From Candidatus Heimdallarchaeota archaeon (GTDB lineage: Archaea; Asgardarchaeota; Heimdallarchaeia; Heimdallarchaeales; Heimdallarchaeaceae), in contig DAOVET010000006.1 in the NCBI GenBank assembly GCA_030668825.1, positions 1-61,895 on the forward strand: a stretch of DNA of 61,895 bases, written 5' to 3'. The notes under the pieces are model-generated. The model was not told the DNA's origin. It saw only the letters and a program-made list of their open reading frames with translations, and ran no database searches. How positions within the stretch are numbered: the first letter of the stretch is position 1; every line of letters starts with the position of its first letter. Shown here piece by piece: positions 1 to 61,895 of this stretch. Both the position numbers and the translations under genes were made by a program.

Positions 1-1
1 T

Positions 2-115
2 GCTAAAGCAGAAGTTGAAGATTTAAAGAAATTATTATCAGTAAACGAAGAGATTGTAAGCCAGATTTTATCATTAGCTCAAAAATCTTTACATAAATCT
101 CCATACGAAGACTGA
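2..115 (+). CDS. 3' end of a truncated CDS (possible C-terminal helix-hairpin-helix-like segment)
   Basis: Open frame from base 2, AKAEVEDLKKLLSVNEEIVSQILSLAQKSLHKSPYED*, stop TGA at 113-115; too short to assign a family. Confidence 0.45.
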   Translation, partial: AKAEVEDLKKLLSVNEEIVSQILSLAQKSLHKSPYED

Positions 116-265
116 AAGTTACTCCCTTTTTGGTAGATTAAGAATCACAAAAAAGGCTTAGTTCGGTTTTTCTCGAAGTGATGAGATATTTAGCATTAAG
201 GAATAGTATATAAATGAAAATATCGTATTTTACGTGGTTAAGTGGAATACTTAACCGGTGATAAA

Positions 266-1138
266 ATGAAAAGAATTTTAATATTCTCAAGCGGGGTTCT
301 TTTGCTTATCTTCTTAATGGCTCTCATATCACCTGTGAAAGCCAATGCAACCTGGGGGTTTGAGACTGATAAGACCTATGCATTCGAGTTGAAACAACTA
401 AACGTGTATGGTGCAAGTTATGTCCTAGGGTTGAAACAAAATACAACTATGAAAATTGTATTTACAGATACCAACGATACAGGATATAGTTATAACAAAA
501 TTGACTTTGAAGGTACAATTACTCCGAATTCAACAGTTTTTGTACCCGTTGAAGTTGCTGAAAATGTTACATTTGTTATGCCTCAAGGATTGCCAATAGC
601 TCTACCATTATCATACGGTTTGATACCTGATTATTTGGCTGCTTTTGGTCAATTTATTAATGAGACCAATTCCAATATGATGTTTGGAGATTTATTGTTT
701 AATATGACAGATTTTGGAAACATTACCTATATGGATGTATATTCTATCTATAATGAAAATTATTTGTATGGTAAGTTAGACTTGTTTGCTACAGTATTAA
801 ATGAAACAACTCTCACCAATTTGATGGCAGGATTTAATACTGGGGAAATAGGATTTTTTATTCCTACAATCATAACAGACTTCAAACTTAATGCTACGAT
901 AGCTTACAATGCAACATCAGGACTGTTTGATTATTTCAAAATAACGATTAGATCTATCTCTGAATACGAAGGTCATGTGGATAATTTTGATGTGGATATC
1001 AAATATGGTCTTTACATACCACCTCCACCATATACGCCAACTCCAACCCCAACCCCAACAAACTTTCCGTGGTTGGTTCCAATTGCGGCGATTTCGTTAA
1101 TATCTAGCGGTTTAGTTCTTAGAAGAAAGAAAAAATAA
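266..1138 (+). CDS. Secreted, probably N-glycosylated surface protein with C-terminal sorting-signal-like tail
   Basis: ATG 266 after GGTGA; signal peptide (MKRILIF...VKANA); many NxS/T sequons; PPPPYTPTPTPTPT linker, then NFPW, TM helix and RRKKK. Confidence 0.75.
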   Translation: MKRILIFSSGVLLLIFLMALISPVKANATWGFETDKTYAFELKQLNVYGASYVLGLKQNTTMKIVFTDTNDTGYSYNKIDFEGTITPNSTVFVPVEVAENVTFVMPQGLPIALPLSYGLIPDYLAAFGQFINETNSNMMFGDLLFNMTDFGNITYMDVYSIYNENYLYGKLDLFATVLNETTLTNLMAGFNTGEIGFFIPTIITDFKLNATIAYNATSGLFDYFKITIRSISEYEGHVDNFDVDIKYGLYIPPPPYTPTPTPTPTNFPWLVPIAAISLISSGLVLRRKKK

Positions 1139-1144
1139 CCGCTC

Positions 1145-1161
1145 ATTCTTTCTTTTTTTTT
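1145..1161 (+). terminator. Oligo-T archaeal-type terminator
   Basis: T-rich tract immediately after the stop at 1138. Confidence 0.45.
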
Positions 1162-1198
1162 AGACGAATATTTTTTAACTACATTACATTAGTTTCTA

Positions 1199-2323
1199 TT
1201 GAATACATTGAGTCTCAGAAACGATGAATACCTTATACTTCAGCACATCTTAAAAGATCCAATTATACCTTACAGTAGATTGGCAGAAAAAATCAAATTG
1301 TCCTCCCCGACCGTAAAAAAGCGTATAGATTCGCTTCTAGGAGAAAATGTAATTAGTAGTTTTCATGCAGAATATCATCCTGAATCATTAGGTTTGGAAA
1401 GCCATATCTATCTTTTAAAAATCAATTCCATAGACAAGTATTTGATTGTTGAAAAGATTCTAGATTTCCATCCATATTTGGTAGTTCGACAAAGGTGCTA
1501 TGGTGGAATTACAGGTATTTTTCTAAAAATTCATATTCCTATAGGCTCTCTAAGTAATATCAATAATTTTCTTAACTATTTGGTTGACAGTGACTTAGTA
1601 GAAGAAATAGTCCATTCCTCAACTATTGGTCAAGGAATTAAAACAAGAATTGATCTTTCATATTGGGACCCCTCTAATAGTAAATGGTTCTTTAAATGGG
1701 ATATGTGGAAGAAAAATATAGATGTTGTTGATTATGTTTCAAAATTTGATTATTATCAAAAGATATCAAGAGAAAAACCAAAAAATGTTCTCAATCAGCT
1801 AAAATATCTCGATTTTCAAATTTTGAAAGAGTTAGTACATGATCCAACTCAAAAATATGCTAATGTTTCAAAGCAGCTGGATGTGCCACAATATACTTTA
1901 TCACGACGAAAGAAATTTCTGAGTAAAAATGTTATACGCAATTATCTAGTAGAAGTTGATAGATCATTTTTTGGATTAGAAGATGAGTTAGTTTTCAAAG
2001 CTATATGTAGTCAAAGAGCAATGTCCAAGATAGTTTATCTCCTTCGCGAACTAACTCTACCATTTGAATCAGATTTTCGTGAAACAGTCAGGGGTTTCTT
2101 GTGGAAGATATTACTACCTCCAAAGGATAAACTAGAGCTATTCAACATTTTATGGTCTTTGTTCCCTGATCTTCAAATTATGATGTTAGATCCTCACACA
2201 ACTGTTACAAAAGAATTTAATCCGAATAATTACTCCTTTATAGAGCAATCTTGGAAGGATTCTGAGGACTTTATGATATCACAAGTTCTAGAAAAAGCAA
2301 GAAGAGAATTGCTCCTTGCTTAA
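1199..2323 (+). CDS. Tandem Lrp/AsnC-family transcriptional regulator (two wHTH repeats)
   Basis: DPIIPYSRLAEKIKLSSPTVKKRIDSL and a second repeat DPTQKYANVSKQLDVPQYTLSRR, each followed by a ferredoxin-like segment. Confidence 0.75.
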   Translation: MNTLSLRNDEYLILQHILKDPIIPYSRLAEKIKLSSPTVKKRIDSLLGENVISSFHAEYHPESLGLESHIYLLKINSIDKYLIVEKILDFHPYLVVRQRCYGGITGIFLKIHIPIGSLSNINNFLNYLVDSDLVEEIVHSSTIGQGIKTRIDLSYWDPSNSKWFFKWDMWKKNIDVVDYVSKFDYYQKISREKPKNVLNQLKYLDFQILKELVHDPTQKYANVSKQLDVPQYTLSRRKKFLSKNVIRNYLVEVDRSFFGLEDELVFKAICSQRAMSKIVYLLRELTLPFESDFRETVRGFLWKILLPPKDKLELFNILWSLFPDLQIMMLDPHTTVTKEFNPNNYSFIEQSWKDSEDFMISQVLEKARRELLLA

Positions 2324-2341
2324 AGCAATTTTATGTAAATA

Positions 2342-5248
2342 TCAAACAATTGCTCGTAATTCTTGAACTATTTCATATTTCATCTGCTTTCTTATTATTG
2401 GTATGGCACCCAGTAATGCTGCTACACACAATGTTACTATCATGATAGCTAAAAGACCAAAATCAATATGCAGAGTCATTGTAATTACTTCATGTGGTAT
2501 CAAAAGTGGTTTCAAGAATGTCAAAGCTAATATTGAACTTAAGAATCCTAGAGGAATTCCAATCAGCAGTGTTGATATCAAGAAAACCGATATTTCACCC
2601 ACTAACATTTTCCGTATTTTACCTTGATTTCCTCCAAGTGCTAGTATAACTGCGTTTTCTCGTCGTCTTTGTCCTAATATAAAATCAGTTGATATTAAAA
2701 TATAAACAACACCAACAACATTCAAAACTATTGCTCCCATCAGTAATGTAATTGTTACGTGAGGAATATATTTTACAATAAAATACCCAATATAATCAGG
2801 ATTGATCTGTTGAGGATTGACAGTCATTAATGGATATAATGCCTCTATTTCTTCTTTAATGAGGTTTAAATCTGCTCCTTCTTCTGCTGTTGCTAAGAAT
2901 AAAGTTCCATTATGAACTCCCAAATCATTGATAAGAATATCCTTTTTGAGGAGTACCCACTCATAATTTTCTCTATTCATTTTTGGATCAAATCCATGCG
3001 CTATTCCTAATCCTGGAGCTGATTTTATCATTGCAGAAACATTAAACTCCTTGGTAAATGGTCCTCCTCTGAAGTCTGTTACAGTCATATTTTCACCAAT
3101 AGTAAACTCAAGCCTCTCAACAATGTAATCACTGAGAATTATACTAGAAGGAGACTCTTCAAGCGTTGTAAGAGCAGATTCTGGATCTATATCAGAAAAA
3201 CTATTATCCGTCCATCTCCCAATACTCAAAAATTTAGAAGGGTCAACTCCAAATACATCTACATTTAGTGATCCAACAATTGCTTTAATTGATTGAAAAC
3301 CCATTATTTCATCTATACCCTCAATTCCTCCCAACTTCTCTTCAAATTCGGTAATGTTTACAGCGACGAGAGATTGAATTCTAATATCAGAACCCCTTCT
3401 GTATGCATCTTCGATAATATTATTATGAATCGTTGTTGATCGAATGGTTACAAATGTGGTAAGTAGACAGATTATTAGAATTAAGAAGAATGTTAAATCT
3501 TGTAAGCTCTTAGTTTGTCGTTTAATGTTTTTATAAATTAGAAATGAATTCTGCCCAAAAACAAACTTGTAAGTCTTTTTAATTGCTCTAAGAACATAAT
3601 TGATTCCAATCGAAACAAAGTAACTTAGAAAGAATAGTACTGCTATAAAAGCTAAAAGTGCATTCGAACTAGCTCCTATTGAGCCGTATCCAAAACTGTA
3701 ACTGCTCCTGGCTACTCTAGTATAATCTACCATCAGAAAAATAAAACCTGCAAGTGTTAATGCGAATGCAGCAAGTTTTATCCACATTCCTAGAAGACGT
3801 TGTCCTCTTACTGTTATGATCATAGATTCATGAATATCCTTCCTAACAAAGGAAATAACATTGATTAACGTCATTCCTAGATATATCCCTAGAACCAAAA
3901 CAGAGTAAATTTCAATATCATATGGAGATATAGTTAGATATTCGAAATATCTCGTAAAAAGTGATTTACTAAAGAATCCTTCATGACCAAGAGCCGGGAT
4001 GAGAGCCGCCATTAGAATTCCCGTTCCAATACTCAGAATCAGTGACAACGTACTAACCAGTATAAATTCACCAAAAAATATTGCTATAATCTGAATGCTA
4101 ACAGCTCCCTTTGATCGTAGAAAGGTTATTTCCTCCTTTCTTTTCTTAACAGTCATTTGTGAAGCTAGAATGGTTAGAAAAATTGTAGCAACGATTGCGG
4201 GTGTAAATAATACTGTTGAGCTGAAAGTTCTTGCATATTCGTTGGCCATTGATTGAATTTCTTGAGAAAGAATATAACAATAAGCATGAAAGAATCTGAT
4301 TTTTATTCTTTCACTGAGTGCATGAAGGGTGTCAGGCATTTGAGATATCCCATTTATTCTTAGCTGTTGGGCATTAGTTTTAACAAGTAATCTTGGTAAA
4401 AGCCCATTCGAATCTATAATGAACCGATCAATGCCTGATAGGTCTTCCAAAGGGAAGAAAATAGAGTCTAGAAGCATTCCCCCTGTGTTTTCAAGCCCTC
4501 CTAGTAGTTTAGCTATAGCAGTGTTATATCCTACATACTTGTAAATACCTGTTATCGTATAGTTACTAAAAATCGTTTCATTAATATCATAAAATCGCAT
4601 TTGATTTTCCCCAATATCTGTGTTGGGGATTCTTCTTGATATAGCAACATTGATTTCATCGCCAGGAGAAATGGTCTTGTTATAAATTACTTCCAACTGT
4701 TTTGCTTGTGTATAACTAATCAAGATTTCTCCAGAATTCAGGGAAGCGTTTCCTTCAATTTCTAAATTCAGTTTGATTCTATCAATAGCTCTTGATGAAA
4801 TAAGATGAGCAGAAGTTAATGATACTGGATTACTCATATTCTCTTGTTGATTTTCCGGATACCACCTATAATAGGGTCCTTTATCTTCGAAGTTAAACAG
4901 AGCAACAGTAGGATAATACCAGTCAACCTGCTTCACAAGATAATCACCTACTGTATAAGCATACACCGAATCCATAGCATTTGTGAGGTATGTTGAAACA
5001 TACATTTCATAATCTAAAGTTTCTATATAATCGTCTGCGATTATTAATTGGGATGTTTGAGTCCAGATAGATGAAGTAAAAAGAATAGATAGTGAAAAAA
5101 CTAACCCTATTGTTATTATCATCATACTTTTTTTTCTGTTACTAATGTTCTTCCAAATTAATCTCAAGTTAAATGAAAATCCAGCTAAAAGTTTCTCAAG
5201 AAAGGTTTGTTTTTTTTCTGTACCAATATAGTCATCTAGTTTATTCAT
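2342..5248 (-). CDS. ABC transporter permease, FtsX/MacB type (duplicated)
   Basis: Two FtsX-like motifs (KRKEEITFLRSKGA; QRRRENAVILALGG), large extracellular loops; likely ATG 5248 overlaps the ATPase stop. Confidence 0.85.
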   Translation of the reverse strand: MNKLDDYIGTEKKQTFLEKLLAGFSFNLRLIWKNISNRKKSMMIITIGLVFSLSILFTSSIWTQTSQLIIADDYIETLDYEMYVSTYLTNAMDSVYAYTVGDYLVKQVDWYYPTVALFNFEDKGPYYRWYPENQQENMSNPVSLTSAHLISSRAIDRIKLNLEIEGNASLNSGEILISYTQAKQLEVIYNKTISPGDEINVAISRRIPNTDIGENQMRFYDINETIFSNYTITGIYKYVGYNTAIAKLLGGLENTGGMLLDSIFFPLEDLSGIDRFIIDSNGLLPRLLVKTNAQQLRINGISQMPDTLHALSERIKIRFFHAYCYILSQEIQSMANEYARTFSSTVLFTPAIVATIFLTILASQMTVKKRKEEITFLRSKGAVSIQIIAIFFGEFILVSTLSLILSIGTGILMAALIPALGHEGFFSKSLFTRYFEYLTISPYDIEIYSVLVLGIYLGMTLINVISFVRKDIHESMIITVRGQRLLGMWIKLAAFALTLAGFIFLMVDYTRVARSSYSFGYGSIGASSNALLAFIAVLFFLSYFVSIGINYVLRAIKKTYKFVFGQNSFLIYKNIKRQTKSLQDLTFFLILIICLLTTFVTIRSTTIHNNIIEDAYRRGSDIRIQSLVAVNITEFEEKLGGIEGIDEIMGFQSIKAIVGSLNVDVFGVDPSKFLSIGRWTDNSFSDIDPESALTTLEESPSSIILSDYIVERLEFTIGENMTVTDFRGGPFTKEFNVSAMIKSAPGLGIAHGFDPKMNRENYEWVLLKKDILINDLGVHNGTLFLATAEEGADLNLIKEEIEALYPLMTVNPQQINPDYIGYFIVKYIPHVTITLLMGAIVLNVVGVVYILISTDFILGQRRRENAVILALGGNQGKIRKMLVGEISVFLISTLLIGIPLGFLSSILALTFLKPLLIPHEVITMTLHIDFGLLAIMIVTLCVAALLGAIPIIRKQMKYEIVQELRAIV

Positions 5249-5996
5249 TATTTTCACCCTTGAATAGAAATTCAAATTCTGATTTATCATAACCTATGTC
5301 TGCAAAATCTTCAGAATCATGTTCAACGATTACCCCTTTTTGCAGTACAAAAATTCTTGAAGCCATTTTAGTAAAATAAGGATCATGTGAAGTATAAATC
5401 ATAGTCATTTTATTCTTCTTTGCTAGACGCAAAAGAAGTGACATTATGCTATCTCCTGTCTTACTGTCCAAAGTACCTGTAGGTTCATCGGCAATTAGAA
5501 CTGAAGGATTATTTACTATTGCTCTAGCAACACAAACTCTTTGTTTCTCACCTGAACTTAATTCTTGAGGTAAATTTAGAGCTTTTCCCCCTAAACCAAC
5601 TTGGTTTAGTAATTGGAGAGCAATATCCTGAGCAATTTCCTCTGATTCCCCTCGCAAAATTATGGGAACCATAACATTTTCTAAAGCATTAAGGTGCTCA
5701 AGAAGGTAAAATTCCTGAAAAATAAAGCCGATCTCTTTTAGTCTATATTCAAATAGTTGGTCAGTAGTCCATTCATTGATGTCTTTACCATCATAATATA
5801 TTTTTCCAGCTGTTGGTTTATCTATACCAGCTAGAAGATTTAACGTTGTTGTTTTTCCCGAACCTGAAGCACCAAGTAAGCAGATTACCTCACCTCTAGC
5901 TACTTCAAAACTTATCCCACGTAATACTGTTAACTCTTCAGCTCTAGATGAATAAGATTTGAGTAAATTGCTAATAATTATCTGGCTGTCGACCAT
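5241..5996 (-). CDS. ABC transporter ATP-binding protein, LolD/MacB family
   Basis: Walker A GASGSGKT, Q-loop GFIFQ, signature LSSGEKQR, Walker B LIADEPTG, H-loop. Confidence 0.93.
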   Translation of the reverse strand: MVDSQIIISNLLKSYSSRAEELTVLRGISFEVARGEVICLLGASGSGKTTTLNLLAGIDKPTAGKIYYDGKDINEWTTDQLFEYRLKEIGFIFQEFYLLEHLNALENVMVPIILRGESEEIAQDIALQLLNQVGLGGKALNLPQELSSGEKQRVCVARAIVNNPSVLIADEPTGTLDSKTGDSIMSLLLRLAKKNKMTMIYTSHDPYFTKMASRIFVLQKGVIVEHDSEDFADIGYDKSEFEFLFKGENNE

Positions 5997-6055
5997 GGGA
6001 CTAAAGAAGTGATATTCTAAACACTTAAATCATTTTTCTTTTCTCAATACACTAA

Positions 6056-6226
6056 TTATCTAGCCGCATATTCAATAACATACCAAAATATAACTACAAT
6101 CAAAACAAATAGTATACCAATAAGAACCTTCTTCCAATCACGATTTCCATACTCCTCTTCTTCGATTTCAGTGTCAATTTCACTCTTCTCCTCTTCATCT
6201 ACTTTGATTTTCTTTTTTTCTGTCAT
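6056..6226 (-). CDS. Small tail-anchored membrane protein, 56 aa (absent from the ORF track)
   Basis: MTEKKKIKVDEEEKSEIDTEIEEEEYGNRDWKKVLIGILFVLIVVIFWYVIEYAAR*; GAAGTGA RBS-like element upstream. Confidence 0.65.
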   Translation of the reverse strand: MTEKKKIKVDEEEKSEIDTEIEEEEYGNRDWKKVLIGILFVLIVVIFWYVIEYAAR

Positions 6227-6542
6227 TGGTTCACTTCTCTTATCGGATTTAAATGGTGATAGTAGTTTTTGTAATTCACTTAAATATTTTATAGTTTATC
6301 AATTTTATGGGGTATGATTTTTCGTACAAGAGTTTGAGGGTTTGAATGTTCTTTGTATATAATTGGTACTTGTAGGTTGTTGACTAGACATACTGAAAAG
6401 GAAAAAAAGCGGACTGTAACTCATCAGCTTGTTGATGAGGTGGTGTAGGAGGGGCTGTGGCGTCTCATTCAGTCGTTTCTTCCAAACAACTGATAAAGAA
6501 GGTTGTGCTAAACTCTCATGCCATAAGTTTTACAGATGATGT

Positions 6543-7028
6543 TTAGTCTTCATTCTCTAAATTATCAACTGTTCTAATAATGTTGTCAGATACATAAATA
6601 TCGGCATTAGCTAACAGGGCTAACAGTGTAGCATGACTTGGAATCATCTGAAAATGTTGGACATCTGAAAATCCTTCCAACCTAATTTCAACAGTTGCTT
6701 GATAAGCATTTGAATAAGGAATTATGGAATCGATTATGATTTTTTCAACTACACAAATCTCTGGAATAAGTTCTGCTAGTGTAAGTCGCGAATCATTACC
6801 ATTAACTCCACCAATAATCCTTGAAATATCAACAGCTATTGAAATAGGGACATTTGCCATTAGGAAGTTTTCACCATTTTCAAGTTCAAAATTCAGTAAT
6901 GGAATTTCAGCATGTTCGATCCCACTTAAATCCTTTTCAGCTGTAAGTACATCTGGACTAGCTGTAAGTACATCTATATTAATCACTTTGAACAGCTTTG
7001 TATCTTCTGAAAAGGAACTGTTTTCCAT
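6543..7028 (-). CDS. Bifunctional nuclease (DUF151)-like protein, divergent
   Basis: Resembles DUF151: RLTLAELI, VEKIIIDS..AYQATV, IPSHATLLALLANADIYVSD. Confidence 0.65.
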   Translation of the reverse strand: MENSSFSEDTKLFKVINIDVLTASPDVLTAEKDLSGIEHAEIPLLNFELENGENFLMANVPISIAVDISRIIGGVNGNDSRLTLAELIPEICVVEKIIIDSIIPYSNAYQATVEIRLEGFSDVQHFQMIPSHATLLALLANADIYVSDNIIRTVDNLENED

Positions 7029-7186
7029 AAGAATACTGCTTGGAATATATTGAAAAATGTTAGGTTAGTCTCCATCGTAGTTCTTTCAATTATAGCGGGT
7101 GTTATTAAAGAAGGAAAAGCACTAATACTTTTACTTTTAAATGATATCAATCTGCTAATTGGCTTTTAGCAAAGCACTAACATTGG

Positions 7187-7951
7187 ATGTTAAGAATGAT
7201 AAACAGAGTGAAAAATCATCTAAAAAATCCTAAAAATAGAATCAACATTATCCTTAAAATGTCTATTTCTGCATCGTTAGCTAGCCTAGGAATTGTTCTT
7301 TCCACTATTGTTGTTTTTGTCCCAAATATGGAGTTCATCTCTGTAACTATTTTTCTCGTTTCAATATTGTTTGGGGTTTACTATGGTTTGATGGTAGCTG
7401 TTTCAGTATCTGTCGTTTATGAGTTTATTATAATAGCAATAATAGGGTCAGCAGGTTATCTAATTTTTTTTAAATTAATATGCTATGTTAGTTTAGCTGT
7501 GGTTACAGGTTTAATGAGAAAGATATTCCTAAGGCTTTCTTATTGGGAATTAGGTGTCTTTGGAAGTTTCTTTGCAATTATCTATGATATAATAACTACA
7601 ATCGGATATCAAATTGTAGTCATTAGTACAATTGGTAATCAAACTGTAGTCATTGGAAGTGATTTTGTTTTCCAATATTTGTTAGTACTTCCTGGAAGTG
7701 GTATTATTTTTCCCATAGCTCATGTGGTCGGTAATTTTGTTTTCCAATATTTGTTAGTACTTCTTGGAAGTGGTATTATTTTTACCATTGCTCATGTGGT
7801 CAGTAATTTTGTTTTGTTTAGTTTCACAAAGACTATGATAAATTGGATATATTCAGCTTTCAAGGCAAGAGGAATCAAACAGCTAATGATTCCTTCTATC
7901 TATGATGAGGAAACTACTGCATCTATCGTATCTGAAGGTGGTAAAACTTGA
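7187..7951 (+). CDS. ECF transporter S-component-like membrane protein (cobalamin CbrT-like)
   Basis: Multi-TM; VPNMEFIS motif, FGVYYG, HVVSN; overlaps a DUF4430-like gene. Confidence 0.6.
   Translation: MLRMINRVKNHLKNPKNRINIILKMSISASLASLGIVLSTIVVFVPNMEFISVTIFLVSILFGVYYGLMVAVSVSVVYEFIIIAIIGSAGYLIFFKLICYVSLAVVTGLMRKIFLRLSYWELGVFGSFFAIIYDIITTIGYQIVVISTIGNQTVVIGSDFVFQYLLVLPGSGIIFPIAHVVGNFVFQYLLVLLGSGIIFTIAHVVSNFVLFSFTKTMINWIYSAFKARGIKQLMIPSIYDEETTASIVSEGGKT
7598..7657 (+). repeat. 30-bp x2 in-frame tandem duplication
   Basis: acaatcggatatcaaattgtagtcattagt / acaattggtaatcaaactgtagtcattgga (6 mismatches). Confidence 0.75.
7662..7815 (+). repeat. 72-bp in-frame tandem duplication (2 copies plus 10-bp partial)
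   Basis: 7662-7733 and 7734-7805 differ at 4 positions; encodes FVFQYLLVL(P/L)GSGIIF(P/T)IAHVV(G/S)N twice. Confidence 0.95.
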
Positions 7952-8370
7952 AACGATCAAAGATAATTTTTCTTACACTAGCCATCATAATTCTGACAAT
8001 TATATCAATAGCTCTTTCATTCTATATCAAAAATGCAAAACCTAATGAGAATGGGGATGAGATTACAGTTTTAGTAATTATTAACTACGGTTCGCTGAAA
8101 ACCACAAACAATCATGAAGAATATAATGTCACTATTAAAGAGGGTTCTTCTTCTCTTGTTGCATTTTCCTTAGTTGCAGATTTAGAATTAACAAATTTCT
8201 CATTTGGATCTTATGTCAGGGGTGTAAATGGGTATACCGAAGTACTTCCTGATTATTGGGCATTTTATTATTATGATTATCTGATAGATAATTGGCAATA
8301 TTCTCCTTATGGAATTAGTAACTATTATTTGGAGGAAGATGATAGAATCAAACTACAGTACACAGGATAG
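7948..8370 (+). CDS. DUF4430 / transcobalamin-like C-terminal domain protein, membrane anchored
   Basis: N-terminal TM; FGSYVRGVNG, YWAFY, YSPYGISNYYLEEDDRIKLQY. Confidence 0.75.
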   Translation: MKRSKIIFLTLAIIILTIISIALSFYIKNAKPNENGDEITVLVIINYGSLKTTNNHEEYNVTIKEGSSSLVAFSLVADLELTNFSFGSYVRGVNGYTEVLPDYWAFYYYDYLIDNWQYSPYGISNYYLEEDDRIKLQYTG

Positions 8371-8402
8371 AAAATTGAAAAAGTTAATGAAGTGAATGAG
8401 AT

Positions 8403-9281
8403 ATGTCTGAATTCAAAGGTCGGTTCTTATTAATTGCTTACCAAGCACAACAACCAATTTCTCTTGTTGTTTTACCGGTTATTCTAATAAGCTATATAAT
8501 AGGAGTTCTCTATTCAAATTTGGAAACTCTTCTCGTTTTGTTTCCTTCTGGTGAAGGAGAATACTCTTTTCAAATTTTAGAGGGTTTAATTCTGGTATCG
8601 GTGGCTATTGGTTCTGGCTTTCTGATTGTTTTTGCTTTAAAAAAACATCTAATCTTGGTTTTGAAGTTATTCTTTGCTTTATCGTTTTTTGCATCCTCTG
8701 TGTGTATGTTATGGATCCATGGCTATCTCTTTGAAGTAACATTCCTCGAGAATGTTTTCTGGGTTGAGGTTGTCACAGCAGTACTAGGTGGAATTATAGG
8801 GTTTTTCGCTATCTGGTCCTTCATTCTAGGAAAAGGTGGTGTTAAAGTAAAAAATACAATAATTTTTCTTCTAGGGATTGCTATGGGAACCATATTTGGC
8901 ATGATATTTTCCTTTATTACATTCATAACTCTTATAGTTCTGATTTCATTGTTCGATATATATTCTGTCTTTAAGGGGCCTATAAGTAAGATATTCAAGA
9001 AAACAAATTTGTCTGTTTCATCTAAAACTCAACAAGAAGTAAGTCAATCAGTTGCAATTGGTATTGGTGATTTTATCTTTTATTCTTCCTTGGTTACTTT
9101 CATAACAAAAGAATTAGACCCAATTCTTGGTTTTGTTTCTATAATTGGTATTCTAGTTGGAATTAAGATTACGGAAAATATGCTTTTTAGATATGGTAAA
9201 TTTCCAGGATTACCAATACCTGTTCTTCTTTCCCTTGTCTTAGTTCTGATTGGGTGGTTATTTTCAACATATCTTCTTTAA
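8403..9281 (+). CDS. Presenilin/SPP-family (GxGD) intramembrane aspartyl protease
   Basis: ~9 TM; FDIYSV (YD motif), IGIGDF (GxGD), PGLP (PALP). Confidence 0.85.
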   Translation: MSEFKGRFLLIAYQAQQPISLVVLPVILISYIIGVLYSNLETLLVLFPSGEGEYSFQILEGLILVSVAIGSGFLIVFALKKHLILVLKLFFALSFFASSVCMLWIHGYLFEVTFLENVFWVEVVTAVLGGIIGFFAIWSFILGKGGVKVKNTIIFLLGIAMGTIFGMIFSFITFITLIVLISLFDIYSVFKGPISKIFKKTNLSVSSKTQQEVSQSVAIGIGDFIFYSSLVTFITKELDPILGFVSIIGILVGIKITENMLFRYGKFPGLPIPVLLSLVLVLIGWLFSTYLL

Positions 9282-9360
9282 GTTGTAACCATCTAAAACA
9301 TGCATAGAATATGAACAAAAATCAAAAGGTTTAAAATGACTCTCAAGGCAATTAACTCGG

Positions 9361-9783
9361 TTGAATAAGGTGTCTTCTCGTAAATTCAGGTATAGAGGAT
9401 ATACATTAGATGAATTAAAACAAATGTCCATGGATGAAATATTAGACTTATTACCTTCAAGAAGAAGAAGGAGTTTATCTCGTCAAGAATTTTGGACACC
9501 ACGAAGAAAGAAATTGTTAGAGGATATTAGAAGAGCTATGGAAACAGGAGACAGAGGTGAGAAACTTGTCGTTCGCACTCATGTTAGGGATATGCCCATT
9601 CTTCCTGAAATGGTAGGGGCAACAATAGCTGTCTACAATGGTCGTGAATTTTTAGAAATTGAAATTCAACCTCAAATGATTGGGCACCTCTTAGGTGAAT
9701 TCTCACCAAGTACAAAAGTGGTTCGTCATGGAGCCCCAGGTATTGGAGCAACAAGATCCTCACTGTATGTCCCACTAAAATAA
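9361..9783 (+). CDS. rps19: 30S ribosomal protein uS19 (archaeal S19P)
   Basis: [44 protein letters not shown]; start may be GTG 9370. Confidence 0.97.
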
Positions 9784-9837
9784 CTCTTTTTTCATTTTTA
9801 CTGAAATTTTTTAAACAAGTTATTTCTTCTTTAAACG

Positions 9838-10212
9838 ATGAGTTCTGAAAATTCAGTCAAAAGTTCAAAAGATTCCAAGGCGTATCAACGTCTAGTAAAG
9901 AATCTCACTATTGATTTACTTTGGATATGGGTTCTAAAACTTCTAAGAGAAAAGCCAAAATATGCTTATCAGTTAAAACAAGAAATCCAAGAACGATTCA
10001 ACTTTAGTCCAGCTACTGTAACAAATTATACAATACTATATCTTCTTGAAAGAGAAGGTTTGGTAGAAAAAACAGAAATGAGAAATAGTGATGAAAGAAT
10101 CGACAGAAAATACTATGTAATCACTAAATTTGGTGAGGAAGTGATGAATGAAGCAGAACTATATCTCAAACAAATCTATGAGAAGCTATTTTCAAAAGAA
10201 ATTGATTCATAA
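9838..10212 (+). CDS. PadR-family transcriptional regulator
   Basis: LKLLREKPKYAYQL, YTILYLLEREGLV, RKYYVITKFG. Confidence 0.88.
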   Translation: MSSENSVKSSKDSKAYQRLVKNLTIDLLWIWVLKLLREKPKYAYQLKQEIQERFNFSPATVTNYTILYLLEREGLVEKTEMRNSDERIDRKYYVITKFGEEVMNEAELYLKQIYEKLFSKEIDS

Positions 10213-10298
10213 ACATTTCTCGCTCATTTTTCAACAAATTTAAAAGTTCAAACTTAGTTTCTGATTTAGGTACAGTATAATGAAGGTGAATATTTAAC

Positions 10299-10574
10299 AT
10301 GCCTAAAAAGAGAAAATCGGGAGGAAGGTCTGGAGGAAAACGAGGTAGAGCCACATCAGTTCAATGTCATTCTTGCGGAAAATTAGTTCCAACTGATAAA
10401 GCTAAAAAATTCAGTGTCTATTCCAGTGCAGTTGATTACCGGTTAGCTAAAGAACTTAGAGATGAAGGTGCATATATTCCTCGTCAAAAGAAGATTGCAT
10501 ATTATTGTATTTCTTGCTCTATTCATAGAGGGAGGACAAACATAAGATCTAAAGATGATAGAAGAGGCAGATAA
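10299..10574 (+). CDS. rps26e: 30S ribosomal protein eS26
   Basis: MPKKRKSGGR, VQCHSCGKLVPTDKA, YCISCSIH. Confidence 0.95.
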   Translation: MPKKRKSGGRSGGKRGRATSVQCHSCGKLVPTDKAKKFSVYSSAVDYRLAKELRDEGAYIPRQKKIAYYCISCSIHRGRTNIRSKDDRRGR

Positions 10575-10623
10575 CTCTTCAATCTTCTTCTTTTATTCTT
10601 TTCTTAAGCTGGGGGAATAACTT

Positions 10624-11208
10624 TTGAAATTAATCTTTTTGATTCCTTCTTCAACCATAAGAAGCACGACTAAAAAAACCATAAAGTCAGTCGTAGGAGG
10701 CCAAGAAAGACTAGATGTTCTTTCACGCTGTTTGCTAAATTTAAGCAGATGGAATAACAGAATAAATAGGGAGATTCAATTATTAGTTTATATGTCCCAT
10801 GAACAAGAACAAAAGGTGTTAAGCATTCCAATTTCAGATAAATTTGATACTCTTCAAAATGAAATTGATTCTACCTACATGATGCTAGATGTTCTGTCAA
10901 GCCCTAAAGAATACAAAGCAGAATATAAAGTGATACGTTTCAATAAATTATTAGATAATCTTACTAAAGATTCCTCAATCTTTTATCTTACATCTGCAGG
11001 TTTATCCATTGATAAACAAAAAATACTTACTCAAAAAAATCTTTCTTTGTGTTTTATTTTAGGAAGTCAGCACGACTTGTCTGATGAACAAGAAAAAGCG
11101 TTGTCTGATATTAAGTATATTCCAATTAGTTTGGGAGAAAAGGATTATCTTGCATCACATGTGATAACTATTGTGTGCAATCATCTATCTCATTTAGATG
11201 ATAATTAG
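10624..11208 (+). CDS. SPOUT methyltransferase, TrmY (tRNA pseudouridine-54 N1-methyltransferase)-like, divergent
   Basis: RLDVLSRC; FILGSQHDL; ISLGEKDYLASHVITIV. Confidence 0.7.
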   Translation: MKLIFLIPSSTIRSTTKKTIKSVVGGQERLDVLSRCLLNLSRWNNRINREIQLLVYMSHEQEQKVLSIPISDKFDTLQNEIDSTYMMLDVLSSPKEYKAEYKVIRFNKLLDNLTKDSSIFYLTSAGLSIDKQKILTQKNLSLCFILGSQHDLSDEQEKALSDIKYIPISLGEKDYLASHVITIVCNHLSHLDDN

Positions 11209-11263
11209 TTTGAAGTGCTCATTTAATAAAATTTTAATGTTATACTCTCCATTTAATATTAAG

Positions 11264-11497
11264 ATGAGTGAAAAAGAATCTCCTGTAGTTACAAAGAAGA
11301 TGTTGGCTTTAGGATTTGCATCTCCTTTTGTTTTTAGCGTTGGTGGGATGGTCATTGCTTATTTTGCAACCCAAAATCTTTCTAGTAAAATACGTAGTAT
11401 ATCACTCATTGTGGCAACTTTTCTTGGACTCCTAATATCGATAGGAATTATTTTTTTGATGCAATGGTATATTAACCGAAAAATAAAGCAGAAATAA
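11264..11497 (+). CDS. Small two-TM membrane protein
   Basis: ATG 11264, two hydrophobic helices, basic C-terminus. Confidence 0.55.
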   Translation: MSEKESPVVTKKMLALGFASPFVFSVGGMVIAYFATQNLSSKIRSISLIVATFLGLLISIGIIFLMQWYINRKIKQK

Positions 11498-11705
11498 TTC
11501 ACATGTATATGGTTGATCTTCAGGTTTACAAGGAGTAACAAAGGTTTCTATTGACGATGATAGGTTGGTTCTAAGATTTAGAATAAAAGCTTAAACAATT
11601 TTTGAGGTGGCATATTGAGCTATTTTTCTCCGTTTTACTTCGCTAGTAAATCACAAATTTTTTAATACGCAACTGATAGTTCGAATTATAAAGCGTTGAG
11701 GGTCA

Positions 11706-13034
11706 ATGATGAGCATAAAACGAAGAAAAATATTGATTATGGGCGCAGCAGGAAGGGATTTTCATAACTTTAACACATATTATCGTACCAATGAATCTTA
11801 TGAAGTTGTAGCTTTTACTGCTACACAAATCCCAGATATTGTTGATCGTAAATATCCTGCTGAACTCTCTGGAGAATTATATCCTAATGGTATTCCCATT
11901 TATGATGAAAGTGAACTTGTAGAAATTATCAAGAAATATGATGTAGACGAGGTAGTTTTCTCATATTCTGATGTTACACATGAATATGTTATGCATAAAG
12001 CATCACTTGTAAACGCATGTGGAGCAGCTTTTTCTCTTTTAGGTACTAAAGGTACAATGATTAAGAGCACTAAACCCTTAATCAGTGTATGTGCAGTTAG
12101 AACTGGAAGCGGTAAATCCCAAACTTCCCGTAAAATTGTTCAACTTTTACAAAATGCTGGGAAGAAAATCGTAGCTATTCGTCATCCAATGCCATATGGA
12201 AATCTTGTTAAACAAGCTGTTCAAAGATTTGCTGAATATTCTGATTTAGATAAACATGAAACAACTATTGAAGAAAGAGAAGAATATGAACCCTATATTG
12301 ACAAAGGTTTAGTGATATACTCTGGTGTGGACTATGAAGCTATTTTGAGAGAAGCTGAAAAAGAAGCAGATGTTATTCTCTGGGATGGAGGTAATAATGA
12401 TTTTTCATTCTATCAACCTGATTTACAAATAGTTATAGCCGATCCACATAGGGTGGGACATGAGACCTCATATCATCCAGGAGAAACAACTCTCAACCTA
12501 GCAGATGTTGTAGTTGTCAATAAAATAACTACAACAGATTACAAGAATGTTATGGAACTTGAGGAGAATATCCGAAAAGCTAATCCCAATGCAGTCATAA
12601 TTGAAGCTGCTTCCCCTATTTTTTTAGATAACCCTGAGTTAGTTAAAGGAAAAAGAGTCTTAGTTATAGAAGATGGACCAACGTTAACTCATGGTGAAAT
12701 GAAATATGGTGCTGGTGTTGTTGCAGCTAGAAGATATGGTGCAAAGGAACTTGTTGATCCTCGTCCCTATTTAGTTGGAAGTATGAAAGAGACTTTTGAT
12801 AAATATCCAGAAATAGGTACTCTTCTTCCGGCCATGGGTTATTTTGAGCAGCAGCTCAAGGATTTAGAAGAAACTATCAATAATACAGATTGTGATGTGG
12901 TTATTTCAGCAACTCCAATAGATATAACTCGACTAGTTAAAGTCAATAAACCAATAGTTAGGGTAAGATATGAACTTGAGGAAATTGGCTATCCAAAACT
13001 AGAAGATATATTAAAAGAGAAAAACTTCCTTTGA
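11706..13034 (+). CDS. Cyclic 2,3-diphosphoglycerate synthetase-like P-loop NTPase (COG2403 type)
   Basis: MGAAGRDFHNFN, AVRTGSGKSQT, RHPMPYG, WDGGNND, EDGPTLTHG. Confidence 0.85.
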   Translation: MMSIKRRKILIMGAAGRDFHNFNTYYRTNESYEVVAFTATQIPDIVDRKYPAELSGELYPNGIPIYDESELVEIIKKYDVDEVVFSYSDVTHEYVMHKASLVNACGAAFSLLGTKGTMIKSTKPLISVCAVRTGSGKSQTSRKIVQLLQNAGKKIVAIRHPMPYGNLVKQAVQRFAEYSDLDKHETTIEEREEYEPYIDKGLVIYSGVDYEAILREAEKEADVILWDGGNNDFSFYQPDLQIVIADPHRVGHETSYHPGETTLNLADVVVVNKITTTDYKNVMELEENIRKANPNAVIIEAASPIFLDNPELVKGKRVLVIEDGPTLTHGEMKYGAGVVAARRYGAKELVDPRPYLVGSMKETFDKYPEIGTLLPAMGYFEQQLKDLEETINNTDCDVVISATPIDITRLVKVNKPIVRVRYELEEIGYPKLEDILKEKNFL

Positions 13035-13239
13035 TTTTTCTTTTTCATCTTTCTCCTTTTTCTAATCAAACTTCTTCAAAACATTTGCTACATTCTTAAC
13101 AAGACGTCTTCTATCAAGAAAGCAGGCTATTAAATTAATTGGAAGCAGTACTCATAATATGCAGTAAAGAAAATTTAAATATCTTCTCTACCAGAAAAAT
13201 AAATTTTTATTCTCATATTCCTTTTTTTGCTTGGATTTT

Positions 13240-14040
13240 ATGACAACACCTACTGAAAATGAGCTCATTACTGATGGATCTGATGTTTTAATTGTTCTAG
13301 ATAATAGAAAAAGATGGCTAGCTAAAGCAACTAGTGGTCAACAATTTCATTGTCACAAAGGTTTTTTTGATTTTGACCAGATTATTGGAAAACCATTTGG
13401 AACAAATGTAACTACCAACAAATCAATCAGTTTAACTATCTATAATCCAATACCTAGTGATTTTCTTAAGCAGATTTCACATAGTTCTCAGATAATCTAT
13501 ACAAAAGATGCTGGTTCAATCTTATTAAATGGTGGAATAAAACCTGGTAGTAGAGTAATTGAAGCTGGAACTGGAAGTGGAGCTTTAACATCAATACTAG
13601 CAACATATGTGGGTTCCACAGGGCATGTTTATACTTATGAAAATAGAGAGGAAGCATTCAATACAGCAAAGAAAAATCTTTCGAGAATTGGAGTTGAATC
13701 ACATGTATCAATGAAGCTTAAAGATGTTTCAACTGGGTTTGATGAAAAGGGTGTTGATGCCGTAGTTCTTGATTTAGGCGATCCTTGTACAGTGATTCCA
13801 TATGCATTTGACTCCTTGAAATATGGAGGTATAATTACGGTCTTTTTGCCAACATATAATCAAATTGAGAAAGTATTTACCAAATTTCTAGAATTTAGTT
13901 TTGGTGATATACAAGCTCTTGAACTGATACGTAGAGATATCCAACTTAAAGCACATGCTATCCGACCAAATACAAGAATGATTGGACATACTGGTTTTTT
14001 GATTTTTGCACGAAAATTGTATGAGGAAGTAGATGAATGA
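13240..14040 (+). CDS. trmI: tRNA (adenine-58-N1)-methyltransferase
   Basis: SQIIYTKD, EAGTGSGALT, DAVVLDL, RMIGHTGFL. Confidence 0.93.
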   Translation: MTTPTENELITDGSDVLIVLDNRKRWLAKATSGQQFHCHKGFFDFDQIIGKPFGTNVTTNKSISLTIYNPIPSDFLKQISHSSQIIYTKDAGSILLNGGIKPGSRVIEAGTGSGALTSILATYVGSTGHVYTYENREEAFNTAKKNLSRIGVESHVSMKLKDVSTGFDEKGVDAVVLDLGDPCTVIPYAFDSLKYGGIITVFLPTYNQIEKVFTKFLEFSFGDIQALELIRRDIQLKAHAIRPNTRMIGHTGFLIFARKLYEEVDE

Positions 14041-14507
14041 GAATTCTTTTTCGATGTTATAATTGTGAGGTAATCAATGAAATCCCTGATAATTACAGAC
14101 ACAGATTCTGTAATAATTGTAGTAAAATTATTACTTACACTTCCAGAGAAGCAATAATTTGTGAAAAGTCGTCACACGACTGTGATGTTTTTCTTAAAGC
14201 TGAAAATCTAAATGCAGACTTAGCAGAGAAATTCTTTTCTATAGCTGATTCTCATACTGAGTTAATTTCCAATTTAATTAAAAGTTATGTACAAAAACAA
14301 GTTGAACTCCCAGACATACCTTCAGCATCGCTATCTGATACTATTTTACGTCTGATAAAGGGAAATGTATCAGGAGCTTTAGATGATTTGATCAAAAGTT
14401 GTGATTTATTTAATATTGGGTTAAACAAGCTAGAAAAAATTCTTTTACAAATGATAAAAGAAGGTTTGATTTACCTTCCTAAAAGTTGGTTGTTAAGTCT
14501 AACTTAA
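14037..14507 (+). CDS. Zn-ribbon plus C-terminal winged-helix-like hypothetical protein
   Basis: CxxC...CxxC at the N-terminus; C-terminal LEKILLQMIKEGLIYLP; 4-nt overlap with trmI. Confidence 0.55.
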   Translation: MRILFRCYNCEVINEIPDNYRHRFCNNCSKIITYTSREAIICEKSSHDCDVFLKAENLNADLAEKFFSIADSHTELISNLIKSYVQKQVELPDIPSASLSDTILRLIKGNVSGALDDLIKSCDLFNIGLNKLEKILLQMIKEGLIYLPKSWLLSLT

Positions 14508-14518
14508 ATTTAGTTTAA

Positions 14519-15115
14519 CTAATATCTTCTCTTTGTTAGTTTCTCCTTTATCCAACCATAGATAATTACAATCACAACAATTCCTACACCAGCGGCAAAA
14601 GCTAGACCAATACCTAAAATTATGTTTGAAGGCCCTCCAAAATCAACAACGGATACAGTAATATTTTCAGCGGCTATGAAATCTACAGCACTAGGTCCAA
14701 AGGTTTCATGTGGGTGATAAGTATCAAGGGCTTTGAAGTATATTGAGACATTATAGTCCGCTTCTGGACTTGTAATTTCTTCTCTAAGGGTGCCTGTTAA
14801 ACTAGCTCCTGGTTCAAGAGTTCTGTGATAATAATCATACTTTATACTGTAAGTTGTGTTGAATTTATCATTTCCACCTAAATGAACAAAATCAACATTA
14901 AAGGATATTACTTCAATCTCTAAATTACCAAAGTTAACAATGGTTGCTTGAATGGTAACTCTAGTGTTTCTAACAATATATGTTTCAGACACACGTCCAT
15001 TAATCGCACCAATATACTGGTCTGATTGTGCTCTAGCAACGTTTGAATAAGGATGTAACATAAATATAGCCAATAAAAGAAACACGCTTGTCTTTGCCCA
15101 GAATTTTTTGCTCAT
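14519..15115 (-). CDS. Secreted Ig-like protein with C-terminal TM anchor
   Basis: Signal peptide, beta-rich domain (ATIVNFG, LEPG), NxS/T sites, C-terminal TM and basic tail. Confidence 0.6.
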   Translation of the reverse strand: MSKKFWAKTSVFLLLAIFMLHPYSNVARAQSDQYIGAINGRVSETYIVRNTRVTIQATIVNFGNLEIEVISFNVDFVHLGGNDKFNTTYSIKYDYYHRTLEPGASLTGTLREEITSPEADYNVSIYFKALDTYHPHETFGPSAVDFIAAENITVSVVDFGGPSNIILGIGLAFAAGVGIVVIVIIYGWIKEKLTKRRY

Positions 15116-15120
15116 AGATA

Positions 15121-15753
15121 TTAACCTTCTTGTGTAAGTAATAATGAGAGTTCTCTTTTTAACCCATCTAAAGACCTTTCAATTCTCTTCTCATAAGTAT
15201 TGTCAATGCTGATTTTTCTATCAACCGTCTCTACTTTTACTCCACCCATTGATTTGATAAAATCTTTTGACAAGTTAAATTTCACATTAAGTTCTTTGTC
15301 TGTGATTTGTTTAGAAATATTGTCAAAAAACTGTTTTGAGAAGATATCTTTGTCTTCTTTTCTACATAAAACAGTAAGTTCAGGTTGTTTAAGAGTTAAA
15401 GTAGCTTCTAAAACCAATTTTTCAAGACTTTTTTCATACTCTTTGGTACCTGTGAGAGCAGCTATTTTCTTTTTTGCTTTCTCTATGAGACCATAGACCA
15501 AATCGTCTCTATATTTTGTAATTTGAAGTTTAAGCTCAAGTTCTTTCTTTGCTTTCTTTTTTGAAAATTCAGAATCAGCACTGTTTTTTGCCTCTTCTAC
15601 AATTTTTTCTTGAATTGCTTTGATCTTTCCTTCTGTTTCTTTGTTGATTGAAGCAATTGTTTTTTTCTGATCAGCTAAGATTTCCTTTATTAGCTTTTCA
15701 GTATTTTCTTCAATTTTTCTAGTTATTTCTAAATCATTATGTTTGCTACTCAT
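15121..15753 (-). CDS. atpE: A/V-type ATP synthase subunit E
   Basis: N-terminal coiled coil; MGGVKV...ISIDNTYEKRI. Confidence 0.85.
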   Translation of the reverse strand: MSSKHNDLEITRKIEENTEKLIKEILADQKKTIASINKETEGKIKAIQEKIVEEAKNSADSEFSKKKAKKELELKLQITKYRDDLVYGLIEKAKKKIAALTGTKEYEKSLEKLVLEATLTLKQPELTVLCRKEDKDIFSKQFFDNISKQITDKELNVKFNLSKDFIKSMGGVKVETVDRKISIDNTYEKRIERSLDGLKRELSLLLTQEG

Positions 15754-15866
15754 CGGAACCTTCTCAAAGCTAGGGGGAATTTGATAAGGACTTCATAAGT
15801 CAGCATATAAAAATTTTGGTTAGGAATTAATTATTAATTCCTTGATTCCAATGAGTACATTGATGA

Positions 15867-16892
15867 TTACTCGAACAATGTTTCATCTGTAGCATATTTA
15901 TACGCTACAATGAAGAGCGCAAAGAATATACTTGCTGACAATGCAACAATTATTGTGATTGCTATTTCAGGTCTTGTCATGTATTTAACAAAGAAGTTTA
16001 CAGCAATGAAGAGAATAACCATTATTCTTCCACCTGAACCAGTTTCCTTCATCATTTGCTTTCTCCACCGCACAAATGTTTCGAATACACTTAGTGCAAC
16101 AGCTATAATATTGATAATGAATATTGAATGACCATTCAATTTCCATTTATCAACAAAAGCAAAGAGTGCTAAGATTCCTCCAAACAAGAACATCTTAATA
16201 ACTAAACCAATTCTATCAGCAATTTCCTTCTTATAGGATACTTGTGAAGCTCCCTCTCTAAGAAGCATCAGAAAATTACCTATAGCAATCGCGCAGGCTA
16301 AGCACAAAACGACTCCATAAAAAATTGGTGCGTAACTTGTCCATACGCTCCAAATTGGTACGAACACCTGTGAATACTCCACAAAGAAAGCAATTGTTAT
16401 CATCAAAGGGATGGCAGCTAGAAATAGTCCTGGGATGACAACCAAAATAGTAGGTACATTCTTTTTGACTCCAAATGCATATAATATTAGTTTGACTGCA
16501 AAAAACGCTCCAAACACAGATATTAAAGGAGCTCCAAATGGTAATATTAAGAAAAACAAACAGAAAATTGCATTAACCATGTAAAAGATTTTTGTATCGA
16601 TTCTTACTTTTCCTAAGGCCCTCCACATGAGTTCGTATGAACTAGCGACTCGTGTTGCTTTAACTAAAGAAACAAGTGAAAATGGCAGTGCAAAAATCAG
16701 CGGAGCTATACCTCGTAATATGACTGCTTCTGGTGTCCCTGATAAAGGATTGGTTCCCCAGAAAAAGAAGCCATCTAGAGTTACACTTTTCATCGGTTCT
16801 ATATTCATCCAAACATAGAAATATGCTGGAAATATGAAAACCTGAAGTAAAACAATTAATCTATTTATCATCAATCCTCTAAGCTCTACCAT
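15867..16892 (-). CDS. Polytopic membrane protein of unknown function
   Basis: ~10 hydrophobic segments; ATG 16892 after AGGTG. Confidence 0.7.
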   Translation of the reverse strand: MVELRGLMINRLIVLLQVFIFPAYFYVWMNIEPMKSVTLDGFFFWGTNPLSGTPEAVILRGIAPLIFALPFSLVSLVKATRVASSYELMWRALGKVRIDTKIFYMVNAIFCLFFLILPFGAPLISVFGAFFAVKLILYAFGVKKNVPTILVVIPGLFLAAIPLMITIAFFVEYSQVFVPIWSVWTSYAPIFYGVVLCLACAIAIGNFLMLLREGASQVSYKKEIADRIGLVIKMFLFGGILALFAFVDKWKLNGHSIFIINIIAVALSVFETFVRWRKQMMKETGSGGRIMVILFIAVNFFVKYMTRPEIAITIIVALSASIFFALFIVAYKYATDETLFE

Positions 16893-16998
16893 CAAAGCAC
16901 CTTGGAAAAAAAAGGTCATCCAGATAAAAAAACGTTTCCTTTTCCCGCCAACAACTAAACTTTATTAAGTTAAATCTTAGTATGATTTATTGAAGGTT

Positions 16999-18219
16999 AT
17001 GAGTGAAAGGGACGTTTCCATAGAAGAACTTCTTAAGAAGTACAGCATTCAACCCCACGATTTAGAGTATATTCTTAATTTCATGCAAAAAGAGAATATT
17101 TCTCCTCAATTGGCAATGCGTAGAATTAAACTTTTTGAGAAACTTCAAGAAAAAATGTTTCAAACACAATCAGATGAAAAAGTTCGTGAACTAACAACAG
17201 AATTAGATCAATTATCTAAATTAGTTGAGGACTTGCAGAAAGAGAAAGTAGATCTGGATAAAGAAATAGAAGATACACGATTACAACAGGATTTGTTTAA
17301 CGCTGAAAGAGAAGAACTTAAACTGCAGATGCATGCTTTGATGGGTTCAATTGAATCGATTGAAACTGAAGCTGAAAAAGGAGAAGAAAAACTGAAAGAA
17401 GAAAACCAAGAGCTTAAGAAGAAACTTAGTCTAATGACAGCTGGAAGTCAAACCCTGAAAGAAAAAATACTAAAACTTGGGGCAGAAACGCCCTCTCTAA
17501 AACCATTAGTTGAACCAATTGACATAGGTTTAGATGCAATCATTAATGCAAGGCAGATTCCTCACATAACACTGTCTGCACCAAAGGGTGCTTTTACAAC
17601 TTCCTCAAAGGTTGCTTCTATTACCGCATCTACCGGTTCTATGCCTGCACCCAAAGCAGCAGATACAATTTCTCCGGATCAGATAAAATTCGCAACTCCC
17701 TCTTCAGTTTCTAAAAAGAAGGAATCTGCACCAATTAGAGAAGAACCTCAAAAAGAATCCATGCCTTCACCATCAGCAAGCTCGTCAAGACCCATAATTA
17801 AAGAAAATATTTTTGATGAATCACAAAAAGTTGAAAAACCCTCCTCTATGCCAGCTCCAAAAGCTGAATCAATATCTCCCTCAAAACCTGAACCCAAACC
17901 CGAGCCTAAACCAACACCTAGAGAAGAATCTAAACCTGCTAAAATAAACGTTACCACAAGACCTGTTACTGATGAATCAGCAGTTTCTTCAAAGATCGAA
18001 AAAATATTGAAATTGTTCATGTCTTATGCACAACAAGCCGATACCGATGAGAATTGGAAAGCTAGAATCTCTGCAATATGTGATATGGATGAGGCTTATA
18101 TTGAACTTGGAGGATTAGCAATGTCACAGATTTATGCATATCAAACTCAATCTATAAAGAAGAAAAAGGAGTTCGAGAGACTCATAAATTCATGGATTGA
18201 AAATGGTATTCCTCGATAA
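16999..18219 (+). CDS. Coiled-coil protein with Pro/Ser/Lys-rich disordered linker and helical C-terminal domain
   Basis: Heptad-rich N-terminal third; repeated SMPAPKA; PKPEPKPEPKP. Confidence 0.7.
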   Translation: MSERDVSIEELLKKYSIQPHDLEYILNFMQKENISPQLAMRRIKLFEKLQEKMFQTQSDEKVRELTTELDQLSKLVEDLQKEKVDLDKEIEDTRLQQDLFNAEREELKLQMHALMGSIESIETEAEKGEEKLKEENQELKKKLSLMTAGSQTLKEKILKLGAETPSLKPLVEPIDIGLDAIINARQIPHITLSAPKGAFTTSSKVASITASTGSMPAPKAADTISPDQIKFATPSSVSKKKESAPIREEPQKESMPSPSASSSRPIIKENIFDESQKVEKPSSMPAPKAESISPSKPEPKPEPKPTPREESKPAKINVTTRPVTDESAVSSKIEKILKLFMSYAQQADTDENWKARISAICDMDEAYIELGGLAMSQIYAYQTQSIKKKKEFERLINSWIENGIPR

Positions 18220-18330
18220 TCTCTTTCTCATATTTCAAAACCCCTATTAGTTCTAAACATTATATGTGATGAGCAATTGTTAAGCTTTTAACAGAAAAGA
18301 TAAAAAGTATTATGAAAAGGAAAATTAGTT

Positions 18331-18446
18331 GGATCAGTAGTCTAGTGGATAAGGCACCAGCCTTCGGATATAGTATCGCGAAGAGAGAAACAGAGAAAAT
18401 AGGAGTAAGCTGGAGGTCGCAGGTTCGAATCCTGCCTGATCCGCCA
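18331..18446 (+). tRNA. tRNA-Arg(TCG) with 40-nt intron at 37/38 (18368-18407) and encoded CCA
   Basis: Acceptor GGATCAG/CTGATCC, D stem GTCT/AGGC, anticodon stem CCAGC/GCTGG with CT-TCG-G|A loop, T arm GCAGG-TTCGAAT-CCTGC; bulge-helix-bulge (CTTC/GGAG helix, GGA and TAA bulges). Confidence 0.95.
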
Positions 18447-18502
18447 CAATAAATTTAAATATGTTTTATTAAAAATATGTGATAAATTTCCAAGGGATTA
18501 AT

Positions 18503-19255
18503 ATGAAATATGACAAAGCCAATAAAATTTTGATATTCTATCTGTGTGTAATTTTTCTATATATGCTTACCTTTTTCAGTTTAACATCAATTGCTACAAA
18601 TATTGAATTAGGTGTAGGGGATTTTCTTACTTATGAAGTTCTAGAATCAAGTGGAACTGAGAACGTATTTTATGGAACTTGGCCTCCAGGTACATATTTT
18701 GGGAACTGGTCAGTAGTTCCTAACGATCAAATATTATATTTGATTACCTCGATTACTGAAACTGATATTAATGGGACTTTATTTCTTGGAAATGCTTTTA
18801 CAAACAGTTCCTTTTATAATGTTAGGAATGTTGATTTAGCATTTGGTTTAACTATTGGGGTTTACCCTTGGAACGGTGGTTTTTATGCTAATTCATCTGA
18901 CTGGGAAAACATTGAATCACAAATTCAGCAAACTAATACGACTATTGATGAGATAAGTAATTTTGAACAGATCATTAATGGAGAAAATGAAGTTTATGAA
19001 GTTATTTTATTTCAAACAAGTGATTACTATGGACAGTTTTCAACTTTATACTATCATAGTTCTACAGGAGTTTTACTCAAAGCACATACATCATTTGGAT
19101 TATATGAACTATCTATAGAACTAATTTCAACTAATTTAGAAATTGAAAGCCAGACTAAGACCGTCTTTATGGATTTATCTTCCTTATTAGTAATATTCAC
19201 TCTAATATCCTTCTTTAAAATTATGGAGAAGAGGTCTAACAAAAGAAAAAGATGA
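18503..19255 (+). CDS. Secreted surface protein with C-terminal TM and basic tail
   Basis: Signal peptide, GDFLTYEV, YYHSSTGVLL, NxS/T sequons, TM then KRSNKRKR. Confidence 0.7.
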   Translation: MKYDKANKILIFYLCVIFLYMLTFFSLTSIATNIELGVGDFLTYEVLESSGTENVFYGTWPPGTYFGNWSVVPNDQILYLITSITETDINGTLFLGNAFTNSSFYNVRNVDLAFGLTIGVYPWNGGFYANSSDWENIESQIQQTNTTIDEISNFEQIINGENEVYEVILFQTSDYYGQFSTLYYHSSTGVLLKAHTSFGLYELSIELISTNLEIESQTKTVFMDLSSLLVIFTLISFFKIMEKRSNKRKR

Positions 19256-19354
19256 TTTTTTATACTTCAACTTCTCATTACATTTAACACAAAAGTTTTC
19301 ATTAACTAGCCACAATAGATATTAAACCTAAACCAATATAGAGATTTGAGCAAC

Positions 19355-20176
19355 ATGAGTGAAAGCACACAAAAATGCCCAAGCTGTACTGAGACTGTTC
19401 CATTAGAATACTCTGTTTGCCCATTTTGTGGTTTTGGACTTCTGGAGTATGAATTGAAGAAATTTTCATTCAAACCCTCATTAAGAGAAGTCTTCATAAG
19501 ATTGTATGCATATTTTAGACATCCTTTTAGAACCAGTGAAGAAATCGCAATTGCTACTGAAAAAAAAGGTGGTAATATCATTTTATTCCTATTTTCTCTG
19601 TTTCTCTCTTTGCGATACTATATGGTTATGGTAAAATCAGGAGTTGTTTTTTCAACCTTCCCAATTGGACCCGGCGGTGATAAGTGGTCAATAACAATAT
19701 CAATGGGATTCATTTTGTTTTTAGTTACTTTAGTTATAATGCCGTTAGTAGTTTGGTTGATGTACAAAATATTCCTATTTATTGCAACTTGGTTAATGGC
19801 TAAATTTGCAGCAATACTTGGCTCCGAGGCAACAACAAAACAATTCAGATCAATAATTGGTTATTCACTTGCAGCTATTACAGTAGGAGAATTTCTTGGT
19901 ATATTTTTCACGTTAATGGGACCATCTGGGGGTTTAGGAAGTTCAAGCTCTGTGAATTTTATAGATTTTGCAATTTATATAGATAATTTGTATGGTTCTC
20001 CAGTAATGTGGATATTTAAGGGATTAATGATAGCTTTATGGCTTGTATTTATTATCTATTCCTCTATATCATTAAGAATCATAGGAAAAATGGCTTGGGT
20101 TAATGCTTTTGTTGCAATAGCAATGCCTGTAGCACTTTTTGTATTCTTCTTCTACTTTTCAGGAGTGTTAGTATAG
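19355..20176 (+). CDS. Zinc-ribbon plus Yip1-like membrane protein
   Basis: CPSC...CPFCG; RHPFRT; AAILGSEATTKQFRSIIGYS; 5 TM. Confidence 0.7.
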   Translation: MSESTQKCPSCTETVPLEYSVCPFCGFGLLEYELKKFSFKPSLREVFIRLYAYFRHPFRTSEEIAIATEKKGGNIILFLFSLFLSLRYYMVMVKSGVVFSTFPIGPGGDKWSITISMGFILFLVTLVIMPLVVWLMYKIFLFIATWLMAKFAAILGSEATTKQFRSIIGYSLAAITVGEFLGIFFTLMGPSGGLGSSSSVNFIDFAIYIDNLYGSPVMWIFKGLMIALWLVFIIYSSISLRIIGKMAWVNAFVAIAMPVALFVFFFYFSGVLV

Positions 20177-20279
20177 AATTTTCTTCAGTCTCCTTTCTTT
20201 CAATTTTTATTTTAAATTTTCATCAACTAATCAGAAATTCTTTTGAAATGTCACAAATAACATATATTAAGGGAACAAA

Positions 20280-21290
20280 ATGAAAGAACAAACAACTCGT
20301 AAAATGAAACAGATTGGAGAGAAGCTTTTCTTATCGAAAATAGCTAATCTGGTAGATACTCCTATCCTCGATTACAATGAAGATGCTTCGACTTTTGCGT
20401 TAGAATCAGGAAAAATTCTTGTAATTAATGCAGACATGCTGGTGTTTAAAACTGATGTTCTTCCAGGAATGTCAGACAAACAAATAGGGCAAAAAGCTGT
20501 GACAATGTCTGTTAGCGATATTGTTGCAAAAGGTACAAAACCTCTAGGTTGTCTTGCAAGCATTGGGTTCCCTTCAAATTTAGAAATATCTAGAGCAATG
20601 GATGTAATTCAAGGGATAAGAAATCAATGTAATGAATATGATATTTTATACCTTGGAGGGGATTTGAATGAAACAGCTGATATTATTGTAGATATTGTTT
20701 CATTTGGTGTTTGTGAAAGAGAGAAATTGCTTCCCAGAAAAGGTGCCAATAATGGAGATTTACTTTTTTCAACAGGTTTTTTTGGACTAACATCCCTTGG
20801 TTATAATCTACTTTTGAATAATCAAAAAGTTCCAGTTGATTTGCAAGAAATAGTACTGTCTTCCATATTTGAACCAAAAGCGAAAATCGAATATTTAGAT
20901 CTTTTTAGCAAAATTTCAATCAATACATGTATGGATAGTTCAGATGGTCTATTTATAACTTTGAAAGAATTATCAGATATAAATAAAATGGGAATTGATG
21001 TTACTAAAGTTCCTATTCATTCTCTAGTAGAATCTTACGCTATTACTAAAAAACTGAATCCATTAGATTTAACATTTAATGGAGGAGAAGAGTTTGAACT
21101 TATTTTTTCTATTATTCCAGAGATAGAGGAAGAATTGTTAAAGCAGGCTAAAGAGAAAAAATTGTTTGTAAGAAAGATTGGTTGTTTCAATAAAAACCAT
21201 AAAAAAATAATTATTTCAGAGCAAAAGTTTTCCATGTATAATCTATCAAATGAAGGTTTTGAGCACTTCAAGACTCGAGATATACGTTGA
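20280..21290 (+). CDS. thiL: Thiamine-monophosphate kinase
   Basis: GQKAVTMSVSDIVAKG, GGDLN, MDSSDGL, GGEEFEL, GFEHF. Confidence 0.93.
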   Translation: MKEQTTRKMKQIGEKLFLSKIANLVDTPILDYNEDASTFALESGKILVINADMLVFKTDVLPGMSDKQIGQKAVTMSVSDIVAKGTKPLGCLASIGFPSNLEISRAMDVIQGIRNQCNEYDILYLGGDLNETADIIVDIVSFGVCEREKLLPRKGANNGDLLFSTGFFGLTSLGYNLLLNNQKVPVDLQEIVLSSIFEPKAKIEYLDLFSKISINTCMDSSDGLFITLKELSDINKMGIDVTKVPIHSLVESYAITKKLNPLDLTFNGGEEFELIFSIIPEIEEELLKQAKEKKLFVRKIGCFNKNHKKIIISEQKFSMYNLSNEGFEHFKTRDIR

Positions 21291-21332
21291 AAAATCCTTA
21301 ATAATTGTACTTTGTTTTTATCTTTGATTACT

Positions 21333-22583
21333 ATGGTCAAAATAACAAAGATTATTCCTCGTGAGATAATAGACTCAAGAGGAAATCCTACTGTTGAGGT
21401 GGATGTTTATACATCTGAAGGCTTTGGTCGTGCTTTAGTTCCTTCTGGTGCTTCTACTGGTGAGCACGAAGCACTTGAATTACGAGACAAAGACAAAAGA
21501 TTTCTTGGAAAGGGTGTTTTAAAAGCCATTGAAAACATAAACAAACTCATTGCCCCCAAAGTTATTGGAATGGAAGTAACTGAGCAAGAAGCAATTGACA
21601 ATCTAATGTTGGAAATTGATGGAACTGAAAATAAATCTAAACTTGGAGCAAATGCAATGCTTGGTGTTTCATTAGCTGTGTGTAAAGCTGCAGCGAATGG
21701 ACTGAACCTTCCAATTTATGAATATATGAATAAGGATGCAACAAGTTTACCTGTTCCAATGTTGAATGTTATTAATGGTGGGAAACACGCCGGAGGTAAT
21801 TTGAAAATCCAAGAATTTATGCTTATTCCTCATGGTTTCAAAAGATATAGCGAAGCTTTGAGGGCAATATGTGAGGTTTATCAAGTTCTAAGGAACAATT
21901 TAAAGAAATTTGGACCTTCAGCAATTAATCTAGGTGATGAAGGAGGTTTTGGTAGTCCAGTTGATACTGCACCCGAAGCACTTGATATGCTAGTTGAAGC
22001 CATTGAAGATGCGGGTTATAAGCCTGGAAAACAAATCTCTATTGGATTAGATTCTGCGGCATCTGAATTCTTTGAAGATTCTTTGTATGAAGTCGATGGA
22101 AAGAAACTAACTGGTAGTGAGCTTGTCGACTATTATGTTAATTTAGTTAATCAGTATCCAATAATCTCAATTGAAGATCCATTTGATGAAAATGATTTTG
22201 AGTCTTTTGCAAAATTACATGCGAAAGTACCTGATATATCTGTAGTTGCAGATGATTTAACCGTAACAAATCCAAAGAGAATACAGATGGCGATTGATAA
22301 GAAAGCTGCAAATTATCTTTTACTGAAAGTCAATCAAATTGGGACATTAACTGAATCTATTCAAGCTGCTAATCTAGCACGTAACAACGGTTGGGGCATA
22401 AATATCTCTCACAGATCAGGAGAAACAGAAGATGCCTTCATTGCTGATTTAGCTGTAGCTCTTGGGGCAGAAAGAATAAAAACTGGTGCTCCTGCAAGAG
22501 GCGAACGTACTGCAAAATATAACCAACTACTACGTATTGAAGAACAGCTAGGAGACAAAGCAAAATATCTTGGAAGCAAATAA
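21333..22583 (+). CDS. eno: Enolase
   Basis: [38 protein letters not shown]. Confidence 0.98.
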
Positions 22584-22658
22584 TCTGTTTCCTACTTACT
22601 TTTTCTATTCAATGGATAATATTTTTGAATGCTATTCATCTTTTGTGAATGATATTAA

Positions 22659-24176
22659 ATGAGCAATGAATATGATACATTATTAGAAAATTACCAAGAA
22701 ATACAACTGTTAAATTCAATTAGTGGAGTTCTTTATTGGGATATGAATACCCACATGCCCCCCGCAGCAGTAGGGTATAGAGCAAAACAATTTCAATATA
22801 TTAGTCAAAAAATTCATGGTTTAACTACCAAGCCTGAAGTAGGTACATTATTGGAAACATGTGAAAAAGATAATTCTCTTGATGATTTTCGAAGAAGAAA
22901 TATTGAATTGATTAGAAGAGCTTATGATGACAGAACAATTCTTCCATCTGAGTTAGTAGGAAAACTTGCTGCTCAATCAAACAAAACTCTTGAAGTTTGG
23001 AAAAAAGCTAAGGCAAAATCTGACTTTCAAATGGTTCTTCCTGATTTAGAAGATTTATTCGCTCTCAATGTAGAGTCTACCACTCTCTTGGCTAAATCAA
23101 AAAATATGGATGATCCTTTTAATGCACTTATAGATAGTCGAGATAAGGGTTTTAGTGTAAAACTACTTACTAATCTCTTTGATGAAGTAAAGTCCTTTCT
23201 GATTCCCTTTATCAAGAAATGTTCTGAATCAGAAGTAAAGCCTGATAGATCATTTCTTAGCAGGAATGTTTCACGCTCAACTCAAGTGAAAATGGTTGAA
23301 AACCTTGCACGTTTCTTAGAATATGATTTCTATTCAGATAATGCAGTTGGAAACATTGCAGAAGTTGAACATCCTTTAACGATTGGTGGTGGTTTTAAAG
23401 ATGTCAGAGTTACTGTAAAATATCACGAAGACCATGTTTTATCTGCTTTTCTTGCGGGAGCACATGAATGTGGTCATGCCATTCACGGATTACAAGGTAA
23501 GGATGAATGGTTTAATCAACCTATCTATCGCATGTCGTCTCCAAGTTTTGGGGAATCACAATCTAGATTTCTTGAAAACGTTATTACCAGCTCAAAAGAG
23601 TTTTGGAATTATTATTATCCTCAGTTTCAAAAAGATACTGCAGATGTTTTCAAGAATATTTCTTTGGAGGATTTCTATTTTGCTCTTAATGCTGTAAATC
23701 CTGGTTTTATTAGAATACAAGCTGATGAGGTTACTTATATTTTGCATATCATAATCCGGTTTGAAATAGAGAGAGATTGGTTTGCTGGGAAGATAGATAC
23801 GAAAGAATTACCTCAAGTCTGGAACGAAAAATACAAACACTATTTAGGAGTGGATGTTCCAAGCGATACTTTAGGATTGATGCAAGATTTACACTGGTAT
23901 TCACAATATTACGGTTACTTCTTTGGTTATGGGATAGGTGACTTAATCTCTTCTCAAATAACTGCTAAAATGTCTCAAGATCTTCCTGATTGGAAAACAT
24001 CTCTACAAAATGGCAAATTCACACCCATCCGTCAATGGCTTGAATTAAATATACATCAGAGGGGTGGAACTTTGGATTGTCTCGATATGGTTAAAAGTAT
24101 CACAGGAGAAGACCTGACACCAAGATATCATATAGAATATTTAAAGGAAAAATTCTCACCTTTATATCAAATCTAG
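22659..24176 (+). CDS. Carboxypeptidase, M32 family
   Basis: HECGH, ESQS, IRIQADEVTY, QDLHW. Confidence 0.93.
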   Translation: MSNEYDTLLENYQEIQLLNSISGVLYWDMNTHMPPAAVGYRAKQFQYISQKIHGLTTKPEVGTLLETCEKDNSLDDFRRRNIELIRRAYDDRTILPSELVGKLAAQSNKTLEVWKKAKAKSDFQMVLPDLEDLFALNVESTTLLAKSKNMDDPFNALIDSRDKGFSVKLLTNLFDEVKSFLIPFIKKCSESEVKPDRSFLSRNVSRSTQVKMVENLARFLEYDFYSDNAVGNIAEVEHPLTIGGGFKDVRVTVKYHEDHVLSAFLAGAHECGHAIHGLQGKDEWFNQPIYRMSSPSFGESQSRFLENVITSSKEFWNYYYPQFQKDTADVFKNISLEDFYFALNAVNPGFIRIQADEVTYILHIIIRFEIERDWFAGKIDTKELPQVWNEKYKHYLGVDVPSDTLGLMQDLHWYSQYYGYFFGYGIGDLISSQITAKMSQDLPDWKTSLQNGKFTPIRQWLELNIHQRGGTLDCLDMVKSITGEDLTPRYHIEYLKEKFSPLYQI

Positions 24177-24241
24177 ATTCTACCTTCAGAAACAGAATAA
24201 TTGAAAATGAAAAAGAAAGAGAGAGATATCAAAGAAAATAT

Positions 24242-25144
24242 CTAGAGTTTAATTTCTTCTTGGGATACTTTCTTAGGGTCTTTCATCAACTTCACACTAT
24301 CTGCCATGAACAGATCTTCAACATAAAATACTCTCCCCTCTACCAAAGTATTAGGGCCTAATTTTATAACCCTTCCCTTAATGTTCTTAAATACTTTAAC
24401 ATCTTGAACATCTACTTCATTTTGTGCAATGATGCTTCCATAAACAGTTACTATTTTCTTAGCTTTCCTGAAAAACCAAGATTCAAAAACGGTTCTTCGA
24501 CCTTCGATTAATACACTATCACACAAGATGTTTTTCTCAATACGTGCCTTTCCTCCAATTTTAATTGTATTTTCAGAAAGTAGATTAGCCCCTATTGTAG
24601 AAGAACCTGTGAGGGTAGCTCCTCTAATAGCCTGTGTATTCTTTTCACTTCTATAGGATCCAGTTACTGAAAGATGTCCTTGAACCACAGTTTCTCCCGA
24701 AACTCTTGCTGAACCACTAAATGAGGCATTTTCATCAGTATGTAAATCTTTCTCGCATCTAAATGAACCTGAACACTTTACTTCACCATGTGCGAGTACA
24801 TTTCCATAAGCTTTAACTGATCCAGAACAGCGTAATGCTTTACATTCAATATCTCCAGAGATTTTACCTGATCCAGAGATTCTTATATCTCTTGCCACTT
24901 TCCCTCCAGATATCCTGGCAGCACCAGAGACAGTTATAGAATCTTGTGTGAAAGTTTTTGCACCTGATACTTTTATGTCAGGTGCATCTTTTCTAAATTC
25001 CAAATCTTGTCTAGCTGAACTTAATTTTTCAGTGTATCTTTCCTTTAATTCTTCATAGCTAGCTTTGTCGATCTCGCCTTCTTCTTTCCTCTTTTCTAGG
25101 AGATCTAAGAGTTCTTTATACATTCTTATGTCATTTTGACTCAT
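24242..25144 (-). CDS. Bactofilin-like (polymer-forming, YhbE/YhbF-type) beta-helix protein with SHOCT-like N-terminus
   Basis: Repeats ISGSGKISGDI / CSGSVKAYGNV / FSGSARVSGET; IKGRVIKLGPNTLVEGRVFY; N-terminal KEEGEIDKASYEELK. Confidence 0.7.
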   Translation of the reverse strand: MSQNDIRMYKELLDLLEKRKEEGEIDKASYEELKERYTEKLSSARQDLEFRKDAPDIKVSGAKTFTQDSITVSGAARISGGKVARDIRISGSGKISGDIECKALRCSGSVKAYGNVLAHGEVKCSGSFRCEKDLHTDENASFSGSARVSGETVVQGHLSVTGSYRSEKNTQAIRGATLTGSSTIGANLLSENTIKIGGKARIEKNILCDSVLIEGRRTVFESWFFRKAKKIVTVYGSIIAQNEVDVQDVKVFKNIKGRVIKLGPNTLVEGRVFYVEDLFMADSVKLMKDPKKVSQEEIKL

Positions 25145-25210
25145 TACTTACACCTTAAAACTATTTTATCCACATTTTATATAATGTTTTTTTAATCAAT
25201 TAGGTAATAA

Positions 25211-25268
25211 ACTTAAATCTCAAGTTGTAAGCTTAAACCGAGAAGTTTAAACCGACAACAATTTAAGT
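25211..25268. promoter_or_regulatory. Candidate operator between divergent bactofilin-like and ArsR genes
   Basis: TTAAACCGA x2 (25233, 25247) within inverted repeats ACTTAAAT/ATTTAAGT and GTTGT/ACAAC. Confidence 0.4.
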
Positions 25269-25289
25269 AGAGAACCAGATGTTTGATAT

Positions 25290-25733
25290 ATGTCGGAGAT
25301 AATAGATGATTCTCAAAAGGAAAGCCCTATTGTAGATGTCATTTATTCAATTTTCCGTGATGGTACTAGACGAAAAATCCTTACCCTTTTAGGAAATATG
25401 AAATTAACAGCGGATGAACTTACAAAAGAATTAGGTATTTCGAGACCTGCTGTTGAAAAACATCTCAAGCAGATGTTAGAGATTGGATTAATAGAAAGAA
25501 AAGCTGACACTTATCCAACCTTGAAGTATATCTACACCATACCCTCGCCTGGACTAGATTTACTTTCTAATGTAAGAGATGCGATTGATACATTCGTTTC
25601 TTCATTGAGAGAAGAATATACACGAAGATTAGAAAATGAAGAACAGATGTATGTTTTAGGTATGTCTTCAAAAGATAGATATGAAGCAATAAAGAAGTCT
25701 TATAATTCTATTCTTGAAAGATTGCAAAAATGA
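25290..25733 (+). CDS. ArsR-family transcriptional regulator
   Basis: DGTRRKILTLL, LGISRPAVEKHLKQMLEIGLI. Confidence 0.85.
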   Translation: MSEIIDDSQKESPIVDVIYSIFRDGTRRKILTLLGNMKLTADELTKELGISRPAVEKHLKQMLEIGLIERKADTYPTLKYIYTIPSPGLDLLSNVRDAIDTFVSSLREEYTRRLENEEQMYVLGMSSKDRYEAIKKSYNSILERLQK

Positions 25734-25754
25734 TGATTTTTGGAATGTACTAAT

Positions 25755-26246
25755 ATGCAAATTAAAGCAAGAAATCACTTATCAAAAAAGGATAAAAGAG
25801 CATTAATAGCTCAATTAACAGAATTTTTCGGTGAAGAAATAACAAATTCTCTGCAAAAAGATATAATAATTGAAGAAGTTAGAACAGATATTGGAACTTT
25901 TATTGTTAATAATCGTAAAATATGGGTTTTTGACCATGAAAATATGAAAATACCTACAATCCATTTTTTGCGACAACATGCTTATTCCCTCCCTAAAATT
26001 GTGGTTGATATTGGGGCAATTAGGTTTATTACTAACGGAGCTGATGTTATGGCTCCAGGAATTGTCTTTTTTGACGAACAGATAAAAGAAGGTTCAATTG
26101 TTGTCATTCATGAAGAAAGGGCGAATTCTATAATTGGCATAGGACAATCGCTAATTTCCTCAAAAGACTTTTCAAAATCTAATAAAGGGAAGGTTATTAA
26201 GAATCTCCATCATCTTAGAGATTCCATTTGGGAATTTCAGTTCTAG
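25755..26246 (+). CDS. PUA-domain RNA-binding protein (DUF1947/MCTS1-like)
   Basis: LSKKDK, VVDIGAIRFITNGADVMAPGI, GKVIKNLHHLRDSIW. Confidence 0.88.
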   Translation: MQIKARNHLSKKDKRALIAQLTEFFGEEITNSLQKDIIIEEVRTDIGTFIVNNRKIWVFDHENMKIPTIHFLRQHAYSLPKIVVDIGAIRFITNGADVMAPGIVFFDEQIKEGSIVVIHEERANSIIGIGQSLISSKDFSKSNKGKVIKNLHHLRDSIWEFQF

Positions 26247-26254
26247 ATCTTCAT

Positions 26255-28198
26255 TTATTTCAATCTGATAGTTGTTCCGTTAGGAGGCGCAAGACTTTCT
26301 CTTTTTGTGGTTTTGTATACCCACGATGCAAACTTTGTTACTTTTGATTCTTCCCCATGAATAACAACAACTCTTTCTGGTTTTGGAGTAACTTTGTGGA
26401 TATAATTTTCTAACTCCCTTCTATCACTATGACCAGTGAAACCAGAAATACTATGAACAGCCATTTCAATATGATACATCACAGTTTTTCTATTTTCAAC
26501 CATTTGAAGCTCTGTAATCCCTTTTTTGATTTTACTGCCTAAAGTTCCTTTACCTTGATAGCTTACAAAAATTAGTGCATTATTTGGATCTGAACAAAGA
26601 GCTTTGAAGTATTGAACACTGGGTCCTCCATTCATCATACCACTTGTAGCCAAGATTATTGCTGGATCGCCTTCAATGATTAACTCCCTTTCTTCACTAG
26701 CTCCTACATGTTTCATCTGCTCAGCTAGGAAAGGGTTCTCTCCTTCATGGAAAATTCTATCTCTCAAATTCCTTGATAAGAATTCAGGATGAGCTGTTGT
26801 AATTGCTGAAGCTTCTCTTATCATACCATCGGTATATATTGGAATCTTTGGGAGTTCTCCAGATCTCATTAGACCTTCCAAAACTACAAGTATTTCTTGA
26901 GCCCTTCCTACTGCAAGTACCGGAATTAGAACCTTCCCTCCTTTTTGAATAGTGTCATGAATTATGTTTCTCAACATTTTTTCGCACTCACTTCTTGAAG
27001 GAAGAATATCTTGTGGTTTGCCGTAAGTTGATTCAATAAATAGTGTTTCTAATCTTGGAAACCTTGCATTAGCCGCATCTAATAGGTTGGATTTAGCAAA
27101 TTTTATATCTTGTGCAAAAGCAACATTATAAACTCCTTCTCCAATATGAAGGTGAGGAATAGCACTTCCAATTATGTGACCTGCATTATGAAAAGTTAGT
27201 CGTATATCTGGAGTTATATCTGTTACTTCTCCATAATCTAAAACAATAGTATGTAAGACTGAATTTCTGATGTCCCTTTGTTCATATGGTAATGTTTTGC
27301 CTTCTTTATTTGCTACATCAAGATAGTCAATTTGCAACATTGTCATTAAATCTCTAGTAGGTCGTGTAGCGTATACTGCGCCTTTGTATCCATACTTAAA
27401 CAGATAAGGAACAAAACCTGAATGATCAAGATGAGCATGTGATATCACAACCGCATCAAGTTGTTCAATGTCAAATTCTGGTAAATCAAATCTTGGGAAA
27501 GTATTATTTGGGGTGTTACTCCCAACATTGATTCCACAATCAATTAGTGCTCTGCTTTCTCCAGTTTGAATCAAGGAAGAACTTCTACCTACTTCTGCAT
27601 AACCACCTAGAGCTGTCACCCTTATTGTATCATCTCTGTAAATTATAGGTCTGTGAATCCTCTTCCCAACGGTTCTAAGGACTTCTTGACGTATCTTTGA
27701 ATGCTCTTGATAAAGGTGTCTTATAGTTTTTATAACCTTTGATTCGATTGGAGGGGTTCTCATGACTCTTGGTCGCCATAATGTTTTTGCAATTATATTA
27801 CGTAACATTTCACCTGATTTCCCTATTATAACACCAGGTTTCAATGCTTCTATAATTACTTCACCAACAAGTTCATCAAAATCGATATTAGTTATCTCTC
27901 CCTCTTTTCCAACTAATTCATTTATCGCGAAAATTGTTTCATCCTTTGGTAGTCTCACACTAGGATCTGAACGAATAACTATTCTTTTCCTTAATTTCTT
28001 AGCTAATTCCTTTATAATTGTTTCATCGTCAACTAACACCCGGGGGTTCTTAGAATAAACTGCAACCTCTGGTCCCTCAAATTCTATAGTAGTAATTGCA
28101 GAGTTGTCAGGGAGATCGTTATGTATGTCTTCAGATATCTTTTCTAATACTTCTTTATAACTCAAAGTGTTCAAACCTACTGTATTCCTTAAAAACAA
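26255..28198 (-). CDS. fttA: aCPSF1 / FttA beta-CASP ribonuclease (transcription termination factor)
   Basis: KH domains (IEFEGPE, KPGVIIGK), LGGYAEVGRS, SHAHLDH, AGHIIGS, FTGHSD; true start may be slightly downstream. Confidence 0.96.
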   Translation of the reverse strand: MFLRNTVGLNTLSYKEVLEKISEDIHNDLPDNSAITTIEFEGPEVAVYSKNPRVLVDDETIIKELAKKLRKRIVIRSDPSVRLPKDETIFAINELVGKEGEITNIDFDELVGEVIIEALKPGVIIGKSGEMLRNIIAKTLWRPRVMRTPPIESKVIKTIRHLYQEHSKIRQEVLRTVGKRIHRPIIYRDDTIRVTALGGYAEVGRSSSLIQTGESRALIDCGINVGSNTPNNTFPRFDLPEFDIEQLDAVVISHAHLDHSGFVPYLFKYGYKGAVYATRPTRDLMTMLQIDYLDVANKEGKTLPYEQRDIRNSVLHTIVLDYGEVTDITPDIRLTFHNAGHIIGSAIPHLHIGEGVYNVAFAQDIKFAKSNLLDAANARFPRLETLFIESTYGKPQDILPSRSECEKMLRNIIHDTIQKGGKVLIPVLAVGRAQEILVVLEGLMRSGELPKIPIYTDGMIREASAITTAHPEFLSRNLRDRIFHEGENPFLAEQMKHVGASEERELIIEGDPAIILATSGMMNGGPSVQYFKALCSDPNNALIFVSYQGKGTLGSKIKKGITELQMVENRKTVMYHIEMAVHSISGFTGHSDRRELENYIHKVTPKPERVVVIHGEESKVTKFASWVYKTTKRESLAPPNGTTIRLK

Positions 28199-28345
28199 AT
28201 ATTTTTGGAGAACAAGCCCTCATATTTGCTTAAACAAAGTTTAAAACTAAACTAATTCTCTAAACTGTGTTTAAATACTTTTTGTTTTTGCTTGTTATAA
28301 CTTGATTCCCTATAGTTTGATTATACTAACCAAAAGGAATAATCT

Positions 28346-28894
28346 TCAACTTCCTCCTCTTAAATACCAGCCAACATCTAATGGCTTTTTTCTTGAACCT
28401 TTTATTACAATTGTGTTTTCTTTTAAAGAGGAAAGTTCTCTACTGCTAATTTCTGCCCTTCCAACCCCATAAAGAAGCTTATTTTCTCCTATAACTATTA
28501 TTTGGTCGTTTTTATCAAAATTTTCCTCATATTTAGTTATATTCTCTTTGAATATAGGTTTACCATATAGAAATTGAACAGTTTTAACGATAATTTTCTT
28601 TGATGTGTAGTTGGAAATAATGTTTGCTCCTTCGATTTCAAGATGAAATGAATTTGACGAAATACTACCTATAGGTATCCCTGCTGAATAAGGTTCTAAA
28701 ATGGAGATTTTTGTGATTAAATCTGAACTCTTTTTAGGAACTGTGAATACTTCTTTTACTTTGCCTTCCTTTATCCAAAAATCATATTCTTTGAATACTA
28801 CTAGAACATTTGTACCAAAATCAGCTTCCAATGTTTCCATAATAAGCTTATTTTCTTCTTTCGTTCTAATTCGAAATGTTGGTTTATTCATCAT
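28346..28894 (-). CDS. NIP7-like PUA-domain ribosome biogenesis protein
   Basis: YSAGIPIG, QFLYGKPI, DVGWYLRGG; adjacent to Nop2-like gene. Confidence 0.75.
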   Translation of the reverse strand: MMNKPTFRIRTKEENKLIMETLEADFGTNVLVVFKEYDFWIKEGKVKEVFTVPKKSSDLITKISILEPYSAGIPIGSISSNSFHLEIEGANIISNYTSKKIIVKTVQFLYGKPIFKENITKYEENFDKNDQIIVIGENKLLYGVGRAEISSRELSSLKENTIVIKGSRKKPLDVGWYLRGGS

Positions 28895-29849
28895 TTTTCA
28901 CCAGTTTTGCAATAAAGAATCCTTCTCCATTTGTTTCATGTGGATACAATCTTCTTGTTTTTGTAAGGTTTTTTTCTAAATCCATATCAAGGAATTTTGT
29001 TATTCCAGGTTTCCCTTTAACTCCAATTTCACTTAATTTTACATCAGCTTTCTTCAAAATGTCAGAGATTACCAATTCATTTTCTTCAGGTTCCAAAGAA
29101 CAGGTACAATAAACAAGTTCCCCATTAGTTTTTAGAACATTAAGAGCAGTTGTCAGTAATGAAACTTGATAATCATGGTAATGTAAAATGTCTTTCAAAG
29201 ATTTGCTTTTTTTTCTAGTTGGATCAGTTATTATAATTCCTGAACCTGAGCATGGAACATCAAGAAGAATCTTATCAAACTGTAGATCGAAATCTTTTGC
29301 ATTACGTGCATCCATTTGGAAAACAGCTGTGTTTTCAACTCCCATTCTCGATAAATTAGATTTTAAGCTTCTACACCGATTAGCGCTTATTTCCAAAGCA
29401 ATTATGACACCCTTATTGTTCATTAACTGTGCTAAGTGAGTTGTTTTTCCTCCAGGGGCTGCAGCAAAATCTCCTATAAGTTCTCCTTCTTGTGGGTCCA
29501 AAATTCGTGGAGGGTAGAGGGAGTTCTTACCTTGTAACATGTAAAAACCATTGAGATATTCAGGTGTTGCTCCAATAGGATGAGGTGATTTTGTAATAGC
29601 TCTAGATTCAGGAAATTCCGTGTTTTTCTCTAGCTGAATTCCTTTCCTTTTCAATAATCTCTCAGAGTTTTCAAACGAATTTCTAAGTGAATTCAATCGA
29701 ATGGATTGAGGTAGAGTAGTTTCATTAAATTTGATTAATTCTTTTGTTTCACTTTCTCCAAGCATTTCTATGAACCTATCAATCATATATGGTAAATAAC
29801 CCAATTTACTACCTAATTCGAAGACATCATATTCTTTTTGGAGAGACAA
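28884..29849 (-). CDS. NOL1/NOP2/RsmB-family RNA m5C methyltransferase
   Basis: TPEYLNGFYMLQ, DFAAAPGGKT, LLDVPCSG, YCTCSLEPEENE; likely TTG 29849 (longer ORF overlaps egsA). Confidence 0.92.
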   Translation of the reverse strand: MSLQKEYDVFELGSKLGYLPYMIDRFIEMLGESETKELIKFNETTLPQSIRLNSLRNSFENSERLLKRKGIQLEKNTEFPESRAITKSPHPIGATPEYLNGFYMLQGKNSLYPPRILDPQEGELIGDFAAAPGGKTTHLAQLMNNKGVIIALEISANRCRSLKSNLSRMGVENTAVFQMDARNAKDFDLQFDKILLDVPCSGSGIIITDPTRKKSKSLKDILHYHDYQVSLLTTALNVLKTNGELVYCTCSLEPEENELVISDILKKADVKLSEIGVKGKPGITKFLDMDLEKNLTKTRRLYPHETNGEGFFIAKLVKNDE

Positions 29850-29922
29850 TTCTATCAACTTGATTTTTGATAACAATTTCAAGTCAAAATATAAAAGTAA
29901 CCTATTAGAATAATTTCTCAGA

Positions 29923-30993
29923 ATGGCTAATATTACTAATGAATTTAAATTCATAGAGTTACCAACTCTTTTGTGCTTGGGAGCTGATATGCTAAACAGC
30001 CTACCTGAAATCATTGATCGTCTATCATTAGGTAGCAAAGCTTTACTGATTACAGATGATTTCCTGAGATTACGAATAGGAAAAGAAGTAGAAGATATTC
30101 TGTCCGACAGTGAAAATCATAGTGTATATACAAGTACTATTCAGGATAGTACATTAGATGAAGTAGATAAGCAGTTAAGGATACACGAAGAAACCCAACC
30201 CGATTTTGTTATTGGTCTAGGAGGAGGAAAACCAATTGATATCGCTAAATTTGTGGCTTTCAAATCTAATCAAAGATTCATTTCAATACCAACAATTGCA
30301 AGTCATGATGGTGTAGCTAGTTCAAGAGCTTCAATTATAGGATCAGATAAGAGACATTCTATTCAAACTTTACCTCCAATTGCTGTTGTTGCTGATACAA
30401 AAATTCTTGATAAATCTCCTTACAAGTTTACCGCAGCTGGTTGTGGTGATATCATCGCTAAGAAAACAGCAATTAAAGATTGGTTACTCTCTCACCGACT
30501 GAAAAATGAACCAATTAGTGAATATTCAATTGCACTCTCAGATATGACTGTACAATTGATTACTAAGAATGCAGATCTTATTAAAAGTCAAGCTGAAGGT
30601 TATAGTAGGATTGTTGTAAAAGCTCTAATCAGTAGTTCCTTGGCAATGTGTGTTGCTGGATCATCTAGACCAGGAAGTGGATCTGAGCATATGTTTAGTC
30701 ATGCATTAGATACATTTGCTGAAAAACCAGCTTTACATGGGGAACAATGTGCTCTAGGGACAATTATGATGGCTTACCTACACGATTTAGATTGGGAAAA
30801 TATTCGATCAGTTATGCATAATTTAGGTTTGTCGACAAGAGCAAAAGATTTTGGTTTAAAGGATGAGGAAATTATCAAAGCTCTAAAAATAGCTCATACA
30901 ATCCGTCCTCAGAGATTTACAATTTTAGGAAAGGATGGATTAACTCATGAAGCGGCTGTTAATACTGCTAGTGTTACAGGAGTGATTAGTTAA
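29923..30993 (+). CDS. egsA: sn-glycerol-1-phosphate dehydrogenase
   Basis: GLGGGKPID, PTIASHDG, SRPGSGSEHMFSH, LHGEQ. Confidence 0.95.
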   Translation: MANITNEFKFIELPTLLCLGADMLNSLPEIIDRLSLGSKALLITDDFLRLRIGKEVEDILSDSENHSVYTSTIQDSTLDEVDKQLRIHEETQPDFVIGLGGGKPIDIAKFVAFKSNQRFISIPTIASHDGVASSRASIIGSDKRHSIQTLPPIAVVADTKILDKSPYKFTAAGCGDIIAKKTAIKDWLLSHRLKNEPISEYSIALSDMTVQLITKNADLIKSQAEGYSRIVVKALISSSLAMCVAGSSRPGSGSEHMFSHALDTFAEKPALHGEQCALGTIMMAYLHDLDWENIRSVMHNLGLSTRAKDFGLKDEEIIKALKIAHTIRPQRFTILGKDGLTHEAAVNTASVTGVIS

Positions 30994-31042
30994 ACATACA
31001 TTTGAGAATATTAAAAAAGACAATTTCTTAATCTACTTAGAT

Positions 31043-31480
31043 ATGTTGATTTCATTTATACCAAAGGATGTAGCAAAAATAGGCTATTGCTTTATTCATC
31101 AAGGTGAAACACAAACTTGTAAAAACTGCCAATTTATACAAGTTTGCATTGAGCAGCTTGAAATAGGGTCTTCTTATGAGGTTGTAGATGTTAGAGATAA
31201 AGAACATCCATGTTTGATTGATAATGGAATCATGGTTGTCTGTGAGGTACAAAAGATAAGTGACGTAATAGCAATTGAAAAACAAAAATATTTGGATAAC
31301 CTAATAACAACTCGAAAACCTATTAATTGTTCAGAGATATTGTGTGAAAATTATGATTTTTGTGTTCCGATAAAATATACAGAATCTTCAAAAATTAAAA
31401 TTATTAAGAGTATGAAAGATATCAACTGTCCGCTTGGGTATAATCTGGTTTTGGTTGAAGCAAATAAAATAAATAAATGA
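31043..31480 (+). CDS. UPF0179-family protein
   Basis: CKNCQFIQVC, HPC, terminal CP; usual egsA/FKBP neighbourhood. Confidence 0.8.
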   Translation: MLISFIPKDVAKIGYCFIHQGETQTCKNCQFIQVCIEQLEIGSSYEVVDVRDKEHPCLIDNGIMVVCEVQKISDVIAIEKQKYLDNLITTRKPINCSEILCENYDFCVPIKYTESSKIKIIKSMKDINCPLGYNLVLVEANKINK

Positions 31481-31490
31481 ATGAATATTT

Positions 31491-32186
31491 TTATTTCTTT
31501 TCAACATCATAATATTCTATAAAAGAGACCTTATCATACTTATTAGTTATTTCTCCTAAATCTCTTGTAACACCATTTCGAATAAACTGTATATACTCCA
31601 TGAATCTAGTGTCTTTTGGTAATTCTACTTCAATGATTTTTCCTTTAATCTCTATTTTTGTCGAAGCAAAGTCAACTCCAGGTAATCTTTTTTCGAGTAG
31701 GCATATGAACTGCTCTTTAACCTCTGTAACCTTCTTTACAATTTCAACTTCATATACTAAATCCATTCCGGCTAAATCGTGATTAAAATCTACTTTTACT
31801 CTACTACTTGAAACTTTCAAGATACGCCCAATTTGGCCACCAATCTCTGCTTTCATATCTTCCTTCGGTTTGATTTGATGTCTTTGAAACTCTCTTCTTT
31901 GAATCAACCTAATCTGAGAACGATCTCTTAATCCAAATCCTTTCTTTGCTTCAATTTCAATTGTTTTTTTCTGCCCCTCCTTCATCCCCACTAATTCCTC
32001 TTCAAGACCTACAGGTAACCATTTTTTTCCAATTATAAGGGTAAAAGGTCGATAAACCACCTTCTCATCAAAAACATTTTCTTTTTTTGCTATGTTTTCA
32101 AATGTAGTATCAAATACTTTATTGTCTTCTATTGTTCTCCCAGTATAATTTATGTTTACCATATCCCCTTGTTCGAGAGTTGCCAT
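31491..32186 (-). CDS. Long-type archaeal FKBP peptidyl-prolyl isomerase
   Basis: YTGR..KVFDTT, GLEEEL, VDFNHDLAG. Confidence 0.92.
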   Translation of the reverse strand: MATLEQGDMVNINYTGRTIEDNKVFDTTFENIAKKENVFDEKVVYRPFTLIIGKKWLPVGLEEELVGMKEGQKKTIEIEAKKGFGLRDRSQIRLIQRREFQRHQIKPKEDMKAEIGGQIGRILKVSSSRVKVDFNHDLAGMDLVYEVEIVKKVTEVKEQFICLLEKRLPGVDFASTKIEIKGKIIEVELPKDTRFMEYIQFIRNGVTRDLGEITNKYDKVSFIEYYDVEKK

Positions 32187-32271
32187 AAGTTCACCATTAC
32201 AATATTATCCAAGTAGAATCTATGCATTTAGCTATATTTAAAATTCTGCTTTGAAACCTAATATTTTTTGA

Positions 32272-32934
32272 CTATACATTATTCATAAAGGTATTGAAGT
32301 GAATGTTACTTGACTCTTTTCCCACTTTTTTAATAAATTCATTTAGAATGCTACATTTATCTTCAGCTATATTTTTAGTTATCGGGAAATGCATCCTTGA
32401 GGGGAGTTTGAAGAGCTTTTCATCAAAATGAACCAAGGCTTCTTTCATATTAAGCCCCCTCTCACAGCTGAAGCTGATGGTTCTGTAAAGACCAATTGCT
32501 CCTAATGCATCAAGTGCATCAGCATCTTGTAGTATTTTTGCTTCTATTGTCTTTGGAGCAATATTTTTACTGAATCTGTGAGAAATAATAGCTTCAGTTA
32601 CATCTTGTTTTAGCACTGTGAGATTCAAGCCATCTAGAAATTCAACTGCTTTTTCAGCACTTACTTCTGCGTGACACCTTCCATTTATTTCTTCAATGGG
32701 TCTTCCCACATCATGAAAAATAGATGCAATAAGTAATACATCCAAATGTGCATCAAGTTTTGGTGCTAGTTCTATACACGTATTTGTGACTCGGATTATG
32801 TGATCAAATGAATGTGACATTTTATTCTCATAAAGCTGAAATTGATTTTTAACATACTCATGTGCTTTTTGGAGCACTTTCTTTAATTCTGCTAAGTTGG
32901 ATAAAAACTTAAGTTTACAATTTTCTTGTGTCAT
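32272..32934 (-). CDS. HD-domain phosphohydrolase
   Basis: HSFDHIIRV, FHDVGR, LQDADALDALG. Confidence 0.88.
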   Translation of the reverse strand: MTQENCKLKFLSNLAELKKVLQKAHEYVKNQFQLYENKMSHSFDHIIRVTNTCIELAPKLDAHLDVLLIASIFHDVGRPIEEINGRCHAEVSAEKAVEFLDGLNLTVLKQDVTEAIISHRFSKNIAPKTIEAKILQDADALDALGAIGLYRTISFSCERGLNMKEALVHFDEKLFKLPSRMHFPITKNIAEDKCSILNEFIKKVGKESSNIHFNTFMNNV

Positions 32935-32939
32935 TTTTT

Positions 32940-33587
32940 CTACATCTCATATAAATTGTATATCTTTCCTTCTATTTTGAAATCTGGTTCAACCTCTATA
33001 ATCGCGAAATTACCTGTTGTGACAGGGCCTGGGTTAACCACTGTGCATTCATTTAATTTAGTTATAGTTGGTGAATTATGAATGTGTCCTGATATAACTA
33101 AAAATATGTGAGAATTTTTTTCAATAAAATTTCTCAATTCAAGCGAACCAATATGTCGATTCAACGAAACCATGTCTGCTTGTGTATTGTAGGGCGGCAC
33201 ATGTGTAAGAAGACAAACTCTATCGTTTGATTTTTTCAACTTATTTAACAGTTTTTGTTTTAATTTTGGTTTATGCGTTCCGAAGCCTATAACCTTAAAG
33301 AAATCAATTTCTTGAATTTTTGATTCTACATTAATTGCTTTTGTTTCAAGTTCTTCGATTCTAGCATAAGGATCACAATTTCCAATTACATAAAACACTT
33401 GTTTGAAGTAATCAGTAACTGTGTTTAAGATCTGGTTCATATCTACAATGGTACCAAAATTAGTTATATCTCCAGCAATTAAGCAATGTGTTGGTGGTTT
33501 TTTGAGATTCTTAACTGAGTGGAGAATATTGAGCAAAGTGATATTTTGGCCATGGATATCAGATAAAATTAGCATTTTAACTTTCAA
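32940..33587 (-). CDS. Calcineurin-like metallophosphoesterase
   Basis: SDIHG, AGDIT, GNCD, THVPP, GHIH, NPG. Confidence 0.9.
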   Translation of the reverse strand: MKVKMLILSDIHGQNITLLNILHSVKNLKKPPTHCLIAGDITNFGTIVDMNQILNTVTDYFKQVFYVIGNCDPYARIEELETKAINVESKIQEIDFFKVIGFGTHKPKLKQKLLNKLKKSNDRVCLLTHVPPYNTQADMVSLNRHIGSLELRNFIEKNSHIFLVISGHIHNSPTITKLNECTVVNPGPVTTGNFAIIEVEPDFKIEGKIYNLYEM

Positions 33588-33595
33588 GATATCAC

Positions 33596-34222
33596 CTAAT
33601 AATCTAATTCAAGAAAAGCAAATACTCCTGTGTATTGAAAATTCTCTTTTTCAGTATTGAATTCCCAAAGCTCAAATACAATCTTGAGGAAATTAGGACT
33701 AGTGAGTTTACTTACAACTTCAGCATTTACATATAATACAAGTTCAGTTGGTCCCCAGATGTAGTCTCCAGCAAAGAATCCAGTTTCTTTCTTTTCCGAG
33801 TTTGTAGCAGGTGATAAGATTTTTTCAAATGTATCATTTGCATAGAGAAAAAAGGATGATATAGCAGAAATTGGTTGCTGTGAACTAACGTTTTGAGTAA
33901 GTTCTACTACCTTTATTTGCAATTGATAATATTTTGCACTATTCTCGAAATTCTTAACCATAAAATAGACTGAAACATTTTCATAAGAATAGATGTGTGT
34001 TGGATAGTTGTTCGCTTCAAAATTTTCAGTCAAATCATTATACATTAGAAGAGATAGTTCTGAGAATCCATCTGGTTTTTTTTGGAAAAATACACTCGAT
34101 GAAATTCCAATTACAGATGCAACAACAACAAGAATGATTGACAATGATATCATCCTATTTACTTGGGATTGGGTGAGTTTAGATTTGACCCTTTTAATCA
34201 AGCTCTTCTTCTCTCTTGTCAT
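33596..34222 (-). CDS. DUF1616-like extracellular-domain protein
   Basis: Single TM, then FSELSLL, NYP, VKNFE, KIVFELW. Confidence 0.6.
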   Translation of the reverse strand: MTREKKSLIKRVKSKLTQSQVNRMISLSIILVVVASVIGISSSVFFQKKPDGFSELSLLMYNDLTENFEANNYPTHIYSYENVSVYFMVKNFENSAKYYQLQIKVVELTQNVSSQQPISAISSFFLYANDTFEKILSPATNSEKKETGFFAGDYIWGPTELVLYVNAEVVSKLTSPNFLKIVFELWEFNTEKENFQYTGVFAFLELDY

Positions 34223-34743
34223 TTCACATCCCCTTTGGAACCATTATACCTAATCTCAAGCTTGCTGTATTCTTCAAGTTTCTTCTTCTCGTACCAGGGA
34301 TATATTTTACTAATGAAGAGAAAACTAAACACTATTGCCCCTAAACCAGCCAGCACACCCACAAGTGAAAAAATAATTATCTTGTTCTGAGTCTTACTTT
34401 GAATTTTAGAATCGATTTCTCCAATAATAGAATCAAGTTGTAGAATCGCCCCAGTTGCTTTTTGATAAGAAATTGTGAAGTTACTACTTGCATAGTTATC
34501 CTTAGCTTCTTTGATCAATTGTCGTGCATCATCAGTTTGCAGTATCAAGTTGCGAATATCTTCATCATAATTGGAGATTTCTTCAAGTAGTTCCAATACA
34601 TAAGTAAGTTTTTCATCTGCTTCTTGAATGGCTGCAGATGCTTCTTGTTCAGCTTGGCTTTGAGCAATTGGTATTTGATTGTACAATATTGTAGTGGTAC
34701 CGAATACCCACAGAATCAAAATGATTTTCTGATACCTCTTCAT
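34219..34743 (-). CDS. Exported helical protein with C-terminal TM
   Basis: Signal peptide, helical bundle, TM; 4-nt overlaps with both neighbours. Confidence 0.65.
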   Translation of the reverse strand: MKRYQKIILILWVFGTTTILYNQIPIAQSQAEQEASAAIQEADEKLTYVLELLEEISNYDEDIRNLILQTDDARQLIKEAKDNYASSNFTISYQKATGAILQLDSIIGEIDSKIQSKTQNKIIIFSLVGVLAGLGAIVFSFLFISKIYPWYEKKKLEEYSKLEIRYNGSKGDVK

Positions 34744-35414
34744 TTTGTATCACCCTTTTTGAAAATGTTGAATCTAGACAATGAAATAGTGAACTCTAAT
34801 TTCCCTGAGCCTATTAGAATGCGTAACAGAGCAGTTAAGAATAAGATAAAAACCGTAAGAGATCCAATTATTATGACAAACGAAGGTGTTTCCATAACCC
34901 ATATCTGATTTAGTATCAACCCTGAAAAAATCATTATTCCAATATTAATTCCTAAAGATATCAAAATCCGCTCATATTGATCAATTGCTTCATATAATCT
35001 TGGAAAGATAAGATTCGTCATTGTCCAACCTGGTATCAAGACTCCAAATATTCCTCCTACTATAACTCTTAAAAACAACAAAGGTGAGGTTTCTGGAATT
35101 AGAAGTACTGTAATAAAGAAAAGAATGCAAAGACCTAAAATAAGCCAAAATTCGACAGAAAAATAATGCAACTTAAACAAAAAATCTGAGATAGTTTTAG
35201 GTAAGTTTCTAGTAATTTTAGGTGAACCTAGGTGAATAGCGTTTCTTTTTTCCAAATCTTTAATTGTTTGATAGACTTGTTTTTCATTTGCTTCTGTAAG
35301 TTCTAGTGTCCTTTGAATAAGCTTTCTTACAGTTTTAGGTTTTTCTTCTGTAAGAATTTTTTGTATTGATTTTTCGACACTGAAACTTTTGCTGTTATTC
35401 ATGCTTTCGAACAA
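34740..35414 (-). CDS. DUF1616-like membrane protein with N-terminal wHTH-like domain
   Basis: EKPKTVRKLI; LRVIVG..LIPGW, ERILISLG. Confidence 0.65.
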   Translation of the reverse strand: MFESMNNSKSFSVEKSIQKILTEEKPKTVRKLIQRTLELTEANEKQVYQTIKDLEKRNAIHLGSPKITRNLPKTISDFLFKLHYFSVEFWLILGLCILFFITVLLIPETSPLLFLRVIVGGIFGVLIPGWTMTNLIFPRLYEAIDQYERILISLGINIGIMIFSGLILNQIWVMETPSFVIIIGSLTVFILFLTALLRILIGSGKLEFTISLSRFNIFKKGDTK

Positions 35415-35472
35415 CAGAAGTAAAAGAATAAAAAAAGCTTTTGAATCGAAAAAGAAAAAAAATGGGTGTTTA

Positions 35473-36660
35473 TTAAAGGTTTATTTCTCTTTTCAACTCA
35501 TTAATCTTGTCTGTTTTTTCCCAAGTAAATTCTGGTAAATCTCTACCAAAATGACCATAACAAGAGGTTTTCCTGTAAATTGGTCTTTTCAGTTTAAGGT
35601 GCTCTATTATTAAGCCAGGTTTGAAATCAAATACCTTCAGAACTACTTTTTTTAACTTCTTTCTATCCACCTTCTCAGTTCCAAAACATTCAACATTAAC
35701 AGCTAATGGATTTGGTTCTCCAATGGCATAGGCTATTTGTATTTCACATTTATCTGCTAATCCGGACGCAACAACATTTTTAGCTGCATATCTTGCTGCA
35801 TAAGATGCTGAACGATCTACTTTGGAAGGATCTTTTCCTGAAAATGCTCCTCCCCCATGGGAATCTACCCCTCCATATGTGTCTACAATAATTTTTCTGC
35901 CAGTTAACCCTGCATCACCATGAGGTCCACCAGTTACAAAACGACCAGTTCTGTTGATGAAAATCTTAGTTCTATCATCTACTAATTCTTTTGGTACAAC
36001 TTTTTCTATCACTTCTTTTTGAATGCCTGCTTTGATTTCTTCATTAGTGATTTCTTCAATATGTTGTGCTGCAATAACAATAGCTTCTATTCTAAAAGGA
36101 ATATCATTTCTATACTCTACTGCAACTAGAGATTTTCCATCAGGTCTTAAAAAGGATAAAATCCCTTTTTTCCTAACTTCAGTTAATTTTTGTGTTAGCT
36201 TATGAGCTAGAACTATGGGTAAAGGCATGTATTCAGGTGTTTCATTTGTAGCGTATCCATACATGATCCCCTGATCTCCTGCCCCCTGTTCTTCTTTATC
36301 TTCCTTTCTTACTCCTTTGGCTATGTCGGGTGATTGTGAGTGTATGGTGTTAATAATGGCACACCCCCTATAATCAAAACCAATACTAGAATCATCATAA
36401 CCTATTTCCTTGATTGTATTTCTGACAATCTCTTCATAGTTCATGATTACAGGTTTAGTGGTGGTTATCTCCCCACCAATTAAAACTAATCCAGTTGTTA
36501 CAAAACATTCACATGCAACATGAGCATCTGGATCTTCAGCCAAAATGGCGTCTAAGATGGTGTCTGAAATTTGATCGCATATTTTATCGGGGTGACCTTC
36601 TGTTACTGATTCTGAGGCAACAATCTTATAGGAATCCACTTTTTCATCTCTCCAAGACAA
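35473..36660 (-). CDS. metK: S-adenosylmethionine synthetase, bacterial/eukaryotic type
   Basis: [44 protein letters not shown]. Confidence 0.97.
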
Positions 36661-36754
36661 CTTATAAAATGAAACTTACTTTTGCTTTTTAAATGCTTGC
36701 TATAAGGAAGTAATGTTGTTCTGAACAAAATCATAATAAAATTGAGCAATGCTT

Positions 36755-37408
36755 TTACTCAATTCCCGAACTAATTTGTATTTCATTTAACATATTTAAT
36801 ATTTCTTCCTTGCTTGGAATATCTTCGGAATTATTGCTTTTAGAGGCGAAAATCAATTTTGTAGATAATTGTTCGATTTCACGAAGTAGCATTGGGTTAT
36901 GACCTTTTTCCAATAGAACATCTCTAATTTCTATTAACTGATTAGAAATCTTGAGAAGTTCTTGAGAAATATCTGCACTCTCGCTTATGAGATGTCTAAT
37001 TAAACCAAATCCGTCATTTACTGTAGATATCTGAGGATGTAAAGTTGAATTAAGATGTTTAGCAATCTGACGAATGATCTGATTCTCTAAATCTTCTTTT
37101 TTTGTTTCAGCTTCCCTATATTTTTTCCCAAAAACGACATTAGAAAGGTGTTTTAGCGTATTTTCAAAAACATCTTGTGATTGTAATTCAGGAATTAAAT
37201 GTATGAGTTGTGTTTTGACCAAAACCCGTCTCTCATTTTTTAGCAAATAATTATATTCTTCCTTTGTTAGTTTTTCATCAGCTACGAGTTTTTTGACATC
37301 CTCTCTAAATGTTTGTCTATTTCCCCTGCCATTCCAATAGGACATCTCGATGTGTTCCCGTAACTTAAGTACAATTTCATCCAATGTAGATGTTCTGGTT
37401 GCATCCAT
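36755..37408 (-). CDS. Hypothetical helical protein
   Basis: 217-aa ORF, no recognised motif. Confidence 0.6.
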   Translation of the reverse strand: MDATRTSTLDEIVLKLREHIEMSYWNGRGNRQTFREDVKKLVADEKLTKEEYNYLLKNERRVLVKTQLIHLIPELQSQDVFENTLKHLSNVVFGKKYREAETKKEDLENQIIRQIAKHLNSTLHPQISTVNDGFGLIRHLISESADISQELLKISNQLIEIRDVLLEKGHNPMLLREIEQLSTKLIFASKSNNSEDIPSKEEILNMLNEIQISSGIE

Positions 37409-37534
37409 GTTTTATGTACTTGTTTTATATGTTAATAAGAATTTCTTAAGCTGAAAAGCCAAATCTCGGCTTCGAAGATAAATTTATGAGCAGTGCACAA
37501 CAAATATCAATAACTTATTTACTCGTTCATAGCG

Positions 37535-38266
37535 ATGACAGATACTGTTGGTATATTATTCTGTGGCGGAGAAGGTACTCGAATGAGACCTTTAACTTAC
37601 TATATGCAGAAGGTTATGATGCCTATTGGGGAAGATCAAGTTCCTATTCTAGAGTATGTGCTTAAACATTTCAGGAAACATGGTATTAACGATATAATTT
37701 TGCTGGTGAATTACAAAAAAGAGCAGATACAAGGTTACTTTGGAGATGGCGAGAAACTGGGGATGAATTTGATTTATGTTCCTGATAAACCAGGGCCTGT
37801 GGGAACAGGTACTGCTTTACTCAATGCTCAGGAATATATTGGGGAGAGAAAAATGATAATTTATTATTCTGATATTATAACAAACGTAAATTTCTCTGAG
37901 ATGGTAAATTATCATATCAATCATGGAAAATGGGCAACCATTTTAGCATCTAAGGGTTGGAAAATACGTGTTGGAACTGCTGAAGTTGATACTTCTAATA
38001 AAGTCAAAAAATTTGTGGAGAAACCCCAAATACCTTTACTGGTTAATACCGGAATTAGTATTTTAGATCCAATTGTATTCAATTATCTCAATGAGTTTGA
38101 TTCCAGTACAAGCATTGATTTATCAAAAGACATATTTCCCAAGTTTGTAGAAAATGAGCAGATGTACGCCTATATTCCAGATGATGTGTATTGGGAAGAT
38201 ATTGGTTCTATTGAACGTTATGAAAAACTAGATGGCGAATTTATTACTGGAGTAATGCGGAAATAG
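37535..38266 (+). CDS. Sugar-1-phosphate nucleotidyltransferase family protein
   Basis: CGGEGTRMRPLT, GTGTAL, FVEKP, WEDIG. Confidence 0.88.
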   Translation: MTDTVGILFCGGEGTRMRPLTYYMQKVMMPIGEDQVPILEYVLKHFRKHGINDIILLVNYKKEQIQGYFGDGEKLGMNLIYVPDKPGPVGTGTALLNAQEYIGERKMIIYYSDIITNVNFSEMVNYHINHGKWATILASKGWKIRVGTAEVDTSNKVKKFVEKPQIPLLVNTGISILDPIVFNYLNEFDSSTSIDLSKDIFPKFVENEQMYAYIPDDVYWEDIGSIERYEKLDGEFITGVMRK

Positions 38267-38334
38267 TAATATTTACATTTTAGTATGAAATCTTAAAGGA
38301 AACATTATTATTGATTTGTTAAAAAGTGACTATA

Positions 38335-38727
38335 ATGAAACATAGATTAATGGATTTATTGGCATGTCCAATTGATAAATCATGGCCTTTGAAATTGGAA
38401 ATTACAGAAGAAGTAAAGACATTAGAGAAAATTTCAATCCCTTCGCAAAATGAACAAACTGGAGTTGTTTGTAACTATTATTGCAATTTTCTGCAAATCC
38501 AACTTGTAGAAATAAGTGATAATGGGGAAGAAAAAGTAAAGGAAATTGATGAAATCAAAAAACATGTATCGCTAAAGGATTGTCAAGAATGTTTCAAAAT
38601 TGAAATTCAAAGTGGAAAGCTATATTGTTCACATGACGAAAATCATCAATTTGATATAAAAGAAAGTATTCCCGTTATGCTTACTGAACAACAACTCAAG
38701 GAAATTTACGGGAGAAAAAGAAAATAA
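38335..38727 (+). CDS. Trm112-like methyltransferase activator
   Basis: LMDLLACPIDK..PL, EIQSGKLYC, IKESIPVML. Confidence 0.82.
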   Translation: MKHRLMDLLACPIDKSWPLKLEITEEVKTLEKISIPSQNEQTGVVCNYYCNFLQIQLVEISDNGEEKVKEIDEIKKHVSLKDCQECFKIEIQSGKLYCSHDENHQFDIKESIPVMLTEQQLKEIYGRKRK

Positions 38728-38748
38728 TTTTTGAAATCATCTACTCTT

Positions 38749-39036
38749 CTATGTTTTTTCCTTTGAATCAGGTTTTATCTCTTCATTCTTCTTATTGTCT
38801 GTTTTGTATGTGTGCCAAATAAAATACACTATTTCAATAAGAATACCTGCCGCTAGTAAGACATTAATTATAACTATCTTTGTTCTAAAACTTTCAAAAT
38901 TAAAGAGAAATTTTTGTACAGACAGGAATATTCCATAAGCTACAACAATCAGTAAAATCATTGTAAGTTGAATACCCGCAGCCCTATCAATTTTGTTCAT
39001 CAGTTTCTTAGCTTTTGTCATTTTCTTATTTGGCAT
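38749..39036 (-). CDS. Small two-TM membrane protein
   Basis: Two hydrophobic helices; GGTGA upstream. Confidence 0.6.
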   Translation of the reverse strand: MPNKKMTKAKKLMNKIDRAAGIQLTMILLIVVAYGIFLSVQKFLFNFESFRTKIVIINVLLAAGILIEIVYFIWHTYKTDNKKNEEIKPDSKEKT

Positions 39037-39049
39037 TTTTTCACCTGTC

Positions 39050-40864
39050 TTATCTATAATCTCTCATAAAAAGCTCTTCTATGTATTTTTCATTTAGTAT
39101 AATGATAGTTGGTCTTCCATGGGGGCAGGTGAATGGTTCTTCTAATTCCAGTAACTCTTTTAAAAGCAATTCCGCTCTATCTAATGTAATTTTATCCCCA
39201 GCTTTAATTGATCTTCTACATGCAAAAATAGATATTATCTTTTTTACAAACCCTAAATCTTCTAAATCCAATTTTTCTTTTATCTCTAAAACATTTGTTT
39301 TAAAAATATCAATCATGTCCTTTGCTGTATCGAATTCTATAGTTATGCCCATAATAGATGGAATTGACCGAATTAATATCTCATTCTTACCAAAAACTTC
39401 AATTTCAAAACCAAATGTTTTGAGATTTTCTTTTATACTTTCTATTATTTCAAATTCAGAGGGTTTTAGTGTAACTGAAACAGGCGCAAGTAACTGCTGA
39501 ATTGAGACACTTTTCTTTTTTATTTGTCTAATGTATTTCTCATAGTTTATTTTTTCATGAGCAGCATGTTGATCACATAAGAATAATCCTTCTTGGGTTT
39601 CAGCAACAATGTATGTGTCCTTGATAATCCCAAGAACTCTAATACTCTTCTTTCGTTCAAAGCTTTTTTCCTGTAATTCTATGTTTTTATCTGTTATAGG
39701 AAGAAATTTATCAATTCTCTGTTCCTTACTTTTTACAATCGTATAATCTGGCCTTTCTCTCGGACTTACAGAGACAGGTAATTTTCTCTTTGAAGATTCA
39801 TGACTTTTGATTTCAATCGAAGTTAGAGTTGTTGGTTTGTGCCTTGTTTCAATAACTGTTTCGAATAATTTTAACCCACTTTTTTCTAATGATTCTCTGA
39901 TAGCAGATTCAATTAGTGCATATACTTTAGCTTCATTGCTAAATCTGATTTCTTTCTTTGATGGATGTACATTGACATCAACTTCATCCAGAGGTAAGTC
40001 GAAGTAGAGGAAAATTATGGGATATCTATTATGGGGAACTGCAGTACCATATCCTCGCAAAACTGCGTCAGATATGACTTTATTGGTTACAGATCTTCCA
40101 TTAACAAAGATGTATAGATAGTCTTTGGATTTTCGGGAAAATTCTGGTTTAGTAATAAAACCTGTAACAGTGTAGTCATTTTCTTTCTTATTGATGGGTA
40201 AACAAGCTCTAGCTATATTTTCACCAAAGATAGCGGTAATTTGTGCAATCAAATCACCTTTGGGAGCTGTAAGAATATCCTTCCCATTATGAGTAAGTGT
40301 GAAAGAAATGCTAGGATCTACAAGTGCTAGTTTAGTTACATATTCTGTGATGTGATTGATTTCAGTAGAGGTTGTTTTAAGAAACTTTCTTCTAACAGGA
40401 ACATTGAAGAAGAGATTTTTTACGCTAATGCGCGTTCCTTTCGGCGCAGAGGCTTGTTTGTCTGAAACAATTTCTCCCCCCTCAATTACTAAGTGAATTC
40501 CTAAATCTGACTCTTCTGTTTTAGTGATTATCTCTACCTGAGCAACACTAACAATACTTGCTAAAGCCTCTCCTCGAAATCCTAAACTATGAATTGAAAA
40601 TAGGTCATCTGCATTATTTATTTTGCTGGTAGTGTGCCGATTAATTGACAATCTTGCATCAGTAGATTCCATCCCTATTCCATCATCTATAACTTCAACA
40701 GTTTTTTTTCCCCCCTCTTGAATGTTTATTGTGATTTTGCTACTCTGTGCATCAATTGAATTTTCTACAAGTTCTTTAACAACGGACGCTGGACGTTCAA
40801 TAACCTCTCCAGCAGCTATCTTGCTTATAGTTAGCTTATCTAGTTTGACTATTTTTTTACTCAT
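39050..40864 (-). CDS. mutL: DNA mismatch repair endonuclease MutL
   Basis: IAAGEVIERP, GFRGEAL, DVNVHPSK, DQHAAHEKINYE, ACR, CPHGRP. Confidence 0.97.
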   Translation of the reverse strand: MSKKIVKLDKLTISKIAAGEVIERPASVVKELVENSIDAQSSKITINIQEGGKKTVEVIDDGIGMESTDARLSINRHTTSKINNADDLFSIHSLGFRGEALASIVSVAQVEIITKTEESDLGIHLVIEGGEIVSDKQASAPKGTRISVKNLFFNVPVRRKFLKTTSTEINHITEYVTKLALVDPSISFTLTHNGKDILTAPKGDLIAQITAIFGENIARACLPINKKENDYTVTGFITKPEFSRKSKDYLYIFVNGRSVTNKVISDAVLRGYGTAVPHNRYPIIFLYFDLPLDEVDVNVHPSKKEIRFSNEAKVYALIESAIRESLEKSGLKLFETVIETRHKPTTLTSIEIKSHESSKRKLPVSVSPRERPDYTIVKSKEQRIDKFLPITDKNIELQEKSFERKKSIRVLGIIKDTYIVAETQEGLFLCDQHAAHEKINYEKYIRQIKKKSVSIQQLLAPVSVTLKPSEFEIIESIKENLKTFGFEIEVFGKNEILIRSIPSIMGITIEFDTAKDMIDIFKTNVLEIKEKLDLEDLGFVKKIISIFACRRSIKAGDKITLDRAELLLKELLELEEPFTCPHGRPTIIILNEKYIEELFMRDYR

Positions 40865-40913
40865 AGAATCACAGAAATTTTTTGTATTGAGGTAATTAAT
40901 GCAATGTTTGTTG

Positions 40914-43568
40914 TTATTTCTCTTTCAAAGTTTTTTTACTTTTCTTAATTAAATCATTTAGGATAGTGAAAGCTTCTACTGGTGTTTTATCTTCTAAATT
41001 CAATCTAGAAACATTCTCAATAATTTCTTCATATGCTGAATATGTAGCAGAAACTTGTGATTTTGAAGATTTAGTTTTAACAGTTTCAGTCTTCTTAGTG
41101 ATACTTTTTTCTAACTCTTGTTCATGCAATAATGATAAGCGATTATCCGCATTTGTGATAACGTCTTTTGGTAATCCTGCCAGTGAAGCAACGTGAATTC
41201 CAAAACTCTCACTTATTCCTCCTTCTTTCACTTTGTAGAGGAAGTGAATATCCCCATTAATATTCTTAATGGAAACATGATAATTTTTTATTCTAGGCTT
41301 TTTTTCTTCCAGTTCTATTAACTCATGATAGTGTGTTGCAAAAAGTGTTCGTGGTCCAGTCTTTCCAATATGGTCATGAAGGTATTCTGTTATTGACCAA
41401 GCTATAGCAACTCCATCATATGTTGATGTTCCTCTACCAACTTCATCTAGAATTACTAAGCTATTTTCTGTAGCATTATTGAGGATATTAGCACATTCAT
41501 ACATTTCTACCATGAATGTTGAACGATTTTCCACTAACACATCATGAGCTCCTATTCTTGTAAAAATTCTATCAGTAAGACCGATTCTTGCAAAACTTGC
41601 TGGTACAAAACTACCAATTTGAGCCATTAAAACTATTAAAGCAACTTGTCTCAGTAATGTACTTTTTCCTCCCATATTTGGACCTGTGACAATTAATATT
41701 CTCTCTGAATCATTTTTTAGTAATGTATCATTTGGAATAAAGGATGTTTGTTCTAATAGCCTTTCAACAACTGGATGTCTCCCGTCCTTTATTTCGATAA
41801 TGCTTTCTTTCGTAATTTCTGGTTTTGAGTAATCATAATATGCTGCATTTTGTGCAAAGGTCCCTATAACATCAATAACGGAACAATAATTAGCGTTTTT
41901 TTGGATTGGGGTAGCATATTGAGCTATTTTTTCTAATAATTGGTCGAATAATTCTTCTTCTAAAACCAGCATTTTTTCTTCAGCATTTAGAATCTTTTCT
42001 TCATATTCCTTTAGTTCTGGAGTAATATATCTCTCAGCATTCACAAGTGTTTGTTTTCTTTCATATTCTTGAGGAACATTAACTGCTGAGGCTTTTGGAA
42101 CTTCAATATAATAGCCAAATACTTTATTATAACGAATCTTTAAGGTCTTTATTCCAGTTCGAACTTTCTCTCTTGCTTCTAAAGAAGTAAGAAATGATTT
42201 TCCACCTCTTTGTATTTTTCTAAGCTCATCCAGCTCTTCATTATATCCTTCTCTAATAACATTACCATCTTTAATACTCGCAGGAACTTCATCTTCAATT
42301 CCTGTAGCAATTATATTAACCACCTCTGGTAAAGGATCAATATTCCTTTGGATATCTTTTATGAGAGATGCTTTGAATTTTGAAAGAACTGATTTAATAT
42401 CCGGTATCAATTCTAATGAACTTTTTAAAGCGGTTAAATCTCGTGGTTTACTTCTTCCAAGACAGATTCTACCTATTAGGCGTTCAATATCATTCATTCT
42501 TCCAAGTATGTTTCTCAATTCTTCTCTGGATACTGAATCAGAGAAGAATACTTCAGTTGCATCAATTCTCCCTTGAATTATTGAAAGATTGAGGCTAGGA
42601 CGCAGTATCCATGTTGTGAGTAATCTTGCTCCCCCTGGCGTTTTACTATTGTCAAGAACTTGTCTCAGTGTTCCATATTCTGTTCTGTCACGTAAATTTT
42701 CTATTAGTTCAAGATTTCTAATAGTACTGAAATCAAGTAACATATGATCTTGACTCTTGATTTGACTGATTTTGGTGATATTTGGAAAGTTCTCTCTCAT
42801 TTGAGTTTCTTTAAGGTATTTGAGTGTAGCTCCTGCTGCTCCTATTGAAGGAACGATTTCATTTACTCCATATCCATCCAAGCTTAGGACATCGAATAAT
42901 CTGCGAAGATTCTGAAGTCCTTGTTCAATGTCAAAAAAGTAATCATCTCTATATGTGATAGTACACTTTTGCTGGTCAAAATAGATTTTCAGTTTTGTCC
43001 AGAATTCTTGAGTTACTATGATTTCTGACGGATTAAGACGTGTTAATTCAACTTCTAGTAAATTCTTTGCTTTTTCACCATCAAAATCTGTAACTATAAA
43101 CTCACCCGTGGATAAATCTAGAGCTGAAAGGCCTATCAAATTTCCTTCTTTATAAATTGCCGCTAAGTAATTATTGTGCCCCCTTGCTAGAGATTCTGGC
43201 AAAGTGATTGTTCCTCTGGAGACTAGCTGCACAACTCCTCTTTTTACAATTTTCTTAGTTGTTTGCGGATCCTCCAATTGTTCAACCATTGCAACTTTGT
43301 ACCCATTTTCTACCATTTTGGCAATATATGCATCCACCGCATGATATGGAACACCTGCTAAAGGGAATTTCTTTTCTCCTAGTGTGCGAGCTGTGAGAGT
43401 AATATTAAGAACTCGAGAAGTTATTTGTGCATCTTCATTAAATGTTTCATAGAAATCCCCCGCTCTGAAGAATATAATATACTCAGAATATCGTTTCTTA
43501 ATATCCTGCCATTGTTGCATCATTGGGGTTAGTTTAGGTATAAGTTTTCTATCATCAAAACGCTTCAT
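40914..43568 (-). CDS. mutS: DNA mismatch repair protein MutS (MutS1)
   Basis: TPMMQQW, GDFYE, GPNMGGKST, STFMVEM, DEVGRGTST, FATHYHEL. Confidence 0.97.
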   Translation of the reverse strand: MKRFDDRKLIPKLTPMMQQWQDIKKRYSEYIIFFRAGDFYETFNEDAQITSRVLNITLTARTLGEKKFPLAGVPYHAVDAYIAKMVENGYKVAMVEQLEDPQTTKKIVKRGVVQLVSRGTITLPESLARGHNNYLAAIYKEGNLIGLSALDLSTGEFIVTDFDGEKAKNLLEVELTRLNPSEIIVTQEFWTKLKIYFDQQKCTITYRDDYFFDIEQGLQNLRRLFDVLSLDGYGVNEIVPSIGAAGATLKYLKETQMRENFPNITKISQIKSQDHMLLDFSTIRNLELIENLRDRTEYGTLRQVLDNSKTPGGARLLTTWILRPSLNLSIIQGRIDATEVFFSDSVSREELRNILGRMNDIERLIGRICLGRSKPRDLTALKSSLELIPDIKSVLSKFKASLIKDIQRNIDPLPEVVNIIATGIEDEVPASIKDGNVIREGYNEELDELRKIQRGGKSFLTSLEAREKVRTGIKTLKIRYNKVFGYYIEVPKASAVNVPQEYERKQTLVNAERYITPELKEYEEKILNAEEKMLVLEEELFDQLLEKIAQYATPIQKNANYCSVIDVIGTFAQNAAYYDYSKPEITKESIIEIKDGRHPVVERLLEQTSFIPNDTLLKNDSERILIVTGPNMGGKSTLLRQVALIVLMAQIGSFVPASFARIGLTDRIFTRIGAHDVLVENRSTFMVEMYECANILNNATENSLVILDEVGRGTSTYDGVAIAWSITEYLHDHIGKTGPRTLFATHYHELIELEEKKPRIKNYHVSIKNINGDIHFLYKVKEGGISESFGIHVASLAGLPKDVITNADNRLSLLHEQELEKSITKKTETVKTKSSKSQVSATYSAYEEIIENVSRLNLEDKTPVEAFTILNDLIKKSKKTLKEK

Positions 43569-43586
43569 TATTTCTACTCTCTTTAG

Positions 43587-44411
43587 CTATCTTCTCTTAA
43601 ATTCTTCTTTCTTTTGAATGTAAAAATCATATACATCTTTTGGTTGTTTCTTAGGATCTGCTGCACCCCAAGAGTATATATCTTCTGGGTTATCTTCGCT
43701 TGAGTAGAACCATCCTCCTTCCTCAATAATTTTCTTTAATTGATTTATTATGGCAACTCCAGCACTAGCACCTAATCTGTCTGCACTCGCATTAACCAGT
43801 CGTACAGCGGTCCTTGCAGTTTTTATTCCCCCTGCTGCTTTTACGCTTAGATCTTTGCCAACAGCTTGTCGCATAAGAGCAATGTGATCGATAAAAGCTC
43901 CCATTGGTCCAAAACCTGTTGATGTTTTTACGTAATGAGCACCTGAACTCTTCGAAATCTGACTGGCTTTAACAATCTGTTCATCAGTTAGAAACCCTGT
44001 TTCTAATATCACTTTTACAATTACCCCATCTGCAGCTTGAACTACTCTGCTGATATCACTACCTACCGCAAAATAATTACTTTCTCTAAAACTACCTATG
44101 TCCATAACCATATCGATTTCATTTGCTCCATAACTAATCGCTTCCAAAGTTTCAGTTTCTTTTGTTTTTGATGTAGAAGCTCCCAATGGAAAACCAACAA
44201 CTGCTGCAATATTAACTTCAGATTTTTTTAGAATTTCTCTACAAAAGGATATATGTTCAGAATTAACACAAACAGCCGCAAAATTGTACTTTAGTGCTTC
44301 TTCACACAATTTGCTAATGTCCTTCTTTGTAGCAAATGCTTTAAGGTTTGTATGATCAATCATACGTGCAAGTTTTTCAGGAGATATTTTTAGGGAATAC
44401 ACAATATACAA
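43587..44411 (-). CDS. deoC: Deoxyribose-phosphate aldolase with C-terminal extension
   Basis: IDHTNLK, VVGFPLG, KVILET, VKTSTGF, VKAAGGI. Confidence 0.93.
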   Translation of the reverse strand: MYIVYSLKISPEKLARMIDHTNLKAFATKKDISKLCEEALKYNFAAVCVNSEHISFCREILKKSEVNIAAVVGFPLGASTSKTKETETLEAISYGANEIDMVMDIGSFRESNYFAVGSDISRVVQAADGVIVKVILETGFLTDEQIVKASQISKSSGAHYVKTSTGFGPMGAFIDHIALMRQAVGKDLSVKAAGGIKTARTAVRLVNASADRLGASAGVAIINQLKKIIEEGGWFYSSEDNPEDIYSWGAADPKKQPKDVYDFYIQKKEEFKRR

Positions 44412-44632
44412 ATATATTGAAAATACAAAAATATTCCGAATGTTTTGTTTTTATATGTGTTAGTTGGCGTTTTTACCTCAAATTTTTATTCTGAAACTCT
44501 CTAATCAAAGTTTTATCCTATTTTCAAAAGTACTGGAATTTAAATTTGAAAAGAGAAAATGTATAAAAGGCCAAAATATTTAAAATCATTCCTCCTCATT
44601 GGCACAAAGATTAGAAACACGAGGTTTCATTT

Positions 44633-46726
44633 ATGAAAAAAACCAATAGTACGATGTTTACTTTGACTATACTAGTTGTAATTTCCATGTCATTAATAAC
44701 AATGTCTGGTTTAGTTCAAGGTTACTCTAACGATATCATGGTAACTGAACCAAACAATTTAAGCAATCCCATCCCCCCAATTAGTGAAGAAGCTTATTCC
44801 CTTTCATCTAATTATACCTATGGGTTTAACGCAACTGCTGTTGTTAATAGAACAGTAGAAATGCAGACTTTTGGCACTCTGGGTTTAATAGATTCTATTG
44901 AAGTGAATATCATTGGGAACGAAAGTGTGATGACATATTTCAATTACACTCTGCCTAACATTCATGTTGATAATATTACATTTGTAAGTTTCCGTGTTTC
45001 GAATGCATCATATGAAGGTATAGGAAACTCCACCGCTACGAGAGCTTATACTTTTCAGAAACATATTAATTATACAACCTTCACGGTTCCATTTAACCTA
45101 AACCGAACAAGTATTGGTCAAGGAGCTCAATATTTCATCAATGTCTATATTGAATTTGCATATCCTTATACATATACAATAGTTAATACTGAACAAGTAC
45201 TCAAGTATGAGGAATTAATTTATCCTTTGATCAATAATATTCCAATAGTTGATGGATTGGTCTGGATAGAAAAACAAGGAGGAGATATTTTCTTAGACGA
45301 TGCGGAACATACAATAACTCCTAACAATTCTACAGAAGGCATAATATTAATCACTGATGCCCAAACTGGTCTTTTAAAGTGGTCTAACATAACTAGAGAA
45401 CCATTTAATTATACTCAATCATATGAAGATGATTTGATGTTGAACGTCTATTTATCATCAGTTAGTGCTTCCGGTGATGTAGAAAATCCTGCTAACACAA
45501 TTCTGTTTAAATCATCTAATGTGTATAGGAAAATTGAAATTGATCCATTTGGTTTGGTTAAGATAACAGAATCTCAAACATTAGTTTTTCTTGGTCCTAA
45601 GAAACCAGATGATTATAATGAAATAGATCTAAAACCATATGCTCTGAACGCCTTCCCTATAATTATACCAGTAAATGCAACCGTCATAGATCTATATGAT
45701 GAAGTAGGTTCACTAAATCAAGTTTATCAAGTTGAGAATCAAATCTTTACTCCAGGGGCATATAATCAACGTCCTAGCGTTTTTCCGGGTCATGATGCCT
45801 TGGTGATATTTCCAAGAACCCCATTATTCAATGGGGATCAAATAACCTTTACTATAGTTTATAGAGTGCCTTTGAATACCTTCTTAACAAAAGAAACAGG
45901 CTCAATTAACTATAAATTTGAGTTTGAGCCATGTTCTATCGTGAATTGGACCATTGATGAACTCAAAGTAGACGTTATTCTGCCTAAGGGAGCTGTATAC
46001 CAAGAAATTCAATACAACAATCCTGATCCCTATCAAGATATGTATGTAAGTTACGATAAAAAATTCGAATTCTCTACACTTGGATTCAGGCGTATTATGA
46101 GCTTTAAGTTCACTACTTTTTCAGGAAATGACAATGCTCCTGTAATAATCATTTACCGCTATTCGAGATTAAACATATTGATTACTTATTTCTTGCAAGT
46201 AATTGTTGTAGGTGTAGTCTTTGCAATTTATCTTGGCATTAGGTGGTCAACAAAGAAAGCTAAAGATTTAGTGGTAGATGAATCGGATAAAGAATTTATT
46301 CCGATAGATGAAATAGAGGAATTTGTTAAACAATATGAAGAAATTCTATCTATTCGTGAGAGATTACGTGAAACTAGATCAAAAATAGCTGCAAAGAAGT
46401 TGAAAGCTAAAGCAGGTAAAGATTTGATTGCCAAACTCGAGAAACGTCAAAGAATGGAGGAAGAAGAACTGAAAAAGACAAAGGAATCTCTGATATCTTT
46501 TGGTGGAAGATATAAGGAAAATGTCCAAAAGATCGAGATTGCTGAAAGAAAACTTTACGAAGAAAGAAGAAATCTTCGCATGCTTCAGCAAGAATACAGG
46601 GTCAAGAAGAACATGACCAGAGAGTCATATATGAAGCTCTTCCGAGAAAGGCAGCAAACTATTGAGAAACTAAAGAACGAAATTAATAGTCACTTAATCA
46701 GCCTAAGAATGCTTTTAGAACCTTAA
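44633..46726 (+). CDS. Ribophorin I / OST1-like oligosaccharyltransferase accessory subunit
   Basis: Signal peptide; RKIEIDPFGLVKITE, DEVGSL, PRTPLFNG, LKVDVILPKGA resemble RPN1 motifs; single TM then cytosolic coiled coil. Confidence 0.8.
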   Translation: MKKTNSTMFTLTILVVISMSLITMSGLVQGYSNDIMVTEPNNLSNPIPPISEEAYSLSSNYTYGFNATAVVNRTVEMQTFGTLGLIDSIEVNIIGNESVMTYFNYTLPNIHVDNITFVSFRVSNASYEGIGNSTATRAYTFQKHINYTTFTVPFNLNRTSIGQGAQYFINVYIEFAYPYTYTIVNTEQVLKYEELIYPLINNIPIVDGLVWIEKQGGDIFLDDAEHTITPNNSTEGIILITDAQTGLLKWSNITREPFNYTQSYEDDLMLNVYLSSVSASGDVENPANTILFKSSNVYRKIEIDPFGLVKITESQTLVFLGPKKPDDYNEIDLKPYALNAFPIIIPVNATVIDLYDEVGSLNQVYQVENQIFTPGAYNQRPSVFPGHDALVIFPRTPLFNGDQITFTIVYRVPLNTFLTKETGSINYKFEFEPCSIVNWTIDELKVDVILPKGAVYQEIQYNNPDPYQDMYVSYDKKFEFSTLGFRRIMSFKFTTFSGNDNAPVIIIYRYSRLNILITYFLQVIVVGVVFAIYLGIRWSTKKAKDLVVDESDKEFIPIDEIEEFVKQYEEILSIRERLRETRSKIAAKKLKAKAGKDLIAKLEKRQRMEEEELKKTKESLISFGGRYKENVQKIEIAERKLYEERRNLRMLQQEYRVKKNMTRESYMKLFRERQQTIEKLKNEINSHLISLRMLLEP

Positions 46727-46816
46727 TTCTTTATTCCCTTTTTCTTCTATTTTTATTTATCTTATTTCTGAAAAAACTTATAAGAAGCTTCGCAATTCTT
46801 ATTTTACTAAACTTAA

Positions 46817-47230
46817 GTGGGAATCATGCATCTTGAAAGTATAACTGAGAGCGCGGAAACAATAGGAAAAGAAGTTCCGGGTCTCTCCGACGTTGCCAAG
46901 GACCTTGCTCAGGTTTTGAAGAAAGGTCGGATTATGCTCAACAAATTATTTGATCAATGTAATCGTGAAGGGTTAAATATAGATTTGAGTCCTGAAGAGC
47001 AGAATGAGATTTCTTTGAAAGTAGCATTAGTGACTAATCCTGATCAAGTTTTTCAATATGCACGAGTTGTACAGCTTGTTTTTCAGCTCAACTATTTTTC
47101 AAAATGCTATGAAAAAGCATTAGGATATGAAAAACTTCCTAATATTATAGAGAAAGAAGCTAAAACACTTCATGGGAGAATAGAAGAGTTCCGCAGACTA
47201 ATAGAAAAGGAATACGTAGCAAGCATTTAG
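46817..47230 (+). CDS. Hypothetical helical protein
   Basis: 137-aa ORF, no recognised motif. Confidence 0.6.
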   Translation: MGIMHLESITESAETIGKEVPGLSDVAKDLAQVLKKGRIMLNKLFDQCNREGLNIDLSPEEQNEISLKVALVTNPDQVFQYARVVQLVFQLNYFSKCYEKALGYEKLPNIIEKEAKTLHGRIEEFRRLIEKEYVASI

Positions 47231-47303
47231 TAGAGTTCATGTTTTTCACTAATCATAAGAAAAATTTATTGAATTCAAGTTTTACTGGTAGGTTGACTTC
47301 AAA

Positions 47304-48059
47304 ATGTTTAGTAAAGATGAATTAGAGAAATACAATCGTCAAATTATAATTTCAAACATCGGTATTGAGGGTCAAAAAGCACTACGATCAAGTAAAGTTT
47401 TGGTAATAGGTTTAGGAGGGTTAGGTTCTAGCGTTGCATATTACTTAGCTTCAGCTGGGGTTGGAAATTTGGGATTACTAGATCAAGATAAAGTTGAATT
47501 GTCTAATTTAAATCGTCAAATTTTACATTATGAAACTGATCTGGGTAAAACTAAAACAGATTCAGCTTTCACTAAACTTTCTCAACTCAATTCAGATATA
47601 GAAGTAATATTACATAATACTCATCTTAATGAAAACAATGCTGAAAAAATAATCTCTGGTTATGATTTTGTAGTAGAAGCGAGTGATAATTTTGAAACAA
47701 AATTTCTTGTAAACGATATGTGTATCAAGTTGGAGGTACCTTTTGTGATAGGTGGTGTATTCCAGTTTGAAGGACAAATGATAACCGTTTTACCTAAAGA
47801 AACAGCTTGTTACAGATGTGTGTTCAAAGAAATACCCACCCCTGGTACTTATCCTACTACTGGAGAAGAGGGAGTTATGGGGACAACAGCAGGATTTTTT
47901 GGTTTAATAGAAGCCAATGAAGCGATAAAATATCTGGTTTTCAAAGATGAGGATAAACTACTTGCTAACAAAATACTACACGCTGATTTACAATACAACA
48001 GCTTCGAAACCTTTGAAGTTGAGAGAGATGTAAATTGCATTTGTAGAAGAAATAACTAA
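47304..48059 (+). CDS. MoeB/ThiF/HesA (E1-like) adenylyltransferase
   Basis: KYNRQI, GLGGLG, ELSNLNRQ, DNFETK, CYRC. Confidence 0.92.
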   Translation: MFSKDELEKYNRQIIISNIGIEGQKALRSSKVLVIGLGGLGSSVAYYLASAGVGNLGLLDQDKVELSNLNRQILHYETDLGKTKTDSAFTKLSQLNSDIEVILHNTHLNENNAEKIISGYDFVVEASDNFETKFLVNDMCIKLEVPFVIGGVFQFEGQMITVLPKETACYRCVFKEIPTPGTYPTTGEEGVMGTTAGFFGLIEANEAIKYLVFKDEDKLLANKILHADLQYNSFETFEVERDVNCICRRNN

Positions 48060-48105
48060 ATAATACAAGGTAAAGTTTTTTATCTTAAGATTAGAATTTC
48101 ACATT

Positions 48106-48675
48106 ATGAATAACAATATTAGTTATTTCGTTCATCCTACAGCTTTTATCGAGGATGATGTTACAATTGGAGATGGAACAAAAATCTGGCATCAAGTACA
48201 AGTGAGAAAAGGTGCAACTATTGGAAAAAATTGTATCTTTGGAAAATCTGTTTTTGTTGATTTTGAGGTTATAATTGGAAATAATGTGAAGATACAAAAT
48301 TTCGTTTCAGTATACCATGGTGTAACTCTTGAGGACGATGTATTTGTTGGTCCTCATGTTTGTTTTACAAATGATTACCTACCTCGAGCTGCTAATCCTG
48401 AATGGGAGTTAGTACCAACCCTAGTCAAAAAAGGTGCTTCGATAGGCGCTAATGCTACTGTGGTCTGTGGAATCACTGTTGGAGAATATGCAATGATAGG
48501 TGCAGGAAGTCTTGTTTCAAAAGATGTACCAGCACATGCTTTAGTTTTTGGTAATCCTGCAAGATTGAAAGGATATGTTTGTTATTGTGGTCATGTTATA
48601 ACCAAAACAGATAGTACTTTAGATTCTGGTACTATACTTACATGTGAGAAATGTGACAAAGCGAATATGATATAG
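48106..48675 (+). CDS. Hexapeptide-repeat sugar N-acetyltransferase (WbpD/WlbB-like)
   Basis: VHPTA, KIWH, KIQN, FTND, GNPAR, C-terminal CYCG..CEKC. Confidence 0.88.
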   Translation: MNNNISYFVHPTAFIEDDVTIGDGTKIWHQVQVRKGATIGKNCIFGKSVFVDFEVIIGNNVKIQNFVSVYHGVTLEDDVFVGPHVCFTNDYLPRAANPEWELVPTLVKKGASIGANATVVCGITVGEYAMIGAGSLVSKDVPAHALVFGNPARLKGYVCYCGHVITKTDSTLDSGTILTCEKCDKANMI

Positions 48676-48880
48676 TAGATTTAAAGAACCTTACATATTA
48701 TCGAAGAAGCAGAACTTTTTTGTTTCTTTTCTGAATTTCCTCTACATCCGACACAAACCTTAAATAACATGTTTTATTGATAACAAACCACTGAATCATC
48801 AGGAATGAAGAGTGTTACAAATCTATAAATGCACAATCATACATCAATATGATAATTAAAATTTGTTTAGGGGTTAACAA

Positions 48881-49090
48881 ATGAATTTAATTTCAATAAG
48901 ATTGCCAAGTGAGTTTGTTGAAATTCTGGATGAAATGGTCCTACAGGGTAGATATGCATCAAGATCTGAAGCAATAAGGCTTGCACTTAGAGATTTTTAT
49001 AGGGAACACTATGCATCAAAACAATCAACTGATTTTCGTTTCCCAAATATTGACAACAAATATAATAATATAATTTTTGAAGATGATTAG
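48881..49090 (+). CDS. Ribbon-helix-helix (CopG/NikR-like) regulator
   Basis: ISIRLP..LDEMV..GRYASRSEAIRLALRD. Confidence 0.85.
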   Translation: MNLISIRLPSEFVEILDEMVLQGRYASRSEAIRLALRDFYREHYASKQSTDFRFPNIDNKYNNIIFEDD

Positions 49091-49269
49091 GTTCTTCAAT
49101 CTCATCTATTTCCAGCTATAAGGGGCATTTGAAGAAACGTTAGGTTTAACAAAGTGAGAGTTTTTAGGAGTATACAATTAGATTAAATGTGTCTTGGAGA
49201 TAATCAGATGTTAAAGTGTTATCTTTAAAATCAAATCTCTATACTGAAAACCCAATATTGGTGAGCAAG

Positions 49270-50526
49270 ATGACAGACATGGAACAAGATGATTCTAGTG
49301 AAACAAGCTCCTTTGATGAGCCCAAGAAGAATCGTTTTGTAAAGACTCGAAATTTCTTTTCAACAATTAATGAAAAAATAACCCCTGCTTTACCTTACCT
49401 GAAGAATAGATATCTGAGGTATTCTGTTTCGTTTGTTCTTCTAGGACTTGTTGTTTATCTCTATATTCTCTATGAAAAATATCGTGATGATGAAACAGCA
49501 CCCTTCCTATTTTTCTCAATATCACCAGATGCGCTTGTTCCTATGGGGTTGGTTTTCGCACTTTTAATGGTTTTTTATGTCTCATGGGATGATGCTTTTT
49601 TCAAGAAATATCGAACCCCAGGATTGTATATGGTTGTATTAACAACTGTTTTTTATGCACTAATCTTTTCAGGTCTCAGTGAGTATCTATTCAAACTAGA
49701 GATAGCTAGATGGTTAACAAGGTTAACAGGAACAATTGTTTCATCTGTACTGATCGTTTTTGGAGTGAATATACGTAGTGTTACATGGTTAACAACGAGT
49801 TATATGACAAGAATTGATTTTGGGATTATTCCTAGTGGGGAAGGAATTATGGGGATAACGGCAAGATTTTTTGGTTTAGTAGAACATATGACTAAAATTG
49901 ATTTTATAACTGCTCCTAGTGGAGAAGCAGCAATACTTATTGATGCTGCGTGCAGTGGTATACATTCACTTACTATTTTTACAGTTATTTTCTTAATAAT
50001 GCTTTTTGAAGCAAGAAGAAGAATGTTTTGGGGTTGTGAAAGAGGAGTCATAACAATAATTAAAGCTCTTAAAACTTATTTTGCAAGTATACCTCAAGCA
50101 ATTCAAGAAGAAGGAAAAAAGGTATTTATTAAAGATTTTAGCCTTCGATTAACAAAGGTGCTTTGGGTTTTTTTTAGAGTGGGACTTATAACTCTAATTG
50201 GAATTCTTGGAACCTATATAGTTAATCTTATACGGATTATTATAATAATTACATTATTCTACTTTTATGGTGGATCTGTAGGTTATCCAGTTCACAACTA
50301 TCTAGGATATGCCATGCTTATCCTGTGGCTGCCTATTTTCTGGTTATTTATTCTTCCTATTGGCGAAAGAAAAGAATTAAAGAAAAAAAGGAAATTAAGA
50401 AGGAAAGAAAAGCGAATGAGTAGAAAGAAGAAGAAGTTAAACCAAAAAAGTAAAATAAAAACAGAAGAAGAGGAAATAATTGCTTCTTCTAGTAAAGAAA
50501 TCGATGAGTCAAGTCTAAATTCGTAG
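49270..50526 (+). CDS. Archaeosortase/exosortase-family protein-sorting transpeptidase
   Basis: Polytopic; putative Cys-Arg-His triad in IDAACSG, NLIRI, VHNYLG; Lys-rich tail. Confidence 0.85.
   Translation: MTDMEQDDSSETSSFDEPKKNRFVKTRNFFSTINEKITPALPYLKNRYLRYSVSFVLLGLVVYLYILYEKYRDDETAPFLFFSISPDALVPMGLVFALLMVFYVSWDDAFFKKYRTPGLYMVVLTTVFYALIFSGLSEYLFKLEIARWLTRLTGTIVSSVLIVFGVNIRSVTWLTTSYMTRIDFGIIPSGEGIMGITARFFGLVEHMTKIDFITAPSGEAAILIDAACSGIHSLTIFTVIFLIMLFEARRRMFWGCERGVITIIKALKTYFASIPQAIQEEGKKVFIKDFSLRLTKVLWVFFRVGLITLIGILGTYIVNLIRIIIIITLFYFYGGSVGYPVHNYLGYAMLILWLPIFWLFILPIGERKELKKKRKLRRKEKRMSRKKKKLNQKSKIKTEEEEIIASSSKEIDESSLNS
49801..49929 (+). repeat. Diverged internal duplication, 84-nt period
   Basis: YMTRIDFGIIPSGEG (49801) and HMTKIDFITAPSGEA (49885). 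Confidence 0.75.
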
Positions 50527-51666
50527 TCTTTCAAAAACTTCTTTTGTTTGTTCTGTAGTTTTTTGCCATGATAGCTGTTCTGCTACTTCTCTAGATTTTT
50601 CCCTAATTTTTTCCGCAGTTTTTGGATTATTACGGAACTCAATTGCTTTTAATGCAAAATCAGCTATAGATCTGGGGGAAATTATCAATGTGTCATCATG
50701 ATTGAAAGTTTCTGCTTCTGGGGTTGTTAATATTGGGGTTTGACAGGCCATAGCTTCTAACAAAACCAAACTCATCCCTTCATGACTAGAAGGGAGTAAG
50801 AATAGATCAACAGAACTGAAGAATGTATTCTTCTTATGGTTATCGTAAATATATCCAAAATCTATGATATTCTCATTTAATTCTAATTTATCAATCTGAC
50901 TTAATATCTTCTTTCTTGAGTTCAGATCATCTCCTGCAATGAGTAGTTTAACGTCTGGAATTTCTTCCTTAATTTTTTTAATTATTGGCAGAATTAAATG
51001 AGCTCCCTTTCCTGCTGTCATTCTTCCAAGGAAACCTAAAACAAATTCTTTTTCCTTCTTATTGTAGATTTTTTCATCTGTTTTACAATGAATTCTTGTA
51101 TCTACACCATTTGGGATAACAGTTATTTTTTCTTCTTCAATGGAGTAATATTCAACTAATTCCTCTTTAATAGCCTCACTAACCGCTATTAAATGACTGG
51201 CTCTTTTTAGAACTCTTTTTTCCACGAATTTTAGTAATGGAAATAAAAGACGAACTCTTCGTTCCACCCAACTTAGTTGTTTTAAAGGTAATTTGTCAGC
51301 TCCTCGTTTTTCCCTACTAAAAGTGGTATGAACGGTTTCAACAATAGGATATTTATTCTTAATCCCTAATGAAGATAGTAGATTCATATTTCCCTGAACT
51401 ACATCTGGGTTTAGTTTCTTAACAATTTCTTTTGACTTCTTCCAGTAGTTTCTAGAATAGAAATATCTTGAGGAAGAGGTTTCAATTAAGGATAAAAAAG
51501 GCACTTCTATTTTTCCGTTGGCTGATTCACAATCCTTAGCTGCTGAGATAATATGTGCTTCCCAATCTCCTTCTTCGTTTAAAATCTTAGCTAATTGGAA
51601 ACAATAAATCCAAGTCGCTCCTTTTTTGTATTCTTGAGTTAGAAAGCATACTTTTTTCTTATTCAT
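50515..51666 (-). CDS. Glycosyltransferase family 4
   Basis: IPNGVD, LGRMTAGKG, EGMSLVLLEAMA. Confidence 0.92.
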   Translation of the reverse strand: MNKKKVCFLTQEYKKGATWIYCFQLAKILNEEGDWEAHIISAAKDCESANGKIEVPFLSLIETSSSRYFYSRNYWKKSKEIVKKLNPDVVQGNMNLLSSLGIKNKYPIVETVHTTFSREKRGADKLPLKQLSWVERRVRLLFPLLKFVEKRVLKRASHLIAVSEAIKEELVEYYSIEEEKITVIPNGVDTRIHCKTDEKIYNKKEKEFVLGFLGRMTAGKGAHLILPIIKKIKEEIPDVKLLIAGDDLNSRKKILSQIDKLELNENIIDFGYIYDNHKKNTFFSSVDLFLLPSSHEGMSLVLLEAMACQTPILTTPEAETFNHDDTLIISPRSIADFALKAIEFRNNPKTAEKIREKSREVAEQLSWQKTTEQTKEVFERLRI

Positions 51667-51670
51667 TATA

Positions 51671-52555
51671 TTACCTCTGTATTAATTCTTCATAACGAAT
51701 AGCTAAAGTTTTCTTAACGACATCCTTATAGTTTTTATGAGTAACTGGTTTCATATCGAGCTTAATTACTAGATTAAAGAGATCTTCCAACAGTTTTCGC
51801 AGTTTAAAAGGTTCATAAATTGCATGCAGATAAAAACAAACATAGTCAATGCTTTGATCTGTGTATTTTTTGAAATTTTTTCTATATATTTTCTTTATTT
51901 CTTCGATACCTTTTCCTTTTTGTAACAACTCTTCAAAAGTTGGCTCAGTAACAGGGAGTTGGAGAATCTGTTGTGACTTCTTTTCTGTAGTTTCAAATTG
52001 TAATTGGAACGGTTCTGAATACTTATAGTCAGCTAAGAATTCTACTCCCTTTTCTTTCATGATTTGAAAATAGTACTTGTTTGTCTGGAAGTTTGGAGCC
52101 GCATTTGTTATGGGTACAGAATTGAATATTTGATTGTATTCTATGAAAATCTTCTCTATAAATTTCGATGTCTTTTCAAAAGAAAATCTACTAAAACTTG
52201 AAGACCATTCGACATGATTGTAACCATGAGGATGAATTTCAAATAATTCTTTATCATTATAATTTTTCAAAAGTGATTTTGCCGATTCCCTTATTCTTGC
52301 AGGCGGTAGAAGGACTCCGCGAAATAGGCTTTGTATACTGTTTCTTCTCCATGGAGATATTGTAAAAGAAATCTTTTCCTTATGCCTTATTTTCCTGAAG
52401 ATATTTCTCCCAGTAGCATATTTACCTAGACTTAGGTAAATGGTTGTAGGAATACCTAATCTCTTGACTATGTTGTAAATTTGTGGAATACCTTTTTTCA
52501 AACCTTCAAATGTATCAACATCTACTCTTAGACAAAAGTGGGTTTCAGTATTCAT
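51671..52555 (-). CDS. ArnD-like deformylase / polysaccharide deacetylase
   Basis: LRVDVDTFEGLKKGIP, HGYNHVEW, QLPVTEPTFEEL, LHAIYE parallel ArnD motifs (LRIDVDT, HAWDH, QIPVTLPT, HAEVE). Confidence 0.8.
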   Translation of the reverse strand: MNTETHFCLRVDVDTFEGLKKGIPQIYNIVKRLGIPTTIYLSLGKYATGRNIFRKIRHKEKISFTISPWRRNSIQSLFRGVLLPPARIRESAKSLLKNYNDKELFEIHPHGYNHVEWSSSFSRFSFEKTSKFIEKIFIEYNQIFNSVPITNAAPNFQTNKYYFQIMKEKGVEFLADYKYSEPFQLQFETTEKKSQQILQLPVTEPTFEELLQKGKGIEEIKKIYRKNFKKYTDQSIDYVCFYLHAIYEPFKLRKLLEDLFNLVIKLDMKPVTHKNYKDVVKKTLAIRYEELIQR

Positions 52556-52588
52556 TTTGTCACTTAACTCTTGTTTTTCTTTGTGATA

Positions 52589-53800
52589 TCAGTTTTCTAT
52601 CGCACTATAATATGCTTGTTCAATCTCTTTAGCTTTCTTCTCCCAAGTATAATTGTCAAGAACTTCTTCATACCCCAGCTTTCCTAACTCTTTTCTTCTG
52701 CTCTCAGATTCTAAAAGACCATTAATTCCATTAGCCAATTCAGATGGGTTCATTGGAGGAACAAGGACACAGTTTTCTCCAAATTTTGTTATTTCTCTGA
52801 TTCCTGGAATATCTGATGCAACAACGGGTTTCTTCATAGCCATAGCTTCTAAGACACTGATGCTAGAAGCTTCCACTATACTTGGAACGGCAACAATATC
52901 TGCCTTTGATAGGTATGGAGGTATTTCATCATTAGGGATCATTCCTATCAAACGGGTATTTTTATGCAGTTTTAGTTTATTAATCTCATTTTGAATTTTT
53001 TCTCTTTCGGGACCATCACCAATTATGAAAAGAATAGCATTAGGGTATTTTTCTACAACTTTTTTAAAACTTTGAACTAGACATATTACTCCATTCTTAG
53101 CAACTAATCTTCTAGATGTCATTATAATGGGTCCTGTTTCCTTAGAAATAGAGGAATTTGGTTTTACACCAGGTGAAAATTTATCAATATCTACACCGTT
53201 GAGAATGGTTATTATTCGTTTTTTATACTTAGGTTTTACCCAATCTTTTACAGTTTCTGCAAAATCATAATCAGTATGTATTTGAACTTCACATTTTTTT
53301 ACAAGAAAAGGAGCAAGAAAACGTTCCATCTTTCTGTAAAAACCAGCTTTAAATTTATTTGGTAATATTTGATTCCAATATTTATAATACGACCCATGAA
53401 TTGTATTGATTATTTTAGCTTTGTTTCTCTTTCCAATAATTCTTGCGGCAATACCTGCTGAATATATGTGCCCATGACAAATATCGAAAGGCTGCTCTCT
53501 TCCTTTTCTTGAACGGAAAAATAATGATTTCATAAGAAAAGAAAACTGTCTTGAGAAATTCAGCTGCTGAGGATTATAAGAGCGTCTAATTGTCCCACCG
53601 AAATCGATTCTTTTAATATTCACTCCTTTAATTAGTGCTTCTTTTTTTGAGTTGGGTATAGCCCCAGTAATATAAGTGACTTCATGCCCCCGTTTAACTA
53701 GTTCTTTTGCTAAATTTATCGCGTGAAGCTCAACTCCCCCACCGATACTTCCTTTATCGTCAGGACCTAACTCAAAGATCATTGCTATTTTCAACGGCAT
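52589..53800 (-). CDS. Glycosyltransferase family 4
   Basis: GGGVE, NGVD, RRLVAKNG, EASSISVLEAMA. Confidence 0.92.
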   Translation of the reverse strand: MPLKIAMIFELGPDDKGSIGGGVELHAINLAKELVKRGHEVTYITGAIPNSKKEALIKGVNIKRIDFGGTIRRSYNPQQLNFSRQFSFLMKSLFFRSRKGREQPFDICHGHIYSAGIAARIIGKRNKAKIINTIHGSYYKYWNQILPNKFKAGFYRKMERFLAPFLVKKCEVQIHTDYDFAETVKDWVKPKYKKRIITILNGVDIDKFSPGVKPNSSISKETGPIIMTSRRLVAKNGVICLVQSFKKVVEKYPNAILFIIGDGPEREKIQNEINKLKLHKNTRLIGMIPNDEIPPYLSKADIVAVPSIVEASSISVLEAMAMKKPVVASDIPGIREITKFGENCVLVPPMNPSELANGINGLLESESRRKELGKLGYEEVLDNYTWEKKAKEIEQAYYSAIEN

Positions 53801-53801
53801 T

Positions 53802-54791
53802 CTAATCACGCTTCTTTTTTGATACAAAAATCTCTTGTAAAATCCCTAAACTCCAGAAAATATGGCCTTCTATAAACATTAGAGGTAGCATGAAAAGGAA
53901 TTGCCAATGCCTGTATTTTATCGTCTGAACAATTGAGGCGATTTGAATCGCGATTATGTACAAACCAAAATACACAGCTATTCCTACGCCGATCCATAGA
54001 TTAACAAAGAGTGCTATTGATAGAAATAAACCAGTAAGAAAATATAGTACGGGTAATAAGTGCCATAACTCTAATCCCACTTTATGTGTTCTAAAAAATT
54101 GTATTTTTCCTATAGCATATTTTTTTGACTTATTTCGAAATGTTTTGTATTTCTGAGGTCTTTGGTGATAAATTATTGCACTTGGTGTAAAAAAGAGCTT
54201 TTTCCCTTTCTGAATTAATCTATAATTGATATCTGTATCTTCAGCTGTAAGTAGGGATTCATTAAATGGTAAAACCTCTTCTAGAGCTTCCTTTCTATAA
54301 GCTGCATTGCATCCTGCAGCGCTTTGAACAAATCTCTCTTTTTTGTCAAATATGCTCTTAACTTGCTCTGACCATCCTCCTCCAAAAACAGTGTCATAAA
54401 TTGCACTAACTGCTTTCCCAAAAAGACTCTCATCTGGATATTCTAAGTGAGGGCCTGCTACACATGCAACTTCATGGTCCATTTTGTTAAAAGTTTCAAT
54501 TATATTTTTCAGCCATTCTTTATCTGCTACTACATCTGAATCTGTAAAAACAATTATATCTCCTTGAGCTATTTTTAATGCCTCATTGCAAGCAGCAGCT
54601 CTAGTTCCTCTATCCTCGTAAACTATCTCGCAATCGTATTCCTTGGCAATATTAATAGAATCATCCGTTGAATGACCATCAGCAATTATAATTTCATTGG
54701 GAACTAAACTTTGTTTCTTTATTGATTCAAGACATGCTCTCAAGGTTGAATCATTGTTGTATGTTGGAATGATTAGAGAAATACTGCTCAT
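53802..54791 (-). CDS. Glycosyltransferase family 2 with C-terminal TM helices
   Basis: IIPTYN, DGHSTD, FTDSD, AEDTDI. Confidence 0.92.
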   Translation of the reverse strand: MSSISLIIPTYNNDSTLRACLESIKKQSLVPNEIIIADGHSTDDSINIAKEYDCEIVYEDRGTRAAACNEALKIAQGDIIVFTDSDVVADKEWLKNIIETFNKMDHEVACVAGPHLEYPDESLFGKAVSAIYDTVFGGGWSEQVKSIFDKKERFVQSAAGCNAAYRKEALEEVLPFNESLLTAEDTDINYRLIQKGKKLFFTPSAIIYHQRPQKYKTFRNKSKKYAIGKIQFFRTHKVGLELWHLLPVLYFLTGLFLSIALFVNLWIGVGIAVYFGLYIIAIQIASIVQTIKYRHWQFLFMLPLMFIEGHIFWSLGILQEIFVSKKKRD

Positions 54792-54793
54792 TA

Positions 54794-55324
54794 TTAATCA
54801 CCACTCCTTTTAATCTTTAAACGTTCTTCATATAAGAAATGTTTTTTCTTGTACCCTTGTGACGAATACATAGCGTTTTGATATTCAAATAACTGATCTG
54901 GATTCTCTGCGAGTATGATTTCAATTTTTGTTTTTGCTTCTTCTTTCAAAACATCTAAACTTTTTGCATCTGTTAAAGGACAATACCAAACAAGCCAACG
55001 TAGATTATATTCATTTTCTTTGATTTTGTTTATTTTGAAAAAGAGGGGGAACAGTTTACAATCTAAAGGTCTGCTACTGTAAATGTCACACAAACCTTCT
55101 TCAGAAAGAAAATAACAATTGTTGCTGTCTTCCCTTTTGGCGATTACTATAGTTTTATTTTCTCCCTGGCCAATACTGTTGAACCAATTCTTGTTCTCTT
55201 GTAATTTGCTAATTCTGTCGAAATCATTGTTTGTTAAAGCTGGAGGTGTGCTTTTACAACACTTACTTTTACAATATTTTGAGCAGATTTCAACTGGTTC
55301 CATTTCTCTAAGCATCCTTAGCAA
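54794..55324 (-). CDS. YkgJ-family cysteine-cluster protein
   Basis: CSKYCKSKCC, CYFL..GLCDIYSSRPLDCKLFP. Confidence 0.85.
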   Translation of the reverse strand: MLRMLREMEPVEICSKYCKSKCCKSTPPALTNNDFDRISKLQENKNWFNSIGQGENKTIVIAKREDSNNCYFLSEEGLCDIYSSRPLDCKLFPLFFKINKIKENEYNLRWLVWYCPLTDAKSLDVLKEEAKTKIEIILAENPDQLFEYQNAMYSSQGYKKKHFLYEERLKIKRSGD

Positions 55325-55339
55325 TTTTTTTGAATGATC

Positions 55340-56611
55340 CTAACTCAAATAAAATGAATCATTAATCATCTGATTCATATCATCAGCTGGTTTAATCAAT
55401 TCTGTTAATCCCTTGTTTGTTAGTTGATAAATAGCTGGTCTTGGATAGCCAAACTGTTCACTCATTGAAATTGTATATGCTCCACAATTGAGAACAACTA
55501 GTAAATCTCCTTCCTCAATCTCGAAATTGACTGCTTCATCACTCAGTATATCCACAGGGAGACATAATGGACCACCTATGTTAGTGTACTGTCCCTTCCC
55601 CCTAAAGTTTGCAGGAACAACACTATAGTGCGAATATCGCATTGGAATTAGTGTATTTGCACCAACATCAATAAAAGCCCATTTTCTACCCCACGATTTC
55701 TTTGTTCTTAATACCTTAGTAATTGCTACAAAACTATCCTCTATTAGGTATCTTCCTGGTTCAAAGATTATTTTTTTGTTTTCAATATTGTCCATTTTTG
55801 TAGAAACTTGTTCGCCTAGTTTTTCTAATTGAAACCCCTCTTTCTCCAGGGTAGATTTGCTTGCTAATCCTCCCCCCAAATTTATTTCGGAGAGTGAAAT
55901 AGCCTGTTTATCCTCCAAATCAGTTACATACCCATTAAGAAACCCAAGTAACTCATCATAAAACTCATGTGACGTTAGATTTGTTCCAACATGAGTATGA
56001 ACCCCAACTGGATCCAAATGAGGGCTTTTCTTAGCATATTCAAACAGTTTTACTCCTCGAGAATAGTCGATTCCTAATTTGCTATTTTTCTTTATTAACA
56101 GCTTTCTTTCGGTAGTTTCTTTCAATTTTGGATGTATTCTGACCGTGATTTTTTGAACTAATTCTAGTTTTTCTGCTATTTTTTCTACTTGTTGTATTTC
56201 GTTAAGAGATTCAACATTGAGATAATTTATTTTATTTGCAATAGCATAATTCAATTCATCTAAAGTTTTTGCTGGACCATTAAGAACAATTTTGTTAAAG
56301 GGTACTCCTGCTTTTTCTGCCAATTTCAATTCAAAAAGTGACATAGCTTCAATTCCTAGATCAAGTTTGTGTGATTCTTGTAATATTCTGCCTAGATAGT
56401 TAGCTTTTGCGGCATATGAAATGAATAAATCTGGAATATGCTTTCCTAATTTGTTCTTTATTTCCAACACATTTTCTTGAAATCTTTGCAGGAGAAATAA
56501 GAAGAAAGGTACTGTCTTATTTTCTACTAATGATTCTATGTCCTTCTGTTGAATCTGTAATTTGTTGTTTTCATAGCAAAGATAGGGGTAGTTCTCTATT
56601 ATGTCTAACAT
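55340..56611 (-). CDS. Fold-III PLP decarboxylase (diaminopimelate/ornithine/arginine family)
   Basis: YAAKAN (PLP Lys), HTHVGT, INLGGG, EPGRYL, GPLC..DIL, GAYT. Confidence 0.88.
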   Translation of the reverse strand: MLDIIENYPYLCYENNKLQIQQKDIESLVENKTVPFFLFLLQRFQENVLEIKNKLGKHIPDLFISYAAKANYLGRILQESHKLDLGIEAMSLFELKLAEKAGVPFNKIVLNGPAKTLDELNYAIANKINYLNVESLNEIQQVEKIAEKLELVQKITVRIHPKLKETTERKLLIKKNSKLGIDYSRGVKLFEYAKKSPHLDPVGVHTHVGTNLTSHEFYDELLGFLNGYVTDLEDKQAISLSEINLGGGLASKSTLEKEGFQLEKLGEQVSTKMDNIENKKIIFEPGRYLIEDSFVAITKVLRTKKSWGRKWAFIDVGANTLIPMRYSHYSVVPANFRGKGQYTNIGGPLCLPVDILSDEAVNFEIEEGDLLVVLNCGAYTISMSEQFGYPRPAIYQLTNKGLTELIKPADDMNQMINDSFYLS

Positions 56612-56732
56612 ATTGCTCTTGCGCTTACTATAATATTCTCTTTAATTAATATTATCGCTTGGGAATATTGTGTTTAAATCTCAAATATGTCATTAGCCAG
56701 CATATTTTTGAATATCCTAAAGATTTTGATTT

Positions 56733-57890
56733 ATGGATAGAGATTCTATCTTCACCACTCTTTCCCAACTTGAAAACAATGTTAGATTGCAAGAAGGAAT
56801 ATATGGTATAATTAAATTTTTGGCTGTTATTGATAGATATCCTAACTCCTCTATGATAAATTTGTCAAAAGAAGCTGGTTTTCCTATCCCAATATGTGTA
56901 GCCATTAGAAATGAACTTGCAAAAATTGGTTGGTGTTCAAGAGAAAGTGACGGTACTGAAATCACTGAACTAGGTTCTGAAGCATTATCAAGGCTAGGAA
57001 AATTCAATAAATCTTTCTCATGTAATGAGTGTAATGGTAGTGGGTTAAAGCTCCCCCTTGAAAATTACAAAGATTCTTTGATACAGATTAGAAAATTTAC
57101 AGATATGCGTGGTCCTCCAAATACTGTAATAGACCAATCGTTTGCTACAACAGAAACAAGTCTAGTTCGAGTTCTTGCAATGGGTAACAACTATGATCTT
57201 TTCCATGAGAGTTATGCACTTGTAGGTGACAGTGACTTAACCAGTATTCCTTTAGCACTGTTTTCTAATTCTAAATCTAGAGTAGTTGTTTTCGACATAG
57301 ATACAAGAATTCGAGATATAATAGATTGCGCGAATAAAGAGCTTAAACTAAATATTGAGTTTGTGGAACATGACTTAAGAAAGAATATTCCTGATGAATA
57401 CAATAGCCAGTTTAGCTGCTTTGTAACTGACCCACCTTATACAATTAATGGCCTCAATCTGTTTATCTCTCGAGGCATACAGCTCATAAATGATGCTCGA
57501 GGTGGAGTTGGCTATCTTTCATTTGGAAGTAAACCACCACAAGATCAACTTCAAATTCAGAAGAACTTGTCGAAAATGGGTTGTTTATTTACTCATATTC
57601 TACCAAGATTTAATGAATATGTAGGCGCACAAAAACTGGGTGGGGTTTCAACTTTTTATCGTTTGCAAATCTTATCTGATGCTGAACCTCTTATAAGCAC
57701 AGATTATGAAGGGATTCTTTATACTGGTGAAAGAAATCCAACAATAAGAGTTTATCAGTGTAAGAACTGTAAAACAGAGATTGAAGTTGGTCAAGGTAAC
57801 AATTTTGTAACCATCGAGCAGCTAAAAGAGGTTGGTTGTCCGAAATGCAATCTCCATATCTTTCATAAAAAAGGAGAAAGAAAGACATAA
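56733..57890 (+). CDS. bpsA: BpsA-like branched-chain polyamine (aminopropyl) transferase with Zn-ribbon C-terminus
   Basis: DQSFATTETS, VGDSDLTS, VFDIDTRI, HDLR, TDPPYT, CKNC...CPKC. Confidence 0.8.
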   Translation: MDRDSIFTTLSQLENNVRLQEGIYGIIKFLAVIDRYPNSSMINLSKEAGFPIPICVAIRNELAKIGWCSRESDGTEITELGSEALSRLGKFNKSFSCNECNGSGLKLPLENYKDSLIQIRKFTDMRGPPNTVIDQSFATTETSLVRVLAMGNNYDLFHESYALVGDSDLTSIPLALFSNSKSRVVVFDIDTRIRDIIDCANKELKLNIEFVEHDLRKNIPDEYNSQFSCFVTDPPYTINGLNLFISRGIQLINDARGGVGYLSFGSKPPQDQLQIQKNLSKMGCLFTHILPRFNEYVGAQKLGGVSTFYRLQILSDAEPLISTDYEGILYTGERNPTIRVYQCKNCKTEIEVGQGNNFVTIEQLKEVGCPKCNLHIFHKKGERKT

Positions 57891-57952
57891 TGATTTTAAA
57901 CTGAACGTGGGATTATAGAACTAGATGCAGCAATAAAACTTTATTTAGAACA

Positions 57953-59650
57953 ATGCAGTTAGGTGTAAACGTGTCTCGTAAATCCTATTTCGTTCCTACA
58001 ATAATCATTGGGAAACTATTTCTGTTTTTCCTTATTCTGTACTTTAATCTAGGGATGTATGGATTCGATTCATACCTTCATTTACAATATGTTGATTCCA
58101 TAATTAGCAATGGTCATATTTTAGAACTCCCCATAGCCCCATCCTATGCTGATTTCATTGGCTTTCATGTTTTTGCTTCAGCCATTTCATCAATGACAGG
58201 GTTAGAAGCTAATATAATTTATGAATTTGTAAGCACAATAATTCCAATACTTATTTTTGATTTAACTATAGTTGCTTTTATTCGCCACGTGGATAAAAAG
58301 AAAAAGGGATACATATCCAATGATGTAAACTTAAAATATCTAGCACTGATTTTACTCTATCCTGCAATTATCGGCATTCAGATGCTCTTGGGACGTCCCA
58401 ATTCATTAGGACTAAGCTTATTCAGCTTGTGTTTATACTTGTATTTATGCAAACCTGAAAGATTCAGAGCACAGATCTTAGCTGGTTTTCTTGCAGTTGT
58501 TACACTAGAAGTTCATCATCTTTCCGCAATTTTCCTATTACCTGTCATATTTTTTAGCAGTATATTTTTAGCTAAAAACTATAGAGCTATACTTTCTTTA
58601 GTTTATGCGATTCCTGCAGTTTTAATAATTCGAATCATACAAACTTCGAGAGAATTTTCTATTGTAAATCAATACTTAGAGTTGACAAGTCCTGCTTATA
58701 AAAAAATGTATGATATCTTCATCAAAAATGAATATTTATTTCTAATTGTTTGGCTAGCAATAACTTTGCTTGGATTTTTTATAAGAATGAGATATGGTGA
58801 AAAAATATCTAATTTCTTCACTACTAGAAAACCAACCAAAATACTCCTAATTTCCTCAGTGTGTGCAATAGTAATTCTTGAGGTGTCTGGATTGTTTGTA
58901 TATACTGCTGCTCTTAATTCATGGTTTGTTACATTGGAACTCGGAATTATTGTGGTTTTGAGTGGGATTGCTCTAATATTCAACAATACTGCGCGAATAG
59001 CGTTATTTTCACTTGGCTTCTTTTTTTATGGTTTAACGGTAGTTCTCTCTCTCATGTTTAAATCGGAGCATGAGCTTTCTTGGGTGGCTCCAAGAACTTT
59101 TATTTTCACAATTCTCTTTGTTAGTTTATTAGCTTATATTGCAATATCAGATATTCTTCCAAAACTTAAAGCTAAATGGAAAACACTTTTTGTTTCTGTC
59201 CTCATACTAAATTCTTATTTTAGCTTTGCATACATGGGAGACCAATATCTACCAGGGTATAATCTGACAAATTCTTATCAGAACATGACAATTGCTTATA
59301 GTATAGATTCTGCTGTTAATCTTACAATAATCACACAATTAACAATAAGTATTCCATTTTCAGTTTCAAAATTCATAGATGGTTTCAATATTTACAATCG
59401 CAATACTCAAGTGTTTTTAAATTCGAGCAAGACGATTCAAGAGAACGGATATCTAATAGCAGCATCACACTATAGATACATAGTATTAGGCACGGTTATG
59501 GATTTGTGGTTGGGGCTTCCTTTGTGTTTGTCAACACAAGACTTGACTTATCTCTTGAATGTTTTACGACAAGGCTTTCCATGGCCTAATAGACCAACAT
59601 TACATGTTGTTATAAGTAACAACCACAATTATCTCATATATCATTTGTAG
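57953..59650 (+). CDS. Polytopic GT-C-like membrane protein
   Basis: About 12-13 TM; first external loop GFDSYLH; HHLS; soluble C-terminal external domain with NxS/T sites. Confidence 0.6.
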   Translation: MQLGVNVSRKSYFVPTIIIGKLFLFFLILYFNLGMYGFDSYLHLQYVDSIISNGHILELPIAPSYADFIGFHVFASAISSMTGLEANIIYEFVSTIIPILIFDLTIVAFIRHVDKKKKGYISNDVNLKYLALILLYPAIIGIQMLLGRPNSLGLSLFSLCLYLYLCKPERFRAQILAGFLAVVTLEVHHLSAIFLLPVIFFSSIFLAKNYRAILSLVYAIPAVLIIRIIQTSREFSIVNQYLELTSPAYKKMYDIFIKNEYLFLIVWLAITLLGFFIRMRYGEKISNFFTTRKPTKILLISSVCAIVILEVSGLFVYTAALNSWFVTLELGIIVVLSGIALIFNNTARIALFSLGFFFYGLTVVLSLMFKSEHELSWVAPRTFIFTILFVSLLAYIAISDILPKLKAKWKTLFVSVLILNSYFSFAYMGDQYLPGYNLTNSYQNMTIAYSIDSAVNLTIITQLTISIPFSVSKFIDGFNIYNRNTQVFLNSSKTIQENGYLIAASHYRYIVLGTVMDLWLGLPLCLSTQDLTYLLNVLRQGFPWPNRPTLHVVISNNHNYLIYHL

Positions 59651-59659
59651 GTGAATTAA

Positions 59660-60793
59660 ATGGATCCTCTAAAAATTGTTCAAGTTACTCCTTTCTTCGG
59701 TTCAAGAAGTTATGGGGGTACTGAAAGATACGTGAGTAATCTTTCAACTGAACTTGCAAATAGAGGTCATCATATTGATGTTTTTACAACTAAAAATAGC
59801 ACTAAAGTCCCCTACCAGAGTTATTACAAGAACATGACTGTTCACCGCTTCTATAGTCCATGGAATGTTTTTGGTATTAACCCTGCATGTTTTATGTTTC
59901 ATAAAATGCTCCAGCTAAAGGATATTGATGTGTTTCATGTTCATTCCTATATATACTTCACAACTATTCAAGCTGCTTTAACTAAATTACTTAAGAGAAC
60001 CCCTCTACTCCTACATATTCATGGTGGAGTAGGAAGACCCCCCTACAAAACAGGATTCTTAAAGGAATTCGCAAAACTATTTTATGATTATACTTTAGGA
60101 AAGTTTGTTCTATCTCAAGCAGATATAATTGCATCCGTTAGTTTACAAGATTCAAAGCTGTTGGAAAAAACAATTCATTCTAATCTTAACAGAATTATTA
60201 TTGTAAACAATGCAATTAATCCAGAAGATTTTCCTGAGATTTCACCTGTTTTGCAGAAGAAAATTGTGATTTCATATGTTGGAGATTTGGAACCATGGAA
60301 AGGCATCCTCTATTATTCAAAGGTCATAAATAGGGTACTTAAACAGACAAAAAATATTTCTTTTTGGTTTGTGGGGAATGGGTCACTTTACTCTGCTCTA
60401 AAAGATAAATTTGAAGAAGAAAAACGAGTAAAACTATTTGGAGCTGTAGATTACAATGAAATCCCCAAAATTTTAGAAAAGACACATATTTTAGTTCAAC
60501 CTAGTTTCTGGGAAGGTTCTCCCACTACTATAATCGAAGCAATGGCTATGGGTATTCCTGTTGTTGCTTCCAATATTGGTGATATTCCTAGACTTTTAAA
60601 TTCTGGTGGAGATGGCATACTGTTTGAAGCTGGGAATGAAAACCAGTTAGAGGAAATAATCCTAAATGCTGCAAAAAACTATAATGAGCTAGTTGATACT
60701 GCAAGAAAAGCAAGGAGCAAAATCAGAAAAGACTTTGCTTTTAAGAATGTTACAAATCAAATTGAGGATTTGTATTATAAACTGGTTTCATGA
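59660..60793 (+). CDS. Glycosyltransferase family 4
   Basis: YGGTE, VGDLEPWKG, EGSPTTIIEAMA. Confidence 0.92.
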   Translation: MDPLKIVQVTPFFGSRSYGGTERYVSNLSTELANRGHHIDVFTTKNSTKVPYQSYYKNMTVHRFYSPWNVFGINPACFMFHKMLQLKDIDVFHVHSYIYFTTIQAALTKLLKRTPLLLHIHGGVGRPPYKTGFLKEFAKLFYDYTLGKFVLSQADIIASVSLQDSKLLEKTIHSNLNRIIIVNNAINPEDFPEISPVLQKKIVISYVGDLEPWKGILYYSKVINRVLKQTKNISFWFVGNGSLYSALKDKFEEEKRVKLFGAVDYNEIPKILEKTHILVQPSFWEGSPTTIIEAMAMGIPVVASNIGDIPRLLNSGGDGILFEAGNENQLEEIILNAAKNYNELVDTARKARSKIRKDFAFKNVTNQIEDLYYKLVS

Positions 60794-60802
60794 TTAGAAT
60801 GC

Positions 60803-61111
60803 TTGGTTTTACAATTCAGTAAGTTTTTAAAGGAGTATCAAGGTACTGAATTGGTGGTTAAGTGGTCGTACAGAGGGATGAAGAAATGCTCTCCTACGAA
60901 AGGACTTCGTTTTATTAGCAATAGTTCATTTAGAGTAGAGTTTATTCCACAAACCATAAAAATTCAACTGTTTCTTCAATTATTAAGATTAAAGTTAACA
61001 GTATTTGCTAAATCTTCAAACAGCTTCCGCAACTTGTTTGGATTCCAAGTTCTGACAAATATGAATTTAAGTAAAAAAATCAAATCGAAAGGAGTGATTA
61101 ACAATGTCTAA
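60803..61111 (+). CDS. Dubious hypothetical ORF
   Basis: TTG start, no motif; overlaps metG start by 8 nt. Confidence 0.2.
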   Translation: MVLQFSKFLKEYQGTELVVKWSYRGMKKCSPTKGLRFISNSSFRVEFIPQTIKIQLFLQLLRLKLTVFAKSSNSFRNLFGFQVLTNMNLSKKIKSKGVINNV

Positions 61112-61895
61112 GGAAAAATGGGTTGTCACAGCAGCATGGCCCTATGTTAATACAATACCACATTTAGGGACAATGCTTCAATTACTTAGTGGAGATGTTA
61201 TTACTCGATATCACAAATTGAAAAAGCATGATGTTGTTTATGTTAGCGGATCTGATGCTCATGGGACTCCAATTGCTATCGCCGCAGAAAGCGAAGGATT
61301 AAGTCCAGGCGATCTTGCTTTAAAGTACCATAATGCAATATTGGATTTACTTGAAAAATGGAATATTAATTTTGATAGATATACAATTACTAGCAATGAA
61401 ACCCATGTGTCATTTGTGCAAGGATTCCATAAAAAAATTCATGAAAATGGTTTTTTCAATCTAAGAGAATCTGAACAATACTTCTGTGAAAAATGCAATA
61501 GATTCTTGCCTGATCGATTTGTTGAGGGAACATGTCCAAAATGTGGTGTCAAAGGAGCAAGAGGGGATCAATGTACAAATCATGAATGTGAGATTGTACT
61601 AAAACCAATAGATTTGATAGATCCATATTGTTCAACTTGTGGTTCTACACCAGTTCTCAAGAAAACCAAACATTGGTATTTTGATTTACCAAAATTTTCC
61701 TCTGAACTGAAAGAGTTTGCGGAGAAAAACCCAAATATACCTCCGTTTGCTAAACAAAAAGTTCTTAGTATGATTGATGAAGGTCTGAAGGAACGACCCA
61801 TATCAAGAGATATGTCTTGGGGAATATCAATTGGGCCAATTTTCGGTGAAGAATTTGCTAAAAAGGTTCTTTATGTTTGGTTTGAGAATGTTCTA
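61104..61895 (+). CDS. metG: Methionyl-tRNA synthetase, 5' part (runs off the window)
   Basis: ATG 61104 after GGAGTGA; TAAWPYVNTIPHLGT, SGSDAHGTPI, FLPDRFVEGTCPKC, ARGDQC, YVWFE. Confidence 0.95.
   Translation, partial: MSKEKWVVTAAWPYVNTIPHLGTMLQLLSGDVITRYHKLKKHDVVYVSGSDAHGTPIAIAAESEGLSPGDLALKYHNAILDLLEKWNINFDRYTITSNETHVSFVQGFHKKIHENGFFNLRESEQYFCEKCNRFLPDRFVEGTCPKCGVKGARGDQCTNHECEIVLKPIDLIDPYCSTCGSTPVLKKTKHWYFDLPKFSSELKEFAEKNPNIPPFAKQKVLSMIDEGLKERPISRDMSWGISIGPIFGEEFAKKVLYVWFENVL

Follow-up and report, generated by a model that had tools for sequence, protein, structure and literature searches.

A two-module island of BpsA-like and glycosylation genes in a Heimdallarchaeaceae genome, with a candidate route of two-step aminopropylation

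The window analyzed here is the whole 61,895-nt stretch of contig DAOVET010000006.1 from a Candidatus Heimdallarchaeota archaeon (GCA_030668825.1; genome 90.6% complete), a low-GC, sediment-labelled host for which the evidence at hand does not indicate hyperthermophily. It contains a ten-gene island (Table 1) in the order and on the strands given by an earlier sequence-only reading, whose family assignments were borne out in Pfam and NCBIfam for nine of the genes, the exception being the 565-aa membrane protein. The island consists of two separable modules that are neighbors and not obligate partners. In the first, a core trio, a BpsA-like transferase is combined with a PLP enzyme resembling diaminopimelate decarboxylase and with a Cys-cluster protein of YkgJ type. 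The second, present in some genera only, encodes an ArnD-like deacylase, four glycosyltransferases (three GT4s and a membrane GT2), a second archaeosortase and a protein that may be GT-C.

Table 1. Features of the island, with positions in the window
Feature	Position	Strand	Evidence
Second archaeosortase-like membrane protein, 436 aa	49216..50526	+	GTG start; first ATG 49270; TIGR04178 25.1 bits
GT4 glycosyltransferase a, 383 aa	50515..51666	-	Glycos_transf_1 105 bits, Glyco_transf_4 82 bits
ArnD-like CE4-fold deacylase, 294 aa	51671..52555	-	NF011923 76.7 bits; PDB 8t0j
GT4 glycosyltransferase b, deacylase's conserved partner, 412 aa	52589..53827	-	Glycos_transf_1 130.7 bits
Membrane-anchored GT2 glycosyltransferase, 329 aa	53802..54791	-	Glycos_transf_2 101 bits
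YkgJ-type CxxCxxCC Cys-cluster protein, 176 aa	54794..55324	-	PF03692 44.2 bits
DAP-decarboxylase-derived PLP decarboxylase, changed substrate pocket, 423 aa	55340..56611	-	Orn_Arg_deC_N 129.6 bits
Divergent intergenic region, decarboxylase/BpsA-like	56612..56732		121 nt; presumed shared promoter region
BpsA-like SAM-family alkyl transferase, GDSD variant, 385 aa	56733..57890	+	BpsA_C 156.4 bits
Polytopic membrane protein, 565 aa, possibly GT-C-like	57953..59650	+	No Pfam/NCBIfam/PDB sequence match
GT4 glycosyltransferase c, 377 aa	59660..60793	+	Glycos_transf_1 101.5 bits

Gaps re-measured from the coordinates agree with the packed divergent runs described earlier, and the shared intergenic region, put then at about 120 bp, is 121 nt long. 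On one side of it the decarboxylase gene is followed by YkgJ (15 nt) and GT2 (2 nt), which overlaps GT4b by 26 nt if a TTG start is used; 33 nt separate GT4b from the ArnD-like gene and 4 nt the latter from GT4a, and the 12-nt overlap of GT4a with the convergent archaeosortase gene was also reproduced. On the other side the BpsA-like gene lies 62 nt from the 565-aa gene, itself 9 nt from GT4c. The dense packing runs on into an unrelated ORF (9 nt) and then a methionyl-tRNA synthetase gene (8-nt overlap), so packing alone is a poor guide to shared function.

Synteny was compared across 13 Heimdallarchaeaceae loci with 20-kb flanks. Orthologues of GT4a (47–87% identity) occur in 10 of these, and those of GT4c (63–97% identity) follow the 565-aa gene in eight. 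The best full-length NCBIfam matches of GT4b are GlcNAc-transferring GT4s (BshA, 107.7 bits; MshA, 82.5 bits), both below cut-off. The pairing of GT4b with an ArnD-like gene recurs in two other Asgard families; in genomes G031 and G097, GT4b orthologues of 45–46% identity adjoin ArnD-like genes. The ArnD-like call of the sequence-only reading holds over nearly the full length of the protein (NF011923, residues 8–264, E 1.7e-21; 8t0j, E 7.4e-7), with RVDVDT and HxHGxNH invariant in seven orthologues, at a score that falls under the model's cut-off of 382 and so does not make it an equivalog. In another Asgard genome, G083, a genuine GT-C gene of PMT_2 type directly adjoins an ArnD-like gene. 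The GT2 is not ArnC, its score on the ArnC model being 15.7 bits against a cut-off of 529; its C-terminal membrane helices (hydrophobic stretch at residues 242–291) are like those of polyprenol-phosphate sugar synthases, and its best NCBIfam matches are MftF, EpsD and PgaC-like models, all below cut-off. We suggest that GT4b and the ArnD-like enzyme would make a free-amine sugar on a carrier, with extension or the supply of sugars falling to the remaining GT4s and the membrane GT2.

A HMMER profile search with the 565-aa protein against 1.84 billion representatives returned seven matches, six of them from its own family and the seventh a weak one (E 2.5e-4) to a 671-aa protein without a Pfam family. 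Its Atlas features were 0.98 to archaeal clusters automatically named oligosaccharyl- or PMT-type transferases, and its top Foldseek rows, none of which reached E 1e-3, were nearly all GT-C. Beyond these weak fold and language-model hints, the GT-C-like label of the earlier reading is not supported; the protein would work outside the membrane. The archaeosortase scores above the TIGR04178 signature cut-off (23 bits) and reaches 21.5 bits on ArtC, has about eight predicted hydrophobic segments, and keeps the Cys (CSGxHS), Arg (NxxR) and His (PxHxYLGY) motifs, as do six orthologues and one paralogue. It is additional to a separate archaeosortase of about 244 aa found in all five genomes tested and would have its own set of surface proteins as substrates. 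It travels with the glycan genes: it was detected solely in genomes that carry them, and of five genomes tested, two have both it and the 565-aa protein and the other three neither.

The BpsA-like and decarboxylase genes are divergent and adjacent in 29 of 30 related Heimdallarchaeaceae genomes as well as in the window, and their divergence, with about 100–190 nt between matches, is kept in every genome of the family that has both. YkgJ directly follows the decarboxylase in 13/13 Heimdallarchaeaceae loci and was not matched in the examined loci of other families. The synteny proposed earlier is conserved as a whole block in eight of the 13 loci and, as far as they extend, in two more cut by contig ends; the remaining three carry the trio without any glycan gene. 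Neither the 565-aa gene nor the extra archaeosortase was found in these three trio-only genomes, two of which are single-contig assemblies. Conversely, G097, from another Asgard family, has an archaeosortase/ArnD-like/GT4b core without the trio. Since the modules are separable, the single amine-glycan system of the sequence-only reading is only partly supported: flanking synteny in some genera favors it, while the unlinking of polyamine genes from glycosyltransferase genes, which that reading had said would count against it, is seen in three loci and not in the others.

It is possible, though in our view fairly unlikely, that all ten genes nevertheless form one system, in which the trio would place an aminopropyl group or polyamine on a glycan or glycolipid built by the glycosyltransferases, the product decorating or anchoring archaeosortase substrates. 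The trio does have glycan genes to its left and right, each group downstream of one arm of the presumed divergent promoter region; in genera g1, g2 and g3 these genes lie directly downstream (gaps of 2 and 62 nt) and are probably co-transcribed with the trio. The 565-aa gene stands beside the BpsA-like gene in 24/24 genomes of g1 and 2/2 of g2, but searches of g4 (0/2), g5 (0/1) and other families (0/30) did not recover it. The decarboxylase also matches an NCBIfam model for an exosortase-A-system-associated PLP decarboxylase (TIGR03099, E 5.7e-50), giving a bacterial parallel for such an enzyme beside an exosortase, but at 170.5 bits it is far under the cut-off of 478. Against a single system are the trio-only loci, the archaeosortase/deacylase/GT4 cores without the trio in G097 and G031, the tight spacing that reaches methionyl-tRNA synthetase too, and the BpsA-like relatives in families f5 and f6, whose genomic association is with SAM decarboxylase instead of glycan genes.

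The BpsA-like protein aligns with the Thermococcus BpsA structure 5xnc over residues 43–298 (E 1.2e-34) and ends in a Cys4 zinc-ribbon-like tail. All BpsA-like proteins compared contain DPPY, a motif also seen in N-methyltransferases. According to the available text of the review PMC12979288, the amine on the aminopropyl arm of decarboxylated SAM is held in position by Asp159 of BpsA; the window transferase has Ser in place of this residue (GDDD to GDSD). Of 44 close homologues, 42 have GDSD and one has GDGD, so that 43 have lost this Asp, whereas GDDD or GEDD is kept in 20/22 distant homologues and 11/11 SAM-decarboxylase fusions, and in the sister families GDDD is retained where the transferase lies beside, or is fused with, SAM decarboxylase. 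As a pointer to donor choice, the Ser-for-Asp change is weak. The decarboxylase scores 244.1 bits on the lysA model (cut-off 297.9) and 33.7 bits on nspC, and its best PDB matches are LysA structures 2p3e and 1twi. Its clade, however, has GGPLCLP in place of the LysA G-P-x-C-E-S and is missing the RPxxY Arg; this Arg and the Glu-Ser following the active-site Cys occur in all seven aligned DAPDC-type sequences apart from one with C-E-N. The pocket has neither the Cys-Glu-Ser that we take to be the LysA residues nor the Cys-Asp that we take to mark ornithine decarboxylase.

No AdoMet_dc family member was found in 31 Heimdallarchaeaceae genomes (30 and the window's own), two of them single-contig assemblies; a class-2 SAM decarboxylase was not found in the window's genome by a search that also matched no control genome. 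By contrast, AdoMet_dc is fused to the BpsA-like gene in 7/7 genomes of f5 and adjacent to it in 6/7 of f6. AdoMet_dc homologues can act as ornithine or arginine decarboxylases (as described in the accessible part of PMC10407285), so this contrast is no proof that decarboxylated SAM is used in f5 and f6. Across a 301-genome sample of the phylum, AdoMet_dc was found in 0/37 genomes of the families with the closest decarboxylase relatives (f1, f8, f22, f25 and f30). Many Asgard families are without both genes (in f11, AdoMet_dc occurs in 11/76 genomes and the window-type decarboxylase in 0/76), so absence of AdoMet_dc alone demands no replacement. The window's genome has one weak Spermine_synth match (30.6 bits), with a motif I unlike that which we presume to be the spermidine synthase signature. 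A gene for deoxyhypusine synthase was seen in all but two of 61 genomes (59), and pyruvoyl arginine-decarboxylase-like and arginase-family genes in 27 and 29, respectively, of 30 Heimdallarchaeaceae genomes.

At about even confidence, we read the island as two modules, the trio performing a two-step aminopropylation that dispenses with a pyruvoyl SAM decarboxylase and the second module serving envelope glycosylation. The scheme for the trio would follow the precedent of MccD and the MccE PLP domain in microcin C aminopropylation (available portions of PMC10491745; PMC8503589). The transferase would move the 3-amino-3-carboxypropyl group of SAM onto an amine, likeliest agmatine, putrescine or a polyamine, and the PLP decarboxylase would then strip the carboxyl group; alternatively, the PLP enzyme would decarboxylate SAM first. 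We lean modestly towards transfer first because Ser has taken the place of the residue with which decarboxylated SAM pairs its free amine. What the sequences show is synteny and gene content, the distribution across genomes and the altered motifs; each chemical step of the scheme is inferred. The pyruvoyl arginine-decarboxylase-like and arginase-family genes are a possible source of acceptor, and the product would meet spermidine-type polyamine needs, for example hypusine; we count the prevalence of deoxyhypusine synthase as a need for such a product. Related gene pairs are found elsewhere in the phylum. In a second Asgard family (G083) a GDGD BpsA-like gene lies 3.6 kb from a CLP-type decarboxylase, and in f8 and f25 a related decarboxylase abuts a TYW2-type gene in 3/3 loci, TYW2 being a family of aminocarboxypropyl transferases.

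Ordinary polyamine synthesis, with the PLP enzyme an ornithine, arginine or lysine decarboxylase and the BpsA-like protein using decarboxylated SAM of undetected source, is unlikely. The fold family is rich in basic-amino-acid decarboxylases (PMC8503589, in the part available), and in f5 a distant decarboxylase of the same fold has genes for deoxyhypusine synthase and an arginase-family protein as neighbors in 5/7 genomes. In the two single-contig genomes of g4 neither AdoMet_dc nor pyruvoyl arginine decarboxylase was matched, so that an arginine decarboxylase is needed there; whichever model is chosen, g4 is one decarboxylation step short, and its PLP enzyme might be no more than a decarboxylase of arginine or ornithine. 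Against this stand the lack of AdoMet_dc across the family, the near-uniform loss of the amine-binding Asp, the pyruvoyl arginine-decarboxylase-like gene already present in most genomes, and a pocket unlike that of either ornithine decarboxylase or LysA.

We consider very unlikely an aspartate-semialdehyde route, in which an unlinked saccharopine-dehydrogenase-like enzyme would form carboxyspermidine or carboxyaminopropylagmatine for decarboxylation by the PLP enzyme, leaving the BpsA-like protein a role such as N-methylation. The five Heimdallarchaeaceae genomes tested (5/5) each encode a Sacchrp_dh_C protein (about 380 aa), known carboxyspermidine decarboxylases have the same fold (PMC8503589; PMC10599626, both as far as available), and the universal DPPY would suit a methyltransferase. 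The dehydrogenase-like gene, however, neighbors a radical-SAM activase and transporters, the NCBIfam matches of its product cover the N-terminal Rossmann region only, and the decarboxylase scores far lower on nspC than on lysA and always adjoins the BpsA-like gene. That the decarboxylase is the organism's ordinary LysA, coincidentally placed, is extremely improbable given its score below the lysA cut-off, the missing LysA pocket residues and the lack of a detected DAP epimerase in the window's genome, even though it is the sole lysA-model match there, its best solved relatives are LysA enzymes and many orthologues are named "diaminopimelate decarboxylase family protein" by their sources.

The sequence-only reading knew of no described system with this combination, but the combination has precedent in NCBIfam, which includes models named for an exosortase-A-associated decarboxylase, an XrtA-system deacetylase and XrtA-system GT4s. 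The PEP-CTERM exopolysaccharide loci of exosortase A (XrtA/EpsH) indeed share an exosortase-type enzyme, several GT4s, a CE4 deacetylase and a DAPDC-like PLP decarboxylase with the island. The corresponding models (TIGR03099, TIGR03006, TIGR03087, TIGR03088 and TIGR04063) match window proteins weakly, all far under cut-off (104 against 409 bits, for example, besides the TIGR03099 score above). The island differs in its archaeal host, in having no acyl-CoA ligase or carrier protein, in adding BpsA-like and YkgJ genes, and in a decarboxylase separable from the sortase genes. With the Arn pathway of lipid A aminoarabinose (ArnC, ArnD, ArnT) it shares an ArnD-like deacylase, a GT2 with C-terminal membrane helices and a large, possibly GT-C, polytopic protein, but the GT2 is not ArnC, genes for ArnA, ArnB and ArnE/F are absent, and the conserved partner of the deacylase in Asgard loci is a GT4 and not a GT2; to our knowledge, archaea lack lipid A. 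The MshA/MshB, BshA/BshB and PIG-A/PIG-L pairs transfer GlcNAc and then de-N-acetylate it, the same two-step exposure of a sugar amine that the GT4 and deacylase neighbors of three Asgard families would achieve, although the window deacylase has a CE4/ArnD fold, the known ones are LmbE/PIG-L, and all scores are under equivalog cut-offs.

BpsA itself, the N4-bis(aminopropyl)spermidine synthase of Thermococcus kodakarensis and Thermus thermophilus (PF01861; PDB 5xnc, 6j27), has the same domain and near full-length similarity. Equivalents of Asp158, Asp160, Asp225 and Tyr290 (roles as given in the available text of PMC12979288) are kept in the window protein, whereas Pro aligns with Glu259, Ser replaces Asp159, and the zinc-ribbon-like tail stands where BpsA has an acidic C-terminal carrier tail. 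Unlike BpsA hosts, the window archaeon has no detected SAM decarboxylase and no indication of hyperthermophily. MccD and MccE likewise combine a SAM-dependent enzyme of methyltransferase fold with a decarboxylase of alanine-racemase fold in a two-step aminopropyl addition for which both step orders have been considered (PMC10491745; PMC8503589, in the portions available). There the acceptor is the phosphoramidate of a peptide-nucleotide antibiotic, and the likeness drawn here is one of enzyme type; the window pair is chromosomal, spread across the whole family and accompanied by YkgJ.

The ten open reading frames of the island coincide exactly with the gene list of the sequence-only reading, which had joined them in one amine-glycan system of polyamine enzymes, an Arn-like pathway and an archaeosortase. 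Pfam and NCBIfam assign to them an exosortase/archaeosortase signature, three GT4 glycosyltransferases (GT4a, GT4b and GT4c), one GT2, an ArnD-like CE4 deacylase, a CxxCxxCC (YkgJ) protein, an Orn/DAP/Arg-type PLP decarboxylase and a BpsA_C transferase, and leave a 565-aa membrane protein without an assigned family. G+C is 0.30–0.36 throughout the window, the island being indistinct from the rest, and close homologues of the window proteins carry the source names Candidatus Heimdallarchaeota or Heimdallarchaeaceae. A ribophorin-I-like gene, ThiF and a hexapeptide transferase lie 5' of the island, and a 102-aa ORF and methionyl-tRNA synthetase lie 3' of it, spaced as tightly as the genes within.

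We fetched 20 kb around 13 BpsA-like orthologues from the window's own family, Heimdallarchaeaceae (f1), and around seven more distant homologues, and compared 18 window proteins with these loci by tblastn. The ten-gene block is whole in 8 of the 13 f1 loci, and two more, cut by contig ends, agree as far as their sequence runs. The other three, from two single-contig genomes of genus g4 and one genome of genus g5, have only the BpsA-like, decarboxylase and YkgJ genes; hexapeptide transferase and methionyl-tRNA synthetase also flank the g5 locus, which has no glycan gene, and neither the 565-aa protein nor the archaeosortase was found anywhere in these three genomes. Among 61 genomes, the 565-aa gene is present in genera g1 (24/24) and g2 (2/2) and was not found in g3 (0/1, the locus stopping at a contig end), g4 (0/2), g5 (0/1) or other families (0/30). 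The island thus divides into a conserved core trio and an all-or-none accessory set, the glycan module, which flanks the trio on both sides. The integrated system proposed earlier is only partly supported: its gene order holds in the eight complete loci, but three loci have the trio alone and a deacylase/GT4b/archaeosortase core occurs without it. The base of f1 is not resolved in a tree of BpsA-like proteins (21 rows), which hence gives no direction, gain or loss, for the glycan module. Contigs of three RNA-labelled runs (X18 and X19, "probably DNA", and X20, "RNA?") and of one DNA run cover the window patchily; one X20 contig, 95–99% alike, spans the YkgJ/decarboxylase junction, and contigs cannot show transcripts. 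No published description of the trio or the island was found in the literature searched; supplements, which lay outside the search, may list such genes.

Positions of the features discussed (C, contig of the window's genome unless a genome is named; L, fetched locus; G, genome)
Feature	Sequence	Positions	Strand
Ten-gene island	window	49216–60793	
YkgJ/decarboxylase junction spanned by X20 contig	window	55230–55590	
69-aa ORF	window	48881–49090	+
Ribophorin-I-like gene	window	44633–46726	+
tRNA	window	18331–18443	+
C-terminal anchoring candidate	window	242–1138	
Shorter BpsA_C gene	C61 (L065)	4710–5573	
Second copy of part of the island	C65 (L064)	1–5519	
Decarboxylase orthologue with in-frame TAG	G004:C54	46787–48046	
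TYW2/Taw2-type gene with decarboxylase	L178	5270–7357	
TYW2/Taw2-type gene with decarboxylase	L179	6260–8289	
TYW2/Taw2-type gene with decarboxylase	L180	6121–8150	
GT4 gene with decarboxylase, family f14	L181	5681–9519	
GT4 gene with decarboxylase, family f14	L183	4714–8424	
GT4 gene with decarboxylase, family f14	L184	1704–4254	
Three-gene cluster, family f5	G057:C19	18239–21502	

Several observations concern the surroundings of the island. The 69-aa ORF, previously unlisted and situated between the hexapeptide transferase and the archaeosortase, resembles a ribbon-helix-helix regulator, judged by eye only, and is conserved far above its neighbours: it occurs in 11 of the 13 f1 loci, with 89–100% identity in eight loci of the same genus and 61–73% in three other genera, including the g5 locus without glycan genes, with no match in either g4 locus. 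A 222-aa metallo-beta-lactamase-fold gene directly follows the BpsA-like gene in 8 of the 13 (L035, L037, L040–L043, L045 and L046), one of which is the locus that has no glycan genes; the window locus lacks it, and elsewhere in that genome there is only a 28% relative. The ribophorin-I-like protein (697 aa, with a signal-like start, one late membrane helix and a long charged tail) is encoded 2.5 kb upstream of the island, and several f1 loci have the same neighbourhood. A 5.5-kb contig of the same genome carries a second copy in the order hexapeptide transferase > RHH > archaeosortase < GT4a < ArnD-like < GT4b; its sequences most closely resemble those of a different species in the genus, and because the genome has 4.67% contamination, the contig is probably a strain fragment binned with it. 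The decarboxylase orthologue in one genome contains an in-frame TAG, and stops also fall within several of the matches to the 565-aa protein; these may reflect sequencing error, a start-site effect or decay. Rfam matched only one feature of the window, a tRNA that extends over 113 nt where the model has 71 positions and that therefore probably carries an intron.

The decarboxylase has an orthologue in 29 of 30 f1 genomes, always beside the BpsA-like gene, the exception being a 1.2-Mb, 76%-complete assembly. It has both Pfam fold domains and keeps YA-x-KAN, with the PLP lysine, in 8/8 aligned orthologues, and its best PDB matches are LysA. The Arg and Tyr of the LysA motif RPxxY and the Glu after the active-site Cys are presumably the residues that serve the far end of diaminopimelate. 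Aligned DAPDC-type sequences keep G-P-x-C-E-S and RPxxY; the decarboxylase clade has GGPLC(L/I/Q)P, with C-L-P for C-E-S, and one residue fewer where RPxxY stands, the Arg being deleted. The earlier view that this is not an ordinary LysA is supported by these losses, by a score below the cut-off of the LysA model TIGR01048 (244.1 against 297.9 bits) and by the lack of a match in the window's genome (90.6% complete) to DAP epimerase (PF01678), the sole diaminopimelate-pathway gene searched. A second LysA-like gene was not found in this genome, and the exosortase-A-associated decarboxylase model TIGR03099 was not reached either (170.5 against 478.45 bits).

The BpsA-like transferase scores 156.4 bits on BpsA_C (PF01861; cut-off 27), matches the solved BpsA structure 5xnc (E 1.2e-34) and has full-length orthologues of 47–95% identity in 30/30 f1 genomes. 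PMC12979288 describes Gly157-Asp158-Asp159-Asp160 in Thermococcus BpsA, in which the amine of the aminopropyl group of decarboxylated SAM forms salt bridges with Asp159 and Asp160. This GDDD motif is not kept in f1: the window protein and 8/8 other aligned f1 sequences read GDSD. Families f5 and f6 have GDDD in 7/7 aligned sequences. Among 66 database homologues, the 44 close ones comprise 42 with GDSD, one with GDGD and one fragment, and the 22 distant ones 19 with GDDD, one with GEDD, one with GDSD and one with GDDD by alignment only; fusions to AdoMet_dc have GDDD or GEDD in 11/11. BpsA further differs in its acidic, aminopropyl-carrying C-terminal tail, in place of which the window protein has CxxC...CxxC and a basic end, and its Glu259 aligns with Pro (the numbering offset being worked out from the alignment). 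The window's genome also encodes a second, shorter BpsA_C protein of 287 aa, with GDMD and EPPM motifs and the same zinc-ribbon tail, among unrelated genes beside OapC-like and Rpb5 genes; counterparts of about 290 aa occur in most f1 genomes.

AdoMet_dc (PF02675) was found in 0/31 f1 genomes, and PF01536 was not found in the window's genome, in a search that had no match in any control genome. In f5 (7/7) an AdoMet_dc domain is fused to the BpsA-like gene, and in 6/6 f6 genomes having both, an AdoMet_dc gene adjoins it; in these two families neither such a PLP decarboxylase nor YkgJ was found beside it. The one weak Spermine_synth match in the window's genome, considered as a spermidine synthase, is to a 277-aa protein that resembles a methyltransferase. 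Of 61 genomes, 59 have deoxyhypusine synthase, which should create a need for spermidine or a close analogue. Pyruvoyl arginine-decarboxylase-like genes occur in 27/30 f1 genomes and arginase-family genes in 29/30, and agmatine or its products are possible acceptors. In 5/7 f5 genomes (G057, with like places in G055, G049, G051 and G053), deoxyhypusine synthase, a distant decarboxylase of the same fold and an arginase-family gene are adjacent to one another, likely a polyamine/hypusine cluster.

Genomes with a relative of the decarboxylase or with AdoMet_dc, by Asgard family, in a phylum sample of 301 genomes searched for both
Family	Decarboxylase relative	AdoMet_dc	Remark
f1	27/28	0/28	
f8	4/4	0/4	
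f25	3/3	0/3	
f22	1/1	0/1	
f30	1/1	0/1	
f5	0/21	20/21	
f6	0/11	9/11	
f14	23/68	27/68	both in 11 genomes
f12	4/5	5/5	decarboxylase relative with an ornithine-decarboxylase-like pocket

Because many families of this sample have neither gene, the distribution is suggestive and not exclusive. In genome G083, of family f22, 3.6 kb separate a GDGD BpsA-like gene from a decarboxylase of the CLP type. TYW2 enzymes use SAM as donor of an aminocarboxypropyl group, and in f8 and f25 a related decarboxylase stands directly 3' of a TYW2-type gene in 3/3 loci; AdoMet_dc was not found in these two families (0/7 genomes). The TYW2/Taw2-type gene abuts or overlaps the DAPDC-like decarboxylase, and these TYW2-linked decarboxylases lack even the active-site Cys motif. 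In f14 a GT4 gene precedes the related decarboxylase in 3/3 loci, FtsZ follows it in both loci scanned on that side, and AdoMet_dc matches fall in open frames of about 474–507 aa, which hints at fusions.

To our knowledge, all known polyamine aminopropylation draws on decarboxylated SAM from a pyruvoyl enzyme or on aspartate semialdehyde. The motifs, the distribution of AdoMet_dc, the TYW2 neighbors and a parallel in microcin C synthesis together suggest that the trio would carry out aminopropylation in two steps without a pyruvoyl enzyme. We prefer an order in which the aminocarboxypropyl group of SAM would be transferred first and decarboxylated by the PLP enzyme second, because of the Asp-to-Ser change in the transferase motif. 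As described in PMC10491745 and PMC8503589, MccD transfers aminocarboxypropyl in microcin C, and the carboxyl is taken off by a PLP domain in MccE that belongs to the fold family of the window's decarboxylase; the two steps may also run the other way round there. A weak point of the two-step reading is that an arginine decarboxylase match was not found in the two g4 genomes. Another is a saccharopine-dehydrogenase-like gene, present in 5/5 f1 genomes tested, through which an aspartate-semialdehyde route stays an unlikely alternative, although the gene is unlinked to the trio and unnamed. A SAM-based route with a PLP decarboxylase, if true, would be a third solution in primary metabolism. Heimdallarchaeia is the group most often placed beside eukaryotes, and the PLP route would then bear on how the eukaryote ancestor made spermidine for hypusine.

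Within the glycan module, the archaeosortase reaches 25.1 bits on the signature TIGR04178 (cut-off 23), and its Cys, Arg and His motifs, which we take to be catalytic, are invariant in eight aligned sequences. A shorter archaeosortase is present in 5/5 genomes tested, including those without the glycan module, so the island enzyme is a second copy. The genome encodes 85 secreted proteins with a C-terminal helix and basic tail as anchoring candidates, one of them in the window, and none could be assigned to the island enzyme rather than to the housekeeping one. In ten secreted NosD/right-handed beta-helix proteins (L074–L083), D(L/P)YPL is followed at the C-terminus by a spacer, then a hydrophobic helix, then a basic tail; as all ten carriers are NosD/beta-helix paralogues, we rejected the motif as a sorting signal and regard it as the domain end. 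The glycan module supplies a defined set of candidate genes for the structure to which proteins are attached by dedicated archaeosortases.

The claim of an ArnD-like enzyme stands at the level of fold and not of ArnD equivalog membership: the deacylase aligns to ArnD structure 8t0j over residues 7–211 and the ArnD model NF011923 spans nearly its whole length, but at 76.7 bits against an equivalog cut-off of 382 (143.6 bits for its relative in genome G097). D12, D14, H110 and H114 are invariant in seven orthologues, and the enzyme is predicted to bind metal through these N-terminal DxD and His-His motifs. Its profile finds relatives in 24/28 f1 genomes and, in the rest of the 301-genome sample, in three genomes only; a metagenome scan gave 11 loci, all close relatives (45–95% identity). 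A GT4b orthologue (45–46% identity) adjoins the deacylase in genomes G031 and G097, which shows that the deacylase/GT4b core can occur without the trio. G097 also has a 244-aa archaeosortase (44.9 bits on the ArtC model, 39.6 on the signature) 2.7 kb from the pair, and in G083 a 1190-aa PMT_2 GT-C gene directly adjoins an ArnD-like gene. The best full-length matches of GT4b are the GlcNAc-transferring BshA and MshA, below cut-offs, and a logic of GlcNAc transfer followed by deacylation fits GT4b and the deacylase at least as well as that of ArnC and ArnD. The GT2 is not ArnC (15.7 bits on NF007986, cut-off 529); the likeness is limited to architecture, a GT2 domain with C-terminal membrane helices.

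The 565-aa protein gave no Pfam or PDB sequence match, and a HMMER profile search found it an orphan of f1, without outside relatives to deepen the alignment. Its AlphaFold model, built from 25 close homologues, is poor (pLDDT 56.5); Foldseek reached at best E 4.5e-3 and TM ≤0.32, the top rows being mostly GT-C, a wide VIA-align search returned generic helical matches only (Z ≤8.8), and hhalign against the G083 PMT_2 protein gave a probability of 0.1. Atlas features score it at 0.98 to clusters auto-named GT-C-type transferases (ArnT, PMT, STT3/AglB class). A GT-C-like nature is a lead only.

By analogy, the glycan module might build a GPI-like anchor onto which the archaeosortase transfers cleaved surface proteins, a reading we consider unlikely. 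GT4b and the deacylase would yield a lipid-linked free-amine sugar (compare PIG-A/PIG-L), the remaining transferases would extend it, an aminopropyl group could be added in the genera where the trio is embedded, and the dedicated archaeosortase would use the free amine as nucleophile, moving the cleaved proteins to the glycolipid. If true, the archaeal relatives closest to eukaryotes would have a glycolipid anchor for proteins, and the DAPDC-like decarboxylases and deacetylases beside bacterial exosortases would be explained.

Compared with known systems, the glycan set ranks as an archaeal form of the polysaccharide loci linked to exosortases, and the separable trio is the more novel element of the island, its proposed chemistry being a variation on known two-step aminopropylation.
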